In this document: piece after piece, positions 1 to 64,000 of the stretch
How positions within the stretch are numbered: position 1 is the stretch's first letter
Layout of the letters: each line of letters starts with the position of its first letter
From: Thermoplasmatota archaeon
Lineage (GTDB): Archaea; Thermoplasmatota; SW-10-69-26; JACQPN01; JAJPHT01
Direction: 5' to 3'
DNA length: 64,000 nt
Assembly: GCA_035540375.1 (NCBI GenBank)
Contig: DATLGO010000070.1
Location: 2,416-66,415, forward strand
Made by a program: the position numbers and the translations under genes
The notes under the pieces: model-generated
Database searches by the model: none
Seen by the model: only the letters and a program-made list of their open reading frames with translations
Told to the model about the DNA's origin: nothing

Positions 1-1
1 C

Positions 2-466
2 CGCGTCTACCCGCACGAGGTCCTCCGCGAGAACAAGCAGGCCTCGGGCGCCGGCGCCGACCGTGTGTCGCAGGGCATGCGCCGCTCGTTCGGCAAGGCC
101 GTCGGCGTCGCGGCGCGCCTCCAGCGCGGCCAGGAGCTCATGACGGCGCGCGTGCGCCCCGAGCACTGGCCCGCCGTGAAGGAAGCCTTCCGCAAGGCCA
201 ACATGAAGCTCCCCACGCCGACCCACCTCCAGCTCGAGAAGGGCGAGGACCAGGTCCGCCTGTTCCTCGAGGGCAAGATCAAGGCCGCGAAGGCCATCGC
301 CCCGCCCCCGAAGGAGAAGAAGGAGGAGGCCCCCGCCGCCGAGGGCGCGGCCCCCGCCGAGGGCGCGAAGCCCGACGCGAAGGGCGCCAAGCCCGACGCC
401 AAGGCGGGCGCGAAGCCCGAGGCGAAGCCCGCCGCGGGCGGCGACAAGAAGCCGGCCAAGAAGTAG
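2..466 (+). CDS. rpl10e: 50S ribosomal protein L10e (uL16), 5'-partial, with a Lys/Ala/Pro-rich C-terminal extension
   Basis: Open from the window edge. The segment ENKQASGAGADRVSQGMRRSFGKAVGVAARL matches the conserved archaeal/eukaryotic L10e core ([30 protein letters not shown]). The C-terminal ~60 aa is a KPDAK/KPEAK low-complexity tail. Confidence 0.7.
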   Translation, partial: RVYPHEVLRENKQASGAGADRVSQGMRRSFGKAVGVAARLQRGQELMTARVRPEHWPAVKEAFRKANMKLPTPTHLQLEKGEDQVRLFLEGKIKAAKAIAPPPKEKKEEAPAAEGAAPAEGAKPDAKGAKPDAKAGAKPEAKPAAGGDKKPAKK

Positions 467-469
467 GCC

Positions 470-512
470 CCTCGCGGCCGCTTAGGCCGCATCCTTTCTC
501 GGCCCGGGCTCC
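470..512 (+). terminator. Putative terminator: inverted repeat GCGGCCGCTTAGGCCGC followed by a pyrimidine/T-rich tract
   Basis: Perfect 6-bp stem (gcggcc / ggccgc) 10 nt after the rpl10e stop, then cctttctc and gttgtttcg T-rich runs. Archaeal terminators are oligo-T. Confidence 0.25.
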
Positions 513-558
513 GGCCCGGGCCTCCGTTGTTTCGACCTGCAGCCGTAGGCCTCTCCCC

Positions 559-1098
559 ATGACGGTTCCGTGTGACGTGGTGGATCACAAAGGGTTCGGG
601 CCCTTGCCGGTAAGCTTTTACCAGCGTGTGACTTCGAACGTCACGTTGCTGCCGACGCGTCTCGCCGAGTTCCAGACCGACCTCGCCGGCCGGCTTGTCC
701 TGGCCGACCAGCCCGGCCTCGAGGTCCGGAACCTGCGCGACCGGTACGGCTTCAAGCAGGAGTGGCTCGCCGAGCGCCTCGGGCTGAGGCGCGAGAGCCT
801 GTCGCGCATCGAGAGCGGGCATGTCGCGCCCTCGGTCGGGTTCATCCAGCGCTTCACGCGCGTGATGACGCTCGCCCGCGGCGTGCGCGAGCATCTCGCC
901 TCGCTCGAGATGCGCAACGCTCCGCGGGCGGCCCCCGGCGCCGCGGAAGCGGAGATGGACGCGCTCGGCCTCGCGCTGAGGCTCGACCCCGAGACGGCGG
1001 GCGAGATCATCGCGCGGGCGACCGAGTCCTACGAAGAGAAGCGCAAGGCGGCGGTGGAGTCCCTCAGGGCCCCGGCCGGCGCGCGCAAGGAGCGATGA
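559..1098 (+). CDS. XRE-family helix-turn-helix transcriptional regulator
   Basis: HTH core LRDRYGFKQEWLAERLGLRRESLSRIESG. Its stop overlaps the ppsA start (ATGA at 1095-1098), implying translational coupling. Confidence 0.6.
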   Translation: MTVPCDVVDHKGFGPLPVSFYQRVTSNVTLLPTRLAEFQTDLAGRLVLADQPGLEVRNLRDRYGFKQEWLAERLGLRRESLSRIESGHVAPSVGFIQRFTRVMTLARGVREHLASLEMRNAPRAAPGAAEAEMDALGLALRLDPETAGEIIARATESYEEKRKAAVESLRAPAGARKER

Positions 1099-3407
1099 CG
1101 ATGACGAAGCAGAACGTGGTGTGGGCGACGACGATCGGACGAGACGACCTCGAGCTCGTGGGCGGCAAGGGCGCGAACCTGGGCGAGATGATCCAGATCG
1201 GCCTGCCGGTGCCGCCCGCCTTCGTGGTGACCGCGCCGGCCTTCCGGCGCTTCCTCGAGGAGACGGGGCTCGGTCAGAAAATCTTCCCCATCCTCGCCGC
1301 GCTCAACGTGGACGACAACAAGTCGTTGCAGGCCGCCTCGGACCAGGTCCGCAAGCTCGTCCTCGAGACGAAGATGCCCGAGAAGCTCGCGCGGGAGATC
1401 GCGGACGCGTACCGCTCGCTCGCCAAGGCCGAGAAGGAGGAGCGTCCCCTCGTCGCCGTCCGCTCCTCGGCGACCGCGGAGGACCTTCCCGAAGCCTCGT
1501 TCGCCGGCCAGCAGGACACCTACCTCAACATCCGCGGCGAGGAGAGCCTTGTCGAGCACGTCCGCCGCTGCTGGGCCTCGCTCTACACGCCGCGCGCCAC
1601 GTTCTACCGCACGAAGCACGACTTCGTCCACGAGAAGGTCGCGATCGCGGTCGTCGTGCAGAAGATGGCCGACGCCGCGAAGGCCGGCGTCATGTTCACG
1701 CGCCACCCGACCACCGGCGAGCACCAGATCATCGTCGAGGCCGCGTGGGGCCTCGGCGAAGGCGTCGTGTCGGGCTCCGTGAGCCCCGACCACTACGTCC
1801 TCGCGCCCGACGGCAAGGCCTCGACGGTGCACGTCGCGGTCAAGGAGTCGCAGCACGTCCGCGGCAAGGACGACCGCACGGTCGTCGAGGCGGTCCCGAA
1901 GGACAAGCGCGAGGCGCGCGTGCTTTCCGACGCCGAGCTCAAGCAGCTCGCGGGCCTCGCGCGCACCGTCGAGCAGCACTACGGCTCGCCGCAGGACGTC
2001 GAGTGGGCCTTCGGCAAGGACGGCAACCTCTACGTGCTCCAGGCGAGGCCGATCACGACGATCAAGGGCAAGGACGCGAAGGGCGCGAAGCCCGCGGCGG
2101 GCGGCGACGCGAAAAGCGCGACCGCGGTCCTTCTTGCGGGCCTCGGCGCCTCGCCCGGCATCGCCTCCGGCAAGGTGGCGCGCGTCGATTCCACCGACGA
2201 TCTCGATCAGTGCGGCCAGGGGGACATCCTCGTGACGGCCATGACGACGCCCGACATGGTGCCCGCGATGCGTCGCGCCGCGGCCATCGTCACGGACGAG
2301 GGCGGCATGACATGCCACGCGGCCATCGTCTCCCGCGAGCTCGGCGTCCCCGCCGTCGTCGGCACCAAGACGGCGACGAAGACGCTCAAGGCCGGCCACG
2401 TGATCACCGTCGACGGCGACAAGGGCCAGGTGTTCGAGGGCGCGACGAAGGCCGCCGCGAAGGCCGCCTCGCAGCCCGCCGCGGGTCCCGCCGTCGCGGC
2501 CGCCGCGAAGCCCCTCACGGCGACCCAGGTGAAGGTCAACATCAGCATGCCCGAGGCCATCGAGCGCGCGATGAAGACGGATCCCGACGGCGTGGGTCTC
2601 CTGAGGGTCGAGCACATCGTGCTCGGTCTCGGCAAGCACCCGCTCTCGCTCATCCGCGGCGGACGCGAGGACGAGTACGTCAAGTACCTCGTCGAGAGCA
2701 TCAAGGTGGTCGCGGAGCCGATGTTCCCGCGCACCGTCTGGGTCCGCACGCTCGACGCGCCGACGGACGAGTTCCGCGCGATGGAGGGCGGCGGCGACGA
2801 GCCGCACGAGCACAACCCCATGCTCGGCTGGCGCGGCATCCGGCGCTCGATCGACCAGCCCGACCTCGTGAAGGCCGAATTCAAGGCGATCAAGAAGCTC
2901 ATCGACGAGGGGTTCACGAACATCGGCGTCATGCTCCCGCTCGTGGGCCGTCCCGAGGAGATCCGGGACGCAAAGAGGCTCATGCGCGAGGTGGGCCTCG
3001 AGCCGCACCGCGACTGCGAATTCGGGATCATGATCGAGATCCCGGCCGCGGCCCTCATCATCGACGATCTCCTCGACGAAGGTCTCGACTTCGTGAGCTT
3101 CGGCACGAACGACCTCACCCAGTACACGCTCGCCGTGGACCGCAACAACGAGAACGTCGCGAAGCTCTACAGCGAGTTCCATCCCGCGATCGGCAAGCTC
3201 ATCCAGATGACCATCGAGGCGGCCCGGAAGCGCGGCGTGCAGACCTCGATCTGCGGGCAGGCGGGATCGAACCCGAAATTCGTCGAGAAGCTCATCGGGT
3301 GGGGCATCACGTCCGTTTCCGCGAACATCGACGCTCTCCCGCGGGTGCGGGAGATGATCGCCCGGACGGAGCGCAAGATCCTCCTCGACCGCTCCCGATC
3401 GGGGTGA
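1095..3407 (+). CDS. ppsA: Phosphoenolpyruvate synthase (pyruvate, water dikinase)
   Basis: Full-length match to PEP synthase architecture: N-terminal ATP-grasp (GGKGANLGEM), mobile phosphohistidine domain (GGMTCHAAIVSRELGVPAVVG) and a C-terminal PEP-utilising TIM barrel. The tool ORF starts at 762, but MTMTKQ at 1095 gives a canonical ~770 aa. There is an inserted Lys/Ala-rich linker (KGKDAKGAKPAAGGDAKSA). Confidence 0.9.
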   Translation: MTMTKQNVVWATTIGRDDLELVGGKGANLGEMIQIGLPVPPAFVVTAPAFRRFLEETGLGQKIFPILAALNVDDNKSLQAASDQVRKLVLETKMPEKLAREIADAYRSLAKAEKEERPLVAVRSSATAEDLPEASFAGQQDTYLNIRGEESLVEHVRRCWASLYTPRATFYRTKHDFVHEKVAIAVVVQKMADAAKAGVMFTRHPTTGEHQIIVEAAWGLGEGVVSGSVSPDHYVLAPDGKASTVHVAVKESQHVRGKDDRTVVEAVPKDKREARVLSDAELKQLAGLARTVEQHYGSPQDVEWAFGKDGNLYVLQARPITTIKGKDAKGAKPAAGGDAKSATAVLLAGLGASPGIASGKVARVDSTDDLDQCGQGDILVTAMTTPDMVPAMRRAAAIVTDEGGMTCHAAIVSRELGVPAVVGTKTATKTLKAGHVITVDGDKGQVFEGATKAAAKAASQPAAGPAVAAAAKPLTATQVKVNISMPEAIERAMKTDPDGVGLLRVEHIVLGLGKHPLSLIRGGREDEYVKYLVESIKVVAEPMFPRTVWVRTLDAPTDEFRAMEGGGDEPHEHNPMLGWRGIRRSIDQPDLVKAEFKAIKKLIDEGFTNIGVMLPLVGRPEEIRDAKRLMREVGLEPHRDCEFGIMIEIPAAALIIDDLLDEGLDFVSFGTNDLTQYTLAVDRNNENVAKLYSEFHPAIGKLIQMTIEAARKRGVQTSICGQAGSNPKFVEKLIGWGITSVSANIDALPRVREMIARTERKILLDRSRSG

Positions 3408-3458
3408 GGCGCGACCGATCCCGGAAAGGATCAAAACAGACGGGGTCGCTCGGGGTCC

Positions 3459-4193
3459 ATGCACCGGGCCCTCGTCCTCGCGCTCGTCCTCGCCCTGCCG
3501 ACCGTCCTCGCAGCCGGCTACAAGCCGGTGGACGAGGTGATGGATCCCGCGCGCGACATCGGGATCTACCGCAACGTCATCCTCACGCCGGTCGACTCGA
3601 TCGACATCGTCCATGCGCGGCTCGAACGGTCGGAGCAGGGCATCACGGGGGCGACGGTGCGCGTGGTCGACCTCGACCGGCGAGGCGTCGAGGACGTCCT
3701 CTTCGTCCACCGAACGCACGCCGCGCGTCCGACCGGGATTCTCGCGCTCCTCGAGGAGGACGGTCGCCCCGTCCTCCTCGTCATGCTCGCCGCCTCCGTC
3801 GAGCCCGCCCTCGACGGATTCTCGCGCGGTTACCTCGCGGTCCGGATCGAGGACTCGGGCCGGTTCACGTTCCTCAACGCGACAGGCTTCCACGATGGCG
3901 TGACGGATGCGGTCGGGATCCGCCTCAAGGAGGCCGTCCGGGGCGAGATCGTCTTCTTCGGCGTCCTCTCCGCCCTTCTGGGTTGCGACAGCGTGGACGC
4001 CTGCGAGTCCCCGACCGCGGTCGTGAGCCTGGACATCGCCCCCGACGGCGGCGAAAACTGGATCGCCACGGTGATCCCGTCGAAGTCCTTCGCGGACATC
4101 TTCCCGGAAGACGACGGCTCGATGATGGGGACCTTCCGGGCTGTCTATGCGGCTTTGCAGGACGCGCAGGACGTCGCTCGCGAGGGGCCTTAG
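3459..4193 (+). CDS. Secreted hypothetical protein
   Basis: N-terminal signal peptide MHRALVLALVLALPTVLAAG. No recognisable domain. Codon usage is consistent with neighbours. Confidence 0.45.
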   Translation: MHRALVLALVLALPTVLAAGYKPVDEVMDPARDIGIYRNVILTPVDSIDIVHARLERSEQGITGATVRVVDLDRRGVEDVLFVHRTHAARPTGILALLEEDGRPVLLVMLAASVEPALDGFSRGYLAVRIEDSGRFTFLNATGFHDGVTDAVGIRLKEAVRGEIVFFGVLSALLGCDSVDACESPTAVVSLDIAPDGGENWIATVIPSKSFADIFPEDDGSMMGTFRAVYAALQDAQDVAREGP

Positions 4194-4217
4194 CGCGACG
4201 TCGCCCCCGCAAAGGCC

Positions 4218-5105
4218 TTGACCCGCCCTTGCCATGGCCGCCCGATGCGTCGGGTCCCCCTCGCGCTCGCCCTCGCGCTCGCGCTCCTCGCGCCCGCGAC
4301 GGCGGGCTGCATCGCGCGCCTCGCGGAGGTCGCCGACACGAAGCCTCTCGCCGAGATCCCCGACGAGGAGCGCAGCCGCTACCCGCCTCCCGGGACGACC
4401 CCCACCGGGTCCCCGGGGAACCGGCCGCCCGTCGCCGCGATCGCGGTCGAGGGGCCCGCGGGCCCGCGCGGGCTCCCGCGCGACCTGTTCGCGCTCGATG
4501 CCACGGGGTCGGGCGACCGCGACGGGACGATCGCCCGGTACGACTGGCGGGTCCTCGAGGGGGACACGGTGGTCCTGAGCTCGGATCGCCCGCGCGTCGA
4601 GGGCGTCACGTTCCCCCAGCCCGGCGTTCGGGTGGTGCGTCTCACGGTCACGGACGACGACGGCGCGACCGCGACGGCGCAATCGACGCTCCACGTCGAC
4701 GCGCGGCACGACTACAAGGGCGAACCCGTGTGGCAACTCGTCACCGGCCCCTCCGCGAAATGGGCGAACCACACCGTGCCCTCGGGCCCCGACGGCCGCG
4801 CGCTCGCGCTCCGGCTCGCGCTCGGCGAGCGGCTCTCGGCCGCGGTCGAGGTGCTCGGCCCCGACGGCGCCGTCCTCGCGTCGGGCGAGACGGCCTCGGG
4901 CGCGAACGAGCTCGTGCTCCTCGTCGCCGCGCTCGCGGGGGGCGACCCCGTCGTCCGGTTGAAGATCACGCACGCGCCGGAGACGGTCGCGGGCACGCCG
5001 GTCCCCGTGCCGGCGGCGGAGCACCGCGGACGCTACGACCTCGCGGTGCGCGTCTACCAGGGCGCCTCGCCCGCGATCGAGGACCTCCGGCCGCCCGCGA
5101 AGTGA
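4218..5105 (+). CDS. Lipoprotein with a PKD domain
   Basis: Lipobox LAPATAGC after a basic N-region. PKD-like signature FALDATGSGDRDGTIARYDW...RLTVTDDDGATATA. Confidence 0.55.
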   Translation: MTRPCHGRPMRRVPLALALALALLAPATAGCIARLAEVADTKPLAEIPDEERSRYPPPGTTPTGSPGNRPPVAAIAVEGPAGPRGLPRDLFALDATGSGDRDGTIARYDWRVLEGDTVVLSSDRPRVEGVTFPQPGVRVVRLTVTDDDGATATAQSTLHVDARHDYKGEPVWQLVTGPSAKWANHTVPSGPDGRALALRLALGERLSAAVEVLGPDGAVLASGETASGANELVLLVAALAGGDPVVRLKITHAPETVAGTPVPVPAAEHRGRYDLAVRVYQGASPAIEDLRPPAK

Positions 5106-5747
5106 TCACGCGAGGCGTCCCGCCTCGAGCCGCCACGTCGCGTCCGCGAGGCGCTTCGCCTCGTCGGCGTCGTGCGTGACCCAGATCGCGGCGACGCCTT
5201 CGCGCGCGAGAAGCTTCTTCACGCGCTCGCCGAGCGAGACGCGCAGGTCGCGGTCGAGCGCGCTCAGCGGCTCGTCGAGCAGCACCGCGCGCGGCGCGGC
5301 CGCGAGGGCGCGGGCGAGGGCGACGCGCTGGCGCTCGCCGCCCGAGAGCGCGTCGACGCCGCGGCGACCCTTGTCCTCGAGCCCGACGAGCGCAAGGAGG
5401 CGCCGCGCCTCCTCCGGCTCGTCCCGGCGCGCAAGGCCGCGGTAGCGCATGCCGAAGCGGACGTTGCGTTCCACGTCGAGGTGCGGGAAGAGCGCGGGCT
5501 CCTGGAACAGGAAGCCGATCCGGCGCGCGTGCGCCGGAACGGCGTCGAGCGGCGCGCCGTCCCACAGGACGCTGCCTGTATATCCGGTCTCGAGACCCGC
5601 GATGCAGCGCAGGAGGGTCGTCTTGCCCGCGCCGCTCGCCCCGAGCACGAAAGCGCTGCGTCCGCGCGGCACCTCGAACGCGACGCCGTCGAGGAGCCGA
5701 GGGGCGCCCGGGTGCGCGAACGCGAGGTCGCGGACCGCGAGCGTCAC
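5106..5747 (-). CDS. thiQ: ABC transporter ATP-binding protein (ThiQ-like, no TOBE domain)
   Basis: Walker A GASGAGKTT, signature LSGGERQRV, Walker B LLDEP, H-loop. It is 213 aa with a GTG start overlapping the permease stop (GTGA at 5744-5747). Its short length favours ThiQ over FbpC. Confidence 0.7.
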   Translation of the reverse strand: MTLAVRDLAFAHPGAPRLLDGVAFEVPRGRSAFVLGASGAGKTTLLRCIAGLETGYTGSVLWDGAPLDAVPAHARRIGFLFQEPALFPHLDVERNVRFGMRYRGLARRDEPEEARRLLALVGLEDKGRRGVDALSGGERQRVALARALAAAPRAVLLDEPLSALDRDLRVSLGERVKKLLAREGVAAIWVTHDADEAKRLADATWRLEAGRLA

Positions 5748-7327
5748 GCGTCGCCCTCCGCGCGGAAGCGTTCGGCGACGAGGAACGCGGCGATCGTGAG
5801 GAGCATCAGGACCGCGGTGAGCGCCATCGATTGCGCGCGCAAAATCGGATCGAAGCTTCCGAGGCCGCCGTGGCGCGCGATCCACACGCTGAGCGACATG
5901 GTGTCCGGCCTCATGAGGATGAGGCTCGCGCCGAAATCGCCGAGCGAGAACGCCGCGGCGAGACCGCCCGCGACGGCGAGCGGCGCCCTGAGGAGCGGCA
6001 GGTGGATGCGGCGCGCGACCTCCGAGGGCTTCGCGCCGAGGACGGCCGCCGCGTCGTCGAGCCGGCGGTCGTGCGCGTCGAGGGCAGGGACGAGCGCGCG
6101 CGCCGCGAACGGGAACGCGACGAGCGTGTGCGCGAGGAGCACGACAGCGTACGTGCCGCGGAGATCGGGCGTCCCGCCGACGCCGAAGGCGAGCGCGTAG
6201 CCGAGGCCGAGGAGCACGCTCGAGGTTCCGAGGGGCAGCGTCGCCGCGGCCTCGACGAGGGCGCGTGTCGCGCCGCGCGAGCGCGCCAGGCCGTAGGCGA
6301 GGAGCGCCGCGAGGGCGAGGGCCAGGAAGGCCGTCGCGAGCGCGTAGCCGATGGAGAGCCCCAGCGCGAGGCCGAGGTCGAAGCCGCCGAGGTGGGACGG
6401 GTGGGCGCGGTCCGCGAGCGCGCGCCAGGCCTCGAGGGTCCACGCGCCGCGGACGCGGAAGGCGCCGACGAGCACGGCCGCGGGGGGCGCAAGCGCCACC
6501 CCGAGCGCCGCAATCGAGAGGGTCATCGCGGCGAATCCCGCGCGGGGCGCCGGCCGCGGCGCCTCGCGGGGCGTGCGCGCGGCGCGGCGCGCAAGCGCGA
6601 CGTAGACGAGCAGGAGAACGAGGTTGAGGCCGAGCTGGAGCGCGCCGAGCGCCGCCGCGCGGCCGGTGGTCGGGAACGAGCCCGCGAGGTTTTCGTAGAT
6701 GAGCGTGTCGAGGGTCGAGACGCGACCGTCCCCGAGGAAGAGGACGACGCCGAAGCTCGTGAACGAGAAGAGAAAGACGAGGAGGGCCACGGCGCCCGCC
6801 GCGGGCGCAAGGAGCGGGAGCGTCGTGCGGAGGCCGGCCGCGAGGGGAGGCGCGCCGAGGACGCGCGCGGCGTCCTCGAGGCGGCGCGGGCGGCGCTCGA
6901 GCGCGGCGTGGAGGAGGCGCGCGGCGAATCCATAGTTGTAGTACGCGTGCGCGAGCACCACCGCCCCGAGCGGTCCGAACACGCGCAGGTGGTCGCCGAG
7001 GAGCGCCTGGAGCCCGAAGACGACGACGAACACGGGAAGAACGAAGGGGGCGGCATGGACCGCGAGCTGAAGGCGCGAGAACGGGACGCGGCGCGCGTGG
7101 TGGAGCCACGCGAGCGGGACCGCGACGGCGAGCGTCAGCGCGACGGATGCGAGGGCTTGCCCGAAGGCGAGGGCGAGCCGGCTCGAGACGAACGGGGAGG
7201 TCGCGATCCACGCCCACGCGGACGCATCGCCCGCCGCCCGCGCGAGGACGGCGGCGAGCGGAAGCGCGAAGAACGCTGCGAGGACCGCGAGCGGGGCCGC
7301 AAGGAGCGGCCACGCGCGGCGTCTCAT
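5744..7327 (-). CDS. thiP: ABC transporter fused double permease (ThiP/FbpB type)
   Basis: Two tandem 6-TM permease halves in one polypeptide, as in ThiP/FbpB. The start at 7327 forms an ATGA overlap with the upstream binding-protein stop. Confidence 0.7.
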   Translation of the reverse strand: MRRRAWPLLAAPLAVLAAFFALPLAAVLARAAGDASAWAWIATSPFVSSRLALAFGQALASVALTLAVAVPLAWLHHARRVPFSRLQLAVHAAPFVLPVFVVVFGLQALLGDHLRVFGPLGAVVLAHAYYNYGFAARLLHAALERRPRRLEDAARVLGAPPLAAGLRTTLPLLAPAAGAVALLVFLFSFTSFGVVLFLGDGRVSTLDTLIYENLAGSFPTTGRAAALGALQLGLNLVLLLVYVALARRAARTPREAPRPAPRAGFAAMTLSIAALGVALAPPAAVLVGAFRVRGAWTLEAWRALADRAHPSHLGGFDLGLALGLSIGYALATAFLALALAALLAYGLARSRGATRALVEAAATLPLGTSSVLLGLGYALAFGVGGTPDLRGTYAVVLLAHTLVAFPFAARALVPALDAHDRRLDDAAAVLGAKPSEVARRIHLPLLRAPLAVAGGLAAAFSLGDFGASLILMRPDTMSLSVWIARHGGLGSFDPILRAQSMALTAVLMLLTIAAFLVAERFRAEGDA

Positions 7328-8472
7328 GCCGACGCCCTGTGGCGCTCGTAGAGGTCCGTCCACGCGCGGACCCAGCCTTCCACCTTCGCGTCGAGCGTCG
7401 CGACGTCGAAGGGCGCGGGCTGGAACGTGCCCGGCGCGGGGTCACGGCCCGCGAAGACGCTCTCCACGGAAACGCTGCGCGCGACCGGGTAGATGGCCTC
7501 CTGCTCCGCGAGCGTCGCCTGGAACGCGTCGGTGAGGGTGAATTCGATCCACGCCTCGGCCGCGGCGAGGTTCTTCGTGCCGTTCGCGACGCCCATGGTC
7601 TGGATCTGGTGGAAGGTGGCGTTCGGCGCGAGGACGTTCGCGTTCAGCGTATCGTAGCCGTAGTACATCTCGTAGGCCGGGCTCGTCGTGTAGCTCGTCA
7701 CGATCGGGCGGTCGACGCGCGCGCCCGTCTCCCACTGTCCGTAGCCTCCCGTGAAGTGGTTCACGTACGCGTCGGTCCAGCTCGAGGTCACGAGGACGCC
7801 CCCGTCGAAGAGATCTTTCCAATAGTCGAGGTAATCGTCGTCGTCGTCCTCGCCGTAGACGCCGACGGTCGCGATGAGAAAGCCGAGGCCCGGCGTCGAG
7901 GTGCGCGGGTCCTCGGTCACGAACCGGTCGGCGTGCGCGCGCACGTCGTCGAGCGTCTCGATCGTGAGGTTCGCGCGCGGGTCCACGTTCACCGCGATGT
8001 AGCCGTGCGAAACGGGGGTCGCGGGCCACTTCGGGCCGAGCGCGAAGGCGGGGTCGATGCGCGAGGCGAGCGTGGGCTCGTAGGCGCGGAAGACGCCGTC
8101 CCGCGTCGCGCGGCCGAGGAGGACGTTGTCGATGCCGTAGATGACGTCGAAGCTCGGCGCGCCGCGCTCGAGCGTCGCGCGCTGGAGCACGCGGCCCGTG
8201 TCCTCCTCCGTGATGAGGACGGCCGTGCCGTTCGTGAGGTTCGTGAACTGGGCGGCGAGCTTGTTGAAGCTCGACCGGAAGGCGTCGTAGGAGAGGATCG
8301 TGACCCTCGCGCCCTCGAGGTCGGGCCAGTGCGTGCCGTTGAAGCCCATCGCGCGGTAGGCGCCCGCGGGCGTCTCGTCGCGGGGGCCGGCGGGTTCAGG
8401 CAGGACGCAGCCCGCAAGGGCGCTTGCGGTCAGGAGGGCGATGACGAAGAGCGGGTTTCGCATGGAGATCAC
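7324..8472 (-). CDS. thiB: Thiamine/iron(III)-family periplasmic substrate-binding lipoprotein
   Basis: Lipobox LAGC. Similar in length and fold family to ThiB/FbpA solute-binding proteins. It is the first gene of the binding-protein, permease, ATPase operon. Confidence 0.6.
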   Translation of the reverse strand: MISMRNPLFVIALLTASALAGCVLPEPAGPRDETPAGAYRAMGFNGTHWPDLEGARVTILSYDAFRSSFNKLAAQFTNLTNGTAVLITEEDTGRVLQRATLERGAPSFDVIYGIDNVLLGRATRDGVFRAYEPTLASRIDPAFALGPKWPATPVSHGYIAVNVDPRANLTIETLDDVRAHADRFVTEDPRTSTPGLGFLIATVGVYGEDDDDDYLDYWKDLFDGGVLVTSSWTDAYVNHFTGGYGQWETGARVDRPIVTSYTTSPAYEMYYGYDTLNANVLAPNATFHQIQTMGVANGTKNLAAAEAWIEFTLTDAFQATLAEQEAIYPVARSVSVESVFAGRDPAPGTFQPAPFDVATLDAKVEGWVRAWTDLYERHRASA

Positions 8473-8532
8473 CGGCTATCTGGTCAACCTGGTCTTAGAA
8501 CCGGGTTGAACGCGGATGGCGCGAACCCCATT

Positions 8533-10611
8533 TCAAGTTTTCCCGGCTTCGGCGAGGCGGGTCTCGAGCGCCGCGGGCGAATCCGCGGGCGCGAGGCAGC
8601 GCTCGCCGAGGCACACGAGGGCCGTGGGGCCCGCCGCGCGCGCCGCGAGCGCGCGCGCCTCCTCCGGGACGCCGGGTTCGGCCGCATCCCCGATGACGCG
8701 GACGACCCGTCCGGGCGCGTAGGCGCGCAGGGCGGCCGCGCGCATCGCGTCCGCCGCCTCGCCGCGCGCGACGACGAGCACCTGCGGGGGCGGGGAGAGA
8801 AGCGCGTCGGCCGCGAGGAACCACGCGGCGGCGAAGAGGCCGTAGCGCGGCGCCTCGGCCGCGAAGGCCTCGAGGATGCGTCGCGCGTGGTCGCGATGCC
8901 GCGCGTCGCCCGTCGCGGCCGCGAGTCGGACGAGGGCGCGGGCGGCCGTCGCGTTCGCGCTCGGCGTCGGGTTGTCCTGGATGGGCCGCTCCACCTGCGT
9001 CTCGAGAACGCGCGAGCCCGGGCCCGCGAGGTCGGGCGCGTGGTCGCGCAACCCGCCGCCCGGGGCGGCGAAGGCGCGCTCGAGAAGGTCCGCGACGGCA
9101 ACGGCGGCGTCGAGGTAGCGGCGGTTCCCGGTGTGGTCGTGCGCGTCGAGGAGGGCGGGAAGCATCTGGGCCTGGTCGTCGAGGAGGCCGCCCGAAAGCG
9201 GGGTTCCGTCGTCCGCGAGGCCGTGGGCGAATCCGCGCTCGCGCGACCAGGCCTCGTCGAGGAACCGGTCGAGCGTGAGGCGCGCGAAGTCGCGGTAGCG
9301 CGCTTCGCCCGTCGCCCCCGCGAGCGCGAGGAACGCGGAGACGGCCATGCCGTTCCAATTCGTGTAGAGCGTCCGGTCGACGTACGGCGCGGGCCGTTCG
9401 AGTCGGGCCGCAAGCATCTTGCGGCGGACCTCGGCGAGGACCCGCTCCACCTCGGCGACGGGTCGGCCAAGCGCGTGGGCGAGGTCGGATGCCTTCGCGG
9501 CGACGTGGAGGACGTTGCGCCGCGGGTCGTGGTGCATCGGGCCGCGCTCGGCGAGCCCGAAGTGGAGGGCCGCGAGCCTCATCTCCTCGGGATCGAGGAC
9601 GGCCGCGGCTTCGTCGAGCGTCCAGGTGAAGAAGTCGCCGTCGTCCTCGTGGCCGACGTCCGCGTCCTGCGAGCCGTAGAACCCGCCATGATCGCGATCG
9701 GAGAGGACGGTTTCCATGAAACGCGCCACGTCGCGCGCCTTCGCGTCGTAGCCGCGGCCCGGCCACACCTGCGCCGCGTGCGCGAGGTTCGCGAGGAGCC
9801 CGGCGTTGTCGTGCAGCATCTTCTCGAAATGCGGGACGTGCCAGCGCGCGTCCACCGAATACCGGTGGAAGCCCCCCGCCAGGTGGTCGTAGACGCCGCC
9901 GTCGAGCATCCGGTCGAGCGTCGTGCGAGCGACGTCCTCGAGCGCGGCCGATCCCGTGCGGCGGTATCGGGCGATCGCGAGGTCGATCGCGCTCGTGTGC
10001 GGAAACTTCGGCGCGTGGCCCCAGCCTCCGTTCACGGCGTCGAACTCGCTTTCGACGTGGCGAACGGCGTCGTCGATGAGGCCTGGCGCGATCTCGCCCG
10101 GCGCGCCCGCCCCGCCGCGCCGCGCGAGGGCCGCGAGGATTCGGTCGGCTTGCGCGGCGGCCTCGTCACGGTTCTCCGCGTAGAAGCGCGCGACGGATTC
10201 GAGGACGCGCGGGAAGCCGGGTCGGCCGTGCATGTCGACGGGCGGGAAGTAGGTGCCCCCGTAGAACGGCTTGCCGTCCGCCGTGAGGAAGACGGTGAGC
10301 GGCCAACCCCCCTGGCCCGTGAGGGCCGCGACCGCCTTCTGGTACCGCGCGTCGACGTCCGGGCGCTCGTCGCGGTCGACCTTCACGGGGACGAAACGCT
10401 CGTTGATGAGGCGCGCCGTCGCCGCGTTCTCGTAGCTTTCGCGGTCGATGACGTGGCACCAGTGGCACCAGACGGCCCCGATGTCGAGGAGCACGGGTTT
10501 GCCCGTGCGCTGCGCCTCCGCGAACGCCTCGTCGCCCCACGGCCACCAGTGGACGGGCTGGTTCGCGGCGGTGCGCAGGTACGGCGCCTTCTCGGAGGCG
10601 AGGCGGTTCAT
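8533..10611 (-). CDS. Thioredoxin-domain protein (YyaL/DUF255 family) with an N-acylglucosamine-epimerase-like alpha-toroid domain
   Basis: N-terminal [10 protein letters not shown]...WCHWCHV thioredoxin-like motif. About 690 aa, typical of YyaL. Confidence 0.75.
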
Positions 10612-10729
10612 CGGTCGGGCATCGCGCGCTTCACGCTTGAAGCGACCGCCTCACCCCCGGGGCAGCGGCGTTGGGGACCTGCCCGACGAGAACGGCGCCT
10701 TCTTCCCGTGCCGACCGGATCCCGGAGGG

Positions 10730-11278
10730 ATGAAGTCCGCGCTCGCCCCGGTCCTCGCCGCGGCGTTCCTGCTCCCCGGCTGCCTCGTCCAGCTCGGCGG
10801 CGAATATCCCCTCGACGAGGGTCCCTGCGTTCCGCTCCGCATCGCGCCGACGAGCGTCCGCCTTCCGGTCGAGGGGTTCGTCGAGATCGAGCTCACGTAC
10901 CGCAACTGCCGCGCCGAGCCCGTGCAGCTCGGCGCCGGCGCGGCGTGCGACGAGGCGGGCGGCCTCGCCCCGACGCTCGAGCGCGGCTGGAGGTCCGGGA
11001 AGTTCTGGCTCGGCTACTTCGGCCGCGCCGACGCCGTCGCGCCGGAGCTCGTCGCCTGCCCCGCGGACTTCGTGTACCGGGATCCGCTCCCTCCGAACGC
11101 GACGCACGTCGGGACCGTCCGGTGGAACGGAACCCTCACGGAGAACGCGTGCAAGGGAGGCCGGTGCCCCCGCTCGTTCGACGCGCCGGCCGGCCTCTAC
11201 GGAATCGAGGTGACCGTGCACGACACGCGCGGCCGCGGCGCGTACTCGGAAAGCGTGGCCTTCGAGGTCCGCCGTTAG
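10730..11278 (+). CDS. Hypothetical lipoprotein
   Basis: MKSALAPVLAAAFLLPGC lipobox. The tool ORF starts at 10448 inside the upstream gene. The ATG at 10730 gives a clean signal peptide. Confidence 0.5.
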   Translation: MKSALAPVLAAAFLLPGCLVQLGGEYPLDEGPCVPLRIAPTSVRLPVEGFVEIELTYRNCRAEPVQLGAGAACDEAGGLAPTLERGWRSGKFWLGYFGRADAVAPELVACPADFVYRDPLPPNATHVGTVRWNGTLTENACKGGRCPRSFDAPAGLYGIEVTVHDTRGRGAYSESVAFEVRR

Positions 11279-11634
11279 TGGGGACGGTCCGCGCCGTACC
11301 GCGCGGCGAGATACTCGCAGATCTGGAACGGGTGCTGGATAAACGTCCGGCCGTCGGCCTCGCCCCACTCGATCGACGGGGGCGCGCCCTTCATGCGCTC
11401 GCGGTCGCCGAGGACGAGGAGCGGGACGCCCTGGTTCTCCTCGCCGACGAGCGCGATCACGTCGGAGCGCGGACGCGCGTACCCGACGTAGCGGACGTCG
11501 AGCTTCTCGCGAAGCGGCGGATAGAACGAGAGCATGCCCTCGACCATCGCACATTCGCCGCAGAAGAACCGGCTCGACCCGTCGAGGAAGCCGGGCTTGA
11601 GGAGAAAGAGGGTGTCCTTCACGGCGGTCTCCAT
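11275..11634 (-). CDS. DUF3088-like small protein
   Basis: C-terminal part of the tool ORF 11275..12495. METAVKDTLFLLKPGF...FCGECAMVEG matches the DUF3088 pattern. An alternative start lies at 11679. Confidence 0.45.
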   Translation of the reverse strand: METAVKDTLFLLKPGFLDGSSRFFCGECAMVEGMLSFYPPLREKLDVRYVGYARPRSDVIALVGEENQGVPLLVLGDRERMKGAPPSIEWGEADGRTFIQHPFQICEYLAARYGADRPH

Positions 11635-11709
11635 GCCCTCGGGGGTCAAGGGGCTGCCGGTCGCGCCGCGTCGGAACATCTTCAACGCGACGACGCGCTC
11701 CGGATCCCG

Positions 11710-12459
11710 ATGAGCGGTCTCAGGGTCTCGACGCAGGACGGCGTCCGCGTGCTCGTGATCGATCGTCCCGCGCGCCGGAACGCCTTCGACCGCGCGACGA
11801 TCCGCGCACTGGGCGAGTCGCTCGAAGCCTTCGCCTCCGGCCGGGACGACGCGCCCGCGCTCGTCCTCACGGGCGCGGGCGAAGCCTTCTGCGGGGGCGG
11901 CGACGTGAAAGAGATGGCCGAAGCGGCGGACCTCCGCGCGCACTTCCTCGCGCTCACCGCGGACCACCACGCGGCGGTGCTCGCGATGCGGCGGGCGCCG
12001 AAGCCGGTCGTGACCGCCGCGCCCGGCGTCGTCGCGGGCGGCGGCCTCGGCCTCGCGCTTGCGGGCGACCTCCGTCTCGCCGCGCCCGAGGCGCGCTGGG
12101 TCGCCGCGTACGGGGCCCTCGGCGTCGCCCCCGACGGCGGATCGACGTGGCTCCTCCCGCGTCTTGCGGGCGGCGCCGTCGCGGAGCGACTGCTCCTCCA
12201 CGGCGAGACGCTCGATGCGGAAAAGGCGCTCGCGGCGGGCCTCGCGCACCGGATCGTGCCCCGCGCGGCGCTCCTTGCCGAGGCGATCGGGGAGGCGAAG
12301 CGTCTCGCATCGGCGCCGGGGGGCGGCTTCGCCGCCTCGAAGCGGCTGCTCGGCGACGTGGACGCGCTCGCGGCCCATCTCGACCGCGAGCGCGCCGAGA
12401 ACGCGGCGACCGGGGCGTCGGAAGCGACGCGGGCGGCCGTGGCGAAGCTGAAACGTTGA
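11710..12459 (+). CDS. Enoyl-CoA hydratase/isomerase family protein
   Basis: Crotonase fold motifs VLVIDRPARRNAF and LTGAGEAFCGGGD. The ATG at 11710 lies within the artefactual 7147..12459 ORF. Confidence 0.8.
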   Translation: MSGLRVSTQDGVRVLVIDRPARRNAFDRATIRALGESLEAFASGRDDAPALVLTGAGEAFCGGGDVKEMAEAADLRAHFLALTADHHAAVLAMRRAPKPVVTAAPGVVAGGGLGLALAGDLRLAAPEARWVAAYGALGVAPDGGSTWLLPRLAGGAVAERLLLHGETLDAEKALAAGLAHRIVPRAALLAEAIGEAKRLASAPGGGFAASKRLLGDVDALAAHLDRERAENAATGASEATRAAVAKLKR

Positions 12460-12545
12460 CGGCGTCCGCGGGGGGCATCGCGGACCCGCGTCCATGCCGC
12501 GAACGAGACCAAGCCTTTTAGGTCGGGAAGCGGGATGGCCCGCCC

Positions 12546-13994
12546 ATGCCCGACGAGAAGCCGATGCACATCGACGGGGCCTGGGTCCCCGCGAGCGGCA
12601 ACCGCACCTACGAGGTCGTCTCGCCCGTCGACGGGAGCGTCCTCGCCGCCGTCGCGAAGGCGACGCGCGACGACGCCGCGAACGCGGTCGCCGCCGCCGA
12701 GCGCGCGTTCCGCGACCCGGCCTGGCGCCGCATGGATCCCTCGGAGCGCGGCCGCCTCCTCCAGCGCGCGGCCCTCATCGCGCGCGAGCGCGCGGACGAG
12801 ATCGCCCGCCTCGAGTCGACGAACCAGGGCAAGCCTCTGCGCGAGGCGAAGGCCGACGTGCTGTTCGCGATCGCGACGCTCGAATACTACGCGGGCCTCG
12901 CGGACAAGATCGAGGGCGGCGTGATCCCCGTGTCGGGTCCGCGCTTCGCCTACACGCTGCGCGAGCCGCTCGGCCCCACGGTCCACATCATCCCGTGGAA
13001 CTACCCCTTCCAGCTCGGCGTGCGCTCGGTCGCGCCCGCGCTCGCCGCCGGGAACACCGTCGTCGCGAAGCCCGCGTCGCAGACGCCCCTCACGTTCCTC
13101 GTCCTCGCGGAGATCTTCGAGAAGGCCGGCTTCCCGAAGGGCGTGTTCAACGTCGTGACGGGCTCCGGCTCCGAAGCGGGCGCCGCGCTCGCGGCGGACG
13201 GCCGCGTCCGCGGCGTCGTGCTCACGGGGTCCGTCGAGACGGGCCAGAAGCTCCTCGCTGAGACCGCCCGCAACCTCGTGCCGACGACGCTCGAGCTCGG
13301 CGGCAAGTCGCCGAACATCGTCTTCCCCGACGCGGACCTCGACAAGGCCGTCAAGGGCGCCGCGTTCGGCATCTTCCTGAACGCCGGCCAGATGTGCTGG
13401 GCGGGATCCCGGCTGCTCCTCCACGAGAGCATCCACGACGCGTTCGTCGAGAAGCTCGCCGCGTTCGCGAAGACGTGGAAGCTCGGCAACCCGCTCGAGA
13501 AGGACACGCGCATGGGCCCGCTCGTCTCGAAGGAGCACCGCGAGCGCGTCGAAAGCTACGTCGCGGTCGCCGAGAAGGAGGGCGCGAAGCTCGTCCTCGG
13601 CGGGAAGCGGCCCGAGGACCCCGCGCTCGCCGCGGGCGCGTTCTACGGTCCCACCATCTTCACGGACGTGGCCCCGGCCTCGACGCTTGCGCGCGAGGAG
13701 GTCTTCGGTCCCGTCCTCGCCGTCATGAAGTTCAAGGACGAAACCGATGCGCTGCGCCTTGCAAACGGCGTCGACTTCGGCCTCTACGCGGGCGTCTGGA
13801 CGAAGGACCTCGCGCGCGCCCACCGCGTCGCGGCGGACCTCGAGAGCGGCCAGGTGGCCGTGAACGAGTACCCCGTCACGTTCCCGCAGGTGCCGTTCGG
13901 CGGCCTGAAGCGGAGCGGCCTCGGCAGCGAGCAGGGGCTCTCCGCGCTCGAGTTCTACACGCGCCGCAAGAGCGTGATGATGAACCTGGGCTGA
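12546..13994 (+). CDS. NAD(P)-dependent aldehyde dehydrogenase
   Basis: ALDH motifs FNAGQMCWAGSR (catalytic Cys) and ELGGKSP. 482 aa. Confidence 0.9.
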   Translation: MPDEKPMHIDGAWVPASGNRTYEVVSPVDGSVLAAVAKATRDDAANAVAAAERAFRDPAWRRMDPSERGRLLQRAALIARERADEIARLESTNQGKPLREAKADVLFAIATLEYYAGLADKIEGGVIPVSGPRFAYTLREPLGPTVHIIPWNYPFQLGVRSVAPALAAGNTVVAKPASQTPLTFLVLAEIFEKAGFPKGVFNVVTGSGSEAGAALAADGRVRGVVLTGSVETGQKLLAETARNLVPTTLELGGKSPNIVFPDADLDKAVKGAAFGIFLNAGQMCWAGSRLLLHESIHDAFVEKLAAFAKTWKLGNPLEKDTRMGPLVSKEHRERVESYVAVAEKEGAKLVLGGKRPEDPALAAGAFYGPTIFTDVAPASTLAREEVFGPVLAVMKFKDETDALRLANGVDFGLYAGVWTKDLARAHRVAADLESGQVAVNEYPVTFPQVPFGGLKRSGLGSEQGLSALEFYTRRKSVMMNLG

Positions 13995-14084
13995 GCCGGA
14001 CCCCGACGTGTGGGGGCCCCGCCGCGTTCACCAACCGACGTGACAGACCCGGATTGATGACCGCACGGCCACCGTCCATACCTG

Positions 14085-15413
14085 GTGGTGGCTACGGCAT
14101 CGCGCGGGCGTGTCCTCGGAGCGGTCCTCGTGATGGGCGTCGTGGTGCTGCCCGGCGTCGTCGTCGCGGGGCAGATCTCGGGCTCGAAGACCGAGCAGAT
14201 CGTCGAGGGCCACAACGTGTTCGCGGTCGTCCAATCGATGACGAACAAGAACATCACGGGCGTCACCGTCCTCGTCCGCGAGAAAGTCGTCTCGGGCGGA
14301 AAGCTCTGGTTCAACGACCAGTATCTCGTCAGTCCCCAGCAGGCGATGGCGTCGCAGAACGGGAACTTCACGGACTGCGCGTTCGAGCCCGACGGCTCCT
14401 ACGCCTGCAACCGCTATCCGTGCGGCGGCGTGGTCGTGGTCGTGCCCGCCGGTCGTCCCAAGCCCTATGCGACGGACGGCGAGCGGGGCATCCTCGACCC
14501 GGCGATCGACGCGCTCGGTCGTCCCGGCGGCTTCTCGAATCCTGAGATCGCGGCCTCGGCCTGGGTCGAGCAGTACTTCGTCACGGACCCGAACGACCAC
14601 ACCTTCGTTGTCGACCTCTACCGCGTCCTCACGAACCAGAATGCGGACACGACGGTCTACAACTACGACGTTTACGACAAGATCTCCGACTTTCCGGGCG
14701 GTCCCACGGCGCCCGCCCAGACCGCGTACACCGTCCCGGGTCCGATCTGGATGGTCAATCTGCTCGGGAGCCCCGACTTCATCGCGGACGACGGGGTGAG
14801 CAACTGCGGCGCGTACGTCGACAATCCCCCCGCGGGAGCCTTCGAACCGACGTTCGTCGACGGCCAATACGTGTGCTACGATGGAAACGTCGAGGGTCCC
14901 GACGGCTGCCTCTACGACGGACACGCTCGCAACACCACGTATCCCACGCCCGCCGTGGCCGATGGCCGCGTGTACCACAATCACCGCCGGTACAACGCGG
15001 AGATCGTCATGTTCATCGATCACGTCCTGGGGATGCGGCACATGCCCGCAATCCACAAGGACCGCGCCGTGCACAATCGCACGTCCACGAATGCGACCAA
15101 CGGGTGCGACAGCAACACGATCCAGCGCAACGCGGACGGCTCGTCGGCGGGCGTGGAGAGCGAGTGGCGATGCCCCGGCGGCAACGACGACGCCGAGGGC
15201 TACAGCCACCCGTTCAACCCGTACGGGCCCCAGGCTCCGGGCGACCCGGGTTGGGACGACGAGCACAGGCACGACACGGCGCTCGTCGACATCTACTACT
15301 ACCCGACATACCGCCCCCACAATCCGACGCCCGCGGAGCGCGCGGCGAAGGGATGGGCCATCTATGACACGGAGGGCTCCGCCGCGCCCTTCGACACGCG
15401 CGATTCGCCGTGA
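14085..15413 (+). CDS. Secreted hypothetical protein (Cys/His/Asn-rich)
   Basis: Hydrophobic N-terminus. No recognised domain. Confidence 0.45.
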   Translation: MVATASRGRVLGAVLVMGVVVLPGVVVAGQISGSKTEQIVEGHNVFAVVQSMTNKNITGVTVLVREKVVSGGKLWFNDQYLVSPQQAMASQNGNFTDCAFEPDGSYACNRYPCGGVVVVVPAGRPKPYATDGERGILDPAIDALGRPGGFSNPEIAASAWVEQYFVTDPNDHTFVVDLYRVLTNQNADTTVYNYDVYDKISDFPGGPTAPAQTAYTVPGPIWMVNLLGSPDFIADDGVSNCGAYVDNPPAGAFEPTFVDGQYVCYDGNVEGPDGCLYDGHARNTTYPTPAVADGRVYHNHRRYNAEIVMFIDHVLGMRHMPAIHKDRAVHNRTSTNATNGCDSNTIQRNADGSSAGVESEWRCPGGNDDAEGYSHPFNPYGPQAPGDPGWDDEHRHDTALVDIYYYPTYRPHNPTPAERAAKGWAIYDTEGSAAPFDTRDSP

Positions 15414-15415
15414 CG

Positions 15416-15799
15416 CTACCCGGCGTCGCGCCGCTCGCGCTTCTCCACCGCGTTCTTGACGCGGCTTTCGACGCCGGGCCGGGAGCCGCCCACCTGCTCC
15501 TCCGCCGGGAACGACGTCGGCGCCCCGCGTCGGGCCATGATCTCGCGCCGGTCGTCGGCGAGGTCCTTCTTCGCGGGAAGGTCGAGGTCGTCGGCGCTCA
15601 TCTTGTTCATGCGCCGGTGCTCTTCGTCGAAGCGGGCCTTGCCCGCGGGCCTGTGGGGCGGCTTGCCGACCATGTCTCTCGAAGGGCGGACCGGCGGGAT
15701 AGGGCGTGTGGCCGGTTCGTCGCTCACCTTCATGCGACCTCGCGGCCTTCGGGGCGCGATGGCCTCCTCGGCGAGCGTCTTCCTCAACGTCACGGACAT
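15416..15799 (-). CDS. Possible small charged hypothetical protein
   Basis: It fills the gap between convergent and divergent neighbours but has low complexity and overlaps the next gene start by 40 nt. It could be spurious. Confidence 0.2.
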   Translation of the reverse strand: MSVTLRKTLAEEAIAPRRPRGRMKVSDEPATRPIPPVRPSRDMVGKPPHRPAGKARFDEEHRRMNKMSADDLDLPAKKDLADDRREIMARRGAPTSFPAEEQVGGSRPGVESRVKNAVEKRERRDAG

Positions 15800-16214
15800 C
15801 GACCGCTCCCTCGCGTTCTACAAGAAGCTCGGCTTCAAGGTCGAGAAGGCTTGGAAGGACCGCGAGACGAAGTCCACATGGTACGCCGACCTCGTGATGG
15901 ACGGCATCGACCTCGGGCTTGGGAACATCGCGGCGAACGACGACCCGGCGTTCCGGGCGTGGGCCTCGCCCCCGTTCGGCAACGGCATCGTCGTCTATTT
16001 CACCGTCCCGGACGTCGACCGCGCGTACAAGGCGGCGAAGCGCGCCGGCGCCGTCATCGAGAGCGACCTCGAGGACCGCAGCTACGGGCGCGTGTTCACG
16101 CTCAACGACCCCGACGGCTACACGGTGACGTTCCTTGAGGAGCCGCGACGGGGCAAGGCCCCGGCAAAGCGCGGAAAGACCGCGCGGAAGGGCGCGAAGC
16201 GCCGCGCGCGATAG
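15759..16214 (+). CDS. VOC/glyoxalase-family protein with a basic C-terminal tail
   Basis: Glyoxalase/bleomycin-resistance fold (VFLNVTDIDRSLAFYKKLGF...DPDGY). Tail is RRGKAPAKRGKTARKGAKRRAR. Confidence 0.7.
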   Translation: MASSASVFLNVTDIDRSLAFYKKLGFKVEKAWKDRETKSTWYADLVMDGIDLGLGNIAANDDPAFRAWASPPFGNGIVVYFTVPDVDRAYKAAKRAGAVIESDLEDRSYGRVFTLNDPDGYTVTFLEEPRRGKAPAKRGKTARKGAKRRAR

Positions 16215-16492
16215 CGCGGCCCGAACCCGCGGGGTCCCGCGTTGGCCGTGGTCACAATCCTTAATATCGACACCCCGTGTGAACCCGTGTCGCGCTCCCC
16301 CGGGCGCGGCATTGGAGGCAGTCCATGGTCGAACAGCAGGGTCGAACAGCCCGGGCTCCGTCGTGGCCCGGCCGGTGGACGCCGGGCGTCCCCGCCGCCC
16401 ACTACGAGGAAGCGCCGGAGGATCCCACGCCGAGACGACGACGCCGAGCGAAACGCATCCCGGACCTCCCTCCCGCCTCGGAGACGCTCGAG

Positions 16493-16618
16493 ATGGTGAT
16501 GGCGACATGCGGCGGATGCGGCGCGACGCTTCCCACGTTCGCGCGGCCGGGCCAGTCGCCGAGCTTCTACTGCGGGGGATGCGGCCGCCTTGCGGATGGG
16601 GGCCTCCCGCCGCCGTGA
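16493..16618 (+). CDS. Possible small zinc-ribbon protein
   Basis: CGGCG...CGGCG pattern in a 41-aa ORF within a 400-nt gap. Weak. Confidence 0.2.
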   Translation: MVMATCGGCGATLPTFARPGQSPSFYCGGCGRLADGGLPPP

Positions 16619-16624
16619 GCGGCT

Positions 16625-17254
16625 TCACGGCTTCGCCGCGCGCGACCTCGCGACGCCGCGCTTCGGGCACACGTCCGTAAGGACGCACGCGCCGCAGCGC
16701 GGCGACCGCGCCGGGCACACCGCGCGGCCGTGCTGGATGAGCAGGTACGTGAGGTCCGGCCAGTCCTCGCGCGCGAAGCGTCTCATCAGATCCTGCTCCA
16801 CCTTGACGGGATCCTCCCCGCGCGCAAGGCCGAGCCGTCGCGCGAGGCGTCCGACGTGCGTGTCCACGCACACGCCCTCGGCCTTGTCGAACGCGTTCGT
16901 GAGGATGACGTTCGCGGTCTTCCGCCCGACGCCGGGGAGCGCGACGAGGGCCTCCATGGAGTCCGGGACCTCGCCCCCGTGGCGCTCGACGAGGGCTTTC
17001 GCCATGCCGAGGAGATTCCGCGCCTTGCTGCGGAAGAATCCGGTCCGGTGGATGACCTCCTCGAGCGCGCGCGGGTCGGCCTCCGCGAGCGCCTCCGCCG
17101 TGGGCCACCGCGCGAAGAGCGCGGGCGTCACGCGGTTCACCATCGCGTCCGTGCACTGCGCGCTCAGGATCACGGCGGCGAGCAGCTGGAATGGGGTCTC
17201 CGCCTCGAGGAACGAATAGCGCGGGGGGTAGCTCGCGCGCAGGCGGGCGAGCAC
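16625..17254 (-). CDS. nth: Endonuclease III (DNA glycosylase/AP lyase)
   Basis: HhH-GPD motif LPGVGRKTANVIL and a C-terminal 4Fe-4S cluster loop CPARSPRCGACVLTDVC. A GTG start at 17254 gives 209 aa. Confidence 0.8.
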   Translation of the reverse strand: MLARLRASYPPRYSFLEAETPFQLLAAVILSAQCTDAMVNRVTPALFARWPTAEALAEADPRALEEVIHRTGFFRSKARNLLGMAKALVERHGGEVPDSMEALVALPGVGRKTANVILTNAFDKAEGVCVDTHVGRLARRLGLARGEDPVKVEQDLMRRFAREDWPDLTYLLIQHGRAVCPARSPRCGACVLTDVCPKRGVARSRAAKP

Positions 17255-17365
17255 GAGGTCGGGGGGCGCGGACGGCGCGCGGCGGGGCACGCCCGTCGAT
17301 GGCGCGTCCCCGGCTTGACCCTTGCCCGGCGCAAGGCCTTTGTGCGCCCCCGCCCTCGCCCGTGC

Positions 17366-18073
17366 ATGCCCCTCGAGGCGCTCCTCATCGACGCGTTCGG
17401 TACCATCCTCCACGCGGACCCCCCGTGGGAGGGCGAGCGCGAGCGGTGCCTCGCGGCCTGCCTCGCGGCCGCGGGCGACGTCGCGCCGCTTCCCCGCTTC
17501 GTCGAGGCCTACGAGGCGGCCCGCGCGCGTCAGCACGCGGCCGTCTCGGAGTCTCACCGCGAGTTCGACTTCGAGGCGCGCTTCGAGGACGCGTTCTTTG
17601 CGCTCGGCGTCGCGGACGCGCGCATCCTCGGCCGCAAGGCAGCCCTCGCGTACATGGACTTCCAGGCGAACCTCGTGCGCGCCTTCGACGGCGCCCCCGC
17701 GGTGCTCGACGAGCTCTCGAAGGAGTTCCGCCTCGCGCTCGTGAGCAACTACCCCGACGGACCCGCGCTGCGCGGCGCGATGGAGCGCGAGAAGCTCCTC
17801 GCGCCGTTCGAGGTCGTGATCGTGAGCGGCGAGCACGGGTGGATGAAGCCGCACGAGACCATCTTCACGGAGGCGCTCGCGAAGCTGGGGCTCCCGGCGA
17901 GCCGCGCGTGCATGATCGGCAACGACGTCGAGTGCGACATCCTGCCCGCGCGCAAGCTCGGCCTGCGCACCGTGTGGACGCCGTACCCGCGGGACGCGGA
18001 CGGCACGGCGCCCGCGGACGCGACGGCGCGCTCGTGGCGCGAGGTCGCGCGCGTCGTGCGGGCGTGGCGCTAA
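17366..18073 (+). CDS. HAD-superfamily hydrolase
   Basis: Motif I LIDAFGT, motif II/III and IGNDVECD. Confidence 0.75.
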   Translation: MPLEALLIDAFGTILHADPPWEGERERCLAACLAAAGDVAPLPRFVEAYEAARARQHAAVSESHREFDFEARFEDAFFALGVADARILGRKAALAYMDFQANLVRAFDGAPAVLDELSKEFRLALVSNYPDGPALRGAMEREKLLAPFEVVIVSGEHGWMKPHETIFTEALAKLGLPASRACMIGNDVECDILPARKLGLRTVWTPYPRDADGTAPADATARSWREVARVVRAWR

Positions 18074-18906
18074 CCGAACACCTTCGCGGCGTTCTGCCAA
18101 AGGATGCCCTCGATCGCCTGCGCCGGAAGCGCGAGGCGCTCGAACGCCTGCCAGTGCGCGCGAAGCGACTTCACGCCCGGGCTCGGCCAGTCGCTTCCGT
18201 AGAGGCACTTGTCCGCGACCTCGCCGAGACGCGGGAGCACCTCGAGCAGCTTCGCGGGCGGGATGCCGCTCAGGTCGAGGCGCACGTTCGCGTGCCGGCG
18301 CGCGAGAAAGAAGGCGGTGTCGTACCAGAGGGGACGCCCCGCGTGCGCGAGGATGAGCGTGAGGCGCGGATGGTCCACCGCGACGTCGTCCGCGTGGATG
18401 GGGTCCGCGAATCGGTTCTTCGCGCCCGGGAACACGCTCGTGCCCGTGTGGATCGTGACGGGCATCCCGAGCCGCTCCGCCTCCGCGTAGACCGGCGCGA
18501 GGCGCTCGTCGTGCGGATAGAGGAGCTGGTGCGCGGGGTGGACCTTGAGCGCGCGGATGCCGAGCGCGTGGAGGCGGCGCACCTCCGCGGCCGCGTCCTC
18601 GACGGTGCCCGGGAGGACGGAGCCCATCGCGACGAGGCGCGGCTCGCCGCGCGCGTAGGCGGCGATCCAGTCGTTGACCTCGGGCGGGAAGCCCATGACG
18701 CGCGGGCTCACGTAGTTCACGAGCACCGCGCGCGCGATGCCTTCGCGGTCGAGGTGCGCGAGGAAGGCCGCGCGGTCGCGCTGGAACGCCTGGATGGCGT
18801 CCGCGTCGTCGCGACCGCGGACCATCGCGTCGCGCACCTCCGGCCTCAGGTGCTCCCAGGGCTGGAGGTGCACGTGCGCGTCGAAGACGCGACGACCCGC
18901 CGCCAT
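18070..18906 (-). CDS. Amidohydrolase-2 family metal-dependent hydrolase
   Basis: VFDAHVHL metal-binding start, HTG and TIM-barrel hydrolase pattern. Confidence 0.8.
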   Translation of the reverse strand: MAAGRRVFDAHVHLQPWEHLRPEVRDAMVRGRDDADAIQAFQRDRAAFLAHLDREGIARAVLVNYVSPRVMGFPPEVNDWIAAYARGEPRLVAMGSVLPGTVEDAAAEVRRLHALGIRALKVHPAHQLLYPHDERLAPVYAEAERLGMPVTIHTGTSVFPGAKNRFADPIHADDVAVDHPRLTLILAHAGRPLWYDTAFFLARRHANVRLDLSGIPPAKLLEVLPRLGEVADKCLYGSDWPSPGVKSLRAHWQAFERLALPAQAIEGILWQNAAKVFG

Positions 18907-18913
18907 GCCGGAC

Positions 18914-19645
18914 CTACGCCTTGCCGGTCGCGCGCGCCTTCTCGACGGCGTCGGGCTCGTTGGGGTCGAAGTAGTACCCGTAGAGCACGCCCGCGAGGAG
19001 GCCGCCCACGAGCGGGCCGATCCAGTACACGAACCAGTTCGCGTAGTGCGAGGAGGCGACCGCGGTGCCGAACCAGCGCGCGGGGTTCATCGCGGCGCCC
19101 GTGAGCGGGCCGCCCATGAGGATGTCGAGCGTCACCGTGAGGCCGATCGCGAGACCGCCGATGCGGGCGCTGTTGCGCTTGTCGATCGTGCCGAAGACGA
19201 CGAAGACGAGGAAGAAGGTGAGGATCGCCTCGATGATGATGCCCGTCGTCGACGACACGGCCTGGAGCGTCTCCGACCCCGCGTTGAGGTCGGGCGTCGC
19301 CGAGGCGACCTGGGCCTTCGTGAAGATCGTCACGAGGATGATGCCGGCGAGCGCCGCGCCGATGAGCTGCGACAGGCCGTACACGAGGGCGGTCTTCGGG
19401 TCGATGCGCCGCCCGACGAGGAGGCCGAAGGTGACGGCCGGGTTGAACTGGCCGCCCGAGACGTGCCCGAGCGCGGTGACGAGCGCCGCGATCGTAAGAC
19501 CATGCGCGAGCGCGATCGCGACGATGTCCGTCGGACCTGGTCCGAAGTAGCCCGCCGTCCACGCGGCGATGGCGCCGCCGCCCACGAAGACCAGCGCGAA
19601 GGTTCCGATCGCCTCGGCGACCGCGCCTCGACCGATGTCTGCCAT
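18914..19645 (-). CDS. aqpM: Aquaporin / MIP-family channel
   Basis: Two NPA boxes (SGGQFNPAVT and GAAMNPAR). About 243 aa from the ATG at 19645. Confidence 0.85.
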   Translation of the reverse strand: MADIGRGAVAEAIGTFALVFVGGGAIAAWTAGYFGPGPTDIVAIALAHGLTIAALVTALGHVSGGQFNPAVTFGLLVGRRIDPKTALVYGLSQLIGAALAGIILVTIFTKAQVASATPDLNAGSETLQAVSSTTGIIIEAILTFFLVFVVFGTIDKRNSARIGGLAIGLTVTLDILMGGPLTGAAMNPARWFGTAVASSHYANWFVYWIGPLVGGLLAGVLYGYYFDPNEPDAVEKARATGKA

Positions 19646-19851
19646 GTCGGGTTCTCCCGGCGCGGCGAACGTCCGCGGTGGATAAGGGGATTCCGCTCCG
19701 CGTTCGCTCGCTTCCTCTGCTTCCGCTGGATCGTGTTCCAAAAATCTTTATGGGTTGTATCGCATTGATGGGTCGATGATTTCGCGCTCAATCATATTTT
19801 GGACATCACTACTTTGCTGTTAGCAATCCTCCCCCCCTTTCGGCCCCGAGG

Positions 19852-20496
19852 GTGGCGGCTCAAGACGTTGAATATTGGATATGCAGTCCTGAGGGTGATC
19901 CGCAGTCTTCCTTAAATTGCGGGGACTGCGTGGGATATGAACTCGACCCTTTCCAGGTCTGGGCGATGGGTCGGCACCAGGGGATTGATATGTGGGCCTG
20001 CGGCTACGCGTCGGTCGGGGGTTTTTCGCTTGGGGTGCCTGAGGAAACCAAAACAAAGTGCGTACCCTCTGACTTAACCCCCATCGTTTGCGCCACCGCT
20101 ACCGCGATCGCCAACACGACTTGCGCAGGGGGTGTCGTGCCGAGGTGCACAGGCGTCGGTTTCTCCATGTCTCGAGGGCAAACTGTTACCCGTGTGCCTG
20201 GGTGGGTCGAGATGAGATCAACCGGCTGCTCAGGCCCTGTGGCATGCTTGCCACAGGACAGTTGGCAAGAGTGGGGTAGCTGCACTTGGGACCCGGCAAC
20301 GTCCCTCTCGTGCGGTGTGCATTATACGTCGTCGGCCTACACGTACACCGCCTTCGGAGGAGCCAAGGCTAGCGTTTATCAAGAAGTGCAAACCGTGACC
20401 GTCGCCTGTGTCGATTTAGATACGGTCCCCGAGCTGCTGGTGATTGTCTGTGCCACGGAGACTGCGAGCGGTCACAAGAAAGAGGTGTCGGAATAG
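19852..20496 (+). CDS. Cys-rich hypothetical protein. Paralog of the next gene. The N-terminus may be disrupted by a frameshift.
   Basis: Shares EIWYCxPG...CGDCVGY(E/D)L with the downstream paralog. GTG start with no signal peptide. A possible TTG-initiated signal peptide upstream is out of frame at a C7 homopolymer. Low-GC island. Confidence 0.45.
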   Translation: MAAQDVEYWICSPEGDPQSSLNCGDCVGYELDPFQVWAMGRHQGIDMWACGYASVGGFSLGVPEETKTKCVPSDLTPIVCATATAIANTTCAGGVVPRCTGVGFSMSRGQTVTRVPGWVEMRSTGCSGPVACLPQDSWQEWGSCTWDPATSLSCGVHYTSSAYTYTAFGGAKASVYQEVQTVTVACVDLDTVPELLVIVCATETASGHKKEVSE

Positions 20497-20544
20497 GTCG
20501 CGCCTCTACGGCTCTTTGGTCTAAAATCATAAGGAGTAATAGAA

Positions 20545-21234
20545 ATGCTCAAATTCGCGTTCTACACGGCAGTCGTCCTCGTCGCTTTTGGCCTCACCCC
20601 CGCGCCATTCGCGGCTGCTGAGGATCCCGAAATCTGGTACTGCGCCCCTGGGGCTTCTTTCCCCAACAGCGCTGACTGCGGAGACTGCGTCGGCTACGAC
20701 TTGCAGGACGGAACTCGATTTTGGCTTTTGGGCAATCATGAGGGTGTCGACCCTCAAGCCTGTGCGTCCGCCTCCATCGGGGGAGTCGGGGCCTCCACAG
20801 GGGATGTTACCGTCTGCCTTCCATACAATCTTGGCCCTGTGCTATGCGCAACCGCGATTGCGGTTGCCATCGTGACCTGCGGCAAGGATGCTGGGACGTC
20901 GCACTGTTCGGCGACGGGGACTGCCATTGCTCGTGGATTTTCCGCGGTCATTCCCTCGGGCACGACTCGAGTTGTCGGGACCGGGTGTACTGGGATAGGC
21001 TCTTGCCAGGATGCATGGGCCGAGCAAGACCAGTGCGTTTGGGTGGAGGGTAGCTGCCAGGTTCAAGTCGGGGGGCCTCTCAAGACCTACTCATCAATAT
21101 TTTCAAGCGTAACCGGCTATTCAGAGGTTTCATCCATGGCGATTAGCTGTCCGCTCGGGACACCCGTTTCTGTGACTGATGCTTGCATTGTCGCGAAGGC
21201 TCGGGACACCAAGATTAGGGGATCCCCTCCGTGA
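20545..21234 (+). CDS. Cys-rich secreted protein (paralog)
   Basis: Signal peptide MLKFAFYTAVVLVAFGLTPAPFAAA. AAGGAG SD-like sequence 9 nt upstream. Many Cys. Confidence 0.55.
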   Translation: MLKFAFYTAVVLVAFGLTPAPFAAAEDPEIWYCAPGASFPNSADCGDCVGYDLQDGTRFWLLGNHEGVDPQACASASIGGVGASTGDVTVCLPYNLGPVLCATAIAVAIVTCGKDAGTSHCSATGTAIARGFSAVIPSGTTRVVGTGCTGIGSCQDAWAEQDQCVWVEGSCQVQVGGPLKTYSSIFSSVTGYSEVSSMAISCPLGTPVSVTDACIVAKARDTKIRGSPP

Positions 21235-22529
21235 TACGGCTCCTCACCGTTCTCCTCTTTTTCTCCCTTTTCGTCGGTTGCCTCTCAGGATCCTGCTTCG
21301 AGAGTGGCGATTCCACGTTGCTGTCCTATCAGATCTACAAGGACGGAGTTCATCTCGGCTCCATCGCCTGGACGTTCAATTCAACCGTGTTCCCCAGTTT
21401 GGATGGGTGGGGTGCCACGCGAAAGGCTCATCGCATTGAGATGCATGCGGTCGAGTCGGGAAACGTCACCCACTTTACCATCATTTCCTCGGTCGCCTCC
21501 GGTGAAGACCTATCTGCATTTACGCCTTGTGCTCCCGAGCAATGTACTCAAGAAACCTGGGCGGAGTTTTCAGAACCTGGTACGTTTGCGACCGCGTTCG
21601 GGCTGAAGTGGCCAGGTTTCAATCGTATCGAGCGCGGCGGGATACTCCCCGCGACTTTCGAACACGAGGGCCGCGAATATCGGGTCGAGCTCCTTGAGGG
21701 GGAAAAGGTCCGCCTCGCGCCTCTCCGCAAAGCCGATCGCCTCGTCTACATCTGCAACGCGGCGGATGACGAAGTCATTTACGACCTGCATCTACGAGTT
21801 ATTGCGGAATGCCGACATGAAAATGGCTACCGCTTCATTCTGGATACGAAGGCTCGGAGTTCTGTGGTCATGCCAAAGGCTGAACGTGATGAGGGGGTGC
21901 CTCGGCATAGCAGTGCCCTTCGTGCAGTTTCCTTCGCCCAACATCTACCCCCCGGCAGCGAGGACCTGAATGCCAGCGGCTTTTCGCTAAAGCAAGCCTA
22001 CCAATTTGCTATCGAAAACAGCGAGGTTCTCCGATCATTTTTGACGAAACACCCCGATTCCATCTTGTCGCATGCCCACGAGGCTGGGGGAGGCGAAGGG
22101 ACGGCTCCCGGCTACCGCGACGTCAGCCTTCGGTGGCGGCTCGAATTCAAGAGTCCCTCCGGGCAGAGGTTCGAGGTGGTGGTGGCTCAATCGAAGATGG
22201 CGCTCCTCGGGGTGAATGCTGTCGAACGTTATCACCTTGTGAAAGAAGCGGAAATGGAAGCAGGGCGCACGTTCCGTTCACCAGAGCGCATGGCGGCCGT
22301 TCGAGTTGGGGCTGCTTGGGATCACCTGCAGCGTGCCTTCTCCATGTCCCTTGAACACGAGTTCGCCATGTACGTGCATATCGCGCCCAGCGGATCGCTC
22401 AGCCCAATGTACGTGTTCTTTAAGGAAGGCTCTTGTGAAGGCACGTGCGCGCGGCAGGGAATCATCTACGATGCAGGCGCCGGGCGCCTCGTTGCAGGCC
22501 CGGTGCCAACGAGAATATTTGGGCATTGA
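21231..22529 (+). CDS. Hypothetical lipoprotein
   Basis: FVGCLSGSC lipobox-like start. ATGA-type overlap with the previous gene. Low-GC island. Confidence 0.55.
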   Translation: MIRLLTVLLFFSLFVGCLSGSCFESGDSTLLSYQIYKDGVHLGSIAWTFNSTVFPSLDGWGATRKAHRIEMHAVESGNVTHFTIISSVASGEDLSAFTPCAPEQCTQETWAEFSEPGTFATAFGLKWPGFNRIERGGILPATFEHEGREYRVELLEGEKVRLAPLRKADRLVYICNAADDEVIYDLHLRVIAECRHENGYRFILDTKARSSVVMPKAERDEGVPRHSSALRAVSFAQHLPPGSEDLNASGFSLKQAYQFAIENSEVLRSFLTKHPDSILSHAHEAGGGEGTAPGYRDVSLRWRLEFKSPSGQRFEVVVAQSKMALLGVNAVERYHLVKEAEMEAGRTFRSPERMAAVRVGAAWDHLQRAFSMSLEHEFAMYVHIAPSGSLSPMYVFFKEGSCEGTCARQGIIYDAGAGRLVAGPVPTRIFGH

Positions 22530-22531
22530 TT

Positions 22532-23305
22532 TCAACGCCCTTTCCACGCGGGCGTCCGCTTCGCGCGGAAGGCCTCGATCCCTTCGCGCGCGTCCTCGCT
22601 CGCGAAGGCGAGCGTGAACAGGTCGATCTCGCGCGCGAGGCCCGCCTCGAGGGGCAGCTCCTCCGCCGCGCGCACGGCCTCCTTCGCGAGGCGCAGCGCG
22701 ACGGGGCTCTTCGCGGCCATCCCGTTCGCGAGCTCCATCGCGCGCGCGAGGAGCGCCTCCGGCTCGACGACCTCGTCCGCGAGGCCCCACCGCTCGGCCG
22801 TCGCGGCATCGATCGCGTCGCCCGTGAGGACGAGGCGCGCCGCGCGGCCGCGGCCGACCAGGCGCGCGAGGCGCTGCGTGCCGCCCGCGCCCGGGATGAT
22901 GCCGAGGTTGATCTCCGGCTGCCCGAACTTCGCGGCCGATGAAGCGACGCGCACGTCGCATGCCATCGCGAGCTCGCACCCCGCGCCGAGCGCGAGGCCG
23001 TTCACGGCGGCGATCACGGGCTTCGGGTGGCGCGCGACGGCCTCGTACACGTGCGGCGGCGAGATGAAGGCGCGCTGCTCGGCGACGCTGCGCACGGCCA
23101 GCTCGTCGAGGTCCGCGCCCGCCGCGAACGCCTTGCCCGCGCCCGTCACGACGACGACCCGCGTCTCGGCGTCGAGGCGGTCCTTCGCGAGCGCGTCGAT
23201 GATCGCCTGCCGGAGCGCGGCGCTGAGCGCGTTACGCTTGTCCGGGCGGTTCAGGGTGAGGAGGAGGACGGGCCCCTGGCGCTCGGCGAGGACAAGGTAT
23301 TCCAT
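22532..23305 (-). CDS. Enoyl-CoA hydratase (crotonase)
   Basis: LNRPDKRNAL, VTGAGKAFAAGADL and GGTQRL motifs. 257 aa. Confidence 0.85.
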   Translation of the reverse strand: MEYLVLAERQGPVLLLTLNRPDKRNALSAALRQAIIDALAKDRLDAETRVVVVTGAGKAFAAGADLDELAVRSVAEQRAFISPPHVYEAVARHPKPVIAAVNGLALGAGCELAMACDVRVASSAAKFGQPEINLGIIPGAGGTQRLARLVGRGRAARLVLTGDAIDAATAERWGLADEVVEPEALLARAMELANGMAAKSPVALRLAKEAVRAAEELPLEAGLAREIDLFTLAFASEDAREGIEAFRAKRTPAWKGR

Positions 23306-23309
23306 GGCG

Positions 23310-24167
23310 TCACTTCCACGCGTAGAACCCGCGGCCCGATTTCTGGCCCAGATGGCCGTCCTCGACCATGCGGCGCAGGAGCGCGGGCGGCTCGAAACGC
23401 GGGCCCAGCTCCTTCGCGAGGTACTCCGCGATCCCGAGGCGCACGTCGAGGCCCACGAGGTCCGTGAGGCGGAGCGGCCCCATCGGGTGGTTGTAGCCGA
23501 GCACCATCGCGCGGTCGATGTCCTCCGCGCTTGCGACGTCCTCCTCGAGCATGCGGATCGCCTCGAGGCCGATCGCGACGCCGAGGCGCGACGTCGCGAA
23601 GCCCGGCGCGTCGCGCACGACGATCGGCTCCTTTCCCATCGAGCGCGCGAGGTCGAGGGCCGTCTCGACCGAGTCGTCGGACGACTCGGGACCCCGCACG
23701 ACCTCAACGAGCTTCATGATCGGGACCGGGTTGAAGAAGTGCATCCCCACGACGCGGCCGCGGTCCTTTTCCGGAAGAGCCTCCGCGATCGCGGCGATCG
23801 AGAGCGACGATGTGTTCGTCGCGAGGGTCGATCCCTCGGGCGCGAGGTCCACCACCTCCGCGAAGACGCGCCGCTTGAGGTCGAGCTTCTCCGGCACCGC
23901 CTCGATCACGAGGTCCGCTTCCCGCAGGGCCGAGGCGAGGTCCGTCGTCCCGCGGATGCGCGCGAGCGCCGCGTCGCGGTCGGTCGCCATGATCTTCCCC
24001 TTCTCGACGCCCTTCTCGAGGAAGCGCCGGATGCCGGAGAGACCGCGCTCCACCGCCGCGGGCTCCACGTCCCGCAGCGCCACCTCGGCCCCCGCCTGCG
24101 CCGCCGCCTGCGCGATCCCGTGACCCATCGTTCCCGCGCCCAGGACCGCGACCCGCAGCCGTTCCAT
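23310..24167 (-). CDS. 3-hydroxyacyl-CoA / 3-hydroxybutyryl-CoA dehydrogenase
   Basis: Rossmann motif VLGAGTMGHGIA, HFFNPVP and a C-terminal dimerisation domain. 4 nt upstream of the crotonase. Confidence 0.85.
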   Translation of the reverse strand: MERLRVAVLGAGTMGHGIAQAAAQAGAEVALRDVEPAAVERGLSGIRRFLEKGVEKGKIMATDRDAALARIRGTTDLASALREADLVIEAVPEKLDLKRRVFAEVVDLAPEGSTLATNTSSLSIAAIAEALPEKDRGRVVGMHFFNPVPIMKLVEVVRGPESSDDSVETALDLARSMGKEPIVVRDAPGFATSRLGVAIGLEAIRMLEEDVASAEDIDRAMVLGYNHPMGPLRLTDLVGLDVRLGIAEYLAKELGPRFEPPALLRRMVEDGHLGQKSGRGFYAWK

Positions 24168-24214
24168 GCAACGCGGCGAACGGCGGAAGCCGAGACAAAG
24201 CTTCCGGGGGGTTG

Positions 24215-24455
24215 GCGCAGGTGTCGGGCTTCGGGGCCGGGACCCGGCGTCGGGTTTCGGGACCGGGACCGGGTGTCGGGTGCCGGGATTCGGGACCGGG
24301 TGTCGGGTTTCGGGACCGGACCGGGTGTCGGGTGCCGGGATTCGGGACCGGGTGTCGGGTGTCGGGACCGGGCCCGGGCGTCGGGTCCGGGACCGGGACC
24401 GGGCATCGGGTCCGGGTCCGGGTCCGGGTCCGGGTCCGGGACCGAGCGGAACCCG
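24215..24455. repeat. Imperfect GGGNCC-type microsatellite / G-tract array (G-quadruplex-capable)
   Basis: Dozens of GGG tracts at 3-6 nt spacing, ending in a perfect (gggtcc)x5 run. Lies between divergent hbd-like and AI-2E transporter genes. Confidence 0.8.
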
Positions 24456-24495
24456 GCCAGAAACCTCTTGCCCCGCGCGCGCCCGGAAAACGTCA

Positions 24496-25524
24496 ATGGA
24501 TCGGCGAGCTTGGGCCTTCCTCGCCGCGACCGCGGCCGCCTTCGCGTTCCTCGGCCTCGTCGTCGTGGAGCCGTACGCCGTGTACGTGCTCCTCGGCCTC
24601 ATCGTCGGCTATTTCGCGCGCGGCCCCGCTCGCGCGCTCGGCGCGCGCACGGGGTGGCCGCGCCTCTCGGCGGGCGCCGTGGCGGTGCTCATCGTCACGC
24701 TCGTCGTCCTTCCCCTCGCGGTCGTCGTCGCCGTGCTCGCGGACGACGCCGTCGCGATCGCCCGCGCCGTGCAGGACCTGGGGCTCGACGCCTACGTCGC
24801 GGGGGAGCTCGCGCGCTTCGGCCTCGACGAGGCCCGCTCGCGCGAGGCCGCGCTCGCCTTGACCTCGCGCCTCGAGGGGGCGCTCGCGGACCTCGCGCCC
24901 TCGCTGCTTTCGGTCCTCGCCTCCATCGGCATCGGGGCGTTCATCTTCGGCCTCGTGACCTATTACACGAGCCTCCAGTGGGAATCGCTGCGGGATCTCG
25001 TCTTGCGCGTCATGCCCCTCCCCGACGGCACGAAGGCCGACCTCCGCCGCGAGGTCCGCGACGTGGTCCGGGCGGTCGTGCTCGGGAACTTCGCCGTCGG
25101 GCTCACGCAGGGCGGCGCCGCGGGGCTCGCCTGGTGGCTTGCGGGGTACCCGCAGCCGCTCCTCGCGACGTTCTTCATGGTCATCGTGGGGATGATCCCC
25201 TACGTCGGACCCGTCATCTTCCTCGGGCCCGCCGCCGTGTGGTCCATCTTCACGGGCGACGTCCTGACGGGCGTCGTCGTCCTCGCCTACACGCTCTTCA
25301 TCGTGGGGTTCGTGGACAACGTGACGCTGCTCTACGTCGTCGGCAAGGCCGGCAAGCGACTCCATCCGGGCCTCGTCTTCGTCGGCATCCTCGGCGGGCT
25401 CGAAGCCTTCGGGCTCGCGGGATTCATCGTGGGGCCGCTCATCCTGGGCCTCGCGGCCGTTCTCCTCGAAGCCGTCGCGCGCGAGCGCGAACGGCGTCAG
25501 AACGCGACGCCGCCCACGACGTAG
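24496..25524 (+). CDS. AI-2E family transporter (PerM/YhhT-like permease)
   Basis: 8-TM protein with the UPF0118 pattern. 342 aa from the ATG at 24496. Confidence 0.75.
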   Translation: MDRRAWAFLAATAAAFAFLGLVVVEPYAVYVLLGLIVGYFARGPARALGARTGWPRLSAGAVAVLIVTLVVLPLAVVVAVLADDAVAIARAVQDLGLDAYVAGELARFGLDEARSREAALALTSRLEGALADLAPSLLSVLASIGIGAFIFGLVTYYTSLQWESLRDLVLRVMPLPDGTKADLRREVRDVVRAVVLGNFAVGLTQGGAAGLAWWLAGYPQPLLATFFMVIVGMIPYVGPVIFLGPAAVWSIFTGDVLTGVVVLAYTLFIVGFVDNVTLLYVVGKAGKRLHPGLVFVGILGGLEAFGLAGFIVGPLILGLAAVLLEAVARERERRQNATPPTT

Positions 25525-26309
25525 CCGACCGCGAACGTGACCGCGGCGGCCGCGACGCCGATGAGCGTCATCTCGGCGCCCTGCTTCCACCACTTGAGCC
25601 CCGATACGCCGCCCTTCACGGCGCCCGCGGCGAAGAGCGCGGCGACGCTCAGGACGGACGCGAGCCCGAGCGCGTTCGCGACGCCGATCGGGAAGGCGAA
25701 CGGAGCCACGGGGAAGACGGCGCCCACGACGAACGCGACCATCACGAGCCCCATCGCGATCCATGGGCTTCGGCCGGACTCCTCGCCGACGCCGAACTCC
25801 TCGCGCATCATGAAGTCCACGAACCGGTCCTCGTCCTCGACGATCGCGCGCGTGAGCGTCTCGACGACGTCCGCGGGATAGCCTTTCTTCGACAGCATCT
25901 CGCGGACCTCCTGCTCCTCGAGGTCGCGGTACTTGCGGATGTGCTCGCGTTCGCGCGCGGCCTCCGCCGCGTAGTATTCGGCCTGCGATTTCGTGGAGAG
26001 ATACTCGCCGAGGCCCATCGAGAGCGCGCCCGCGACGCCGAAGGCGAGACCCGCGACGAGGACGCTTGCGGTGTCGTCGCGCGCGAGCACGGCGGCCGCG
26101 ACGCCCGCGACGGCGGCATAGACGGAGACGAGGCCGTCCGAGAAGCCGAGGATGAGGTCGCGGACGTAGTTGCGGACGGCCGACTGCTCGTCGGCCTCCG
26201 CGCGGGGGATCCGCAGGCGCGAGACGGGCGGCGGCCGGTGGGTGCGCTGCAGCTCCTCGAGCGTGCGGGGCTCGCGGGTCACGTCGGGGCCGAGGGCGCC
26301 TTCGGACAA
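25497..26309 (-). CDS. VIT1/CCC1-family iron/manganese transporter
   Basis: Cytoplasmic metal-binding helical region followed by a 5-TM C-terminus. Confidence 0.75.
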   Translation of the reverse strand: MSEGALGPDVTREPRTLEELQRTHRPPPVSRLRIPRAEADEQSAVRNYVRDLILGFSDGLVSVYAAVAGVAAAVLARDDTASVLVAGLAFGVAGALSMGLGEYLSTKSQAEYYAAEAAREREHIRKYRDLEEQEVREMLSKKGYPADVVETLTRAIVEDEDRFVDFMMREEFGVGEESGRSPWIAMGLVMVAFVVGAVFPVAPFAFPIGVANALGLASVLSVAALFAAGAVKGGVSGLKWWKQGAEMTLIGVAAAAVTFAVGYVVGGVAF

Positions 26310-26319
26310 GAAACTTGCC

Positions 26320-26700
26320 TCACGCGGTGCCGCGGGCGGCGCGTTCCTGGGCCGCCGCGCGTTCGAGGAGCCGGACGCCCGTCACGAGGCCCCAGATCCA
26401 GGCGCCGATCGCGAATGGGATGCCGATGAGGACGAGGGAACCGATGAGGCCGATGAGGAAGAGGAAGCCCTGCGACCAACCGACCTTCTCGCCGACGACG
26501 AGCGAGCCGAGGCCAGGCCACACGAGGATGTTGAGGAGGAGCGCGACGATCGCGATCGCCTGCGAGATCGGACGCTCGCCGGTGAGCGCCGGCTTTGCGA
26601 CGCCCGCGACGGGCGCGCCGCAGCGTTGGCAATGGAGGGCGTCCTGGGCGAGGAGCTGTCCGCATGCGCTGCAGTACGTCATGGGGCTCTCGTCCGCCAC
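26320..26700 (-). CDS. Zinc-ribbon membrane protein
   Basis: CSACG...CQRCG ribbon followed by two TM helices. Confidence 0.5.
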   Translation of the reverse strand: MADESPMTYCSACGQLLAQDALHCQRCGAPVAGVAKPALTGERPISQAIAIVALLLNILVWPGLGSLVVGEKVGWSQGFLFLIGLIGSLVLIGIPFAIGAWIWGLVTGVRLLERAAAQERAARGTA

Positions 26701-26726
26701 GGCCGCCCGGCTTCACAAACCTTGCG

Positions 26727-27506
26727 TCAGCGCCCTTCGAAGCGGGGCGTCCGCTTCGCGAGGAAGGCGTCCACCGCTTCCGCCTGGTCGCGTGTCGTGA
26801 ACGCGAGCGCCTGGAGCGTCGCCTCGAGCGCGAGCGCCTCGTCGAGGCCGGAGCCGGCGCCCGAGAGGAGCGCGCGCTTCGCGAGGCCGTACGCGCGCGT
26901 GGGACCCTCCGCGAGTCGTCCGGCGAGCGCGGCGACGCGAGCGTCGAGGTCGGCCGCGGGAACGACGTCGCTCGCGAGGCCGAGGGCGAAGGCGCGGCGC
27001 GCGTCGATGGGTTCCGCGGAGAGGACGAGCTCGCGCGCGGCGCGCAGGCCCACGATGCGGGGGAGGGTCCACGACGCGCCCGTGTCCGGAGCGAGCGCCA
27101 TCTTCGCGAACGTGGCCCCCAGGCGCGCATGATCGGCGACGACCGCGAAGTCGCACGCGAGGACGAGCCCGAGACCCGCGCCGAGGGCGTCGCCCTGGAC
27201 GCGCGCGACGGTCGGCTTGGGGAAGGTCAGAAGGGCGCGGGCAAGGGCTCCGAAGCCGCGTTCCTGCCGCGTCTTCGTCGCGAGAGGGTCGCCCTTGCGC
27301 GCGGCCATGTCCTTTGCGTCGCCGCCCGCGCAGAAGACGCTGCCTTCGGCGGCGAGGACCACGACGCGAGCGGCGTCGTCGGCGGCCGCGCGCGAGAGCG
27401 CGTCGAGGAGCGCCGCGACGAGGTCGGGCGAAAGCGCGTTGCGCGCTTCGGGACGCGCAAGCGCGAGCGTGAGGACGCCGCTCGCGGCCGTCGCCTTGAG
27501 CGTCAC
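26727..27506 (-). CDS. Enoyl-CoA hydratase/isomerase family protein
   Basis: Crotonase motifs. The start overlaps the phzF-like stop (ATGA). Confidence 0.8.
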   Translation of the reverse strand: MTLKATAASGVLTLALARPEARNALSPDLVAALLDALSRAAADDAARVVVLAAEGSVFCAGGDAKDMAARKGDPLATKTRQERGFGALARALLTFPKPTVARVQGDALGAGLGLVLACDFAVVADHARLGATFAKMALAPDTGASWTLPRIVGLRAARELVLSAEPIDARRAFALGLASDVVPAADLDARVAALAGRLAEGPTRAYGLAKRALLSGAGSGLDEALALEATLQALAFTTRDQAEAVDAFLAKRTPRFEGR

Positions 27507-28411
27507 GGGAGCACCATCCTCCCTTCGAAGCTCACGACGGCGCGACCGCCGACGCGCACCGCGCGCGGGTCGCCCGGCGCCCCGTCGACCTCGACCTCGA
27601 CGCGGCCCGGGCGGCCGATCGCGTCGCCCTGCTCTCCAACGATTCGCTCGCCGGGACGCTGCACCCGGTGCTTCACGAGGTAGGCCCCGAGCGCGCCGGA
27701 CGCGGTGCCCGTCACGGGGTCCTCGAGGATGCCGAGCGCGGGCGCGAAATGGCGCGCGGAGAAGGCGTTCCCGCGCTCGCGCGTCTCGCGCGTGAAGGCG
27801 TGCACGCTCGCGATGCCCTGTTCTTTCGAAAGCGCAAGAACGCTGTCGGAGACGGCGGCGGCATCGATCGCGTCAAGGTCCGCGCGCTTGCGCAGCGGGA
27901 CGAGCAGCGTCCAGATTCCCGTGTACGCCCGCTCGACGGGGAGCGCCGCGTCGAGCGCGTTCGCGGGCAGGCCGAGCGCGTCGGCCGCGCGCCGAGCGGG
28001 CGGGCCCGGCTTGAACTTCGGGGGCGCCTGGCCCATCGTGACGCGCTCGGGGACGCCGCCTGAGAGGTGGATATGGACGGGGAGGACGCCGGCCTTCGTC
28101 TCCTGGTGGAGCGTGACCACGCCGCCCGACGAGCCGGCCCGGCCTTCGCGCGCGTAGAGGTGGAATCCGCCGATCGTCGCATCGCCGCAGAGGTCCACCT
28201 CGGCGCCCGTCGGCGTGAAGAAGCGCACGCGGACGTCGCCCTTGCCTTCGGGCGGGAGGAAGAACGCGGTCTCGCTGAGGTTCATCTCGCGGGCGACAGC
28301 CTTCATCTCGGCCTCGGTGAGGCCCGCGGCGTCGAGGACGACGCCGGCCGCGTTGCCCGCGAGCGCGCGGTCCGTGAAGGCGTCCACCTTGTACGCGGCG
28401 ACCGTCCTCAT
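27503..28411 (-). CDS. PhzF-family isomerase
   Basis: Pattern typical of PhzF/DAP-epimerase-like proteins (AFTDRALAGNAAGVV...SETAF...DPVTGTASGALGAYL). Confidence 0.8.
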   Translation of the reverse strand: MRTVAAYKVDAFTDRALAGNAAGVVLDAAGLTEAEMKAVAREMNLSETAFFLPPEGKGDVRVRFFTPTGAEVDLCGDATIGGFHLYAREGRAGSSGGVVTLHQETKAGVLPVHIHLSGGVPERVTMGQAPPKFKPGPPARRAADALGLPANALDAALPVERAYTGIWTLLVPLRKRADLDAIDAAAVSDSVLALSKEQGIASVHAFTRETRERGNAFSARHFAPALGILEDPVTGTASGALGAYLVKHRVQRPGERIVGEQGDAIGRPGRVEVEVDGAPGDPRAVRVGGRAVVSFEGRMVLP

Positions 28412-28522
28412 CCTTCGGCCGAAGCCCCGGAGGTGGCTTGAAGGCGAGCCCGGCGGGGGCCGGGCCCCGCACCCGAAGCCCTTGCCGCGCCGCGCGCGGA
28501 TCGGATCCCTCGTCCGGTCGCG

Positions 28523-29077
28523 TCAGAGCTTCAGGGCCCGCGCGACGAGCGCGCCTTCGACGACGCGCGTAAGGAAGCAATTGCTTTCGGGAACGAACGG
28601 GTAGGGGATGCGGAGCTTCAGGCGGTCGATCGCGGCGACGACCCCCTCGTACGCGCCGAGGCCTTCCTCGTCGAGCGTCGTCCGGTGCTCGACCGCGTAG
28701 CCGAGGGCCTGGAGCGACGCCACGGCTTCGACGCGGTAGAGCGGGAACGCGGGACGGAAGAAGTGGACGAGCGCGGTCGCGAGCGGAAGGTCGATCCCCA
28801 GACCCTTGAACTCGAGGAGCGCCTGCGCCGAAGGGTATTGCGACGTGGCGATCGCCTGGTTCAGGGCGCGCGCGACGGCCTCCGTCTCGCGCGGCTGGGG
28901 CGCGCCGACGAAGGCGGCGACGCGCTTCACGGCGTCGCTCGTCGCCTGCGGCTTCAGGGCGTAGATGACGGCCTCGTACCGGGTCGACTCGCGGGCCTGG
29001 TTGGCCGCGAAGAGGCGCGGGACCTCCTCGAAGAAGCGGTCCTCCTCGGTGAGGAAGAACGCGCGCTCGCGGGCCAC
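28523..29077 (-). CDS. Hypothetical protein
   Basis: GTG start 4 nt after the upstream stop. No domain recognised. Confidence 0.35.
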   Translation of the reverse strand: MARERAFFLTEEDRFFEEVPRLFAANQARESTRYEAVIYALKPQATSDAVKRVAAFVGAPQPRETEAVARALNQAIATSQYPSAQALLEFKGLGIDLPLATALVHFFRPAFPLYRVEAVASLQALGYAVEHRTTLDEEGLGAYEGVVAAIDRLKLRIPYPFVPESNCFLTRVVEGALVARALKL

Positions 29078-29081
29078 GCGC

Positions 29082-30194
29082 TCACTTCCCCTTCGGGGCG
29101 ATCCAGTCGTTGGACTTGAAGATCTCCGCAAGCAGCGCGTCGTCCTCCTTCGTGGGGAGGTTCGCGGCGAGGTAGTCGTTCCAGTCGGCCTCGCTGCCCG
29201 TGAACTTCTCGCCCTCGACCGTCCAGCGCTGGTCCGCGTAGGCGCCGATCGCGCGGCGGAACTTGAGGTCCGGGATGCGGATCTGCTTCTCTCCGGTGGG
29301 GAGGACCGCGTTCAGCTGCGTCGCAAGCTCGACGCACTCGCGGTGGTAGAGGTTGCGGTTGTAGTCGTTCAGGTTCTCCTTCTCGACGGGCGTGTCGGTC
29401 TCGAGCTCGTCGTAGCGGCACTTGAGGCCCCACACGTAGGCCCAGTGGGCCGTCGAGGAGCGGTCCTTGCCGAAGAGGTCGAACGCCGTCGGGACCCACT
29501 TGTTGAAGCGGCGCTGGATGAGGTCCGTCGGGATCTTGCCCGCCTGCAGGATGCGGCGGAGGCCGGTGTGGCCCGTGCCGAGGTGGAAGGCCTCCTCCTT
29601 GAGCATCGGACCCATGCTGCGCGCAAGCGGCGAGAAGGCCGAGCGCGAAAGCATCTTGAGCTGGTACTTGCCGTCGCGGTCGACGAACTCGGTGAACACG
29701 AAGAAGTCGAGCCAGTTGTCGCACGGCTCGTTGAAGCTGCCGAGGAGGCGCTCCTGGTCCCAGCTCCGGCGCTCGAGGAGCTTCTTCGCCTCGACCTTCC
29801 CCGTGTCGCCGAAGTGGTTGACGAGGAGGTACGACATCTGCCAGCCGTGCCGCTGCTCCTCGGCCATGACGCGGACGATGGACTTGAGGTCGTAGTCCGA
29901 GGGGGCCGTCGCGACGAGGTGGCGCTGCTGCTCGACGGAGGCGAACTCTGTGTCGCCCTGGTAGACGATGAGGTTCAGGAGGGCGTCGCGGACCTGCTGG
30001 TTGGGGACCTGCATCAGGGTGTTCCACTTCGCGCGGCCCTTGTAGTCGCCGAACTCGATGACGGGGCTGTCCTCCTCCGCGAACTTGGCCTCGAAGTGGA
30101 AGTCGCCGAGAAGGGTCGTGTCGAACTGGATGTCCTTCTGCCACTGGTGGAAGAACTCGATCCAGTCCTCGAAGGTCGAGATGGACTTGGCCAT
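29082..30194 (-). CDS. Ferritin-like diiron oxygenase, BoxB (benzoyl-CoA oxygenase component B)-like
   Basis: Strong resemblance to remembered BoxB blocks: IVYQGDTEFASVEQQR, EEQRHGW, FNEP..W..FF.FTEF.DRDGK.QL, AF.PLAR and EEAFH (ExxH diiron ligands). It is about 100 aa shorter than canonical BoxB. Confidence 0.55.
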   Translation of the reverse strand: MAKSISTFEDWIEFFHQWQKDIQFDTTLLGDFHFEAKFAEEDSPVIEFGDYKGRAKWNTLMQVPNQQVRDALLNLIVYQGDTEFASVEQQRHLVATAPSDYDLKSIVRVMAEEQRHGWQMSYLLVNHFGDTGKVEAKKLLERRSWDQERLLGSFNEPCDNWLDFFVFTEFVDRDGKYQLKMLSRSAFSPLARSMGPMLKEEAFHLGTGHTGLRRILQAGKIPTDLIQRRFNKWVPTAFDLFGKDRSSTAHWAYVWGLKCRYDELETDTPVEKENLNDYNRNLYHRECVELATQLNAVLPTGEKQIRIPDLKFRRAIGAYADQRWTVEGEKFTGSEADWNDYLAANLPTKEDDALLAEIFKSNDWIAPKGK

Positions 30195-30339
30195 GGCGTC
30201 ACCGACGCGGCGGGATGGGGGGGTTTGCCTTTAATCGTTTTCGCCCGGGCCTCGCGGATCGGTCGCCTTTTCCTCGTTTCTGCGACCGATCCACAACCGG
30301 CAACAATACCCATGTCATTCGGCGATCGAGGTCCCCACG

Positions 30340-30900
30340 ATGCGAATCTCTCTCCTGCCCGCGCCTGTCCTCGCGATCGCCCTCGTGCTCGCCGGCTGCG
30401 TGAGCCCGTCTCCGGCCTCCGCCGAGGACCCTTCGTCGACGGCGGAGGGCATCGAGGCGGCATCGCGCTCGGAACCGCGCCGGGAAGCTTTCGCCCCCCT
30501 GGTGTTCAAGGGCAACATCGGCGTCCACGCCTGCGCGGCGTCCGCGGCGGGCGCCCGGTGCGCGCCGATCCTCAATGAGAACAGCGTCGTCGGCTCCGAC
30601 TCCCCGGAGGACCGCGCGGGCCGGGTCACGCTCGTTTTGTCCTGGAAAGCCGCGAGTCCCTGGACCGAAGAGCTGCACATCGGCCTCTATCGGGTCGACG
30701 GTCCGTGCGCGCCGTCCTGCGGGAACGCGCCCGGCCGCGAGATCGCGACCGCCAAGGGTTCCTCCCCGCTGACGCTTGAGGGCGAGGTGGACGGGTATTA
30801 CGCGGTGCGGGTGTGGAAGACGGCTTGCGTCGAGATCGGTTGCGCAAGCCCCACGGACCAGGCGTTCCGCCTCGATGGGCAACTCCATCCGATGGCGTGA
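30340..30900 (+). CDS. Lipoprotein (paralog A)
   Basis: Lipobox LAGC. Shares ACxxxxxxRCxPIL...W(K)A......EE..(I/V)G..R...(N)C......G.SPLT..G.V.G.Y.V.VWK..CV...C..P.DQ.F.L with the next gene. Confidence 0.55.
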   Translation: MRISLLPAPVLAIALVLAGCVSPSPASAEDPSSTAEGIEAASRSEPRREAFAPLVFKGNIGVHACAASAAGARCAPILNENSVVGSDSPEDRAGRVTLVLSWKAASPWTEELHIGLYRVDGPCAPSCGNAPGREIATAKGSSPLTLEGEVDGYYAVRVWKTACVEIGCASPTDQAFRLDGQLHPMA

Positions 30901-30990
30901 CCCGGTCCCGGTCCCGGCGCCCGGCGCCCGGTCCCGGACCCGGTCCCGACTTCCGACGCCCGGCGCCCGGCCCCGGCGCCCGATCCCCTT
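30901..30990. repeat. CCCGG(T/C)-type C-tract microsatellite (same family as 24215-24455, opposite strand)
   Basis: cccggtcccggtcccggcgcccggcgcccggtcccggacccggtcccg... immediately after the paralog A stop. Confidence 0.75.
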
Positions 30991-31076
30991 GCGCTCCGAG
31001 GTGCGCTCGGCCGCCGCAACATCCGCGCCACAAGACTTATGGCGGGCGAAGCGGCCTCGCGGTCGAGGCTCAGACC

Positions 31077-31652
31077 ATGCGCATTCCGACGTTCGCCCTG
31101 ACGGGGCTCCTTCTCTCGCTCGCCTTCGCCGGCTGCATCGGGAATCCCGAGAAGCCGGGGGCCACCGACGACGGCGGTCTCGAGCCCGCGGACGCGCTCG
31201 CGGCGGTCCCCCAGAACTTCACGTTCGACGGGAACACGGGCGCCTTCGCGTGCGGCTTCACGCCGGTGGCGGGCCGCTGCGTGCCCATCCTGCCGAGCAA
31301 CAACGGCGTGACGTCGAAGGGCGAGAACGACACCGCGGGGAACGTGACGGTGACGGCCACGTGGAAGGCCGTGGCGACGTACACGGAAGAGATGTACGTC
31401 GGGATCTTCAGGCTCAAGAGCAACTGCGGCTCGAAGTGCTCGGACAAGGACCTCGACGAGGTCCAATACCTCAAGGGCAAGTCGCCGCTCACCGTGTCTG
31501 GGAAGGTCAACGGGCTCTACGGCGTCTTCGTGTGGAAGAACGAGTGCGTCCCCGTCGCGTGCGTGCGCCCCGTGGACCAGCCGTTCAAGCTCGAATACGC
31601 GGTCGAGCCCTACTGGACGGCCGCGGACATGGAGCACGGCCACAAGCACTGA
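31077..31652 (+). CDS. Lipoprotein (paralog B)
   Basis: Lipobox FAGC. Alignable with 30340..30900. Confidence 0.55.
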   Translation: MRIPTFALTGLLLSLAFAGCIGNPEKPGATDDGGLEPADALAAVPQNFTFDGNTGAFACGFTPVAGRCVPILPSNNGVTSKGENDTAGNVTVTATWKAVATYTEEMYVGIFRLKSNCGSKCSDKDLDEVQYLKGKSPLTVSGKVNGLYGVFVWKNECVPVACVRPVDQPFKLEYAVEPYWTAADMEHGHKH

Positions 31653-31700
31653 GTCACCGCAAACGCCAAACCGGACGACGCCGCTCGCCACCCGATCATC

Positions 31701-32189
31701 ATGGCGAGCGGCATCACCCCCGTCCTGAACGTGTCGAGCGTCGAGAAATCCGCCGAGTTCTACCGAGGCCTCGGTCTCAAGATCAAGCGCGAGTCCATGG
31801 GCGGCATGAGCTGGTCCACGGTCCGCTCCGGCGACGCCGCGCTCCTGCTCTTTCCCAAGGACGCGATCCCGGAGGGCGCGCCCGCGGACACGGCCGCGTG
31901 GCTCTCGGGCGAGCTCGGCAAGGGCGTGCTCATCTCGATCGGCGTCGCGAACGCGAAGCGCGCGTGGGAGAAGGCGCAGGCGATGCGCGCGAACGTGGAC
32001 CAGCCGATCGAGGCGAACCCGTGGGGCGGCCAGAGCTTCATGCTCACGGACCCGGACGGCTACGCGATCCAGGTGAGCGACCGCTGGCCCGAAGGGCCCG
32101 CGACGCGCAAGGCCCCCCGCAAGGCCCCGAAGGCGCGCGGGAAGGCGCCGAAGCGCGGCGCGAAGAAGACGCGGAAGGCGCGAAAGTAG
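31701..32189 (+). CDS. VOC/glyoxalase-family protein with a Lys/Arg-rich C-terminal tail
   Basis: Glyoxalase fold (VLNVSSVEKSAEFYRGLGL...DPDGY). Tail is KAPRKAPKARGKAPKRGAKKTRKARK. Confidence 0.7.
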   Translation: MASGITPVLNVSSVEKSAEFYRGLGLKIKRESMGGMSWSTVRSGDAALLLFPKDAIPEGAPADTAAWLSGELGKGVLISIGVANAKRAWEKAQAMRANVDQPIEANPWGGQSFMLTDPDGYAIQVSDRWPEGPATRKAPRKAPKARGKAPKRGAKKTRKARK

Positions 32190-32231
32190 GGCGAGGCGGA
32201 GTCGCCGGCGGCGCGCGGCGTCGACCGGCGC

Positions 32232-32579
32232 TCAACCGAGCAGGGATTTGACGAAGAGGATGTCGGTGAAGCTCGCCTTCACCTTGACGCGCTTCTCGAG
32301 GTACGCGCGCATCGCAGGCAGCTCCTTGTTGAGGATCGCGAGGAGGTCCTTCGTCGAGACGCTCATCGACGCGTCCGGCTTCGGGTGTCGCTCGGATTCG
32401 ACGCGCACGAGGTTGCCGTCCTCGACGTGGAACGTGTACGCCGCGCCGTCCGTGACGTCGAGGAGCACGATGCGGTTCTTGCCTTTGAGCTTCTGCCTGA
32501 GCTCCGGCGAAGCGTCGTAGCGCTTGCGGAACCCGTTCACGATGCGGTCGACGGCTTCCTGGACGGTCGTGACGGTCAT
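32232..32579 (-). CDS. SCP2 sterol-carrier-like domain protein
   Basis: 115-aa SCP2 pattern. ATGA overlap with the rnhB stop. Confidence 0.65.
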   Translation of the reverse strand: MTVTTVQEAVDRIVNGFRKRYDASPELRQKLKGKNRIVLLDVTDGAAYTFHVEDGNLVRVESERHPKPDASMSVSTKDLLAILNKELPAMRAYLEKRVKVKASFTDILFVKSLLG

Positions 32580-33274
32580 GGGGATCCCTCCTCGAACTCG
32601 GCGAGGCTCGCGGCGCGCGGGGCGAGAAGCCGCCGCGTCGTCTCCCACCGCCGTCGCGCGCACGCGGGGACGTCGCCGTGCTCGCGGTGCCAATCGGCGA
32701 GGAAGCGCTGCGTCGTCGGATCCGAGGCGTAGCCGGACCCGACGTCGCGCCCGAGGGCGCGCCCGACCTCGGCCATGAGCCGGTCGCGCTCCACCTTCGC
32801 GACGATGCTCGCGGCCGAGACGACCGGATGCCGCGCGTCGGCCTTGTGCTCGGATGCGATGCGGCACGGCCGGGCCATGCGCGCGCCCACGGCGAGACCG
32901 AACCGCTTCGCGTCGACGTCGCACGCGTCCACGGCGGCCTCGTCCGCGCCGAGGGCGTCGAGCACTTCGGCGAAAAGCTCGGCCTCGAGCGCGTTCAGCG
33001 AGCCGCGCGCCATCGCGCGATCGAGCTCCGCGGGCTCCGCGACGCGCACCACGACGGCGGCGGCCGCGCCGCGGATCGCAAGGTCGAGCGTCTCCCGCCT
33101 CGCCGGCGCGAGCTTCTTCGAATCCTTCACGCCGAGGGCCGCGAGCGCGCGCTCGTCGTCGGCAAGCACGCCCGCGACGACGAGGGGGCCGAGCACGGGA
33201 CCGCGCCCGGCCTCGTCCACGCCCGCCTTCGGCGGGGCGGTGGCGGCGGTCCTCCGGGCGGCGCGCGCGGGCAC
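32576..33274 (-). CDS. rnhB: Ribonuclease HII
   Basis: GVDEAGRGPVLGPLVVAGV and DSKKL motifs. GTG start. Confidence 0.85.
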   Translation of the reverse strand: MPARAARRTAATAPPKAGVDEAGRGPVLGPLVVAGVLADDERALAALGVKDSKKLAPARRETLDLAIRGAAAAVVVRVAEPAELDRAMARGSLNALEAELFAEVLDALGADEAAVDACDVDAKRFGLAVGARMARPCRIASEHKADARHPVVSAASIVAKVERDRLMAEVGRALGRDVGSGYASDPTTQRFLADWHREHGDVPACARRRWETTRRLLAPRAASLAEFEEGSP

Positions 33275-33297
33275 GCGGCCCCGAAATCCGTCGCCCG

Positions 33298-33306
33298 AGA
33301 TAAATC
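33298..33306 (-). promoter_or_regulatory. TATA-box-like element (ATTTATCTC) about 28 nt upstream of the rnhB start
   Basis: AT-rich 9-mer in a 70%-GC background at the archaeal TATA position. Implies a leaderless transcript. Confidence 0.35.
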
Positions 33307-33386
33307 CCGCCGGGTCTCGCCGCGCGGCGGACGCGCGGGCGGGCTTCGCGGGAAAGCTTCAAGGCGCGCGCGGCGGGTGACGGAGC

Positions 33387-33848
33387 GTGGTCGAGCCCGC
33401 CACCATCGCGACGGCGTTCATCATCCTCGGCATCCTGCTCCTCCTCATCGAGGCCGCGATGCCCGGCTTCTTCATCGCCGTCCCCGCGACCGTGCTCGTC
33501 CTGCTCGGCCTCATCGCGTTCGCGGTCCCCGAGTTCGACCTCTTCTCGTGGCAGGCCCCCGCGCTCGCCTTCGTGATCGGCCTCCCCGCGACCGTCCTCA
33601 CGATCCTCGCGTACCGCAAGATGGCGCCCGCGACCGCGCCCCCCACGACGATGAGCGGCGACCGGCTCGTGGGCCGCGAGTGCGTCGTGACGCGCGCGAT
33701 CGAGCCCACCTCGTCGAAGGGCAAGGTTCGCCTCGGGCTCGAGGAGTGGAGCGCGACCGCGGATGCGCCCATCGAGGTCGGGGCGCGCGTGCGCATCGAG
33801 CGCGTGGACGGGGTCATCCTGCGGGTCGCGGCCGTCGAACCCCTCTGA
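33387..33848 (+). CDS. NfeD-family membrane protein (short form, stomatin-operon partner)
   Basis: Three N-terminal TM helices and a C-terminal OB-fold region (GRECVVTRAI...GKVRL...WSA...VGARVRIERVDGVIL). Confidence 0.7.
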   Translation: MVEPATIATAFIILGILLLLIEAAMPGFFIAVPATVLVLLGLIAFAVPEFDLFSWQAPALAFVIGLPATVLTILAYRKMAPATAPPTTMSGDRLVGRECVVTRAIEPTSSKGKVRLGLEEWSATADAPIEVGARVRIERVDGVILRVAAVEPL

Positions 33849-33917
33849 TCGGGGGATCGTCGACGGATCGGCAAAGGGTTCTTGATCTCCCGGCACGCCT
33901 TGGTGTCGAGGCTCGCC

Positions 33918-35648
33918 ATGCGCCCCCCCGCCAGGTTCCTCCTTCTCATCGTCGCTTTCACGCTCCTCGCGTCCCCGGCCCTCGCGAAGATCCACGAGGT
34001 CCGCGTCAAGTACGAGATGGAGGAACAGGGCGGCCCGGCCCCCGGACAGAAGAACTGCGTGCGGGAGGCCGCGCTCGGGGAAGGCACGGCCGATTGTCCC
34101 GAGGTCGTCGACACGCGCTACCATCCCCAGCGCGCGATCCTCATGCTCGACAGCGTCTACACCGTGGTCCCGGGCGTGGAGGGCTACCTCGCGACCCTGC
34201 GCGACCCGGCGCCAAATTCGGGCACCCCGAGCAACGGTCAGGGCACGAGTCTCCACCGGCATACGGATGGCCTCCTCCCCGAGATCATCTATCCGGGCTT
34301 CGGACAGTTCGAGGGATGGCTCGGGCGTTGGCACGACCAGAACGCCGATGCGTTCATCCAGTACCACCGGGGCGCGACGAGCTCGCCGAGCGCGCATCCT
34401 CCGGCCAACGAGTGGATGCCGGCGCTCGGGGGAACCATGCTCGGCTTCATCGAGCCCGGCAGCCACCCCAGCTACGGGGCGCGGACCCGCCCGATGCCCA
34501 CGGAGCCGGACATCGTCTATGCGTCCACGATGGTGGGGACCTACGGGGCCTGGGCGCACGCCACGGGCGCCACGAGCGACGGGATCATCCTTTTCGTGGA
34601 CGGATCGCTCTTCAAATCAGCGCGGGTGGACACCGTCACGAATGCGATCCTCGCGCCCGACCCGGACGGCCGCTTCCCGTTCACCCTCGGTGCCACGTCG
34701 CTTCTGGACATCGACCGCTACGCCGCGGTCGCGCCGGGGCCGATCGCGGCCCTCTACGGCGTGACGGTGGGGGATCTCGTCACGGACCTGGGCAGCCCAA
34801 GCATGGGCTGGTGTCCCAACGGGTGCCGCGTCGGGCCCGTTCCGATGGGCGCGCTGCCCGTCGCGGAGCCGCTCGGTCCGGCGCACGCAGCGCTCTACGC
34901 GCCGTACCCGCGCGAGTGGCGGGACACCGAGCGCGGCGTCGGGGCGGCGTACGGTTCCGCCTATCTCGCCGCCTACGAGCCGTGGGCCGACCTCCGGCCC
35001 TATTGGTCGCCCCTCCATGTCGTGAACGAGAACGCCTCCTCCCTGCGTCCCGGACCCTTGCCGGGCCGCGGCGAACACGGGGGCCAGGCGATGGTCCCCG
35101 GCATCCTGACCTTCGAGCTTCGGACGGGCCTCTGGCATGACGCCGACGGGGACGGGGTCGTCGGATCCGCGCTCGCGGGAGACGTCTACGAGTCGGGCTC
35201 GCGCCCGGACCCCGACGATTACGTGAACAGCCAGGGCGAGTACCTCGGGCAGTTCGTCACGAAGACCCCCTCGCCGTCCTCGCCGCTCCACCGGCTCGCC
35301 GTCACCCTGCGTCCGCACGACACGTGGGGACCGGCCGGCATCTTCGTCGGCGCTCCGCCCTCGCTCACGACCATCTACAACGAGCCCACCCTCGCGTGCG
35401 CGGGCGGCAATTGCGTGCGCGAGCCCACGAACTACTGGAAATCGGGGCGGGAGGAGGTCACCCTCTACGCGTACCGGGACAGCCAGGAGCTCGGACGGTA
35501 CGTCGTCGGGGGCGTCATCTTCCCGACGGGGACCCTCGCAGGCGGGTTCGAGGCGTGCACCGATGTCGTCTACCTCCGGCACGCGTCCGGCGGCGCCGAA
35601 CGCATCGACCCCGTCTGGGACTGCGACGCCATCGAGCGGCTCGCGTGA
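33918..35648 (+). CDS. Secreted protein, novel paralogous family, copy 1
   Basis: Signal peptide. Family motifs C..EA......CP, LPxIIxPGxG, PGSHP, FVDGSL, YAPYPREW, RTGLWHDADGDGVVG, DPDDY..QGEY, CTD and WDCDAIERLA. Confidence 0.75.
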   Translation: MRPPARFLLLIVAFTLLASPALAKIHEVRVKYEMEEQGGPAPGQKNCVREAALGEGTADCPEVVDTRYHPQRAILMLDSVYTVVPGVEGYLATLRDPAPNSGTPSNGQGTSLHRHTDGLLPEIIYPGFGQFEGWLGRWHDQNADAFIQYHRGATSSPSAHPPANEWMPALGGTMLGFIEPGSHPSYGARTRPMPTEPDIVYASTMVGTYGAWAHATGATSDGIILFVDGSLFKSARVDTVTNAILAPDPDGRFPFTLGATSLLDIDRYAAVAPGPIAALYGVTVGDLVTDLGSPSMGWCPNGCRVGPVPMGALPVAEPLGPAHAALYAPYPREWRDTERGVGAAYGSAYLAAYEPWADLRPYWSPLHVVNENASSLRPGPLPGRGEHGGQAMVPGILTFELRTGLWHDADGDGVVGSALAGDVYESGSRPDPDDYVNSQGEYLGQFVTKTPSPSSPLHRLAVTLRPHDTWGPAGIFVGAPPSLTTIYNEPTLACAGGNCVREPTNYWKSGREEVTLYAYRDSQELGRYVVGGVIFPTGTLAGGFEACTDVVYLRHASGGAERIDPVWDCDAIERLA

Positions 35649-35731
35649 TCCCTCAACCACGCAGGACCCGACATAGCAGGGAAGAATACAAGGCGCCTCT
35701 CGCATCCGTACGGTCGAGGAGAGGCCCAGCC

Positions 35732-37558
35732 TTGCGTGTCAGCGTGTCTTTCATCATCGTCCTCATGGTCGGCGCCGCCGGATCGGCGGCCGCCGGCGGA
35801 TACTTCTCGAACGCGAAGCTCGAGCGCGACGAGATCAACGGTCTCGCGCTCGACGCCCAAGGGCAGCGGACCTGCATCCGCGAGGCGATGGCCGCGTCGC
35901 GGGACGCGCCGTGCGCGCGCGAGCCGGTCCCCAATTACTTCTACGCCCCGCCCCGCGAGCCCTACGAGGGCACGCTCATCCTCGACAGCTTCTACACGAC
36001 GTACCAGGGCGTCCGACCGGCCGGCGACCACGTACGCGGCCTCGACGAGACGGTCGAGGACGTCCCGGCCGCGATCGACGGCCAGCGCGCTCCCGCCACG
36101 TCGGGCCAGACGGGCGGGAACAACCTGCACCGCGACACCGACGGGGAGCTTCCGGACGTCATCCTGCCCGGCATCGGGCAGGTGCGCGCGTGGCACGGAC
36201 ATTGGGACGACAAGAACGAGAACGGCATCATCGAGAGCTGGGGCGGCGCCGGAAGCCGCGCCGCGGTCGACAACGAATGGAGCTCCAAGCCGTTCGGCAA
36301 GATCGCGGCCTACGTCGACCCGGGCTCGCACCCGGACTACCGCAACCTCGACCGTCCGGGCGATTCGAGCCCTGACTTCTGGTATTCCCGATTCGTCGGG
36401 TCCGGTTACACGTACTACCAGACCGGCCTGCAGGCCACGAACTTCATCCTCTTCACCGACGGGTCGCTCCTCAAGTCGATGATGATCCGCTCCGTCACGG
36501 ACCCCATCCTCGCGCCCAACGAAGACGGCACGGTCCCCTACACGACGACGGACAAGAGCCTCGTGGACATCGACGTGTACAACGCCCTCGCGCCCGGACC
36601 CATCGCAGGGCTGTACGTCAGCACCGTCGGCGGCCCCGTGAACCAGATCGGGAGCCCCTCCGTGGGATCCTGCCCCAACGGGTGCCGCCCCGGCGTGTTC
36701 TCGACGCGCGGCCTCGGCCTCGACCCGCTCGAGCCCTTCGTCGCGGCGCTCGCGAGCGACCTCTACGCGCCCTACCCGCGCGAATGGGCCGAGGGCGAAG
36801 GCTCCACGTCGTCCGGCCGGCACGCGGACCACATCGCCGCCTACACGCCGTGGATCGACCTCATCCCATCGTGGGGCTACCGCTCCACGAGCAACCTCGA
36901 CGTCTACTACTTCTTCCGCGGCGGGCCGCTTCCCGGCAAGACGGCCGACGGCCGGCAGGCGATGCTGCCGGGCTTCCTTTCGTTCGAGATCCGCACCGGC
37001 ATCTGGAAGGACCTCGACGGGGACGGCTTCGTCGGCTCCGGCGGATCGGATCCGTACCACGGCGGAACCCGCCCGCTCGGGGACGACTACACGGACCCGC
37101 GCGGCGAATTCTTCGGCATCTTCGCGGATTCGGGGTCGTACCAGACCGCCTCGTCGTTCCGTCTCCACCTCGTTCCGGACACCACGTGGGGGGGCGGCGT
37201 GCTCGACTACGAAAAGGTCGCGCTGACCGGCGCGGACAAGACGAAACCCAACATCGTCTGCTACGAGCAGGGCGGCCGCACGACGTGCGTCTACGAGCCC
37301 ACCTCGAGCGGATACTACCTCGGCAACGAGACGCTGACGCTCAGCGCGCGGCGCGACGTCGTGGGCTACAGCGCCGGGGACGACCGCACGCCGGGGCTCT
37401 ATCGATCCGGCGCCATGTTCCTCCCGTTCGGATCCGAAGGCATCGGCTTCACGGTGTGCACGGACGAGCTCACGCTGAAGTACGACACGCCGGAAGGCGA
37501 GGCCACGGCGACGCTCAAGGACTGCGACTGGATCGGACCCCTCGCGCCCCCCGGTTGA
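35732..37558 (+). CDS. Secreted protein, novel paralogous family, copy 2
   Basis: TTG start after a GAGGAGAGG SD-like sequence. Motifs include HGHW, PGSHP, RPGDSSPDFW, YAPYPREW, GRHADH, WKDLDGDGFVG, DPRGEFFGIFAD and DCDWIGPLA. Confidence 0.8.
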   Translation: MRVSVSFIIVLMVGAAGSAAAGGYFSNAKLERDEINGLALDAQGQRTCIREAMAASRDAPCAREPVPNYFYAPPREPYEGTLILDSFYTTYQGVRPAGDHVRGLDETVEDVPAAIDGQRAPATSGQTGGNNLHRDTDGELPDVILPGIGQVRAWHGHWDDKNENGIIESWGGAGSRAAVDNEWSSKPFGKIAAYVDPGSHPDYRNLDRPGDSSPDFWYSRFVGSGYTYYQTGLQATNFILFTDGSLLKSMMIRSVTDPILAPNEDGTVPYTTTDKSLVDIDVYNALAPGPIAGLYVSTVGGPVNQIGSPSVGSCPNGCRPGVFSTRGLGLDPLEPFVAALASDLYAPYPREWAEGEGSTSSGRHADHIAAYTPWIDLIPSWGYRSTSNLDVYYFFRGGPLPGKTADGRQAMLPGFLSFEIRTGIWKDLDGDGFVGSGGSDPYHGGTRPLGDDYTDPRGEFFGIFADSGSYQTASSFRLHLVPDTTWGGGVLDYEKVALTGADKTKPNIVCYEQGGRTTCVYEPTSSGYYLGNETLTLSARRDVVGYSAGDDRTPGLYRSGAMFLPFGSEGIGFTVCTDELTLKYDTPEGEATATLKDCDWIGPLAPPG

Positions 37559-37620
37559 CCCGACGGGACTGCGATGGATAGAAGACGACACCCCCGCACT
37601 CACCCCACGGAGAGGGTTCC

Positions 37621-39435
37621 ATGCGTGTCAGCGTGTCCTTGATCACGGTCCTCCTTCTCGCCGCCGGCGCGGCGTCCGGCGCGGGATATTTCGTCGACAC
37701 GTCCTACGAGATCGACGAGCCCGGTCGGTCGACGCGGCTCGCCGCCATGGGCCAGCGCAACTGCATCGCGGAGGCCGTCAACGCGCGCGGCGGACCCGAT
37801 TGCCCGGTCCAGCCCATCGTGACCGGCTTCAAGCCGAACCCCACGTCCGGCATCCGCGTCCTCGACAGCCACTACACGACCCAGAGCGGGCTCCCGACGC
37901 CCGGCCTTCTCGTCGGAAACCTCGGGGAGACCGTCGACGACGTGGACGACGCGGTCGCCGCGGGCCGCGGCCCGACGCAGCCCGGCACGAGCCAGGGCGG
38001 CAACAATTTGCGCCGCGACTCGGGCGGTCTCCTGCCCGACGTCATCCTCCCCGGACAGGGCCAGCTTCGCGCGTGGTATGGCCACTGGAACGACCTCAAC
38101 GGGAACGGCGTCATCGAGGCGTGGCGCGGGACCGGCGCGGCGGCGCAGTCGAACGACGAATGGTTCTCGAAGACGCTCGGGAAGCTCGCGGCCTACGTCG
38201 ACCCCGGAAGCCACCCGCACGTGCGGAACCTCGACCGGCCCGGCGACTCGAGCCCCGATTTCTGGTACGTCCCGTACGCGGGCAGCAACTACGAATGGTA
38301 CCAGACCGGCCTCAACAACGACAACTACATCCTGTTCGTCGACGGGAGCCTCATGCGAACGCTCACCGTCCGCAGCGTCACGGAGCCCATCCTGTCCCCG
38401 AACGCCGACGGGTCGGCCCCGTACACGACGTCCCCCACGAGCCTCGTGGACATCGACGAGTATCCGGCGCTCGCTCCGACCCCCGTCGCCTCGGCCTATG
38501 CCGCGACGGTCGGCAACCTCGTGTGGCCCCTCGGAAGCCCGTCGCTCGGGACGTGCCCCAACGGATGCCGACCGGGGCCGTTCTCCCTGCGCGGGACGCC
38601 GATCCAGGGGCTCGAGCCCCTCCTTGCGCCGCACGTCCGTAATCTCTACGCCCCCTACCCCCGCGAACACGCGCCCGGCGAGGGCTCCACGAGCGCGGGC
38701 CGCCACGCGGACCACCTCGCCGCGTACCGCGGCTGGATCGACCTCATCCCCACGTGGGGCTACCGCAACGTCAGCCACCAGGAGGCCTCCTACTACGCCC
38801 GCGGCGGTCCCCTCCCCGGCAAGACCGCCGACGGTCGCCAGGCGATGATGCCCGGCTTCCTCTCGTTCGAGGTCCGCACCGGCATCTGGAAGGATCTCGA
38901 CGGCGACGGCTACATCGGGACGGCCGGGCCCGACCCCTACCACAGCGGATTCCGGCCTCTTCCGGACAACTACACGGACCCCCGCGGAGAATTCTTCGGC
39001 ATCTTCGCCGACAAGGGCTCGTACGCGAGCCACGTCTCCTTCCGCATCGTCCTCGTTCCCGACACGACGTGGGGCCCCGGCGTCATCGTCGTCGACGACT
39101 TCACGGGATCCCCGGGCGGCAACGACGTGGTCTGCACCGGCCGCAGCGCGACGGTCCCGAACTGCGTGAAGGATCCGACGCGATACGGCGCGTACACGGG
39201 AACGCAGCCGATCGTGCTGAACGCGCGCCGCGACGTGACCGAAGCCGGCGTCGGGAGCGATTCCGTGCCCGGCCTCTACCGCTCGAACGCGGCGTTCTTC
39301 CCGCAAGGCTCCGAGGGTTTCGCGTTCACCGCGTGCACGGAGCTCCTGACCCTCAAGTACGTCGAGAACGACGGCCCGGTCGAGGAGACGCTGCGCGACT
39401 GCGACTGGATCGGGCCGCTCGCGTCGCGGACGTGA
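37621..39435 (+). CDS. Secreted protein, novel paralogous family, copy 3
   Basis: About 60% identical to copy 2 across its full length. GGAGAGGG 7 nt upstream. Confidence 0.8.
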   Translation: MRVSVSLITVLLLAAGAASGAGYFVDTSYEIDEPGRSTRLAAMGQRNCIAEAVNARGGPDCPVQPIVTGFKPNPTSGIRVLDSHYTTQSGLPTPGLLVGNLGETVDDVDDAVAAGRGPTQPGTSQGGNNLRRDSGGLLPDVILPGQGQLRAWYGHWNDLNGNGVIEAWRGTGAAAQSNDEWFSKTLGKLAAYVDPGSHPHVRNLDRPGDSSPDFWYVPYAGSNYEWYQTGLNNDNYILFVDGSLMRTLTVRSVTEPILSPNADGSAPYTTSPTSLVDIDEYPALAPTPVASAYAATVGNLVWPLGSPSLGTCPNGCRPGPFSLRGTPIQGLEPLLAPHVRNLYAPYPREHAPGEGSTSAGRHADHLAAYRGWIDLIPTWGYRNVSHQEASYYARGGPLPGKTADGRQAMMPGFLSFEVRTGIWKDLDGDGYIGTAGPDPYHSGFRPLPDNYTDPRGEFFGIFADKGSYASHVSFRIVLVPDTTWGPGVIVVDDFTGSPGGNDVVCTGRSATVPNCVKDPTRYGAYTGTQPIVLNARRDVTEAGVGSDSVPGLYRSNAAFFPQGSEGFAFTACTELLTLKYVENDGPVEETLRDCDWIGPLASRT

Positions 39436-39542
39436 GGCGCGCCCGGCCCGGGCGCAGACCGTCCGAGCGGGGGGCGTCGGGCGACAGCGCGCCGGCGGTT
39501 TCTTGACCTGTCCGGTGCAAGCCGGCGGGAAGAGGCCCACCC

Positions 39543-41360
39543 ATGCGTCCGACCGTCCTCGCCCTCCTGGTCGTCCTCGCTCTGGCCGGACCCGCCTTCG
39601 CGGGCGGATACTTCTCCGACGCGAGGCTCGAAGCCGACGAGGTCAACGGTCCCGCGCTCGACGCCCTCGGGCAGAAGACCTGCATCCGAGAAGCCATGGT
39701 TGGGATGGACGCGCCCGGATGCCCGCGCGAAGTCGTCCCCTACGACGAATGGGAAACCCCCGGCGAGCCCGTGATGGGCACGCTCGTGCTCGACAGCTTC
39801 TACACGACGCACGTTGGCCTGCCCCCTCCGGCCGACGCGGCGAGGAATCTCGAAACCCTCGCGTCGGACGTCCAGGCCGCGCCGACGGAGCGCCCGGCGG
39901 TCAACTGGATCCCGATCCACGGCAACAACGCGCACCGCGATTCGGGCGGAACCGCGCCGGACGTCATCCTGCCCGGGCCGGGGCAGATTCGCGCGTGGCA
40001 CGGGTGGTGGGACGACAAGGACGAGGACGGCGTCATCGCGTCGTGGGGGGAAAGCGGCGCCCACGCGCGCGTCAACGACGAATGGCATTCCGGCGGCTCC
40101 GCGCGGATCGCGGCGTACGTGAGCCCCGGGTCGCATCCGGACTGGCGCAGCCTCGAACGGCCGGGCGATTCGAGCCCGGACTTCTGGTTTTCGCGCTACG
40201 TCCTCTCGGGTTACACGTACTACCAGTCGGGTCTCCAGGCCACGAGCTTCGTGGTCTTCACCGACGGATCGCTCGTCCAGCGCATGACCGTGCGGAGCGT
40301 GACGGACCCGATCCTCGCGCCGAGCGCCGACGGGACCGCGCCCTACACGACCACCGCGCGCAGCCTCGTCGACATCGACGTCTACGCGGCCGCGGCCCCC
40401 GGGCCCGTCGAAACGCTCTACGGCTCGACCGCAGCGACCTTCGTGAACACGCTCGGGAGCCCGAGCCTCGGCACGTGCCCGAACGGGTGCCGGCCGGGCG
40501 TTTTCTCGCCCCGCGAGATCGGCCTCGAAGCGAGCGAGCCCTTCGTCGCGGGGCTCGCAAGCGAGGTCTACGCGCGCTATCCGCGCGAGTGGGCCGATGG
40601 CGAAGGCTCCTCGTCCTCGGGACGCCACGCCGAACACGTCGAACGCTACGCGCCGTGGATCGACCTCATTCCCACGTGGGGCTACCGCTCGACGAACTTC
40701 CTCGATCCGTTCTACTTCCTGCGCGGCGGTCCCCTGCCCGGCAAGACCGACGAAGGGCGCCAGGCCATGCTCCCCGGCTTCCTCTCCTTCGAGGTGCGCA
40801 CGGGCCTGTGGAAGGACCTTGACGGCGACGGCTTCGTGGGCTCGGGCGGGGCGGACCCGTACTACGGCGGAACGCGTCCGCTGCCGGACGATTACGTCGA
40901 TCCGCGCGGAGAATACTTCGGCCTCTTCGCGGACGCGCTCGACGGGGTCGAAAGCGAGGTCTTCAGGATCGTCCTCACTCCCGACACCGCGTGGAGCCCG
41001 GGCGTCCTCGCCCACGAGCGTGTCGCGGTCACGGGGACCGATCCGGAGACGGCGGTCGCGTGCGTCGATCGCGACGCGGGGAAGCTCTGCGTCAACGAGC
41101 CGACCTCGAGCGGATACTTCGTGGGGCGCGAGACCTTGTCCGTATGGGCCCGTCGGGACGTGACCGGCTTCAGCGCGGGGGACGACCGGACGCCCGGCCT
41201 CTACCGGTCGGGCAGCCTCTTCTTCCCGTTCGGAACCGACGGCTTCGGCTTCACGGCCTGCACGGAGGCGCTGACGCTCGCCTACGCGGGGCCCGAAGGG
41301 GCGACGACCGCGACGCTGCGCGACTGCGACTGGATCGGGCCGCTCGCGTCGCGGACGTGA
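39543..41360 (+). CDS. Secreted protein, novel paralogous family, copy 4
   Basis: Same motifs. GGGAAGAGG SD-like sequence. Confidence 0.8.
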   Translation: MRPTVLALLVVLALAGPAFAGGYFSDARLEADEVNGPALDALGQKTCIREAMVGMDAPGCPREVVPYDEWETPGEPVMGTLVLDSFYTTHVGLPPPADAARNLETLASDVQAAPTERPAVNWIPIHGNNAHRDSGGTAPDVILPGPGQIRAWHGWWDDKDEDGVIASWGESGAHARVNDEWHSGGSARIAAYVSPGSHPDWRSLERPGDSSPDFWFSRYVLSGYTYYQSGLQATSFVVFTDGSLVQRMTVRSVTDPILAPSADGTAPYTTTARSLVDIDVYAAAAPGPVETLYGSTAATFVNTLGSPSLGTCPNGCRPGVFSPREIGLEASEPFVAGLASEVYARYPREWADGEGSSSSGRHAEHVERYAPWIDLIPTWGYRSTNFLDPFYFLRGGPLPGKTDEGRQAMLPGFLSFEVRTGLWKDLDGDGFVGSGGADPYYGGTRPLPDDYVDPRGEYFGLFADALDGVESEVFRIVLTPDTAWSPGVLAHERVAVTGTDPETAVACVDRDAGKLCVNEPTSSGYFVGRETLSVWARRDVTGFSAGDDRTPGLYRSGSLFFPFGTDGFGFTACTEALTLAYAGPEGATTATLRDCDWIGPLASRT

Positions 41361-41382
41361 GGCGCGACACCCGGCCGTCACC

Positions 41383-43134
41383 TTGATGCCCCCTCTCGCA
41401 CCCTCGACGCAGGGAGGCCTGCCGTTGCGCGCCATCGCGACCATCGTCCTCGTGGTCCTGATCCTCGCGAGCGTCCCCGCGACCGCGCTCGACCGCGTCC
41501 TCGACGTCGCGTACGAAATCGGGGAACCCGACGCCCTCGTCCACGAAGGGAGGGGTCAACATACATGCCTCGCGGCGGCGAGCTCCCTCGCGCTCAACGA
41601 TGCGCGTTGCCCCCTCGTCCCGACGGGCGGGACGGCGCCGGCGAATGGAGTCGTCGTCCTCGACAGCGTTTACCGATCGAGTGCCGGGCTCTCGAACCAG
41701 CGGGAGACAATCTCGGATCCCGAGGGACGTCTGCGGGAGCAACAGGACGAAGGCACCACCTCGGTGAGGGCGGACCCGCTCCCGATCGAGGTGCGGGTGC
41801 CGACGGGCCTCGCCGTCGGCGGCGACACGAACACGCGACGGGACTCGGGCGGCGATCTGCCCGATCTCATCCTTCCCGGCCTCGGCAAGTTCGAAGCCTG
41901 GTACGGATGGTGGAACGATCTCGACGGTGACGGCCTCCTCGAGTATCGCGACGAGCGGCAGGGCCAAGCCGTGGTCGCGCGCCCCGACAACGAATGGTCG
42001 ATCAAGAAAGGCGCGACGATCCTCGCCTGGGTCGAGCCCGGCGCGCACCCCGGCTACGCCGCCCACGACCGCCCCGGAAGCGCGAGCCCGGACTTCTACT
42101 ACAGCGTGAGCGGCATCACGTACAACTCGGTCGGCAACGGCCAGCACATCTTCCTCGGCGGATCCCTCCTCGGCGCGCTCACGGTCCTCACGGTGAACGA
42201 CGCGACGCTCGCGCCGAGCGAGTTCGGCCCCTACACGCCGGGGCCCGAATCGCGCGTCGACCTCGACCGCTACGTGGCCGTCCTCCCCGGGCCCCTGGAT
42301 GCGCTCTACCGAGGGACGGTGGGCCCCGACGTGGACGCCATGGGAAGCCCTTCCTCGGGAAGCCTCGTGGCGAACGGCGGTCGCGTTACGAACCCGCCCG
42401 ACGCAACGGGCACCGCGCTCGACGGTCCGCTCGCATTTGCCGCCGGGGCCGCGTACGGTCGATACGAGCACGAAACGGATTCCGACGCGGGTTCGACCGC
42501 AAGCGGGCGGCACGCGGACTTCGTCGCCGGCTACCGCGGCTGGATCGACCTCTTGCCGCGCTACGGTTACGCGTCCACGGGCGCTGCCGCCAACACGCAT
42601 GTGTTCCCCGGCGAGATGCCCGGGCGCGACGCCGACGGTCGGCTCGCGGCGCCGCCGGGTTTCGTCTCGTTCGAGGTTCGCACGGGCCTCTGGCGAGACC
42701 TCGACGCGGACGGTTGGATCGGCACGGCCTCCGCCGATCCCTACGAGGGCGGCCTGCGGCCTAACCCGGACGATTACGTGGAGACCCGGGGCGAGTTCTT
42801 CCCGCTCTTCGTGACGTCCCACCCGCCGAGATCGCAGCCGGTCTTCGCCATCACGCTCACGCCCGACGGGCCATGGGATGCCGTGATCGCGAACGGGGTC
42901 CGCATCGGCGGGTCCGAAACCATCACGCTGCTTGCGCGCGGCGTCGATCGGAATCCCGGCGTGTACCGGTCCGATTCCATCTTCATGCCGAGGGGAACGA
43001 TGAACGTCGCCTTCACGGCCTGCACCGAGACGCTCGGGCTCCGTTACGAGGATCCCGCGACGGGCCCCTCGGAGGCCGTGTTGCGGGATTGCGACCTCGT
43101 GGGGAATCTCGCCGTGTCGACGATTCCCGGATAG
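41383..43134 (+). CDS. Secreted protein, novel paralogous family, copy 5
   Basis: Divergent copy. The more likely start is the TTG at 41425, after AGGGAGG. Motifs include PGAHP, GRHADF, WRDLDADGWIG, DPYEGGLRP and DCDLVGNLA. Confidence 0.7.
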   Translation: MMPPLAPSTQGGLPLRAIATIVLVVLILASVPATALDRVLDVAYEIGEPDALVHEGRGQHTCLAAASSLALNDARCPLVPTGGTAPANGVVVLDSVYRSSAGLSNQRETISDPEGRLREQQDEGTTSVRADPLPIEVRVPTGLAVGGDTNTRRDSGGDLPDLILPGLGKFEAWYGWWNDLDGDGLLEYRDERQGQAVVARPDNEWSIKKGATILAWVEPGAHPGYAAHDRPGSASPDFYYSVSGITYNSVGNGQHIFLGGSLLGALTVLTVNDATLAPSEFGPYTPGPESRVDLDRYVAVLPGPLDALYRGTVGPDVDAMGSPSSGSLVANGGRVTNPPDATGTALDGPLAFAAGAAYGRYEHETDSDAGSTASGRHADFVAGYRGWIDLLPRYGYASTGAAANTHVFPGEMPGRDADGRLAAPPGFVSFEVRTGLWRDLDADGWIGTASADPYEGGLRPNPDDYVETRGEFFPLFVTSHPPRSQPVFAITLTPDGPWDAVIANGVRIGGSETITLLARGVDRNPGVYRSDSIFMPRGTMNVAFTACTETLGLRYEDPATGPSEAVLRDCDLVGNLAVSTIPG

Positions 43135-43138
43135 CTAT

Positions 43139-44887
43139 TTGGCCCATCGGACACCCTCCGCCCCAACCATGCGCGCCGTCTTCGTCCTCGCGCTCCTGCT
43201 TCTTGCGCCCGTTGCCGCCGAGTCCACCACGTTCGACGCCCGCCTCGAGATCGAGGAGCCGGGCGCGAACGCCCACGCGGCGCGCGGCCAGCGCACATGC
43301 CTCGCCGCCCCCGACGACCCCGCCTGCCCCGCCGTCCTCACGGGCCTCGCGCACCCGGCCCTCGGAGTGCTCGTCCTCGACGCCTTCGCCTGGACCTACG
43401 CGGGCGCGACGACTTTGCGGGACTACGCCGCCGAGCCGGGGCGCCCCGGCCAGGGGGGCCTCACGACGGCGGAGACGCGACGCCTGGGCATGAACCCGGC
43501 GCGCGAATCGCTCGGGATCCTGCCCGACGCGATCCTTCCCGGCGCCGGATCGTGGCGCGCGCTCCACGGGCACTGGAGCGACGACGACGGCGACCAGCTG
43601 ATCGAGGCGCGCTTCAACGGCTTCGCGCCCGTCGTGGGCAACGAATGGGCGCCCATCGGCGGCGCGGCCCGCGTGCACGTCTGGATCGAGCCGGGCAGCC
43701 ACCCCACGGTGACGACGCTCGACCGGCCCGACGCGACGAGCCCCGACCTCGTGCTCGACTGCGATCGCTGGACGCTCCTGTGCGATCCGCGCGGGGAGGA
43801 CGATTTCATCGTGGCGACGGACGGCTCGCTCCTCGGGACCGTCGAATCGGCGGCGGTCACGCGCGCCCTCCTCGCGCCGAGCGAGGGCCGTCCCTACACG
43901 ACCCGCGCGGATTCCCTCGTGGACCTCGACACCTACGCCGCGATCGCGCCCGGCCCCGTCGAGAGCCTGTACGCCGGCGTGGCGCGGCCCCTGCTGCTCT
44001 TCGTCGGGAGCCCGAGCTACGGCTCCGCGCTCTCGGACGGCGGACGCATCGGGCCGGTCCCCTTCGGCGGGACGGCGCTTGCCGGCCCCGCCGAGCCCGT
44101 CTACGAGGGCCTGTACGCGCCCTATCCGCGGGAATGGGCGCCGGGGTCCGGATCGACCGCGGCGGGCGAGCGCGAAAGCTACACCCTCCACTACGCGCCC
44201 TGGATCGACCTCCTCCCGAGCTGGGGCTACGGCGCCGTCGGCCTCACGAGTCCCCAGGGCGGCGCGGCCGGGCCCCCCACGCCGAAGCCGGGCGCGCTCC
44301 CGGGCCGCTCCGCGACGGGCGCGCAGGCGATGCTTCCCGGCCACCTCGCCTTCGAGCTGCGCACGGGCCTCTGGAAGGACCTCGACGGCGACGGCTTCGT
44401 CGGCCGGGCCGATCCGACGGACCCGTACGAAGGCGGATCGAAGCCGCTCGCGGACGATTACGCGAACGCCGCGGGCGAGTTCGCCCCGCGCGCCGTCGAC
44501 GAGCTGCTCGTCTCGACGTTCGCGCGCGTGGTGGTGACGCTTCGACCCGACCCGGACTGGGGCGCGGGCGTGCTCGTGAACTGCAACTACGCGCCGCTTA
44601 TCGTGAACGTCGGCGGATGGGCCGAATGCGCCCGCGACCCGTGGCTGTGCGCGTCGCCGACGACGGTCTGCGCGGTCGATCCCGCGGCGTGGCTCGTGAC
44701 GGGAACGCGGGAGATCCGCCTCGCGATGCGCCTCGACGGCGAGGCCGTCGCGCGCTCCGACGCCGTGCTGCTGCCGCGCGGCACGGACGGCTTCGCGGTC
44801 GAGGCCTGCGCGGGACCCTTCACGCTCTCGTGGGCGGACGAGCGCGCGACGGTCTCGGACTGCGACCGCATCGAACCCCTCGCCTGA
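43139..44887 (+). CDS. Secreted protein, novel paralogous family, copy 6
   Basis: Divergent copy. An alternative start MRAVFVLALLLL lies at 43169. Confidence 0.7.
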   Translation: MAHRTPSAPTMRAVFVLALLLLAPVAAESTTFDARLEIEEPGANAHAARGQRTCLAAPDDPACPAVLTGLAHPALGVLVLDAFAWTYAGATTLRDYAAEPGRPGQGGLTTAETRRLGMNPARESLGILPDAILPGAGSWRALHGHWSDDDGDQLIEARFNGFAPVVGNEWAPIGGAARVHVWIEPGSHPTVTTLDRPDATSPDLVLDCDRWTLLCDPRGEDDFIVATDGSLLGTVESAAVTRALLAPSEGRPYTTRADSLVDLDTYAAIAPGPVESLYAGVARPLLLFVGSPSYGSALSDGGRIGPVPFGGTALAGPAEPVYEGLYAPYPREWAPGSGSTAAGERESYTLHYAPWIDLLPSWGYGAVGLTSPQGGAAGPPTPKPGALPGRSATGAQAMLPGHLAFELRTGLWKDLDGDGFVGRADPTDPYEGGSKPLADDYANAAGEFAPRAVDELLVSTFARVVVTLRPDPDWGAGVLVNCNYAPLIVNVGGWAECARDPWLCASPTTVCAVDPAAWLVTGTREIRLAMRLDGEAVARSDAVLLPRGTDGFAVEACAGPFTLSWADERATVSDCDRIEPLA

Positions 44888-45032
44888 GGCAACCGTTCGG
44901 GCCAAAATCCACCGGCAAGATGACCTCGCCTCGGGCGCACCGAGTTTAAGGCGCGAGGGACCGTTCGACCCGCGCGCGACAGGCCGACGATACGTTGATC
45001 GCCCTCGGGGAAATGATCGATGGGTCTTCGCG

Positions 45033-46850
45033 ATGTCCGCGCCTTCCTCCCGTCCTTCCATCGGTGCTTTGCGCGCGGTGCCGGGCGACGGGACGCTCGA
45101 TCGGAAGATCCGCCCGCGCCGGGTCCTCGCGGCGGTCCTTCTCGTCGCGCTCACGGCGCCACTCGTCGCGGGCGCCCCCGTCGGGACCGAGCCGGCGTTC
45201 GAAGCCCGGGAGAACAACCGGGTATGGATCGACGGGGAAGGCCAGTGGAACTGCGTGCCCGAAGCGCTCGAGCACGTCGCGCGGGACGGTTGCCCCGTGC
45301 AGCCGACCGGCTCGGCGAGGCCCGCGCTCGGCGTCCGCATGCTCGACGACCATTACCTCACGTCCTTCGGCGTCGGACGTCCCTTCGAGAGCGCGCAAGA
45401 CCCCGCTTCAGGCCCCGACGCCGGCGCGGGGTCGAACCTGGAACGCTCGTCCCGCGGGTTCGTCCGCGATGTCGTCCTGCCGGGGGCGGGCACGTTCCGT
45501 GCCTGGTTCGGTTGGTGGCACGACGTCGACGACGACGAGGTTCTCGAGTACCGCGGAACGGGAGACGCCTTCGCGGACGGCAACGAGTGGGTTCCGATCC
45601 GTCGGCACCATCTCGTCTCCTACGTCGAGCCGGGAAGCCACCCCGGATTCGCGACCTTCGAAAGGCCGCAGGATTCCGAGCCGGATTTCGAGTACGACCC
45701 CGGTCTGACGCCTTACTACAGCGCGCGAACGCCGAGCGCCTATTTCGCGGGGGTCATCCTCTTCACGGACGGTTCCCTCGCCCGGACCCTCCAGGTCGCC
45801 ACCGTGACCGATCCGATCCTCGCGCCAAGCGGCGAGAACCGGCCCTGGACGCCGACCGAAGACTCGCTCGTGGACATCGACCTCTACGCGGCCGTGGCCC
45901 CGGGCCCCGTCGCGGAGGTCTTCGGCGTCGTGCTCGGCGACCTTGTCGTCTCGACGGGTTCGCCGAGCCTCGGCACCCTCGCGGAGGACGGTGGGCTGGG
46001 TCCCCGGCCGGCCCGGGACACGCCGCTCGAGGGGACCTTCGCCGATCCGCCCTACGGCGCGGCCGTGGGCGCCTTCTGGGCGCCCTATCCCCAGGAGTGG
46101 CGGCCCGGCGCCCGCTCCTCGAACGCGGGCCGCGGCGATGCGTACGCTCAGGCCTACACCGACTGGATCGACCTCATCCCGGGCTACGGATACGGCACCA
46201 CGGGCTTCCAATTCAGCGCATACACCGGCCAACCCGGCCCGCTCCCTGGGCGTTCCGCGACGGGGGGTCAAGCCATGGCGCCCGGCGCCCTCGCCTTCAC
46301 GCTGCGCGTCGGGGTCTGGCGGGACCTGAACCTCGACGGTTACGTCGGCGTGGCGAAACCCGGCGATCCCCACGACGGCGGGTCGGATCCGCGCGCCGAC
46401 GACTACGCGAGCCCGCGCGGAGAATATTTCGGAATCCCCGCCCGCACGCCTTCCGGCGACGTGCTCGATTACACGCGTCTCGTGCTGCGACCCTTCCCCG
46501 ATTGGGGCGCCGCCGGCGCATTCCTGTACTACCGCGGCCAACCCGACGTGATCGTCGAACCGAGCCGCGCGCCCCCGAATCCCGTCTGCTACTCGGCCAA
46601 CGGATGCCTGAACGATCCCGGCGCGTTCCACGTGACCGGGTCGCGACCGGTCGAGCTGAACGTGCGCCGCGACGTCTACGAGGCGGGGCTCTACCGCTCC
46701 GACCTCCTGATGCTGCCGCTCGGGACGTCCGGTTTCGAGATCGAGGCCTGCACCGACACGCTGCTCGTGACCGTTCCGTCGCATGCCGGCGAGGTTGTCG
46801 CCTCCGTTTGGGACTGCGACGTCATCGAGGCGTTCGACCCCGGGCCGTGA
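45033..46850 (+). CDS. Secreted protein, novel paralogous family, copy 7
   Basis: Divergent copy. Motifs include PGSHP, ILFTDGSL, WIDLIPGYGY, DPHDGGSDP, CTDTLL and WDCDVIEAF. Confidence 0.7.
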   Translation: MSAPSSRPSIGALRAVPGDGTLDRKIRPRRVLAAVLLVALTAPLVAGAPVGTEPAFEARENNRVWIDGEGQWNCVPEALEHVARDGCPVQPTGSARPALGVRMLDDHYLTSFGVGRPFESAQDPASGPDAGAGSNLERSSRGFVRDVVLPGAGTFRAWFGWWHDVDDDEVLEYRGTGDAFADGNEWVPIRRHHLVSYVEPGSHPGFATFERPQDSEPDFEYDPGLTPYYSARTPSAYFAGVILFTDGSLARTLQVATVTDPILAPSGENRPWTPTEDSLVDIDLYAAVAPGPVAEVFGVVLGDLVVSTGSPSLGTLAEDGGLGPRPARDTPLEGTFADPPYGAAVGAFWAPYPQEWRPGARSSNAGRGDAYAQAYTDWIDLIPGYGYGTTGFQFSAYTGQPGPLPGRSATGGQAMAPGALAFTLRVGVWRDLNLDGYVGVAKPGDPHDGGSDPRADDYASPRGEYFGIPARTPSGDVLDYTRLVLRPFPDWGAAGAFLYYRGQPDVIVEPSRAPPNPVCYSANGCLNDPGAFHVTGSRPVELNVRRDVYEAGLYRSDLLMLPLGTSGFEIEACTDTLLVTVPSHAGEVVASVWDCDVIEAFDPGP

Positions 46851-46906
46851 AGCGGGACCGCCGTCGCGCTTAAGCCTCGCGGACCCTTTCGAGGCGCGGG
46901 AATCCC

Positions 46907-48007
46907 GTGGCCGACATCCTCACCGTCCTGGCCGTCCTCATCCTCGCCGCGATCATGATCCTCGCCCTCTCGGGCGTCCGGATCGTGCAGCCCTACGAGC
47001 AGGGTCTGCTCATCGTCCTCGGCCAGTTCCGCCGGAAGCTCAATCCCGGTTTCAACTGGGTGTACCCGCTCATCTCGCAGGTGGTGAAGCTCGACCTCCG
47101 CACGCAGGTGCTCGACGTGCCGCGGCAGGAGGTCATCACGAAGGACAACTCCCCGACGAACGTGGATGCGATCGTGTACATCCGCGTCATCTCGCCCGAC
47201 AAGGCGTTCTTCGAGGTCACGAACTACAAGCTCGCGACGATCGCGCTCGCGCAGACGACCCTCCGCAGCGTGATCGGCGACATGGAGCTGGACGAGATCC
47301 TGTACAACCGCGAGCGCATCAACTCGCGCCTGCGCGACATCCTCGACCACGCGACCGACGCGTGGGGCGTGCGCATCGAGGCGGTCGAGATCCGCGAGGT
47401 CGACCCCGTCGGGCCCGTCAAGGCCGCGATGGAGGAGCAGACCTCCGCCGAGCGGCAGCGTCGCGCGGCGATCCTGCGCGCGGACGGCGAGAAGCGCAGC
47501 GCGATTTTGACCGCGGAAGGCCAGAAGCGGGCCCGCATCCTCGCGGCCGAAGGCGTGCGGCAGGCGAAGATCCTCGAAGCCGAGGGTCAGCGACTCGCGC
47601 GCATCCTCGAGACGCAGGGCGAGGCGCAGTCGCTGCGCATCCTCGCGATGGGCGCCGCGCCCCTCGACCAGAAGTCGCTCACCGTGCTCTCCCTCGACGC
47701 GGTGAAGGCGCTCGGCAACGGGCAGGCGACGAAGATCGTGCTCCCGTTCGAGATCTCCACGCTCATGCAGGGCGTCGGCAAGTTCCTCGGAGCCGGCACG
47801 CAGGTTCCCCCGATGGAACCTTCGAAGCAGAAGGAGCTCGAGCAGCTCATCGGCCCGGCCGAGCGCGTGCTCGGCACCATTCCCGACCCCACGGAGCTCT
47901 CGAAGGAGCTCGCCGCGATCGAGAAGGAGATGGCGGACGAGGCCGCGAAGACCGAGGAGATCGCGCAACGCGCCAAGCCCACGAGCCCGCCCGCGGCCGC
48001 CGAATGA
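46907..48007 (+). CDS. SPFH/band-7 (stomatin/prohibitin-like) membrane protein
   Basis: N-terminal TM helix, SPFH domain (IVQPYEQGLLIVLGQF...), and a coiled-coil EA-rich C-terminus. GTG start. Confidence 0.8.
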   Translation: MADILTVLAVLILAAIMILALSGVRIVQPYEQGLLIVLGQFRRKLNPGFNWVYPLISQVVKLDLRTQVLDVPRQEVITKDNSPTNVDAIVYIRVISPDKAFFEVTNYKLATIALAQTTLRSVIGDMELDEILYNRERINSRLRDILDHATDAWGVRIEAVEIREVDPVGPVKAAMEEQTSAERQRRAAILRADGEKRSAILTAEGQKRARILAAEGVRQAKILEAEGQRLARILETQGEAQSLRILAMGAAPLDQKSLTVLSLDAVKALGNGQATKIVLPFEISTLMQGVGKFLGAGTQVPPMEPSKQKELEQLIGPAERVLGTIPDPTELSKELAAIEKEMADEAAKTEEIAQRAKPTSPPAAAE

Positions 48008-48099
48008 CACGCTCCGGGCGCGCGTGCAGGCGCGGGTCGTTCCACGCCGCGGTCGGCTAGAGAAGGCTTATCTACGACGTGTCCTCCTAAGCCGACGAC

Positions 48100-49116
48100 A
48101 TGGCCCAGGACCTCCTCGAGAGCGGGCTCCTTCTCATGGTCTTCGTGGGCCTCGGCCTCCTCGCCGCGGGCTTCTTCGTGAAGGATCCGCGCAAGCACCT
48201 GCTGCGCATCGCCGGGTGGGCCCTCTTCGCGATCTACTGGCCCTTCCAGGCGCCGCACTTCTTCAACGACGCGGACCCCGTGAACGGGTATTTCGCGCTC
48301 GCGGCGCCGCTCTTCCTCGGCTACATCGCGTGGCACGAATGGAAGTCCTACCAATGGAAGGAGGACCCGCACGCGATGCGTTGGCTCACGGGCACGAGCG
48401 TCGTCGCCGCGGCGAGCTACTTCGTCATCTACCGCATCCCCGAGGCGACGGAGGCGCTCATCCGCTTCACGGCCGGTCAAACGTCGTGGATGCTCGCGTT
48501 CCTCTTCGGCGTCGAGTCGAGCATCCAGCCCTCCATCTTCGAGGCGGGCTCGTGGGACGTCTTCCTCACGGGCGGCGGAACCGAAGAGTACGCGGTCACG
48601 ATCATCCTCGCGTGCACCGCGATCCAGAGCATCATGATCTTCGTCGGCGCGATCGCGAGCCTCGAGCGCTCGCCACGCCGCAACCGCCTCCTCGCGTACG
48701 CGATCACGGTCCCCGTGATCTACTTCCTGAACCTCTTCCGCAACTCGGGCATCGTCTTCGCCTACAAGGTGTGGGACTTCCCCGCCTGGTTCAAGGGCGG
48801 ATGGGACGCGATCGGTCAACCGATCTCGTGCCTCATGGGCACGTGCTTCCCCATCGGCGAGCTCGGCACGCAGGCGCGCTTCGAGTTCATGCACTCCGTG
48901 CTCGGGAAGGGCGGAAGCCTCGTCGCGCTCATCGTCATCGCCCTCGGCGTGTTCATGCTCCTGCCGGAGCTGCACAACAACATCCTCGACCTCTTCGATC
49001 TGAGGAAGCGCAACCGCAAGGGCTTCTACGATCCGCCGCCGCCGCCGGGCCCCGCCGACCCGCCCGCAAGCGCGCCGCCGGCCCCGCCCGCCGCCGCGAA
49101 ACCCGAGGAGGCCTGA
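48100..49116 (+). CDS. artA: Archaeosortase A-like transpeptidase (exosortase/archaeosortase family)
   Basis: Polytopic membrane protein. Cys172 in a TM segment (ILACTAIQ) and Arg214 (LFRNSG) fall at the positions of the H. volcanii ArtA catalytic Cys173/Arg214. Pro-rich C-terminal tail. Synteny with psd/pssA. Confidence 0.65.
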   Translation: MAQDLLESGLLLMVFVGLGLLAAGFFVKDPRKHLLRIAGWALFAIYWPFQAPHFFNDADPVNGYFALAAPLFLGYIAWHEWKSYQWKEDPHAMRWLTGTSVVAAASYFVIYRIPEATEALIRFTAGQTSWMLAFLFGVESSIQPSIFEAGSWDVFLTGGGTEEYAVTIILACTAIQSIMIFVGAIASLERSPRRNRLLAYAITVPVIYFLNLFRNSGIVFAYKVWDFPAWFKGGWDAIGQPISCLMGTCFPIGELGTQARFEFMHSVLGKGGSLVALIVIALGVFMLLPELHNNILDLFDLRKRNRKGFYDPPPPPGPADPPASAPPAPPAAAKPEEA

Positions 49117-49117
49117 C

Positions 49118-49747
49118 GTGGCGGCCGTCCGCTTCGCGCAAGGGTCCGCGTCGTGGCTCGCCGCGACGGGCCTCGGCGTCGTCGCGCTCCTCGCCCTCGC
49201 GCTCGCGACGGGCGACGGCGTCGTCGCCGCGCTCGCGCTCGCGGCGCTCGTGTTCCTGGGCTTCCTCCTGAACTTTTTCCGCGACCCCGACCGCGCGATC
49301 GCGGACGGCGTGTGCTCGCCCGCCGACGGCGTCGTCTCGTTCGTCGAGCCCGCCGAGGGCGGCGCCACCCGCGTGGCCATCTTCATGAATCCCTTCGACG
49401 TGCACGTGAACCGCGCCCCCGTCGCGGGCCGCATCGCGGCCGTCGACCACCGCGCGGGCGGCTTCGTGCCAGCCTTCAAGAAGGAGAGCGAGAGAAACGA
49501 GCGCGTGGAGTGGGTGATCGAGACGGCCGAGGGTCCCGTGAGGCTCCATCAGATCGCGGGCACGGTCGCGCGCCGCATCGTGCCCTACCTCGCGCCGGGC
49601 GCCGAGGTCGCGAAGGGCGACCGCATCGGCATGATCCGCCTCGGGAGCCGCGTCGACGTCTGGCTCCCCGCCGCGTACGAAGTGAAGGTCAAGGGAGGTG
49701 AACGCGTCTGGGCCGGAGCTACGACGCTCGCCATCTCACGAAAGTGA
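49118..49747 (+). CDS. psd: Archaetidylserine/phosphatidylserine decarboxylase-like protein (PssD type)
   Basis: About 209 aa. C-terminal pattern of the Psd family (GDRIGMIRLGSRVDVWLP). Confidence 0.65.
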   Translation: MAAVRFAQGSASWLAATGLGVVALLALALATGDGVVAALALAALVFLGFLLNFFRDPDRAIADGVCSPADGVVSFVEPAEGGATRVAIFMNPFDVHVNRAPVAGRIAAVDHRAGGFVPAFKKESERNERVEWVIETAEGPVRLHQIAGTVARRIVPYLAPGAEVAKGDRIGMIRLGSRVDVWLPAAYEVKVKGGERVWAGATTLAISRK

Positions 49748-50637
49748 GGCTCCGGCTGCGGAGCGATCACCTCCTCCGGGCCCGCGCGCGCCTCAACCGC
49801 TGGCGAAGCGTCGTCTCGCCCGCGGACGTCCTGACGCTCCTCAACGGAGCGTGCGGCTTCCTCGCGATCGCCGTGCTTGCGGGCACGGACGCGTGCACGA
49901 ACCCGGGCAACCCCACGTGCACGCCTTTCGACTCGCCGTTCTTCCCCGGCCTCCAGAACGCCTTCCCCGGCCTCCCGAGCGACCGCTTCCTCATCGCGGG
50001 CGCGCTCATCGTGCTCGGCCTCGTGTTCGACGCGACCGACGGCATGGTCGCCCGCCGCTTCGGCGGGTCCCGGCTCGGCGCGGACCTCGACACGCTCTCC
50101 GACACGATCACGTTCGTCGTGACGCCCGCCCTCATGATCCTCAAGTTCTACTCCAACCCCGCCTACATCGCGGACCCGGAGCCCTACGCGGCCGCCCTTG
50201 CCGCGAGCCTCGTGCTCGTGATGGGCATGCTGCGCCTTGCGCGCTTCAACGCGAACCCGACGGAGACGGACACGAAGACCTTCCAGGGCCTTCCCACGCC
50301 CTGGTGCGCGCTCACGGTCGTGCTCACCATCCTCATCGCGATGCCGACGCGCTTCGCGCTCCCCATCTTCGCGATCCTCGCGCTCCTCATGATGAGCAAC
50401 GTGGCGTACCCGAAGTCGAAGGGGGTCGTGAAGCACATCGCGGTCGCCCTCGTCCTTTCGGCCTTCGGGCTCGCGACCCTCCTCTTCTTCTTCCCCGCCG
50501 GGTCCGGCCCGGTCGTCCGGGCCGCGTTCATCCTCGCGGCCATCACCATCGCGCTGGCCCCCTTCTTCCTCAAGCGGACGAAGGTGGCCCCCGAGGCCGC
50601 CCCCGCCCCCGCCCTTCCGGGGACTCCGAAGCCCTGA
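49744..50637 (+). CDS. pssA: CDP-alcohol phosphatidyltransferase (archaetidylserine synthase-like)
   Basis: DATDGMVARRFGGSRLGADLDTLSD matches the CDP-OH phosphotransferase motif D(x)2DG(x)2AR...G(x)3D(x)3D. ATGA-type overlap with psd. Confidence 0.75.
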   Translation: MRLRLRSDHLLRARARLNRWRSVVSPADVLTLLNGACGFLAIAVLAGTDACTNPGNPTCTPFDSPFFPGLQNAFPGLPSDRFLIAGALIVLGLVFDATDGMVARRFGGSRLGADLDTLSDTITFVVTPALMILKFYSNPAYIADPEPYAAALAASLVLVMGMLRLARFNANPTETDTKTFQGLPTPWCALTVVLTILIAMPTRFALPIFAILALLMMSNVAYPKSKGVVKHIAVALVLSAFGLATLLFFFPAGSGPVVRAAFILAAITIALAPFFLKRTKVAPEAAPAPALPGTPKP

Positions 50638-50711
50638 CCCGGGAACGCCGCATCGATTTGTGGCAGATATTTAAAGAAAGACCTCGTTACGGTCGCCGCG
50701 GACCTCCCACT

Positions 50712-51260
50712 ATGCCCCAGGAACTCAAGATCGGCATCACGGGGCTTCCGAGCGTCGGCAAGACCCGCACGCTCCTCAAGATCGTCGAGAAGCTCGAGGC
50801 CAAGGACACGATCGTGGGCGGCATGGTCACGGAGAGCATCGACGAGGACGGGAAGCGCCTCGGGTTCCGGCTCGTGAACTGGCTCACGAAGGAAGAAGGC
50901 ATCCTCGCGCACGTCGACTTCGAGAGCGCGAAGGTCAAGGTCGGCAAGTTCGGCGTCGACCTCAACGCGCTCGAATCCCTCGGCGTCCCCGCGATCGAGC
51001 AGGCCATCCGCGAGGCCGAGGTCATCGTCATCGACGAGGTCGGCAAGATGGAGATGGAGTCCGACCGCTTCTGCGCCGCGGTGAAGGCCGCCCTCGACAC
51101 GCCGAAGCCCATGATCATGACGCTTCACAAGAAGTCGCGCAACCCGCTCCTGCAGGACATCCGCCGGCGCGACGACATTCGCATCCTCGAGGTCACGAAG
51201 ATCAACCGGAACCTCCTCCCCTACAAGATCGAGAAGCTCCTCGAAGGGGAAGTCATCTAG
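50712..51260 (+). CDS. THEP1-type nucleoside triphosphatase (MJ1559 family)
   Basis: P-loop GITGLPSVGKT and Walker B VIVIDEVG. About 182 aa. The family is characteristic of archaea. Confidence 0.8.
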   Translation: MPQELKIGITGLPSVGKTRTLLKIVEKLEAKDTIVGGMVTESIDEDGKRLGFRLVNWLTKEEGILAHVDFESAKVKVGKFGVDLNALESLGVPAIEQAIREAEVIVIDEVGKMEMESDRFCAAVKAALDTPKPMIMTLHKKSRNPLLQDIRRRDDIRILEVTKINRNLLPYKIEKLLEGEVI

Positions 51261-51305
51261 GACCCGGCCGGAAGGCCCAACGCCCGGGCCGCGCCTTTTC
51301 TTCGC

Positions 51306-51590
51306 GTGGAACGCCACGTGCTCGCCATCCATGCCCTCGCCGAGGGCGCGAACGAAGACGCCGTCAAGGAGACGCTCGGCCGCGTCGCGGAAGCGGCCGC
51401 CGACCGGGGCTGGCGCGCGATCGAAACCTTCTACTCGCTCGAACGCGGCCGCGCCTACACGTATGCGGAGACGGACACGGCCGACCGCGTACGCGACACG
51501 CTCGACGACCTCGGGCTCGCGGGCGTCGAGGTGCTCGAGGCGGAGCGCGTGTTCACCGAGCTTCTGCACCGGCCCCGGCGGTCGCGGTGA
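51306..51590 (+). CDS. Small hypothetical protein
   Basis: 94-aa ORF with a GTG start and non-repetitive composition. No domain recognised. Confidence 0.3.
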   Translation: MERHVLAIHALAEGANEDAVKETLGRVAEAAADRGWRAIETFYSLERGRAYTYAETDTADRVRDTLDDLGLAGVEVLEAERVFTELLHRPRRSR

Positions 51591-51864
51591 GTTTCGCATG
51601 GCCCGCCGCAATTTTGCGATCCCCGTGGTTTGTGCCCCATGAGCGGATTAGCATTCAACGCCTTCGGCCGCGCGGCCCCGGATTGTCCACCCTGCGCCAG
51701 GCGGAGCTTGCCGCGCGACGTTCCTCTTGCGCACGAGCGGATGCCCCCGATGCGTGACATCCCCAGCCGTCTCGCAGCCGCGCTTCGATCGGCCCATCGC
51801 CGCGACGCGCCGGGGAAAACGATAAGGGGCGACCCGCCGCCTGCACGGCGGGGAGGTCGACCTC

Positions 51865-53625
51865 TTGCTTGCACGCCGCCTGGGACAGCTCATCGTCCTT
51901 GCCCTCCTCATCCTCGCCCCCGCGGGGACCGCCTCGGTACTCAATCGGGTGACCTACGAAGCCGAGGAGGACGACCGCCTGCTCCTCGATGCCGCTGGGC
52001 AACGCAACTGCGTCCTCGCGGCAATTCATCAAGAGGGCACCGACGCATGCCCCTTCGAACGAACGCCCCAGCCACGGCCGGCCATGGGCATCCTGCTCCT
52101 CGACGACGTCTACCGCCAGACGGGCGTGCCCGAGGACGGTCCCGGCACCGCCCGGCGTGACGCGGAATTCCTCGCGTCGCGGCCCACCTCCGGAAGCGTG
52201 CCCACCTCCTTCGTCAACGACGTGTCCTCCGGAGCGAGCTATCACCGCGCCAGCGGCGGAGACCTCCCGGATATCATTGCGCCCGGACACGGCCGTTTCC
52301 ATGCGTATTTCGGCTGGTGGCTCGACGTCAACGGCAACGGCGTCATCGAGCGGAGCGACCTTGCTCCGGCGAACGGCCAAACTTCGGATCCCGAGCACGA
52401 GTGGGCCCTGAAACCAGACGCCGCCATCTTCTCTTACATCGATCCCGGCCCGCATCCGTTCGTCACCGAATTCAAGCGGCCCGACAAGGGGAGCCCGGAC
52501 GTCGCCTATTCGTCGGGAGCCCATTGGTATACCGCGGGATCCGTCGTGCCCGTCGTCTTCGTGGATGGCTCGCTCATCCGACCCATGACCGTCACGACCG
52601 TCACGGACCCCCTCCTCTCGCCCAGCAGCGACGGCATCAACACGTACCCCTATACGCCGGGCGAGTCCTCCATGATCGACATCGACCGCTACGCGGCGAT
52701 CGCCCCGGGACCCCTCTCCGACGTCTACGCGACCGCCGCAGGCCCTTTCTTGGACACCGTGGGGAGCCCGAGCCTCGGGCTCTGTCCCAACGCCTGTCAG
52801 ATCACGCCTACCGGCGCCCGGGGCACGCCCCTCGCGGGGCCGGTCGCAACCGCCGTGAGCCTCGCGTACGGACGCGCCGAGCACGAGACGGCTCCCGGAA
52901 GCGGCGCGTCGGGCGAGGGTCGCGGTCTCGAAGCCCGCGATGCATTCATCGGCTGGGCCGACCTCGTCCCGCGCCAGCGCCAAGTCCCCCTCGCCGGCAC
53001 CGGCCGGACGGTCGCAAGCGACGGCGAACCGGTGGGCGTCGGAACCGACGGCTCCCAGAGCATGGGACCCGGCATGTTCACCCTCGAGATGTGGACCGGC
53101 GTCTGGAAGGACCTGGGCGGTGACGGCCACGTCGGATGGCCGCAGGAACCCGGCGACCCCTACGAAGGGGGCGCCCGGCCCCGGCCCGACAATTACCTCG
53201 AGAGCGGCGGCGAATTCATTGGCGCCTACCCCACCCATATCGAAGGGACCTCGACGAGCGAGTTCAAGGTTCTCGCGATTCCCGACACGGATTGGGGACC
53301 CCTCGGTGTCACCATCGTCAACGTCGGCCTCCAGTCGCGCGACCCCGGCAACGTCATCGCCTGCCCCCCGCCCCTTGCCAGCACGTGCATGACCCCCATC
53401 GTGGGATCCTCGCCCGTCACGCTCCTGATGCGGCGCGATCCGTCCCTCGGGGCGGGGCACTATTCGACGCAGGACGCGCTCCTCATGCCGCTCGGCTCGC
53501 CGGGCTTCTCCGTGTGCTCACCGAGGATGAAGGTCTCGTTCGCGCAATCGAACGTGCTGATCGAGGAGGACGTGTGGGACTGCGACCATCTTTCGCAATG
53601 GGCCGGATTCTCGACGGCGTCGTGA
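51865..53625 (+). CDS. Secreted protein, novel paralogous family, copy 8 (dispersed)
   Basis: Signal peptide LGQLIVLALLILAPAGTASV. Motifs include NCVLAA...CP, LPDIIAPGHG, PGPHP, FVDGSL, WKDLGGDGHVG, DPYEGGARP and WDCDHLSQW. Confidence 0.7.
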   Translation: MLARRLGQLIVLALLILAPAGTASVLNRVTYEAEEDDRLLLDAAGQRNCVLAAIHQEGTDACPFERTPQPRPAMGILLLDDVYRQTGVPEDGPGTARRDAEFLASRPTSGSVPTSFVNDVSSGASYHRASGGDLPDIIAPGHGRFHAYFGWWLDVNGNGVIERSDLAPANGQTSDPEHEWALKPDAAIFSYIDPGPHPFVTEFKRPDKGSPDVAYSSGAHWYTAGSVVPVVFVDGSLIRPMTVTTVTDPLLSPSSDGINTYPYTPGESSMIDIDRYAAIAPGPLSDVYATAAGPFLDTVGSPSLGLCPNACQITPTGARGTPLAGPVATAVSLAYGRAEHETAPGSGASGEGRGLEARDAFIGWADLVPRQRQVPLAGTGRTVASDGEPVGVGTDGSQSMGPGMFTLEMWTGVWKDLGGDGHVGWPQEPGDPYEGGARPRPDNYLESGGEFIGAYPTHIEGTSTSEFKVLAIPDTDWGPLGVTIVNVGLQSRDPGNVIACPPPLASTCMTPIVGSSPVTLLMRRDPSLGAGHYSTQDALLMPLGSPGFSVCSPRMKVSFAQSNVLIEEDVWDCDHLSQWAGFSTAS

Positions 53626-53731
53626 GCGGCCCAAGGCGATCCCGTCGCCGCCCGGGCGGCGGCCTTCAGCGACCACGCCGACGTGGCAAGCGCGCGGCTC
53701 GGAAGAGCGCCGAACGCGAACGGGAATAGAA

Positions 53732-53803
53732 TGCCGGGGACGGGGTTCGAACCCGCGACCTAAGGATTATGAGTCCTTCGCTCTACCAGCTGAGCCACCC
53801 CGG
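53732..53803 (-). tRNA. tRNA-Met (anticodon CAT; elongator type with a G1-C72 pair), no encoded CCA
   Basis: Read as GCCGGGG-TG-GCTCAGCTGGTAGAGC-G-AAGGA-CTCATAA-TCCTT-AGGTC-GCGGGTTCGAACCCCGT-CCCCGGC-A. Cloverleaf with a 7-bp acceptor stem, 5-bp anticodon stem and a TTCGAAC T-loop. Confidence 0.85.
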
Positions 53804-53858
53804 CGGGGGGTACGCCGTGAAAGCGGCTCGCCGTATTTAACCGTAAGGGGGCCGAAAA

Positions 53859-54362
53859 TCAGGCTTTCACGAGCACGTGGAAGACCTGCGGCTCGGTCCA
53901 GCCCGAGTCCATGAGCGTGCCGTCGAGCGCCATGAGGCGCCACGTGACCTTCGACCCCGGCGCGAACGGCTGGGTCGAGGCGGGCGACCACGACTCGCCC
54001 TCGATGTTGTGGATGACGTTGCGCGTCTCCAGGGTTCCGAGGCGCGACACGATCTCGAGGCTGTACACGACCGGGCCCGTCGCCGCGCCCGCGTCCCACC
54101 GGAACGTCGGCGTGAGCGAGGACGTCGTCGCGTTCGCCGCAGGGTCGCGCGGGACCGGCTTCTCGGGCGGGACCGGCGCGGGCTCCTCGGAGACGTTCTC
54201 CACGAGCGTCCCGTGATCGAGCGGCTCGACCTCGTTGCCGTTCTCGTCCACGAGGATCCACGCGTCCGGCGGGGCGACGTAGATCTTGTAGGCGGCGCCC
54301 GCCGACCCTCCGAGGGTCACCGCGATCACCGTCAAGACCGTCCACTTCAAGACGCCGCGCAT
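53859..54362 (-). CDS. Secreted hypothetical protein (167 aa)
   Basis: Signal peptide MRGVLKWTVLTVIAVTLGGSAGAA. Forms the C-terminal end of the otherwise artefactual 53859..57467 ORF. Divergent from aglB. Confidence 0.5.
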   Translation of the reverse strand: MRGVLKWTVLTVIAVTLGGSAGAAYKIYVAPPDAWILVDENGNEVEPLDHGTLVENVSEEPAPVPPEKPVPRDPAANATTSSLTPTFRWDAGAATGPVVYSLEIVSRLGTLETRNVIHNIEGESWSPASTQPFAPGSKVTWRLMALDGTLMDSGWTEPQVFHVLVKA

Positions 54363-54390
54363 CACGAGGGGAACCCCACCCTCGGCGGCT

Positions 54391-54398
54391 GATATAGG
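54391..54398 (-). promoter_or_regulatory. TATA-like element (CCTATATC) about 32 nt upstream of the 54362 start
   Basis: AT-rich octamer in a GC-rich divergent intergenic region. Confidence 0.35.
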
Positions 54399-54450
54399 TT
54401 GTTGTACGCCGAAGCCCCCCCGGGCGACGAGGCCAGCGGAATCCAGAACC

Positions 54451-54457
54451 TTAAAAA
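54451..54457 (+). promoter_or_regulatory. TATA-like element (TTAAAAA) about 29 nt upstream of the aglB start, with a purine-rich BRE-like stretch just upstream
   Basis: The only A/T heptamer in the 120-nt intergenic region. Spacing is that of an archaeal promoter producing a leaderless mRNA. Confidence 0.4.
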
Positions 54458-54482
54458 CCGAGGCCCGCCATCGGCCGCCCGT

Positions 54483-57191
54483 ATGGACCGGCGGCGTCTC
54501 CTCAAGACCAGTCTCCTCGTCGCGGAGGTGGCCCTCGTCCTCGCCGTCGCGTGGTTCATGTGGGACGTCCGCATGGCCTCGTTCCCGGCCCTGTTCCTCG
54601 ACAACGGCGGGAGCTACTACATCGGCACCGATCCGTACTACCACCTGCGCGAAGCGCTCTACAGCGCTGAGCACTTCCCCGCCTCGCTGCGCTTCGACCC
54701 CTACACGAACTACCCCGCCGGCACCGGCACGGGCCAGTTCGGAACCCTCTTCGACCTCGGCGCCGCCGCCCTCGCCATCGTCGCGGCGGGCTTCCGGACG
54801 CCCGACCGCCACACCGTGGAGCTCGTCGTCGGCTGGTACCCCGCGCTCCTCGGCGCCCTCATCGCGATCCCCACGTACCTCGTCGCGCGCCGCATCATGG
54901 GCCGCGTCGCCGCCGCCTTCGCCATCCTCCTCCTCGCGCTCTTCCCCGGCGAGTTCCTCATCCGGTCGCTCGCGGGCTACGCGGACCATCACGTCGCGGA
55001 AGCACTCTTCAGCACGCTCGCCGTCCTCGGGTGGCTCGTCGCCCACGCCGCCGCCGAACGTCACCGCGCCGACCTCCGCGCGCTCGCGCGCGACCCGCGA
55101 ACCCTCGCGAAGCCGACGGGCGCCGCGCTCCTCGGCGGCGTCGCGCTCGCGCTCTACTTCCACGTCTGGCCGCCCGCGGTCCTCTTCGTCGCGATCCTCG
55201 GCCTCGCGATCGCCATCCAGGCCGCGATCCACCACCACCGCGGCGAAACCCTCGCGCCCCTCGCCTTCGCGAGCACCGTCTTCTTCGCGACCGCCTTCGT
55301 CCTCACCGCGCCCCTCACGGAGGCGACCACGAGCTTCGCCCCGAGCGCCTACAGCCTCCTCCAGCCCACGTTCCTCCTCCTCGCCGCCGTCGCGGGCCCC
55401 GCGCTCTGGTTCCTGAGCGAAGCCCTCCGCGCCCGCGACGCGCCGAAGCCTGCATTCCCCGCCGGCGTCGCGGCCCTCGCCCTGCTCCCCGTCGTCGCCG
55501 CGATGGTCCTGAGCCCGACGCAGCTCTGGCCCGTCCTCAAGTGGAGCCTCGGATGGGTCACGCCGTTCGGCGCGACCGACCGCACCCTCACGATCGCCGA
55601 AGCGCAACCCACGTGCCCGGGCGAAATCTGGCTCGACTGCGCCGGCATGGCCTCGAGCTACGGCCTCTTCATCCTCATCGCGACCCTCGGCGCCGTCATG
55701 CTCGTCGGCCGCGTCATCCGCGCGCCCCGCCACGCGGACATCGTGCTCCTCGTCTGGAGCCTCACGACGTTCTTCGCCGTCACCGCGCAGGTCCGCTTCC
55801 AGTACTACTTCGCGATCACCGTCGCCCTCCTCAGCGCGTACTTCCTCCACGCCGCGCTCGAACTCACCGGCTTCAACGCCGCCCTCGAGCGCGCCATCCA
55901 CGGCAACCCCGCCCACGAGGAGGCCAAACGCGGCCAAGGCCGACGCACGCGCACGGCGACGAAAAGCGCCGAAGCCCTCACAGCCGCGCGCGCCCTGCCC
56001 ATCGCCGTCGCCATCCTCCTCGTCCTCCCCGGCAACATCCTCCTCAACAAGGACAGCGACGGCCGCCTCGCCGACCACTGCGGATCCCGCGTCCAATACC
56101 GCCCCAGCTACGCGATCGGCCACTGCATCGGCGTCGACGGCGACGTCCAGGTCTGGACGCGCGCCCTCGCATGGATGCGCGACCACACCGCCGACCCCGG
56201 CGTCAGCCTCTACACGAAACCCGAGGGTAACCACCCCGGCGACTACGGCGTCATCAGCTGGTGGGATTACGGCCACTGGACCCAGCTCATCGCCGAACGC
56301 CCCCCCGTCACCAACAACTTCCAGCAAGGCGCCCCCCTCGCGAGCCTCGTCTTCACGAGCCCCAACGAACGCGAAGCCAACGAACGCCTCGACGCATGGA
56401 CCGACCGCCACGGCGCGAACCGCGTCCGCTACCTCCTCGTGAGCGACGAGGACGTCGGCGGCAAGTACAACCCCATCACCGTCTGGGCCGACCGCGGCCT
56501 CGAACGCGGCACCCGCGCCTACACCATCGACGGCATCCCCTCCCCCCAACAGCTCCCCCTCATCGACCGCACGACCTTCCTCCAGAAGCTCTACCTCGAA
56601 GACGGACGCGACTACCACACGTGGCGCCTCGTCTACGAATACCCCCGCCTCAGCCAGATCCACACATTCCTCAACGTCCAGACGAACGGCTTCGGCAGTC
56701 TCAGCCAGGACGCGGGCCCCCTCCTCGGCAACCTCACCCCCACCCCGAGCCACGATCCCGACTGGATCTCCGTCCAACGGGGATCCAACGGCCAACCCGC
56801 CTTCGCCGTCTACGACCGCTGGTTCGCGGCCAAGCTCAAGATCTACGAACGCGTCGAAGGCGCGCGCCTCCACGGCCTCGCCGACCCCGGCGAAACCATC
56901 ACCGCCGCCATCCCCCTCGTCGCCAGGCAGGAACCCGGCGAAGCCCGCGCCTTCACGTGGATGGCGAGCACCACGGCCGGCCCCGACGGCACCTGGAACC
57001 TCACCGTCCCCTACGCGAGCCACGACCCCGTCCCCGCGGAAGACGGCGGCACCGACACGCGCGTCCACGCCACCGACCACTACACTCTCTGGACCGGCAC
57101 CGCGGACAACCCCCGCCTCGTCGCCACACCCATCCCGGTCAGCGACCGCGACACGCGGGACGGCAACGCGATCCGCGTCGACTTCGTGTGA
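54483..57191 (+). CDS. aglB: Oligosaccharyltransferase AglB (STT3 family)
   Basis: About 13 N-terminal TM helices and the WWDYGHW catalytic motif, followed downstream by a DxxK-like stretch (DEDVGGKYNPI). 902 aa from the ATG at 54483. Confidence 0.85.
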   Translation: MDRRRLLKTSLLVAEVALVLAVAWFMWDVRMASFPALFLDNGGSYYIGTDPYYHLREALYSAEHFPASLRFDPYTNYPAGTGTGQFGTLFDLGAAALAIVAAGFRTPDRHTVELVVGWYPALLGALIAIPTYLVARRIMGRVAAAFAILLLALFPGEFLIRSLAGYADHHVAEALFSTLAVLGWLVAHAAAERHRADLRALARDPRTLAKPTGAALLGGVALALYFHVWPPAVLFVAILGLAIAIQAAIHHHRGETLAPLAFASTVFFATAFVLTAPLTEATTSFAPSAYSLLQPTFLLLAAVAGPALWFLSEALRARDAPKPAFPAGVAALALLPVVAAMVLSPTQLWPVLKWSLGWVTPFGATDRTLTIAEAQPTCPGEIWLDCAGMASSYGLFILIATLGAVMLVGRVIRAPRHADIVLLVWSLTTFFAVTAQVRFQYYFAITVALLSAYFLHAALELTGFNAALERAIHGNPAHEEAKRGQGRRTRTATKSAEALTAARALPIAVAILLVLPGNILLNKDSDGRLADHCGSRVQYRPSYAIGHCIGVDGDVQVWTRALAWMRDHTADPGVSLYTKPEGNHPGDYGVISWWDYGHWTQLIAERPPVTNNFQQGAPLASLVFTSPNEREANERLDAWTDRHGANRVRYLLVSDEDVGGKYNPITVWADRGLERGTRAYTIDGIPSPQQLPLIDRTTFLQKLYLEDGRDYHTWRLVYEYPRLSQIHTFLNVQTNGFGSLSQDAGPLLGNLTPTPSHDPDWISVQRGSNGQPAFAVYDRWFAAKLKIYERVEGARLHGLADPGETITAAIPLVARQEPGEARAFTWMASTTAGPDGTWNLTVPYASHDPVPAEDGGTDTRVHATDHYTLWTGTADNPRLVATPIPVSDRDTRDGNAIRVDFV

Positions 57192-57199
57192 CGGGGCCA

Positions 57200-57470
57200 A
57201 GGCGGGCGCGCGCGGCGCGCACGCGGAGCGCGGCGCGCACGTCGTGCGCTGCGCGCGCGGCGCGTGCCGCGCGCACCTGCTGCGCAAGGCGCGCCTCGCG
57301 CGCGGCGCGCACATCTCGCACGTTACGCACATCACGCACGTCGCGTGCCTCGCGCGCGGCGCGCACAGCTCGCACGTTACGCACATCACGCACGTCGCGC
57401 GCATGACGCACGTCGCGCGCCTCGCGCGCGGCGCGCCGGGTGCGCGCGGCGCGCGACCTCGGGACAATCC
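57200..57470. repeat. GC-palindrome-rich tandem repeat array (about 55-nt unit with CGCGCGGCGCGC cores and CACGT motifs)
   Basis: The unit ctcgcgcgcggcgcgcaca(t/g)ctcgcacgttacgcacatcacgcacgtcgcg occurs twice plus partial copies. It lies in a 543-nt convergent gap between aglB and asnS. Confidence 0.75.
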
Positions 57471-57734
57471 TCATCCGTCCTTGCGTCGCGGTCGGCTCGA
57501 TGTTCCGTCGTTTCGAGCGGGTCGTGGACGAGCCGTTGTCGCCGTCGACGCGTTTGTTGCGGGTGGATGCGCGGGACAAGGAGGTGGTTTCGCTCCGGAG
57601 GCGCGGTGGTGGGCGTCGCGGGGCGTGCGGTTGCGGCAGGACGAGGTGGTGGCGCTGCTCGTGGCGGATGCGTTGGATTCGCCGTCGTCGCGGTTCGCCG
57701 GGTTGGGCGTCGCGCGGTCCGGGGTAGGCGGCCG

Positions 57735-59048
57735 TCAGGGGTAGGCGCGGTTGGGGGTCCTCGGGAAGGGGGTGGCGTCGCGGATGTGTTGGCCCTTGGT
57801 GAGCCAGTTGAGGACGCGTTCGGTGCCGAGGCCGAAGCCGCTGTGGGGGACGCTGCCGTAGCGGCGCAGGTCGAAGTACCACTCGTAGGGCGTCGGATCG
57901 GTCCCTTCCTTCTTCAGCCGGCGCATCATGAGGTCGATGTCGAGGCTGCGTTCGCTCCCGCCGATGATCTCGCCGTAGCCTTCGGGGGCGATCATGTCGG
58001 CGCAGCGGGCGCTCACGCCGTCTTCGTCGAGGGCCATGTAGAAGGCCTTGATCTCGGCGGGCCAGTAGGTGACGAAGATCGGTTTCTCCTCTCCTTGCGT
58101 GAGGGCGGCTTCGTGGGGGACGCCAAAGTCTTCGCCCCATTGGAAGTCGGGGAAGCCGCGCTTCTTGAGGAGGTCGACGGCGTCGTCGTAGGTGATGCGC
58201 TTGAAGGGGGTGGTCATCTTCTTGAGGTCGGCGGGTTCGCGGCCGAGCTCGACGAGCTCCTTTTCGGCGGTTTCGGCGACGCGGCGCGCGACGTGGCTCA
58301 CGAGCTGTTCCTGGATGTCCATGTTGCCTTCGTTGTCGACCCAGGCGGCTTCCTCTTCGAGGTGGCCGAATTCGGTGAGGTGCTTGCGGGTGCGGCTTTT
58401 CTCGGCGCGGAAGCTGGGGGTGAGGCACCAGACCTTCTCGAGGCTGAAGGCGAGGGCTTCGAGGTACATCTGGGCGGACTGGCTGAGGTAGGCTTCCTTG
58501 CCGAAGTAGTCGAACGTGAAGAGGGTGCTGCCGCCTTCGCAGGCGTTGGTGGTGATGACGCTGGGGGTGGTCTCGTGGAACCCGTTCTGGTCGAACCATT
58601 CGCGGAAGGCGCGGAGCATCTTGCCTTTCACGATCATCTGGTTCGTGAGCTTGCGGCTGCGGAGCCAGAGGTGGCGGCGGTCCATGAGGACGTCTTCGGC
58701 CTCGGCTTCGACGGTGCTTTCGTAGATGGGGAAGTCGTGGCTCGCGCCGACGAGGGTGAAGCGGTTGGCCTTGAGTTCGTGTCCGCCGGGGGCGCGGTCG
58801 TCCTTGGCCACGTCGCCTTCCACGATGATGCTCGCTTCCATGCTCGCGGCGGCGGCGGCTTCGAAGTCGGGGTCGGGGAGGTTGCCTTTCCGGGCGGTGA
58901 CCTGGAGCACGCCGGTGGCGTCGCGGACAACGGCGAACACGATCTTGCCGCTCGTGCGGTGGCGGTGGATCCAGCCGCGGACCTGCACGGTCTTTCCCGT
59001 GTGGTCGCCCGCGAGGATGCTCGCGATGGTGGCCCGGTGATGGGGCAT
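57735..59048 (-). CDS. asnS: Asparagine--tRNA ligase
   Basis: Class II aaRS. The C-terminal block (IKAFYMALDEDG...GEIIGGSER...RRYGSVPHSGFGLGTERV...PFPRTPNR) closely matches E. coli AsnRS (IKAFYMRLNEDG...GEIIGGSQRE...RRYGTVPHSGFGLGFERL...PFPRTPRNA). Confidence 0.85.
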   Translation of the reverse strand: MPHHRATIASILAGDHTGKTVQVRGWIHRHRTSGKIVFAVVRDATGVLQVTARKGNLPDPDFEAAAAASMEASIIVEGDVAKDDRAPGGHELKANRFTLVGASHDFPIYESTVEAEAEDVLMDRRHLWLRSRKLTNQMIVKGKMLRAFREWFDQNGFHETTPSVITTNACEGGSTLFTFDYFGKEAYLSQSAQMYLEALAFSLEKVWCLTPSFRAEKSRTRKHLTEFGHLEEEAAWVDNEGNMDIQEQLVSHVARRVAETAEKELVELGREPADLKKMTTPFKRITYDDAVDLLKKRGFPDFQWGEDFGVPHEAALTQGEEKPIFVTYWPAEIKAFYMALDEDGVSARCADMIAPEGYGEIIGGSERSLDIDLMMRRLKKEGTDPTPYEWYFDLRRYGSVPHSGFGLGTERVLNWLTKGQHIRDATPFPRTPNRAYP

Positions 59049-59074
59049 GGGGTCGGGAAGGGCGCGCGTGGGCC

Positions 59075-61162
59075 ATGAAGCTTGGGCTCGCCGGGTGGCG
59101 GCTTGCGCGGGCGAGCAACATTCTTAAGTGGCGTTGGCGCGTACGCGGGAGCGTGCCGGATCCCGCGGGCGGGAAAAGCGGTGAGTGGTCGGTTGATCGC
59201 GCGATCCAGCTGTACAACATCGACAACTGGGGCGCGGGCTACTTTTCGGTGAACGCGGCGGGTCACCTGACGGTGACGCCGTATGGTCAACCGGGTCCCG
59301 CGATCGACGTCATGGACGTCATCGAGGACGTTCAGGAGAAGGGGCTCGGGTTCCCGATCGTCATCCGGTTCCAGGACGTCCTGCGTTCGCGCGTCGTCAA
59401 GCTGAACGAGGCGTTCCGCGCGGGGATCAAGAACTTCAACTACCACGGTCAGTACCTGGGCGTTTACCCGATCAAGGTGAACCAGATGCGCGAGGTGGTC
59501 GAGGAGATCCTCGATGCCGGCGCGCCCTTCCACTATGGGCTCGAGGCGGGATCGAAGCCCGAGCTTCTCGCGGCGCTCGCCTTGAACGCGGACCCGGAGG
59601 CGCTCACGGTCTGCAACGGGTACAAGGACGAGGACTACATGCGTCTCGCCCTCACGGCCCGGAAGCTCGGCCGTAAGGCGATCGTCGTCATCGAGAAGCT
59701 CTCGGAGCTTCCGCTCCTCCTCAAGGTCGCGAACGAGATGCAGGTGGAGCCCTGGATCGGGCTTCGCGCGAAGCTCACGACGAAGGGGACCGGGAAGTGG
59801 GAGAAGTCGTCGGGCGACTTCGCGAAGTTCGGTCTCACGATCCCCGAGATCCTTCAGGCGGTCCAGATCCTGCGCGAGGCGAACAGGACGTCGTCCCTCA
59901 AGCTCTTCCATTTCCATGTGGGCAGCCAGCTCATGGACATCTCCTCGGTGAAGGAGGCCGTGAAGGAGGGCGCCCGCATCTACGCGAAGCTCCGCAAGAT
60001 GGGGCTCGAGATCGAGTATTTCGACGTCGGAGGCGGCCTCGGCGTGGACTACGTCGGCACGACCGCGACGGTCTCCTCGTCGACGAATTACACGCTCGAG
60101 GAGTACGTGAGCGAGGTCGTGTACGACCTGAAGCAGATCTGCACGAGCGAGGGCGTCGCGGAGCCGAACATCGTGAGCGAGTCGGGCCGCGCGATCACGG
60201 CGCACCACTCGTGCATCATCATGAACGTCTTCGGCTCGATCGAGATCGGCGCGGCAAGGTTGCCCGAGGTCTCGAGGAGCGAGGATGCGCACGGCATCGG
60301 CGTCGGCATGGTGCGCGAGATGCGCGAGATGGTGCAAGGTCTCACGCTCAAGAACGCGCGCGAGTACTTCTTCGACGCGCGAGCCAAGAAGGACGAGGCC
60401 CTCTCCGCCTTCCGCCTGGGCGTCCTCGGCCTCGAGGAGCGCGCGGAGATCGAGAACCTCTACTGGGACCTCTGCCGCAAGATCGTGCACATGTTCCAGG
60501 ACCGCAAGCGTGTGCCCGAGGACCTGAAGGAGCTCGCGACGCAGCTCGCGGACCAGTACCTCGCGAACTTCTCGCTGTTCCAGAGCGCGCTCGACCACTG
60601 GGCCTTCGACCAGCTCTTCCCGCTCGTTCCCGTGCACCGGCTCAACGAGGCGCCGTCGCGCAATGCGACGCTCGTGGACATCACGTGCGATTCGGACGGC
60701 AAGATCGACCAATTCATCGACGTGAACGGGACGCGCCCGACGCTCCCGCTTCATGCGTTGCACCCGCACGAGCCGTATTTCATCGGCATGTTCCTGACGG
60801 GCGCCTATCAGGACATCATGGGCGACATGCACAACCTGTTCGGGCGCACGAACGAGATCCATGTGTTCGTGGACGACGAGGATCCCGAGGATTTCTACCT
60901 CGAGACCGTCATCCCGGGCGACATCGTCGCGGATGTCCTCTCGCGCGTGCAGTACGAGCCGCGCGAGCTCGTGAAGCGCGTGAAGGCGGTCACGGATGCG
61001 CGGGTGCGCGAGGGTCTCCTCAAGCCGAAGGAGGGTGTGGCGCTCATCGAGTTCCTCGAGGCGCAGACGCGCAGCTACACGTACCTCATTCCGACGAAGG
61101 CGAACGGCGTCGAGCGGTTGAGCCCGGTGAAGGAGCCCGCTCCGGCGTCTCCGCCGCCTTAG
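59075..61162 (+). CDS. speA: Biosynthetic arginine decarboxylase (PLP-dependent, SpeA type)
   Basis: Near-collinear with E. coli SpeA. Matching blocks include YNIDNWGAGYFSVN, VYPIKVNQ, GLEAGSKPEL, CNGYKD, HFHVGSQ, DVGGGLGVDY, NFSLFQS and DITCDSDG. Confidence 0.85.
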   Translation: MKLGLAGWRLARASNILKWRWRVRGSVPDPAGGKSGEWSVDRAIQLYNIDNWGAGYFSVNAAGHLTVTPYGQPGPAIDVMDVIEDVQEKGLGFPIVIRFQDVLRSRVVKLNEAFRAGIKNFNYHGQYLGVYPIKVNQMREVVEEILDAGAPFHYGLEAGSKPELLAALALNADPEALTVCNGYKDEDYMRLALTARKLGRKAIVVIEKLSELPLLLKVANEMQVEPWIGLRAKLTTKGTGKWEKSSGDFAKFGLTIPEILQAVQILREANRTSSLKLFHFHVGSQLMDISSVKEAVKEGARIYAKLRKMGLEIEYFDVGGGLGVDYVGTTATVSSSTNYTLEEYVSEVVYDLKQICTSEGVAEPNIVSESGRAITAHHSCIIMNVFGSIEIGAARLPEVSRSEDAHGIGVGMVREMREMVQGLTLKNAREYFFDARAKKDEALSAFRLGVLGLEERAEIENLYWDLCRKIVHMFQDRKRVPEDLKELATQLADQYLANFSLFQSALDHWAFDQLFPLVPVHRLNEAPSRNATLVDITCDSDGKIDQFIDVNGTRPTLPLHALHPHEPYFIGMFLTGAYQDIMGDMHNLFGRTNEIHVFVDDEDPEDFYLETVIPGDIVADVLSRVQYEPRELVKRVKAVTDARVREGLLKPKEGVALIEFLEAQTRSYTYLIPTKANGVERLSPVKEPAPASPPP

Positions 61163-61214
61163 TTTTGGCGTCCTCCCGGCAAGGGTTTTCCCACCTTGCC
61201 GCGCTGGGACGGGC

Positions 61215-61691
61215 GTGCTCCTCGTCCTGCGGTGTCCCGGATGCGGCAAGTCGAAGGTCGCGCGCGAAGGCGTGAAGCGCACGGTCTGCGCCCATTGCGG
61301 AAAATCGATCGAGACGGCGCGCGCCGTCGTGGTCCTCGCAACGCCCGATGAAGCCGAGGCGCGTCTTGCGGCGGGAAGCGCGAACGCCCAAAGGGCGGGG
61401 CGTCCCGAGGAGTTCCGCGCGGCGTTCGCCGGCCAGGCCGCGCCCCGCGCGCCCCCGTCCGACGCGCAGGCAGCGGCGGTTCGCGCGGCGGCTTCGGCGC
61501 GCGGCGACGAGGCGCGTCTCGAGGCCGCCGCGAGGGCGTTTGCGGCGGCTTCCGGCGCGTTTGCGCCCGAGGCTTTCGCTCCCGTTCTCGCGGCGCTCGG
61601 CATCGCGGGCCCTGCGCGCGACCGTCTCGAGCGCCTTGCGGCAAGCGGGGTCCTCTACGAGCCGCGGCCGGGCCGCTTCGCGCTCGCTTAA
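61215..61691 (+). CDS. Zinc-ribbon hypothetical protein (Ala-rich)
   Basis: CPGCG...CAHCG ribbon at the N-terminus. GTG start. Confidence 0.4.
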   Translation: MLLVLRCPGCGKSKVAREGVKRTVCAHCGKSIETARAVVVLATPDEAEARLAAGSANAQRAGRPEEFRAAFAGQAAPRAPPSDAQAAAVRAAASARGDEARLEAAARAFAAASGAFAPEAFAPVLAALGIAGPARDRLERLAASGVLYEPRPGRFALA

Positions 61692-62404
61692 GCCTGCTCG
61701 CGGCGCTCGGCGCGGCGCATCGCGCGCGCTTCCCCCGGGGGGAGGCCGAGCGGGAGCACGCGCGCGCGGCCGACGTGGAGCGCGACGAATCCGTAGACCG
61801 CCGCAAGCGCGCTCGTTCCGAGCGCCACGTCCGAACCGTATCCGAGGATGAGGCCGCTTCTCGCGTAGAACTGGAAGAGGAAGAAGGGGACGACGAGGCC
61901 CGCGGCGGCGACCGCGGCGTGTCGGAAGGGCGCCCGTTCCGCGATGCCGCGACCCGCCCATGCGCCCGCGGCGAACATGGAGAACGTGAGGCCCGTGCCG
62001 ATTCCGAGGAGCGCGAGGAGCGAAAGGGCGTCGGCTCCGGCGCGCGGGATCATGTAGGCTTGCGCGAAGGCGAGCGTGACCATGACGCTCGCGCCGGAGG
62101 CGAACGCGCCGCCGTTGAAGACGGAGTGGCGCTCGCCGCGGAACTTGCGGCGGTTCAGGATGGCGGTGAACGCGAGGGCGGCCACGAGGGCGAGACCGAT
62201 CGAGTAGACCTCGAGCCCTGCCGTGAGGATGAGGAGCGCGAGGACTGCGAGGCCCATGCCGAGGAAGAGGCCTCCGACGAACCAGAGGAACACGAGCGTG
62301 TCCTTGAAGTGCCCGTCGTAGCGACCGTAGGCCGCGAAGAGGACGACCGCCGCGGGGGCGAGCGCGGCCCCGCCCGCGAGGATGGCGGGCATGTTGAGGA
62401 GCAT
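61688..62404 (-). CDS. Polytopic membrane protein
   Basis: Six or seven predicted TM helices. Overlaps the previous gene by 4 nt. Confidence 0.5.
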   Translation of the reverse strand: MLLNMPAILAGGAALAPAAVVLFAAYGRYDGHFKDTLVFLWFVGGLFLGMGLAVLALLILTAGLEVYSIGLALVAALAFTAILNRRKFRGERHSVFNGGAFASGASVMVTLAFAQAYMIPRAGADALSLLALLGIGTGLTFSMFAAGAWAGRGIAERAPFRHAAVAAAGLVVPFFLFQFYARSGLILGYGSDVALGTSALAAVYGFVALHVGRARVLPLGLPPGEARAMRRAERREQA

Positions 62405-62434
62405 GGGGGGCCTACCCCGCTTCTACGATATGAA

Positions 62435-63658
62435 TCAAGTGAAGGGCGCGAGGGCGACGAGCGCGAGGGCTTCGCCCGCGACGAGGCCGGTCGCAACGAG
62501 CGTCGCGCCGAAGCGGCGGGCGGCTCGTCCTTCGGCCGGGAGTCCCGCGCGGCGCCGTTCCCATCCTTCGCGCGCGAGGGCGCCGGCCAGGATGGGGAGG
62601 ACGGTCGCGAGCGGGAGGAAGAGGCCGAGCGCGAGGGCGAGACCCCGGCGGGTCGCGAGGTCCGCCGCGAGGCCGAAGCCGATCCCGAGGAGCAGGAGCG
62701 TCGCGTCGAAGGGGCCGCCGGCGAGGCCCTGCGCGAGCGTCGCGAGGGCGTGGCCTTGCGGCGCGCCGCCGTCGGCTGCGGCCGGGGTGAGGAGGAGCCC
62801 CGCGATGGCGGCGGCGAGGGCCGCGGGGGCCACGAGCGCAAGGTGGAGGCGCGCTCCGGCATCGGGCGCGATCCCGGCGTAAAGCCCCGTGCGCGAGGCC
62901 CGGAGGACGCCCGCGCCGGTCGCGACGGCGCCCGCGAACACCGCGCCGCCCAGGACGGCGAGAACGGCCGTCGCCTCGGGACCGGCGGCGGTGGCGAGGG
63001 CGAGGCCTCCGAGGGCGGCGGCCACCGCGAGGGCGAGCGCGACCGCCGCTTCGGGGTGTCCTTCGCCCGCGGCCTTGATCGCGATGGATCCGAACGCGAG
63101 GACGAGGAGCGTGACCCCGGATCCCGCGAGGGCTGCGAGCGGAAGCGGCGCGCCCGCGAGCGCGAACCCGGCGGCCGCGAGCGCGGCCGCGGCAGCCAGG
63201 CCCCAGCGGCCACGGCGATCGAGGCCGTCCGCGAGCGCGCGGGGCGCCGTGCGGAGCGCGGGCGCGAGCCGGAGAAGAACGGCGAGCGACGCGCCCGCGA
63301 GGGCTCCGACGGCGAGGAGGCGGACCGGACCTGCAAACGCGAGCGGCGCCGAAGCGAACCCGGCGTTCCAGAGGGATTCGAGACCGACGAAGCCGCCCGA
63401 GGGCCGGTGCAGGACGGGCGCGTTCAGGGCGACGGCAAGCGGCGTCGCGACGAGCCAAGCGGCGGCGCTCCCGACGGCGAGCGCGACCGCAAGGCGCGCG
63501 CGGAGGAGCCATCCCGCGCCGAGAAGGAGCGGCGAGAGCGCGAAACCCACGAGCGTGTGGTGCGCCGCGGCGGCGGGCGTCCCGACGACGCCGCCTTCGA
63601 CGACGCCTTCGAGGCCCGCGCGCGCGGCGCCCGCCTCGAGCGCGCTCTTTCCGCCCAC
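62435..63658 (-). CDS. Ala-rich polytopic membrane protein (may extend beyond the annotated start)
   Basis: Continuous hydrophobic helices across 400 aa. No family recognised. Confidence 0.4.
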   Translation of the reverse strand: MGGKSALEAGAARAGLEGVVEGGVVGTPAAAAHHTLVGFALSPLLLGAGWLLRARLAVALAVGSAAAWLVATPLAVALNAPVLHRPSGGFVGLESLWNAGFASAPLAFAGPVRLLAVGALAGASLAVLLRLAPALRTAPRALADGLDRRGRWGLAAAAALAAAGFALAGAPLPLAALAGSGVTLLVLAFGSIAIKAAGEGHPEAAVALALAVAAALGGLALATAAGPEATAVLAVLGGAVFAGAVATGAGVLRASRTGLYAGIAPDAGARLHLALVAPAALAAAIAGLLLTPAAADGGAPQGHALATLAQGLAGGPFDATLLLLGIGFGLAADLATRRGLALALGLFLPLATVLPILAGALAREGWERRRAGLPAEGRAARRFGATLVATGLVAGEALALVALAPFT

Positions 63659-64000
63659 GAGCGGAAGGTCACGGACGAGCGCGAGGAGGCCCGCGCCGGT
63701 GCCCGCGGCGACGAAGGCGCCGAGACCCTGCCGGGCGCGTCGCGCGGCCCCCGCGCTTGCGTCGTCCCCGCGCTCGAGAAGACGCAGTTCCGCCTCGACG
63801 CCGTCGAAGGGCAGCGGGTCCTCGACGGTCCACCGGCGTCGGAGCGCGAGGGCGGCGAGGACGCCGAGGAGAGCGGAGGCCGCGATGGCGAGGAAGACGG
63901 CCGAAAGGCGAGGTCCGACCGGCGCGATGGCCGCATAGGTCGACGCTCCCGCAAGAAGCGCGAGGGCCGGCCCGGCGTAGAGAACGGCCGTGGCGACGAG

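Follow-up and report, generated by a model that had tools for sequence, protein, structure and literature searches.

Organization of the NfeD–SPFH locus

The window, a 64,000-nucleotide stretch of DNA from an uncultured Thermoplasmatota archaeon, contains an intact short-type NfeD gene (33387–33848, + strand) and an intact SPFH/stomatin-type gene (46907–48007, + strand), which are separated by an interval of 13,058 nt (33849–46906). Seven same-strand paralogs, referred to as p1 to p7, occupy 12,546 nt, or 96%, of this interval, and the coordinates agree with the original prediction that the two genes lie on one strand, approximately 13 kb apart, with a gap made of seven paralogs. Short NfeD proteins comprise approximately 140–150 residues, and their N-terminal half is hydrophobic and membrane-embedded (PMC2636767). 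The NfeD protein at this locus comprises 153 aa; its C-terminal OB-fold partner-binding domain is matched by PF01957 at residues 92–147 (E = 5.3e-14; 52.6 bits against a cut-off of 29.1), and its N-terminal ~80 residues are hydrophobic, with a weak match to NfeD_membrane (PF24961; E = 0.0022) that falls below the cut-off of that model. The SPFH protein (366 aa) consists of a hydrophobic N-terminal membrane segment (ILTVLAVLILAAIMILAL), a Band 7 domain (PF01145; E = 2.4e-38, 132 bits, residues 26–196), and a coiled-coil tail. An identically ordered, same-strand NfeD–SPFH pair forms the NfeD1a–SPFH1a operon exemplified by Escherichia coli ybbJ–ybbK (qmcA) and by the pairs of Pyrococcus horikoshii, and the likeness extends to the ~150-aa NfeD with a hydrophobic N-terminal half and an OB-fold and to the SPFH protein with an N-terminal membrane segment. 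By contrast, the usual gap in that operon is approximately 50 nt, whereas seven unrelated genes intervene here and the operon adjacency to an SPFH1 gene that characterizes short NfeD is absent. Hinderhofer et al. (2009) noted that some SPFH1 genes have no detectable NfeD neighbor and that additional genes may occur within some NfeD–SPFH operons (PMC2636767); no published description of such an array separating the pair was found.

The left flank of the locus is conserved. The rnhB gene for RNase HII (32576–33274, − strand; PF01351, E = 3.2e-44) lies divergently upstream of NfeD, and the divergent rnhB–NfeD arrangement is also found at loci L006, L007, L027, and L033. On the right, SPFH is directly followed on the same strand by genes for archaeosortase A (ArtA; 48100–49116; TIGR04125, 166.9 bits against a cut-off of 75, E = 5.9e-49), a PssD-like phosphatidyl(archaetidyl)serine decarboxylase (49118–49747; PF02666, E = 1.5e-39), and a CDP-alcohol phosphatidyltransferase resembling the archaetidylserine synthase PssA (49744–50637; PF01066, E = 8e-10). 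Because the locus runs on into ArtA, PssD, and PssA, with AglB further downstream, it is placed in a surface-biogenesis neighborhood. Synteny of an artA–pssA–pssD cluster has been described for Methanosarcina, and the cluster has been studied in Haloferax volcanii (PMC7157517). The three contiguous genes here resemble that cluster, although here and in L005 and L006, which carry the closest SPFH genes retrieved, the cluster is joined downstream of NfeD–SPFH.

Within the interval, the minus-strand open reading frames display GC1 < GC2, the pattern of shadow frames, and no RNA was found with Rfam. The host has a GC content of approximately 70%. A TATA-like box is located 29 nt 5′ of the NfeD start as a putative promoter element (TTCAA, 33358–33362, + strand, within GCTTCAAGG), and a second one is located 37 nt 5′ of the SPFH start (TTAAG, 46870–46874, + strand, within GCTTAAGCC), which is a near-match to the −30 box of this genome. 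The pattern TT[ACT]A[AT] occurs at −29 to −40 in 9 of the 27 gene starts in the window, against a background of approximately one per kb per strand. A TTTAAG box is present ~88 nt upstream of p7, and no promoter-like box was seen ahead of p1, p5, or p6, including the spacer between NfeD and p1. Judging from these putative elements, p1 has probably come under the control of the NfeD promoter, and SPFH is probably transcribed from its own TATA-like box. The + strand carries a single T5 run between 32 and 54.5 kb, and oligo-T terminators are absent between 33 and 49 kb, so read-through over the whole array is possible. A promoter/terminator scan with a bacterial model, which is not applicable to an archaeon, yielded nothing beyond shuffled expectation.

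The paralog family

All of the copies in the window lie on the + strand. The first, p1 (33882–35648, 588 aa), starts 33 nt past the NfeD stop codon, and is followed by p2 (35732–37558, 608 aa, with its start re-placed at a TTG codon preceded by a GGAGAGG box), p3 (37621–39435, 604 aa, the copy chosen for structure modeling), p4 (39543–41360, 605 aa), p5 (41383–43134, 583 aa), p6 (43139–44887, 582 aa as the longest open reading frame and 572 aa from the later start in the gene calls of other assemblies), and p7 (45033–46850, 605 aa). The spacers from p1–p2 to p6–p7 measure 83, 62, 107, 22, 4, and 145 nt, and that between p7 and SPFH measures 56 nt. The family HMM match of p5 is split, and this copy lacks the C-terminal variable Cys-containing insert at alignment columns 560–600. 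The family had been described as seven paralogs, a count that holds for the gap itself, although the family is not limited to the gap: an eighth copy, p8 (51865–53625, 586 aa; family HMM 761 bits), lies outside it and is 33–36% identical to p1–p7 in tblastn (E down to 1e-92).

The full-length identity among p1–p7 ranges from 33 to 65%, with the best-matching pairs being p2–p4 (65%), p2–p3 (57%), and p6–p7 (43%), and at the DNA level, no two copies exceed ~80% identity over 300 nt. A neighbor-joining tree of 66 family members is star-like and resolves only local sister pairs; best-hit analysis was therefore used. Neighboring copies in the array are mostly mutual best matches, as is likewise the case at the family loci L087, L004, and L089, which argues for tandem duplication in situ. 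Equally good matches outside the array exist for p1 and p7 (P0021 and L085_g2), and together with the star-like tree, these make several insertions or inter-locus exchange possible as well.

On inspection by eye, p1–p8 all have a basic N-terminus, a hydrophobic core of 12–18 residues, and A-x-A-like sites, with candidate signal-peptide cleavage sites at ALA|K, AFA|G, ATA|L, VAA|E, and GTA|S. The proteins are acidic and mostly of β-strand, with conserved cysteine pairs, two DxDxDG-like motifs, and a conserved scaffold that carries variable loops, two of which lie around residues 93–126 and 494–522 of p3. All eight end a few residues past a conserved D-C-D motif (e.g., DCDWIGPLASRT) and lack a hydrophobic tail. 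The PGF-CTERM signal, which would consist of a C-terminal PGF motif, a transmembrane helix, and basic residues, is absent, so a role as substrates of the nearby archaeosortase A was ruled out. An enzymatic role, considered because of the conserved GSHP, DGSL, and GSPS motifs, was also ruled out, since the family as a whole does not preserve the His and Ser residues of these motifs. Taken together, these sequence features suggest that the paralogs are most likely exported binding proteins that act at the cell surface or outside the cell, with variable loops and with stabilization by disulfides and calcium.

Searches against described families returned little. The eight copies have no Pfam-A or NCBIfam match at E ≤ 0.01 and a single noise match at E ≤ 5, and among 49 distant members, only one, a protein of 3577 aa, carries additional domains in these databases (Calx-beta and related domains). 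A profile search of the PDB with the paralogs yielded nothing below E = 0.03. An AF2 model of p3 (pLDDT 72.5, pTM 0.70) was compared using Foldseek, with best matches of E = 8e-3 and a TM-score of ~0.1 in the PDB and of E = 5e-4 and a TM-score of 0.13 in BFVD; these negative results are weak because the model is of moderate confidence. Lineage-specific expansion of secreted or surface protein families in tandem arrays is a general phenomenon, and the present family resembles such cases in having a putative signal peptide, loops that vary on a conserved scaffold, paired cysteines, local tandem duplication, and dozens of copies per genome. It differs in that no sequence or fold relation to a described family was detected in Pfam, NCBIfam, the PDB sequences, or Foldseek searches of the PDB and BFVD.

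Gene order in other archaea and distribution of the family

NfeD and SPFH are among the most conserved prokaryotic gene pairs. The comparison set comprised 160 NfeD–SPFH loci (80 from genomes and 80 from metagenomes, among the matches listed) and spans Thermoplasmata, Methanomassiliicoccales, Methanoperedens, Methanosarcinales, Methanocella, and others. NfeD lies directly upstream of the orthologous SPFH gene on the same strand at all 80 genome loci and, among the matches listed, at 72 of the 73 metagenome loci that were informative (152 of 153 in total), with a median gap of ~47–52 nt and a maximum of 780 nt. The expectation that a short NfeD gene normally adjoins an SPFH gene was thus borne out, and the separation of 13,058 nt in the window lies far outside normal variation or chance. 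The SPFH gene of the window is 61–75% identical to these NfeD-adjoining genes; its nearest relative among the genomes retrieved is 75% identical, and the best metagenome match, among the matches listed, is 74% identical. In the two loci with the closest SPFH genes retrieved, L005 (75%) and L006 (71%), the NfeD proteins are 44–53% identical to that of the window, and the order NfeD–SPFH–ArtA–Psd–PssA is retained without any family member. L006 additionally retains rnhB, and 15 nt separate its NfeD stop from its SPFH start. The NfeD–SPFH spacer of L005 contains a long inverted repeat. Neither tblastn nor an hmmsearch of the six-frame open reading frames found a family member at any of the 160 compared loci.

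In the same metagenome-assembled genome (MAG), at least 36 copies of the family occur at at least 18 loci, including a second seven-copy array. The other family loci include L087 (7 copies), L004 (3), L085 (2), L089 (3), L174 (1), L175 (2), and L176 (1), as well as L091; the copies in L175 directly follow rpl1–rpl10. Neither NfeD nor SPFH was found near the family in any of the eight loci examined. Twelve of 20 sampled family representatives bear VM889 locus tags, the tags of this MAG, and hardly any strong matches come from outside this MAG and the associated sample set. The family is an orphan, lineage-specific one that is strongly expanded in one Thermoplasmatota genome. A synteny comparison in relatives had been proposed as the means of interpreting the array, and its outcome is twofold: NfeD and SPFH are linked in those relatives, and the family sits at unrelated loci. 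The combination points to insertion and not to a functional module.

Origin of the array and its relation to the membrane-protein pair

The array very probably represents a lineage-specific insertion, followed by tandem amplification, in an ancestral NfeD–SPFH bicistron, and is most likely incidental, without functional coupling to the pair. A lineage-specific insertion is indicated because 152 of 153 loci have the two genes adjacent and without the family, and because L005 and L006 lack the array. In the proposed sequence of events, the ancestor would have carried NfeD and SPFH as a tight bicistron, with the genes for archaeosortase A, PssD, and PssA behind it, and one member of the orphan family of ~580–610-aa secreted proteins would have landed in the short spacer between the two genes. 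Tandem duplication through unequal recombination would then have produced the seven copies, with most duplications being old (35–43% identity) and one later burst giving rise to p2, p3, and p4 (54–65%). The array is one of many, the family having spread through the genome. The placement is most likely incidental and tolerated in an intergenic spacer, since NfeD and SPFH are both intact and the family is spread genome-wide. The suggestion that the array expanded inside a pre-existing NfeD–stomatin operon is strongly upheld by the near-universal adjacency, the arrayless L005 and L006, and the best matches between neighboring copies.

The original prediction had offered, as the other possibility, that the secreted proteins are functionally tied to the scaffold pair, and this part fared poorly. 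Here, the seven proteins would be clients or partners of the NfeD/SPFH scaffold, for example in the stabilization or quality control of exported unfolded proteins within a membrane microdomain, which we regard as unlikely. SPFH and NfeD proteins in bacteria are reported to stabilize unfolded membrane or exported proteins, which counts in its favor. In its full form, there would be a single envelope-biogenesis operon, maintained and transcribed as a unit, that begins with NfeD, continues through SPFH, and includes ArtA–PssD–PssA; the uninterrupted use of one strand, the short spacers, the lack of an oligo-T terminator between 33 and 49 kb, the lack of a promoter-like box ahead of p1, p5, and p6, and the surface-biogenesis surroundings (ArtA, PssD, PssA, and, further downstream, AglB) are all consistent with such a unit. 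However, NfeD or SPFH lies near none of the eight other family loci examined, at least 29 more copies in this genome lack such a neighbor (eight loci examined), none of the 160 NfeD–SPFH loci of other archaea carries the family, and a separate TATA-like box precedes SPFH. It is doubtful that one envelope-biogenesis transcription unit extends from NfeD and the seven exported paralogs through SPFH to archaeosortase A and the archaetidylserine enzymes, with an SPFH/NfeD microdomain serving as a dedicated platform for the export, folding, or turnover of the family. If this were true, prokaryotic stomatin/NfeD would gain a concrete set of client proteins.

Arrival of the 13-kb block by horizontal transfer or as cargo of a mobile element appears rather improbable. 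A large set of lineage-restricted genes does sit at one precise intergenic site, and the inverted repeat in the same spacer of L005 hints that the site accepts insertions. However, the GC content of the array (0.70–0.72) equals that of its flanks, and its GC3 equals that of neighboring genes. Integrase, transposase, and tRNA genes are absent at its borders, and its junctions have no direct or inverted repeats, the repeats found being homologous coding segments of the paralogs. Furthermore, the family is a native and abundant component of this genome. Still less probable is an ancestral array whose repeated loss would have produced the adjacency seen elsewhere. The deep divergence of the paralogs (33–43%) indicates that the array is not recent, but precise loss would be needed at all 152 loci across many archaeal lineages, the NfeD–SPFH operon is the norm in bacteria as well (PMC2636767), and strong family matches are almost limited to this MAG and its sample set. 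An artefact of assembly or binning, in which unrelated contigs were joined through repeated paralog sequence, is scarcely credible: tandem paralogs can mislead assemblers, but these copies differ (at most ~80% DNA identity over 300 nt), and four independent assemblies each reproduce the left or the right junction at 99.76–100% identity, namely rnhB–NfeD–p1 to p6 in L001 (JGI 3300028006; 99.99%) and p2 to p7–SPFH–ArtA in L177, L178, and L179 (three ENA assemblies; 99.76–100%).

Insertion and tandem amplification point to an ordinary cause for what is a rare disruption of an operon. Because an array-seeding family happened to land in the spacer, the finding by itself yields no new SPFH biology. 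Nevertheless, the pair is 13 kb apart with both genes intact, which shows that neither tight adjacency nor translational coupling is strictly necessary, and the split pair provides a natural experiment on the co-regulation of NfeD and SPFH after separation. Perhaps the more useful lead for research on the archaeal cell surface is the orphan, apparently exported ~600-aa family itself, with its dozens of copies in one Thermoplasmatota genome; with at least 36 copies and no recognizable fold, it could represent a novel class of surface proteins in archaea. The eighth copy, p8, lies on the far side of the ArtA/PssD/PssA/AglB envelope cluster from the array, a position that could reflect more than chance.

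Gene order and assembly

The window has a GC content of approximately 70%, and its proteins match those of a Candidatus Thermoplasmatota archaeon MAG (locus tags VM889_*). The gene for RNase HII (rnhB, 32576–33274, − strand) is followed on the + strand by the genes for NfeD (33387–33848; PF01957, E = 5.3e-14), seven tandem paralogs, i.e., p1 (33882–35648), p2 (35732–37558), p3 (37621–39435), p4 (39543–41360), p5 (41383–43134), p6 (43139–44887), and p7 (45033–46850), the SPFH/Band 7 protein (46907–48007; PF01145, E = 2.4e-38), archaeosortase A (ArtA, 48100–49116; TIGR04125, 166.9 bits, cut-off 75), a phosphatidylserine-decarboxylase homologue (PssD/Psd, 49118–49747), and a PssA-like CDP-alcohol phosphatidyltransferase (49744–50637). 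After a few small genes, an eighth copy, p8 (51865–53625, +), is located approximately 3.9 kb downstream of SPFH, just ahead of tRNA-Met (53732–53804, −) and AglB/STT3 (54399–57191, +). The original prediction thus described NfeD, the seven paralogs, and SPFH correctly, except that the p2 start is re-placed at TTG; the family is not confined to the gap, as p8 lies outside it. The NfeD–SPFH interval comprises 13,058 nt, 12,546 nt of which are taken up by p1–p7, with internal spacers of 83, 62, 107, 22, 4, and 145 nt and end spacers of 33 nt (NfeD–p1) and 56 nt (p7–SPFH). ORFs on the opposite strand of this interval match shadow frames in their composition, and an Rfam scan detected no RNA other than the tRNA.

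An assembly artefact is ruled out: a JGI contig (L001) repeats rnhB-NfeD-p1…p6 (99.99% identity), p2…p7-SPFH-ArtA recurs in three separate ENA assemblies (L177–L179; 99.76–100%), and the paralog copies, which share at most ~80% DNA identity over 300 nt, are too diverged to collapse or chimerise. Elsewhere in the window, two tandem paralogous small lipoproteins of ~186–190 aa (30340–30900 and ~31083–31652, +), without a Pfam match, are encoded upstream of the genes for glyoxalase and RNase HII and carry lipobox-like LAGC/FAGC sequences and several conserved cysteines. Furthermore, a low-GC island (~19800–22530; GC 0.58 vs. ~0.70) without high-GC3 ORFs holds two paralogous Cys-rich ORFs (19852–20496 and 20545–21234), the second of which has a signal peptide, along with a lipoprotein-like ORF of 432 aa (21231–22529); the island may have been horizontally acquired.

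Adjacency of NfeD and SPFH and origin of the array

The SPFH protein was scanned against one genome per GTDB species, and the best 80 loci (61–75% SPFH identity) were kept, including those of Thermoplasmata, Methanomassiliicoccales, Methanoperedens, ANME-2/Methanosarcinales, Methanocella, and others. An NfeD homologue is located directly upstream of SPFH on the same strand in all 80, with an estimated stop-to-start gap of −11 to 780 nt (median 47 nt). In a second set of loci, 80 from metagenomes, NfeD is upstream in 72 (median gap ~52 nt); of the eight exceptions, seven carry <250 nt upstream of SPFH and were left out of the informative count, and the eighth (L168) has no NfeD match in 800 nt upstream of SPFH. 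The pair is therefore adjacent in 152 of the 153 informative loci, as the original prediction had assumed and in agreement with the report that SPFH1 genes are mostly organised in one operon together with NfeD and that the two families evolve in concert (Hinderhofer et al., 2009, PMC2636767), so that the 13-kb separation is a clear outlier. The window NfeD and SPFH conform to the NfeD1a/SPFH1a pair in their domains and depart from it in adjacency only.

No paralog homologue was found in any of the 160 related SPFH loci by tblastn or by an eight-copy HMM against six-frame ORFs. Among these loci, the two closest relatives, L005 and L006 (75% and 71% SPFH identity), have the same flanks as the window without the array: NfeD-SPFH-ArtA-Psd-PssA in L005, and rnhB(−)-NfeD-SPFH-ArtA-Psd-PssA in L006, with only 15 nt from the NfeD stop to the SPFH start. 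The SPFH-ArtA-Psd-PssA segment spans 46907–50637 in the window, 3802–7531 in L005, and 8916–12747 in L006. The ArtA-PssD-PssA trio agrees with the synteny described for Methanosarcina (PMC7157517); in the sub-lineage of the window, L005, and L006, it is also joined to NfeD-SPFH. In the window, AglB follows after approximately another 4 kb. In two other loci, artA-psd-pssA lies ~6 kb downstream of SPFH (L032) and psd directly follows SPFH (L024).

The family itself occurs across the same genome in unrelated contexts. A second seven-copy tandem array (L087, 5598–17972) is flanked by genes for a pyridine-nucleotide oxidoreductase and PNPOx, a three-copy array (L004) lies beside tryptophan dioxygenase, and a pair (L175) lies directly downstream of the rpl1-rpl10 ribosomal-protein genes; the other loci hold two copies in divergent orientation (L085), a 2+1 group (L089), and single copies (L174, L176). 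Another assembly (L091/L093; GCA_041599855.1, contig JBFILE010000048.1) has distant members next to giant secreted proteins; they comprise 548 and 596 aa, with E-values of 9e-41 and 5e-17 to the family HMM, and their same-strand cluster also encodes 442-, 744-, and 2530-aa proteins without firm domain matches. Based on these comparisons, insertion and expansion of the array inside a pre-existing NfeD–SPFH operon, one of the two readings originally proposed, is well supported and probable. Within arrays, neighbours are usually mutual best matches (p2–p4, 65%; p2–p3, 57%; p6–p7, 43%), and similar pairs occur in L087, L004, and L089; this pattern is the hallmark of tandem duplication in place. 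The closest matches of p8 are copies at other loci (P0012 and L004_g1), with which it groups, rather than p1–p7.

Arrival of the 13 kb as a mobile island is less likely than a native, duplicative origin, since the GC content and GC3 of the array equal those of the flanks and neither integrase/transposase genes nor junction repeats were found. The other original reading, a functional module in which the secreted paralogs have a dedicated link to the NfeD/SPFH scaffold pair, is improbable, because neither gene was found within the sequence fetched for eight other family loci (L087, L004, L085, L089, L174, L175, L176, and L091). The cause of the operon interruption by insertion and expansion is mundane and its interest modest; the strongly expanded orphan family is the more intriguing by-product. 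As a separate observation, the ~168-nt NfeD–SPFH spacer of L005 (Thermoplasmata archaeon BP_742, ~3625–3790) holds an inverted repeat that is long and near-perfect, each arm being ~34 nt (GGGCTCTGGGCTCAGGACTCTGGACTCAGGGCTC ... GAGCCCTGAGTCCAGAGTCCTGAGCCCAGAGCCC). It may represent a hairpin element or a MITE-like insertion in the intergenic site that the array occupies in the window.

Putative promoters

A TATA-like pentamer, TT[ACT]A[AT], with a background of ~1 per kb per strand, lies at −29 to −40 of 9 of the 27 gene starts in the window. Degenerate forms (cTTcAAg, TTTAT, TTAAA, and TTCAT) occur ~30 nt ahead of the start codon in a third of the genes, a position that suggests mostly leaderless or short-leader mRNAs in this high-GC archaeon. 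NfeD has such a box at −29, and p1, which begins 33 nt after NfeD without a box, is probably co-transcribed with it. GGAGAGG-like Shine-Dalgarno boxes and an A/T-containing element at −42 to −46 precede p2, p3, p4, and p8; p5 begins 22 nt after p4 and p6 4 nt after p5; and p7 has TTTAAG at about −88. Read-through along the array is possible, since only one T5 run occurs on the + strand from 32 to 54.5 kb. Upstream of SPFH and ArtA, GCTTAAGCC and GCTTATCTA are located at −37 and −32, respectively. Because the L006 spacer is too short to accommodate a separate SPFH promoter, the ancestral NfeD–SPFH message was probably bicistronic, and the SPFH box in the window, a putative promoter, would be a secondary acquisition.

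Features and abundance of the paralog family

When 1.84 billion representatives were searched exhaustively with HMMER, only 146 representatives of the family were recovered, including 71 with E < 1e-30. VM889 locus tags were present on 12 of the 20 looked up, and the single MAG holds at least 36 copies at at least 18 loci, a lower bound from distinct locus tags and the arrays seen; beyond this MAG and its sample set, relatives among the 146 are only weak and rare. The paralogs match nothing in Pfam, NCBIfam, or PDB sequences and belong to no described family. They comprise 582–608 aa, are acidic (pI 4.5–5.2), contain 0–2 N-glycosylation sequons each, and all begin with a basic/hydrophobic N-terminus up to an A-x-A-like site, a putative Sec signal peptide as read by eye. 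The lack of a PGF-CTERM tail led to their rejection as substrates of the adjacent archaeosortase. The conserved cysteines are those of an N-terminal pair, of a CPNGC motif present in five copies, and of a C-terminal pair including an invariant D-C-D. In addition, two motifs of the form W-x-D-x-[DN]-G-[DN]-G are similar to DxDxDG calcium-binding loops. An AlphaFold2 model from 20 family sequences is mostly β-strand with moderate confidence (pLDDT 72.5, pTM 0.70), and Foldseek retrieved no meaningful match to it in PDB or BFVD. An enzymatic role was rejected in favor of a structural or binding one, because several Asp, Glu, and Trp positions are conserved family-wide, whereas His/Ser are conserved among the window copies only. 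The paralogs are best predicted to be exported binding proteins of the cell surface or extracellular space, stabilised by disulfides and Ca2+ and with variable loops; two segments, corresponding to residues ~93–126 and ~494–522 of p3, are hypervariable or indel-rich and modelled with low confidence.

Follow-up and report, generated by a model that had tools for sequence, protein, structure and literature searches.

A conserved artA-pssD-pssA operon in a Thermoplasmatota archaeon, a predicted module for lipid anchoring of surface proteins

The window, a 64-kb stretch of DNA from an uncultured Thermoplasmatota archaeon, contains a tightly packed three-gene operon, artA-pssD-pssA, at 48100-50637 on the plus strand. 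Its neighbours include genes for an SPFH protein, a THEP1-type NTPase, a secreted paralog, a tRNA and the oligosaccharyltransferase AglB (Table 1). Profile scores, ARAGORN and alignment place all genes named in the first-pass annotation, from SPFH to AglB, where it had put them. That annotation also described start/stop overlaps along the operon. This is correct for pssD and pssA, which share the sequence GTGA (49744-49747, 4 nt), and incorrect for artA and pssD, where the stop TGA (49114-49116) and the GTG start (49118) leave a 1-nt gap. The SPFH gene ends 92 nt upstream of artA. The pssA-THEP1 spacer of 75 nt comprises an AT-rich box, 'atatttaaag', and THEP1 probably has its own, putative promoter. 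The minus-strand ORF of 170 aa has no Pfam match and a single hydrophobic segment, which is N-terminal. The translation of artA has a Pro-rich C-terminal tail, and that of aglB, which probably begins in fact at the ATG near 54483, contains 'SWWDYGHW' (WWDYG motif).

Table 1. Features at and around the artA-pssD-pssA operon (window coordinates)
Feature	Position	Strand	Basis
SPFH/Band 7 membrane-scaffold protein, 366 aa, N-terminal TM helix	46907-48007	+	PF01145, 132 bits
artA, archaeosortase A, 338 aa	48100-49116	+	TIGR04125, 166.9 bits (cutoff 75); TIGR04178
pssD, archaetidylserine/phosphatidylserine decarboxylase homologue, 209 aa	49118-49747	+	PF02666; NF003685
pssA-like CDP-alcohol phosphatidyltransferase, 297 aa, ~7 TM helices	49744-50637	+	PF01066
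THEP1-type NTPase, 182 aa	50712-51260	+	NF010248; PF03266
Paralog 8, secreted family	51865-53625	+	End-to-end alignment with 7 upstream paralogs
tRNA-Met (CAT), unrelated housekeeping gene inside the interval	53732-53804	-	ARAGORN
ORF, 170 aa, N-terminal TM anchor, divergent from aglB	53859-54371	-	ORF list
aglB, archaeal oligosaccharyltransferase	54399-57191	+	TIGR04154, PF02516, PF22627, PF18079

ArtA is matched best, by far, by TIGR04125 (166.9 bits), followed by the classes ArtH (23.6) and XrtF (20.4). Its residues 166-289 match the exosortase/archaeosortase signature TIGR04178 with 59.8 bits (cutoff 23). An NCBI entry with 100% identity to the protein bears the name archaeosortase A and comes from a Ca. 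Thermoplasmatota MAG. The gene was already annotated, and what the window itself yields is largely confirmation. ArtA is a predicted polytopic membrane cysteine transpeptidase; its Cys172, Arg214 and His265 are invariant in an alignment of 16 ArtA sequences. Cys172 and Arg214, placed by the first-pass annotation at the ArtA catalytic positions, align with Cys174 and Arg215, the corresponding pair of the haloarchaeal Salinirubellus ArtA. The model ranking and the retention of Cys and Arg on proper alignment speak against a non-sortase membrane family. The Cys-Arg-Arg spacing of Salinirubellus ArtA is identical to that of Cys173, Arg214 and Arg253 in Haloferax volcanii, and residues are mapped to H. 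volcanii through this orthologue, not through the H. volcanii sequence itself. In H. volcanii ArtA, Cys173 and Arg214 are catalytic and Arg253 is a third critical residue (PMC9263693). The position of Arg253 is occupied here by Ser266, adjoining the His265 that is invariant in the Thermoplasmatota set. Arg253 is not a family-wide feature, because the bona fide haloarchaeal ArtA of Natronorubrum carries His-Asn here in place of Asp-Arg. Identity to haloarchaeal ArtA is only 23-27%.

PssD matches PF02666 with 137 bits and passes NF003685 (203.6, cutoff 183), and it lies below the cutoff of NF038088, the sorting-system model of the haloarchaeal PssD type (180.7 vs 240). It has two TM helices at the N-terminus, the pyruvoyl-forming site Gly176-Ser177, and Asp70 and His96; G-S-R, D and H are kept in 63-66 of 66 homologues. 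The PssA-like protein exceeds the PF01066 cutoff (40.4 vs 22) and retains the motif D99-G-x2-A-R-x7-G112-x3-D116-x3-D120 (with G100, A103 and R104), as read against the CDP-alcohol phosphatidyltransferase pattern D-G-x2-A-R-x7,8-G-x3-D-x3-D. Its top NCBIfam matches are archaetidylserine synthases, all below cutoff: NF038087 (108.4 vs 240), TIGR04217 (91.3 vs 200) and NF038086, a protein sorting system model (71 vs 200). It is a predicted archaetidylserine synthase, and its specificity for serine is to be read as presumed because every NCBIfam score falls short.

Synteny was scored in the 66 loci of GTDB Thermoplasmatota that have 2 kb or more of sequence downstream of artA. In 57 of these, pssD lies within 600 nt of artA; pssA lies within 1.6 kb in 58, and both follow artA directly in 55, counts that come from related genomes and do not represent independent events. 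The recurrence in 55/66 loci indicates that the order is not due to chance. The adjacency spans 30-74% GC and persists down to 31% ArtA identity. ArtA and PssD form a single ORF in 27 loci of Poseidoniia, and two of these fusions (551 and 581 aa) were verified from ATG to stop, with both domains above curated cutoffs. The close packing in the window, like the fusion in Poseidoniia, points to synthesis of the lipid donor beside the sortase or in complex with it.

Linkage of the three genes had been attributed to haloarchaea; it is documented instead for Methanosarcina, and in two haloarchaeal artA loci inspected pssA and pssD are not beside artA. The Methanosarcina cluster, in which artA sits with homologues of pssA and pssD (Haft et al. 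2012, as cited in PMC7157517), is the basis of the functional hypothesis, and its description here follows the citing paper. The operon in the window resembles it in having the three genes adjacent and on one strand. It differs in its phylum, Thermoplasmatota, in its order artA-pssD-pssA, whose junctions are a 1-nt gap and a 4-nt overlap, and in the artA-pssD fusion of Poseidoniia. Clustering of these genes was therefore known, and the present locus is another instance.

The operon quite likely encodes a self-contained module that processes secreted surface proteins at the C-terminus and anchors them to lipid. This reading is built on observed gene identities, catalytic motifs, gene packing, synteny and fusion; the lipid chemistry, how transpeptidation proceeds and which proteins are the substrates we infer from the enzyme families and the H. 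volcanii model. PssA would convert CDP-archaeol and serine to archaetidylserine, which PssD, a pyruvoyl enzyme acting through Ser177, would decarboxylate to archaetidylethanolamine. ArtA would read a tripartite C-terminal signal on exported proteins, composed of a small P-G/A/S-F/L motif, a TM helix and a basic tail, and would cut it by way of a Cys172 thioester. The amine of the ethanolamine would then resolve the thioester, leaving the protein amide-linked to the lipid. The first-pass annotation had read the genes as an ArtA/PssA/PssD lipid-anchoring system, and family scores, catalytic residues and conserved synteny concur with it. Set against the module reading are the lack of a substrate in the 64 kb, the scores of PssD and PssA below the cutoffs of the sorting-system models, Ser266 at the Arg253 site, and tails in relatives that fall short of the PGF-CTERM cutoff.

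In H. volcanii, deletion of hvpssA or hvpssD blocks ArtA-dependent cleavage and lipid labelling (PMC7157517). Archaetidylethanolamine has been proposed as the nucleophile, together with a possible ArtA/PssA/PssD complex (Abdul-Halim et al. 2020, PMC7157517), and the amide-to-ethanolamine chemistry is a model even in this organism (PMC7157517). All three enzyme families, the catalytic Cys-Arg pair of ArtA and an AglB from the ArtA-associated subfamily are shared by the window and H. volcanii, as is the proposed route from CDP-archaeol through archaetidylserine to archaetidylethanolamine as the ArtA acceptor. In contrast, the genes form a packed operon here and are dispersed in haloarchaea, ArtA has diverged in sequence and at the Arg253 site, PssA and PssD miss the haloarchaeal model cutoffs, and no PGF-CTERM substrate is visible in the window.

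The system also resembles the bacterial exosortase/PEP-CTERM and rhombosortase/GlyGly-CTERM systems, which likewise rely on a polytopic membrane enzyme to take off a tripartite C-terminal signal made up of a motif, a TM helix and a basic tail. Exosortases share the TIGR04178 domain with ArtA; their systems occur in bacteria, and their usual genomic partners are exopolysaccharide loci rather than pssA or pssD. Rhombosortase is not homologous to ArtA, and for it attachment to a glycerophosphoethanolamine-containing moiety is reported in work cited in PMC7157517. An analogy with sortase A has been proposed for ArtA, with Cys/Arg transpeptidation through a thioester that an amine nucleophile resolves (PMC9263693, PMC7157517). 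Gram-positive sortase A, however, has no sequence or fold relation to ArtA, and it uses lipid II as acceptor and LPXTG as signal.

The absence of a PGF-CTERM-type substrate from the window, stated in the first-pass annotation, is upheld, as a search of all frames of the whole 64 kb for a C-terminal P[GAS][FL]-hydrophobic-basic tail was empty. Most likely, the genes for the substrates of this ArtA lie in other parts of the genome. Relatives do have P[GAS][FL]-TM-basic tails near artA, and the tailed proteins adjoining the module there are putative ArtA substrates. Poseidoniia have a protein of ~2200 aa, convergent to pssA, that ends in 'LLPGPSF-TM-YRRK'; high-GC relatives have PAFG or PGLG tails by the module, and TPSFA also occurs. 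None of the 10 tails tested from relatives reaches the cutoff of TIGR04126 (PGF-CTERM), and the Poseidoniia tail matches no sorting-signal model. These tails and the low identity to haloarchaeal ArtA are consistent with a Thermoplasmatota-specific ArtA class that has a variant signal (PSF, PAF or PGL rather than PGF), for which 'PGF-CTERM-specific' would be the wrong label, with the mechanism the same. This is a possibility of some weight, although on balance a doubtful one. The tail of one relative (locus L055) is a literal PGF and fails TIGR04126 as well, so the failures may reflect weak short HMMs and not a different signal. A variant signal would in any case refine the module reading rather than exclude it.

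A second alternative is that pssD and pssA are general genes of archaetidylethanolamine synthesis, adjacent to artA through inherited order or a shared envelope regulon, while ArtA uses another acceptor or only cleaves. The better scores of PssD and PssA on generic PSD and archaetidylserine synthase models than on sorting-system models are in line with this, as is the observation that the dispersed haloarchaeal genes still work together. It is nevertheless unlikely, given the single ArtA-PssD polypeptide in Poseidoniia, an adjacency kept across such a range of GC content and ArtA identity, and the need of H. volcanii ArtA cleavage itself for PssA and PssD (PMC7157517).

The conserved unit comprises artA-pssD-pssA only, often followed by THEP1. 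THEP1 passes NF010248 (193, cutoff 156) and matches PF03266 with 171.6, and it is found on the same strand no more than 4 kb downstream of artA in 20/55 related loci. As a recurrent neighbour it may be a candidate component of the module. A bolder version of the module reading has a coupled ArtA-PssD(-PssA) machine in Thermoplasmatota, with an unmodelled P-G/A/S-F/L signal and possibly THEP1 as a fourth component; as a whole this is a long shot. In the most extreme form of this version, the module of this particular genome would act on proteins that lack a classical tail, such as the eight co-located secreted paralogs.

The remaining genes are tied to the operon more loosely. SPFH is a same-strand upstream neighbour of artA only in a few close relatives (loci L005, L006 and L007, and L015 at 3 kb). 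AglB scores 575.2 (cutoff 450) on TIGR04154, a subfamily that co-occurs with ArtA and that NCBIfam names 'archaeosortase A system-associated', and just 2 of 80 loci have it within 10 kb of artA. It is outside the operon, and what connects it to the module is its family rather than a conserved position; as an N-glycosylation enzyme it probably modifies the same surface proteins as ArtA. SPFH, paralog 8 and tRNA-Met are mere neighbours.

Paralog 8 belongs to a secreted family with about eight members in the window, and aligns end to end with the seven paralogs at 33882-46850 (34-38% identity). Its hydrophobic part consists of an N-terminal segment only. Among 1.84 billion proteins the family counts 146 representatives, all ending just past a DCD/DVD motif. 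None of the 146 has a TM segment downstream of the signal peptide, whether C-terminal or internal, which extends to the whole family the earlier remark that the paralogs lack a C-terminal TM helix, and leaves the accompanying suggestion of an alternative ArtA signal in them unsupported. To our knowledge, every known archaeosortase or exosortase signal contains a TM helix, and judged by its sequence paralog 8 is not an ArtA-type substrate.

The first-pass annotation had treated the 10-kb interval as one surface-biogenesis cluster, and this does not hold, because SPFH, the paralogs (homologues near artA in 0/80 related loci) and AglB are not conserved neighbours. A single co-regulated surface island at 46907-57191, with the paralogs as local ArtA substrates through a non-PGF signal such as the C-terminal DCD, would agree with the flanking of the operon by eight secreted paralogs, the subfamily of AglB, the recurrence of THEP1 and the ability of H. 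volcanii ArtA to process non-C-terminal signals (PMC9263693), but it is highly improbable in view of this lack of conservation, the TM-less paralog family, the promoter-like box between pssA and THEP1, and the tRNA gene and opposite-strand ORF that break the interval.

The idea that archaeosortase A attaches surface proteins to archaetidylethanolamine supplied on site by PssA and PssD had come from the genetics of a single haloarchaeon, whose genes for it are dispersed, and from gene order in Methanosarcina. The three-gene operon is now seen to be conserved across a third large lineage, Thermoplasmatota, which include the abundant marine groups II and III. The joining of ArtA and PssD in one polypeptide in the marine clades independently supports, at the genome level, the proposed complex of the two. 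The compact operon cassettes, with the adjoining putative giant substrate of Poseidoniia, would lend themselves to heterologous tests of lipid anchoring for these uncultured organisms.

The genes that the first-pass annotation placed in the 46907–57191 interval are all present. The gene set, taken from the ORF list with a codon-position GC filter in a window of about 70% GC, is unambiguous, and the gene calls are identical in the ENA assembly of the same contig. Within this interval, artA (archaeosortase A), pssD, and pssA form a compact operon, and its reading as an archaeosortase A module that provides its own archaetidylethanolamine is supported. The earlier assignment of artA, the decarboxylase gene, and the CDP-alcohol phosphatidyltransferase gene to the ArtA/PssA/PssD system is borne out by family scores, residues, and conserved synteny alike.

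Features of the window discussed in the text, with strand and supporting evidence (bit scores; curated cutoffs in brackets)
Feature	Position	Strand	Evidence
Eight secreted paralogs, ~570–605 aa	33882–46850 (seven, tandem) and 51865–53625		End-to-end alignment, 34–38% identity to paralog 8
SPFH/Band 7	46907–48007	+	PF01145, 132
artA	48100–49116	+	TIGR04125, 166.9 (75); TIGR04178, 59.8 (23)
pssD	49118–49747	+	PF02666, 137; NF003685, 203.6 (183)
pssA-like CDP-alcohol phosphatidyltransferase	49744–50637	+	PF01066, 40.4 (22)
THEP1 NTPase	50712–51260	+	NF010248, 193 (156); PF03266 type
94-aa ORF (orf94)	51306–51590	+	No family match
Paralog 8	51865–53625	+	Alignment with seven upstream paralogs
tRNA-Met	53732–53804	-	ARAGORN
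170-aa ORF, N-terminal TM anchor	53859–54371	-	No family match; between tRNA-Met and aglB, divergent from aglB
AglB	54399–57191	+	TIGR04154, 575 (450)

The window ArtA is 100% identical to the NCBI entry "archaeosortase A [Candidatus Thermoplasmatota archaeon]". Cys172 (ACTAIQ), Arg214 (NLFRN), and His265 are invariant in an alignment of 16 ArtA sequences with 32–60% identity. The ArtA of H. volcanii requires Cys173, Arg214, and Arg253 (PMC9263693), the last of which was mapped through haloarchaeal ArtA genes from PLSDB replicons by residue spacing. The PGAP-annotated ArtA of Salinirubellus has Cys174, Arg215, and Arg254 with spacing equal to that of H. volcanii. In alignment A3, its Cys174 and Arg215 match Cys172 and Arg214 of the window protein, so the catalytic pair proposed in the first reading stands, and its Arg254 lies opposite Ser266, directly after His265. 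The third site appears to be either Asp-Arg or His-x and the arginine no family-wide feature, because the haloarchaeal ArtA of Natronorubrum also has His-Asn there. Between Arg214 and His265 the window ArtA also has about 35 extra residues (residues ~222–259, window 48760–48880), Cys244 and Cys249 among them; this insertion is partly common to the closest homologue (P0002) only and is absent from most ArtA.

PssD retains the pyruvoyl site Gly176-Ser177, Asp70, and His96, and the PssA-like protein retains the motif D99-G-x2-A-R-x7-G-x3-D-x3-D. Neither reaches the curated cutoff of its haloarchaeal "protein sorting system" model, and the PssA-like protein falls below every NCBIfam cutoff. As its best matches are archaetidylserine synthases and it is paired with a PS-type decarboxylase, the PssA-like enzyme is predicted to be specific for serine. 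Start/stop overlaps had been described throughout the three genes; one is found at pssD/pssA (GTGA, 49744–49747), whereas the artA stop codon (TGA, 49114–49116) is followed by a single base and then by the GTG start of pssD at 49118. The spacer between SPFH and artA is 92 nt, and a 75-nt spacer with an AT-rich box (atatttaaag), striking at 70% GC, precedes the ATG of THEP1 (50712). Judged by these junctions, spacers, and the AT-rich box, artA-pssD-pssA most likely forms one transcription unit and THEP1 is probably a separate one.

The ArtA alignment was scanned against one genome per GTDB species, which gave 389 relatives. The comparison used the 80 top-ranking loci, every one of them from Thermoplasmatota, Poseidoniia (MGII/III) included. 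Neighbours were counted by profile searches of six-frame ORFs in the 66 of these loci where the sequence continues for 2 kb or more past artA on its downstream side. In 57 of the 66 a same-strand pssD gene lies no more than 600 nt away, and in 58 pssA lies within 1.6 kb; both are found in 55 and neither in six, counts that come from related genomes and do not represent independent events. The arrangement persists in genomes of 30–74% GC and where ArtA identity is as low as 31%. Chance can hardly account for a linkage that is kept over such divergence and accompanied by a gene fusion. The fusion joins ArtA and PssD in a single ORF in 27 loci, all of the Poseidoniia type (L023, L034, and 25 further Poseidoniia/MGIII loci among L023–L074, the L-numbers denoting artA loci of relatives). 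It was confirmed as an ATG-to-stop ORF in L023 (9998–11743, 581 aa) and L034 (9872–11527, 551 aa), where both halves exceed their curated cutoffs (TIGR04125, 143–156 bits; NF003685, ~193 bits), and pssA follows the fused gene with a start/stop overlap. No mention of an ArtA-PssD fusion was found in the searchable literature, whose incomplete coverage leaves novelty unproven. Three contigs labelled Proteobacteria, Neomarinimicrobiota, or "bacterium" (L006, JAJPHT010000020.1; L050, with a fused artA-pssD; L076) carry a Thermoplasmatota-type artA, and these bins are probably mislabelled or contaminated.

The linkage had been likened to that in haloarchaea. The actual precedent is Methanosarcina: the juxtaposition of artA and pssA is known from this genus and other methanogens, and Abdul-Halim et al. 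added pssD (PMC7157517). In haloarchaea the genes are dispersed, and the two haloarchaeal artA loci examined have no adjoining pssA or pssD, in contrast to the packed operon of the window. The functional connection does come from H. volcanii, in which deletion of hvpssA or hvpssD stops ArtA-dependent cleavage and lipid labelling, and its authors propose that the Cys173 thioester is resolved by archaetidylethanolamine (PMC7157517). No paper on an archaeosortase in Thermoplasmatota, MGII, or Poseidoniales was found in the searchable literature, the coverage of which is incomplete.

The 10-kb surface-biogenesis "cluster" of the first-pass annotation does not hold as a unit; it is really a 2.5-kb operon, often with THEP1 next, among otherwise unrelated neighbours. 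In 20 of 55 loci THEP1 lies no more than 4 kb downstream in the same orientation. This gene (PF03266) follows artA-pssD-pssA in many Thermoplasmata lineages of 30–72% GC and not in Poseidoniia, a recurrence that may stem from function or simply from inherited gene order. An upstream SPFH gene on the same strand is limited to the closest subclade (L005–L007 and L015). AglB occurs within 10 kb of artA in two of the 80 loci and the paralog family in none, and comparison of the paralogs, orf94, and AglB with the 80 loci (tblastn, phmmer) gave no conserved linkage. AglB is tied to the operon through the subfamily it belongs to and not through a conserved location.

All eight paralogs have a signal peptide at the N-terminus, conserved Cys pairs, the sequences GSPSxG and DxDGDGxVG, and a DCD motif at the C-terminus, and they match no Pfam or NCBIfam family. 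A profile search of 1.84 billion cluster representatives found only 146 members, none annotated. Every full-length member stops a few residues past the DCD/DVD motif, and none of the 146 has a C-terminal TM segment, which extends to the whole family what had been noted for the window copies. Lacking this segment, the paralogs find no support as archaeosortase substrates. In most of them only the N-terminal segment is hydrophobic, and several members have lipobox-like "AGC" N-termini. The AlphaFold2 model built from the eight-paralog alignment has a mean pLDDT of only 44, a confidence too low to justify a fold search.

All six frames of the 64 kb lack a C-terminal tail of the P[GAS][FL]-hydrophobic-basic type, in line with the earlier view that the window holds no PGF-CTERM-type substrate, and other TM-plus-basic tails there are confined to the last helices of transporters. 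The genes for the substrates of the window ArtA most likely lie on other contigs. A PKD-domain protein (4194–5105) has the lipobox-like N-terminus "LLAPATAGC", which suggests that N-terminal lipoprotein anchoring may also operate in this organism.

Candidate tails are found in relatives. Poseidoniia encode a surface protein of ~2200 aa convergent to pssA, immediately next to the fused artA-pssD and pssA (L034, 12319–18921; L023, 12535–19164; L036, 12204–18881, all on the minus strand; and others), with the tail "SLLPGPSF(I/L)S...YRRK", or "GLPAPSLL...RRRR" in high-GC MGII. A second protein, ~9–10 kb upstream, ends in "TPSFA(V/L)G...LRREEE". High-GC relatives have "PAFG" (L015, L017), "PGLG" (L018), and "PGLE" (L076) tails near artA, and L055 has a literal "PGFE" tail. 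Some of these proteins match "choice-of-anchor T" or S-layer-like families. Because such tails lie near artA, the lineage appears to use a tripartite signal. In NCBIfam searches with the complete proteins and with 40-aa tails alone, none of the 10 tails tested reached the TIGR04126 cutoff. For this lineage the PGF-CTERM model is uninformative, since even the literal PGF tail stays below its cutoff. The Poseidoniia tail matched no NCBIfam sorting-signal model and may be an undescribed PGF-CTERM variant.

The operon is thus a counterpart of the known ArtA/PssA/PssD system, and the ArtA it encodes is already annotated publicly. What is added is comparative: the conservation of the module across the phylum, the fusion of ArtA with PssD, and the variant tails encoded beside the module in Poseidoniia.
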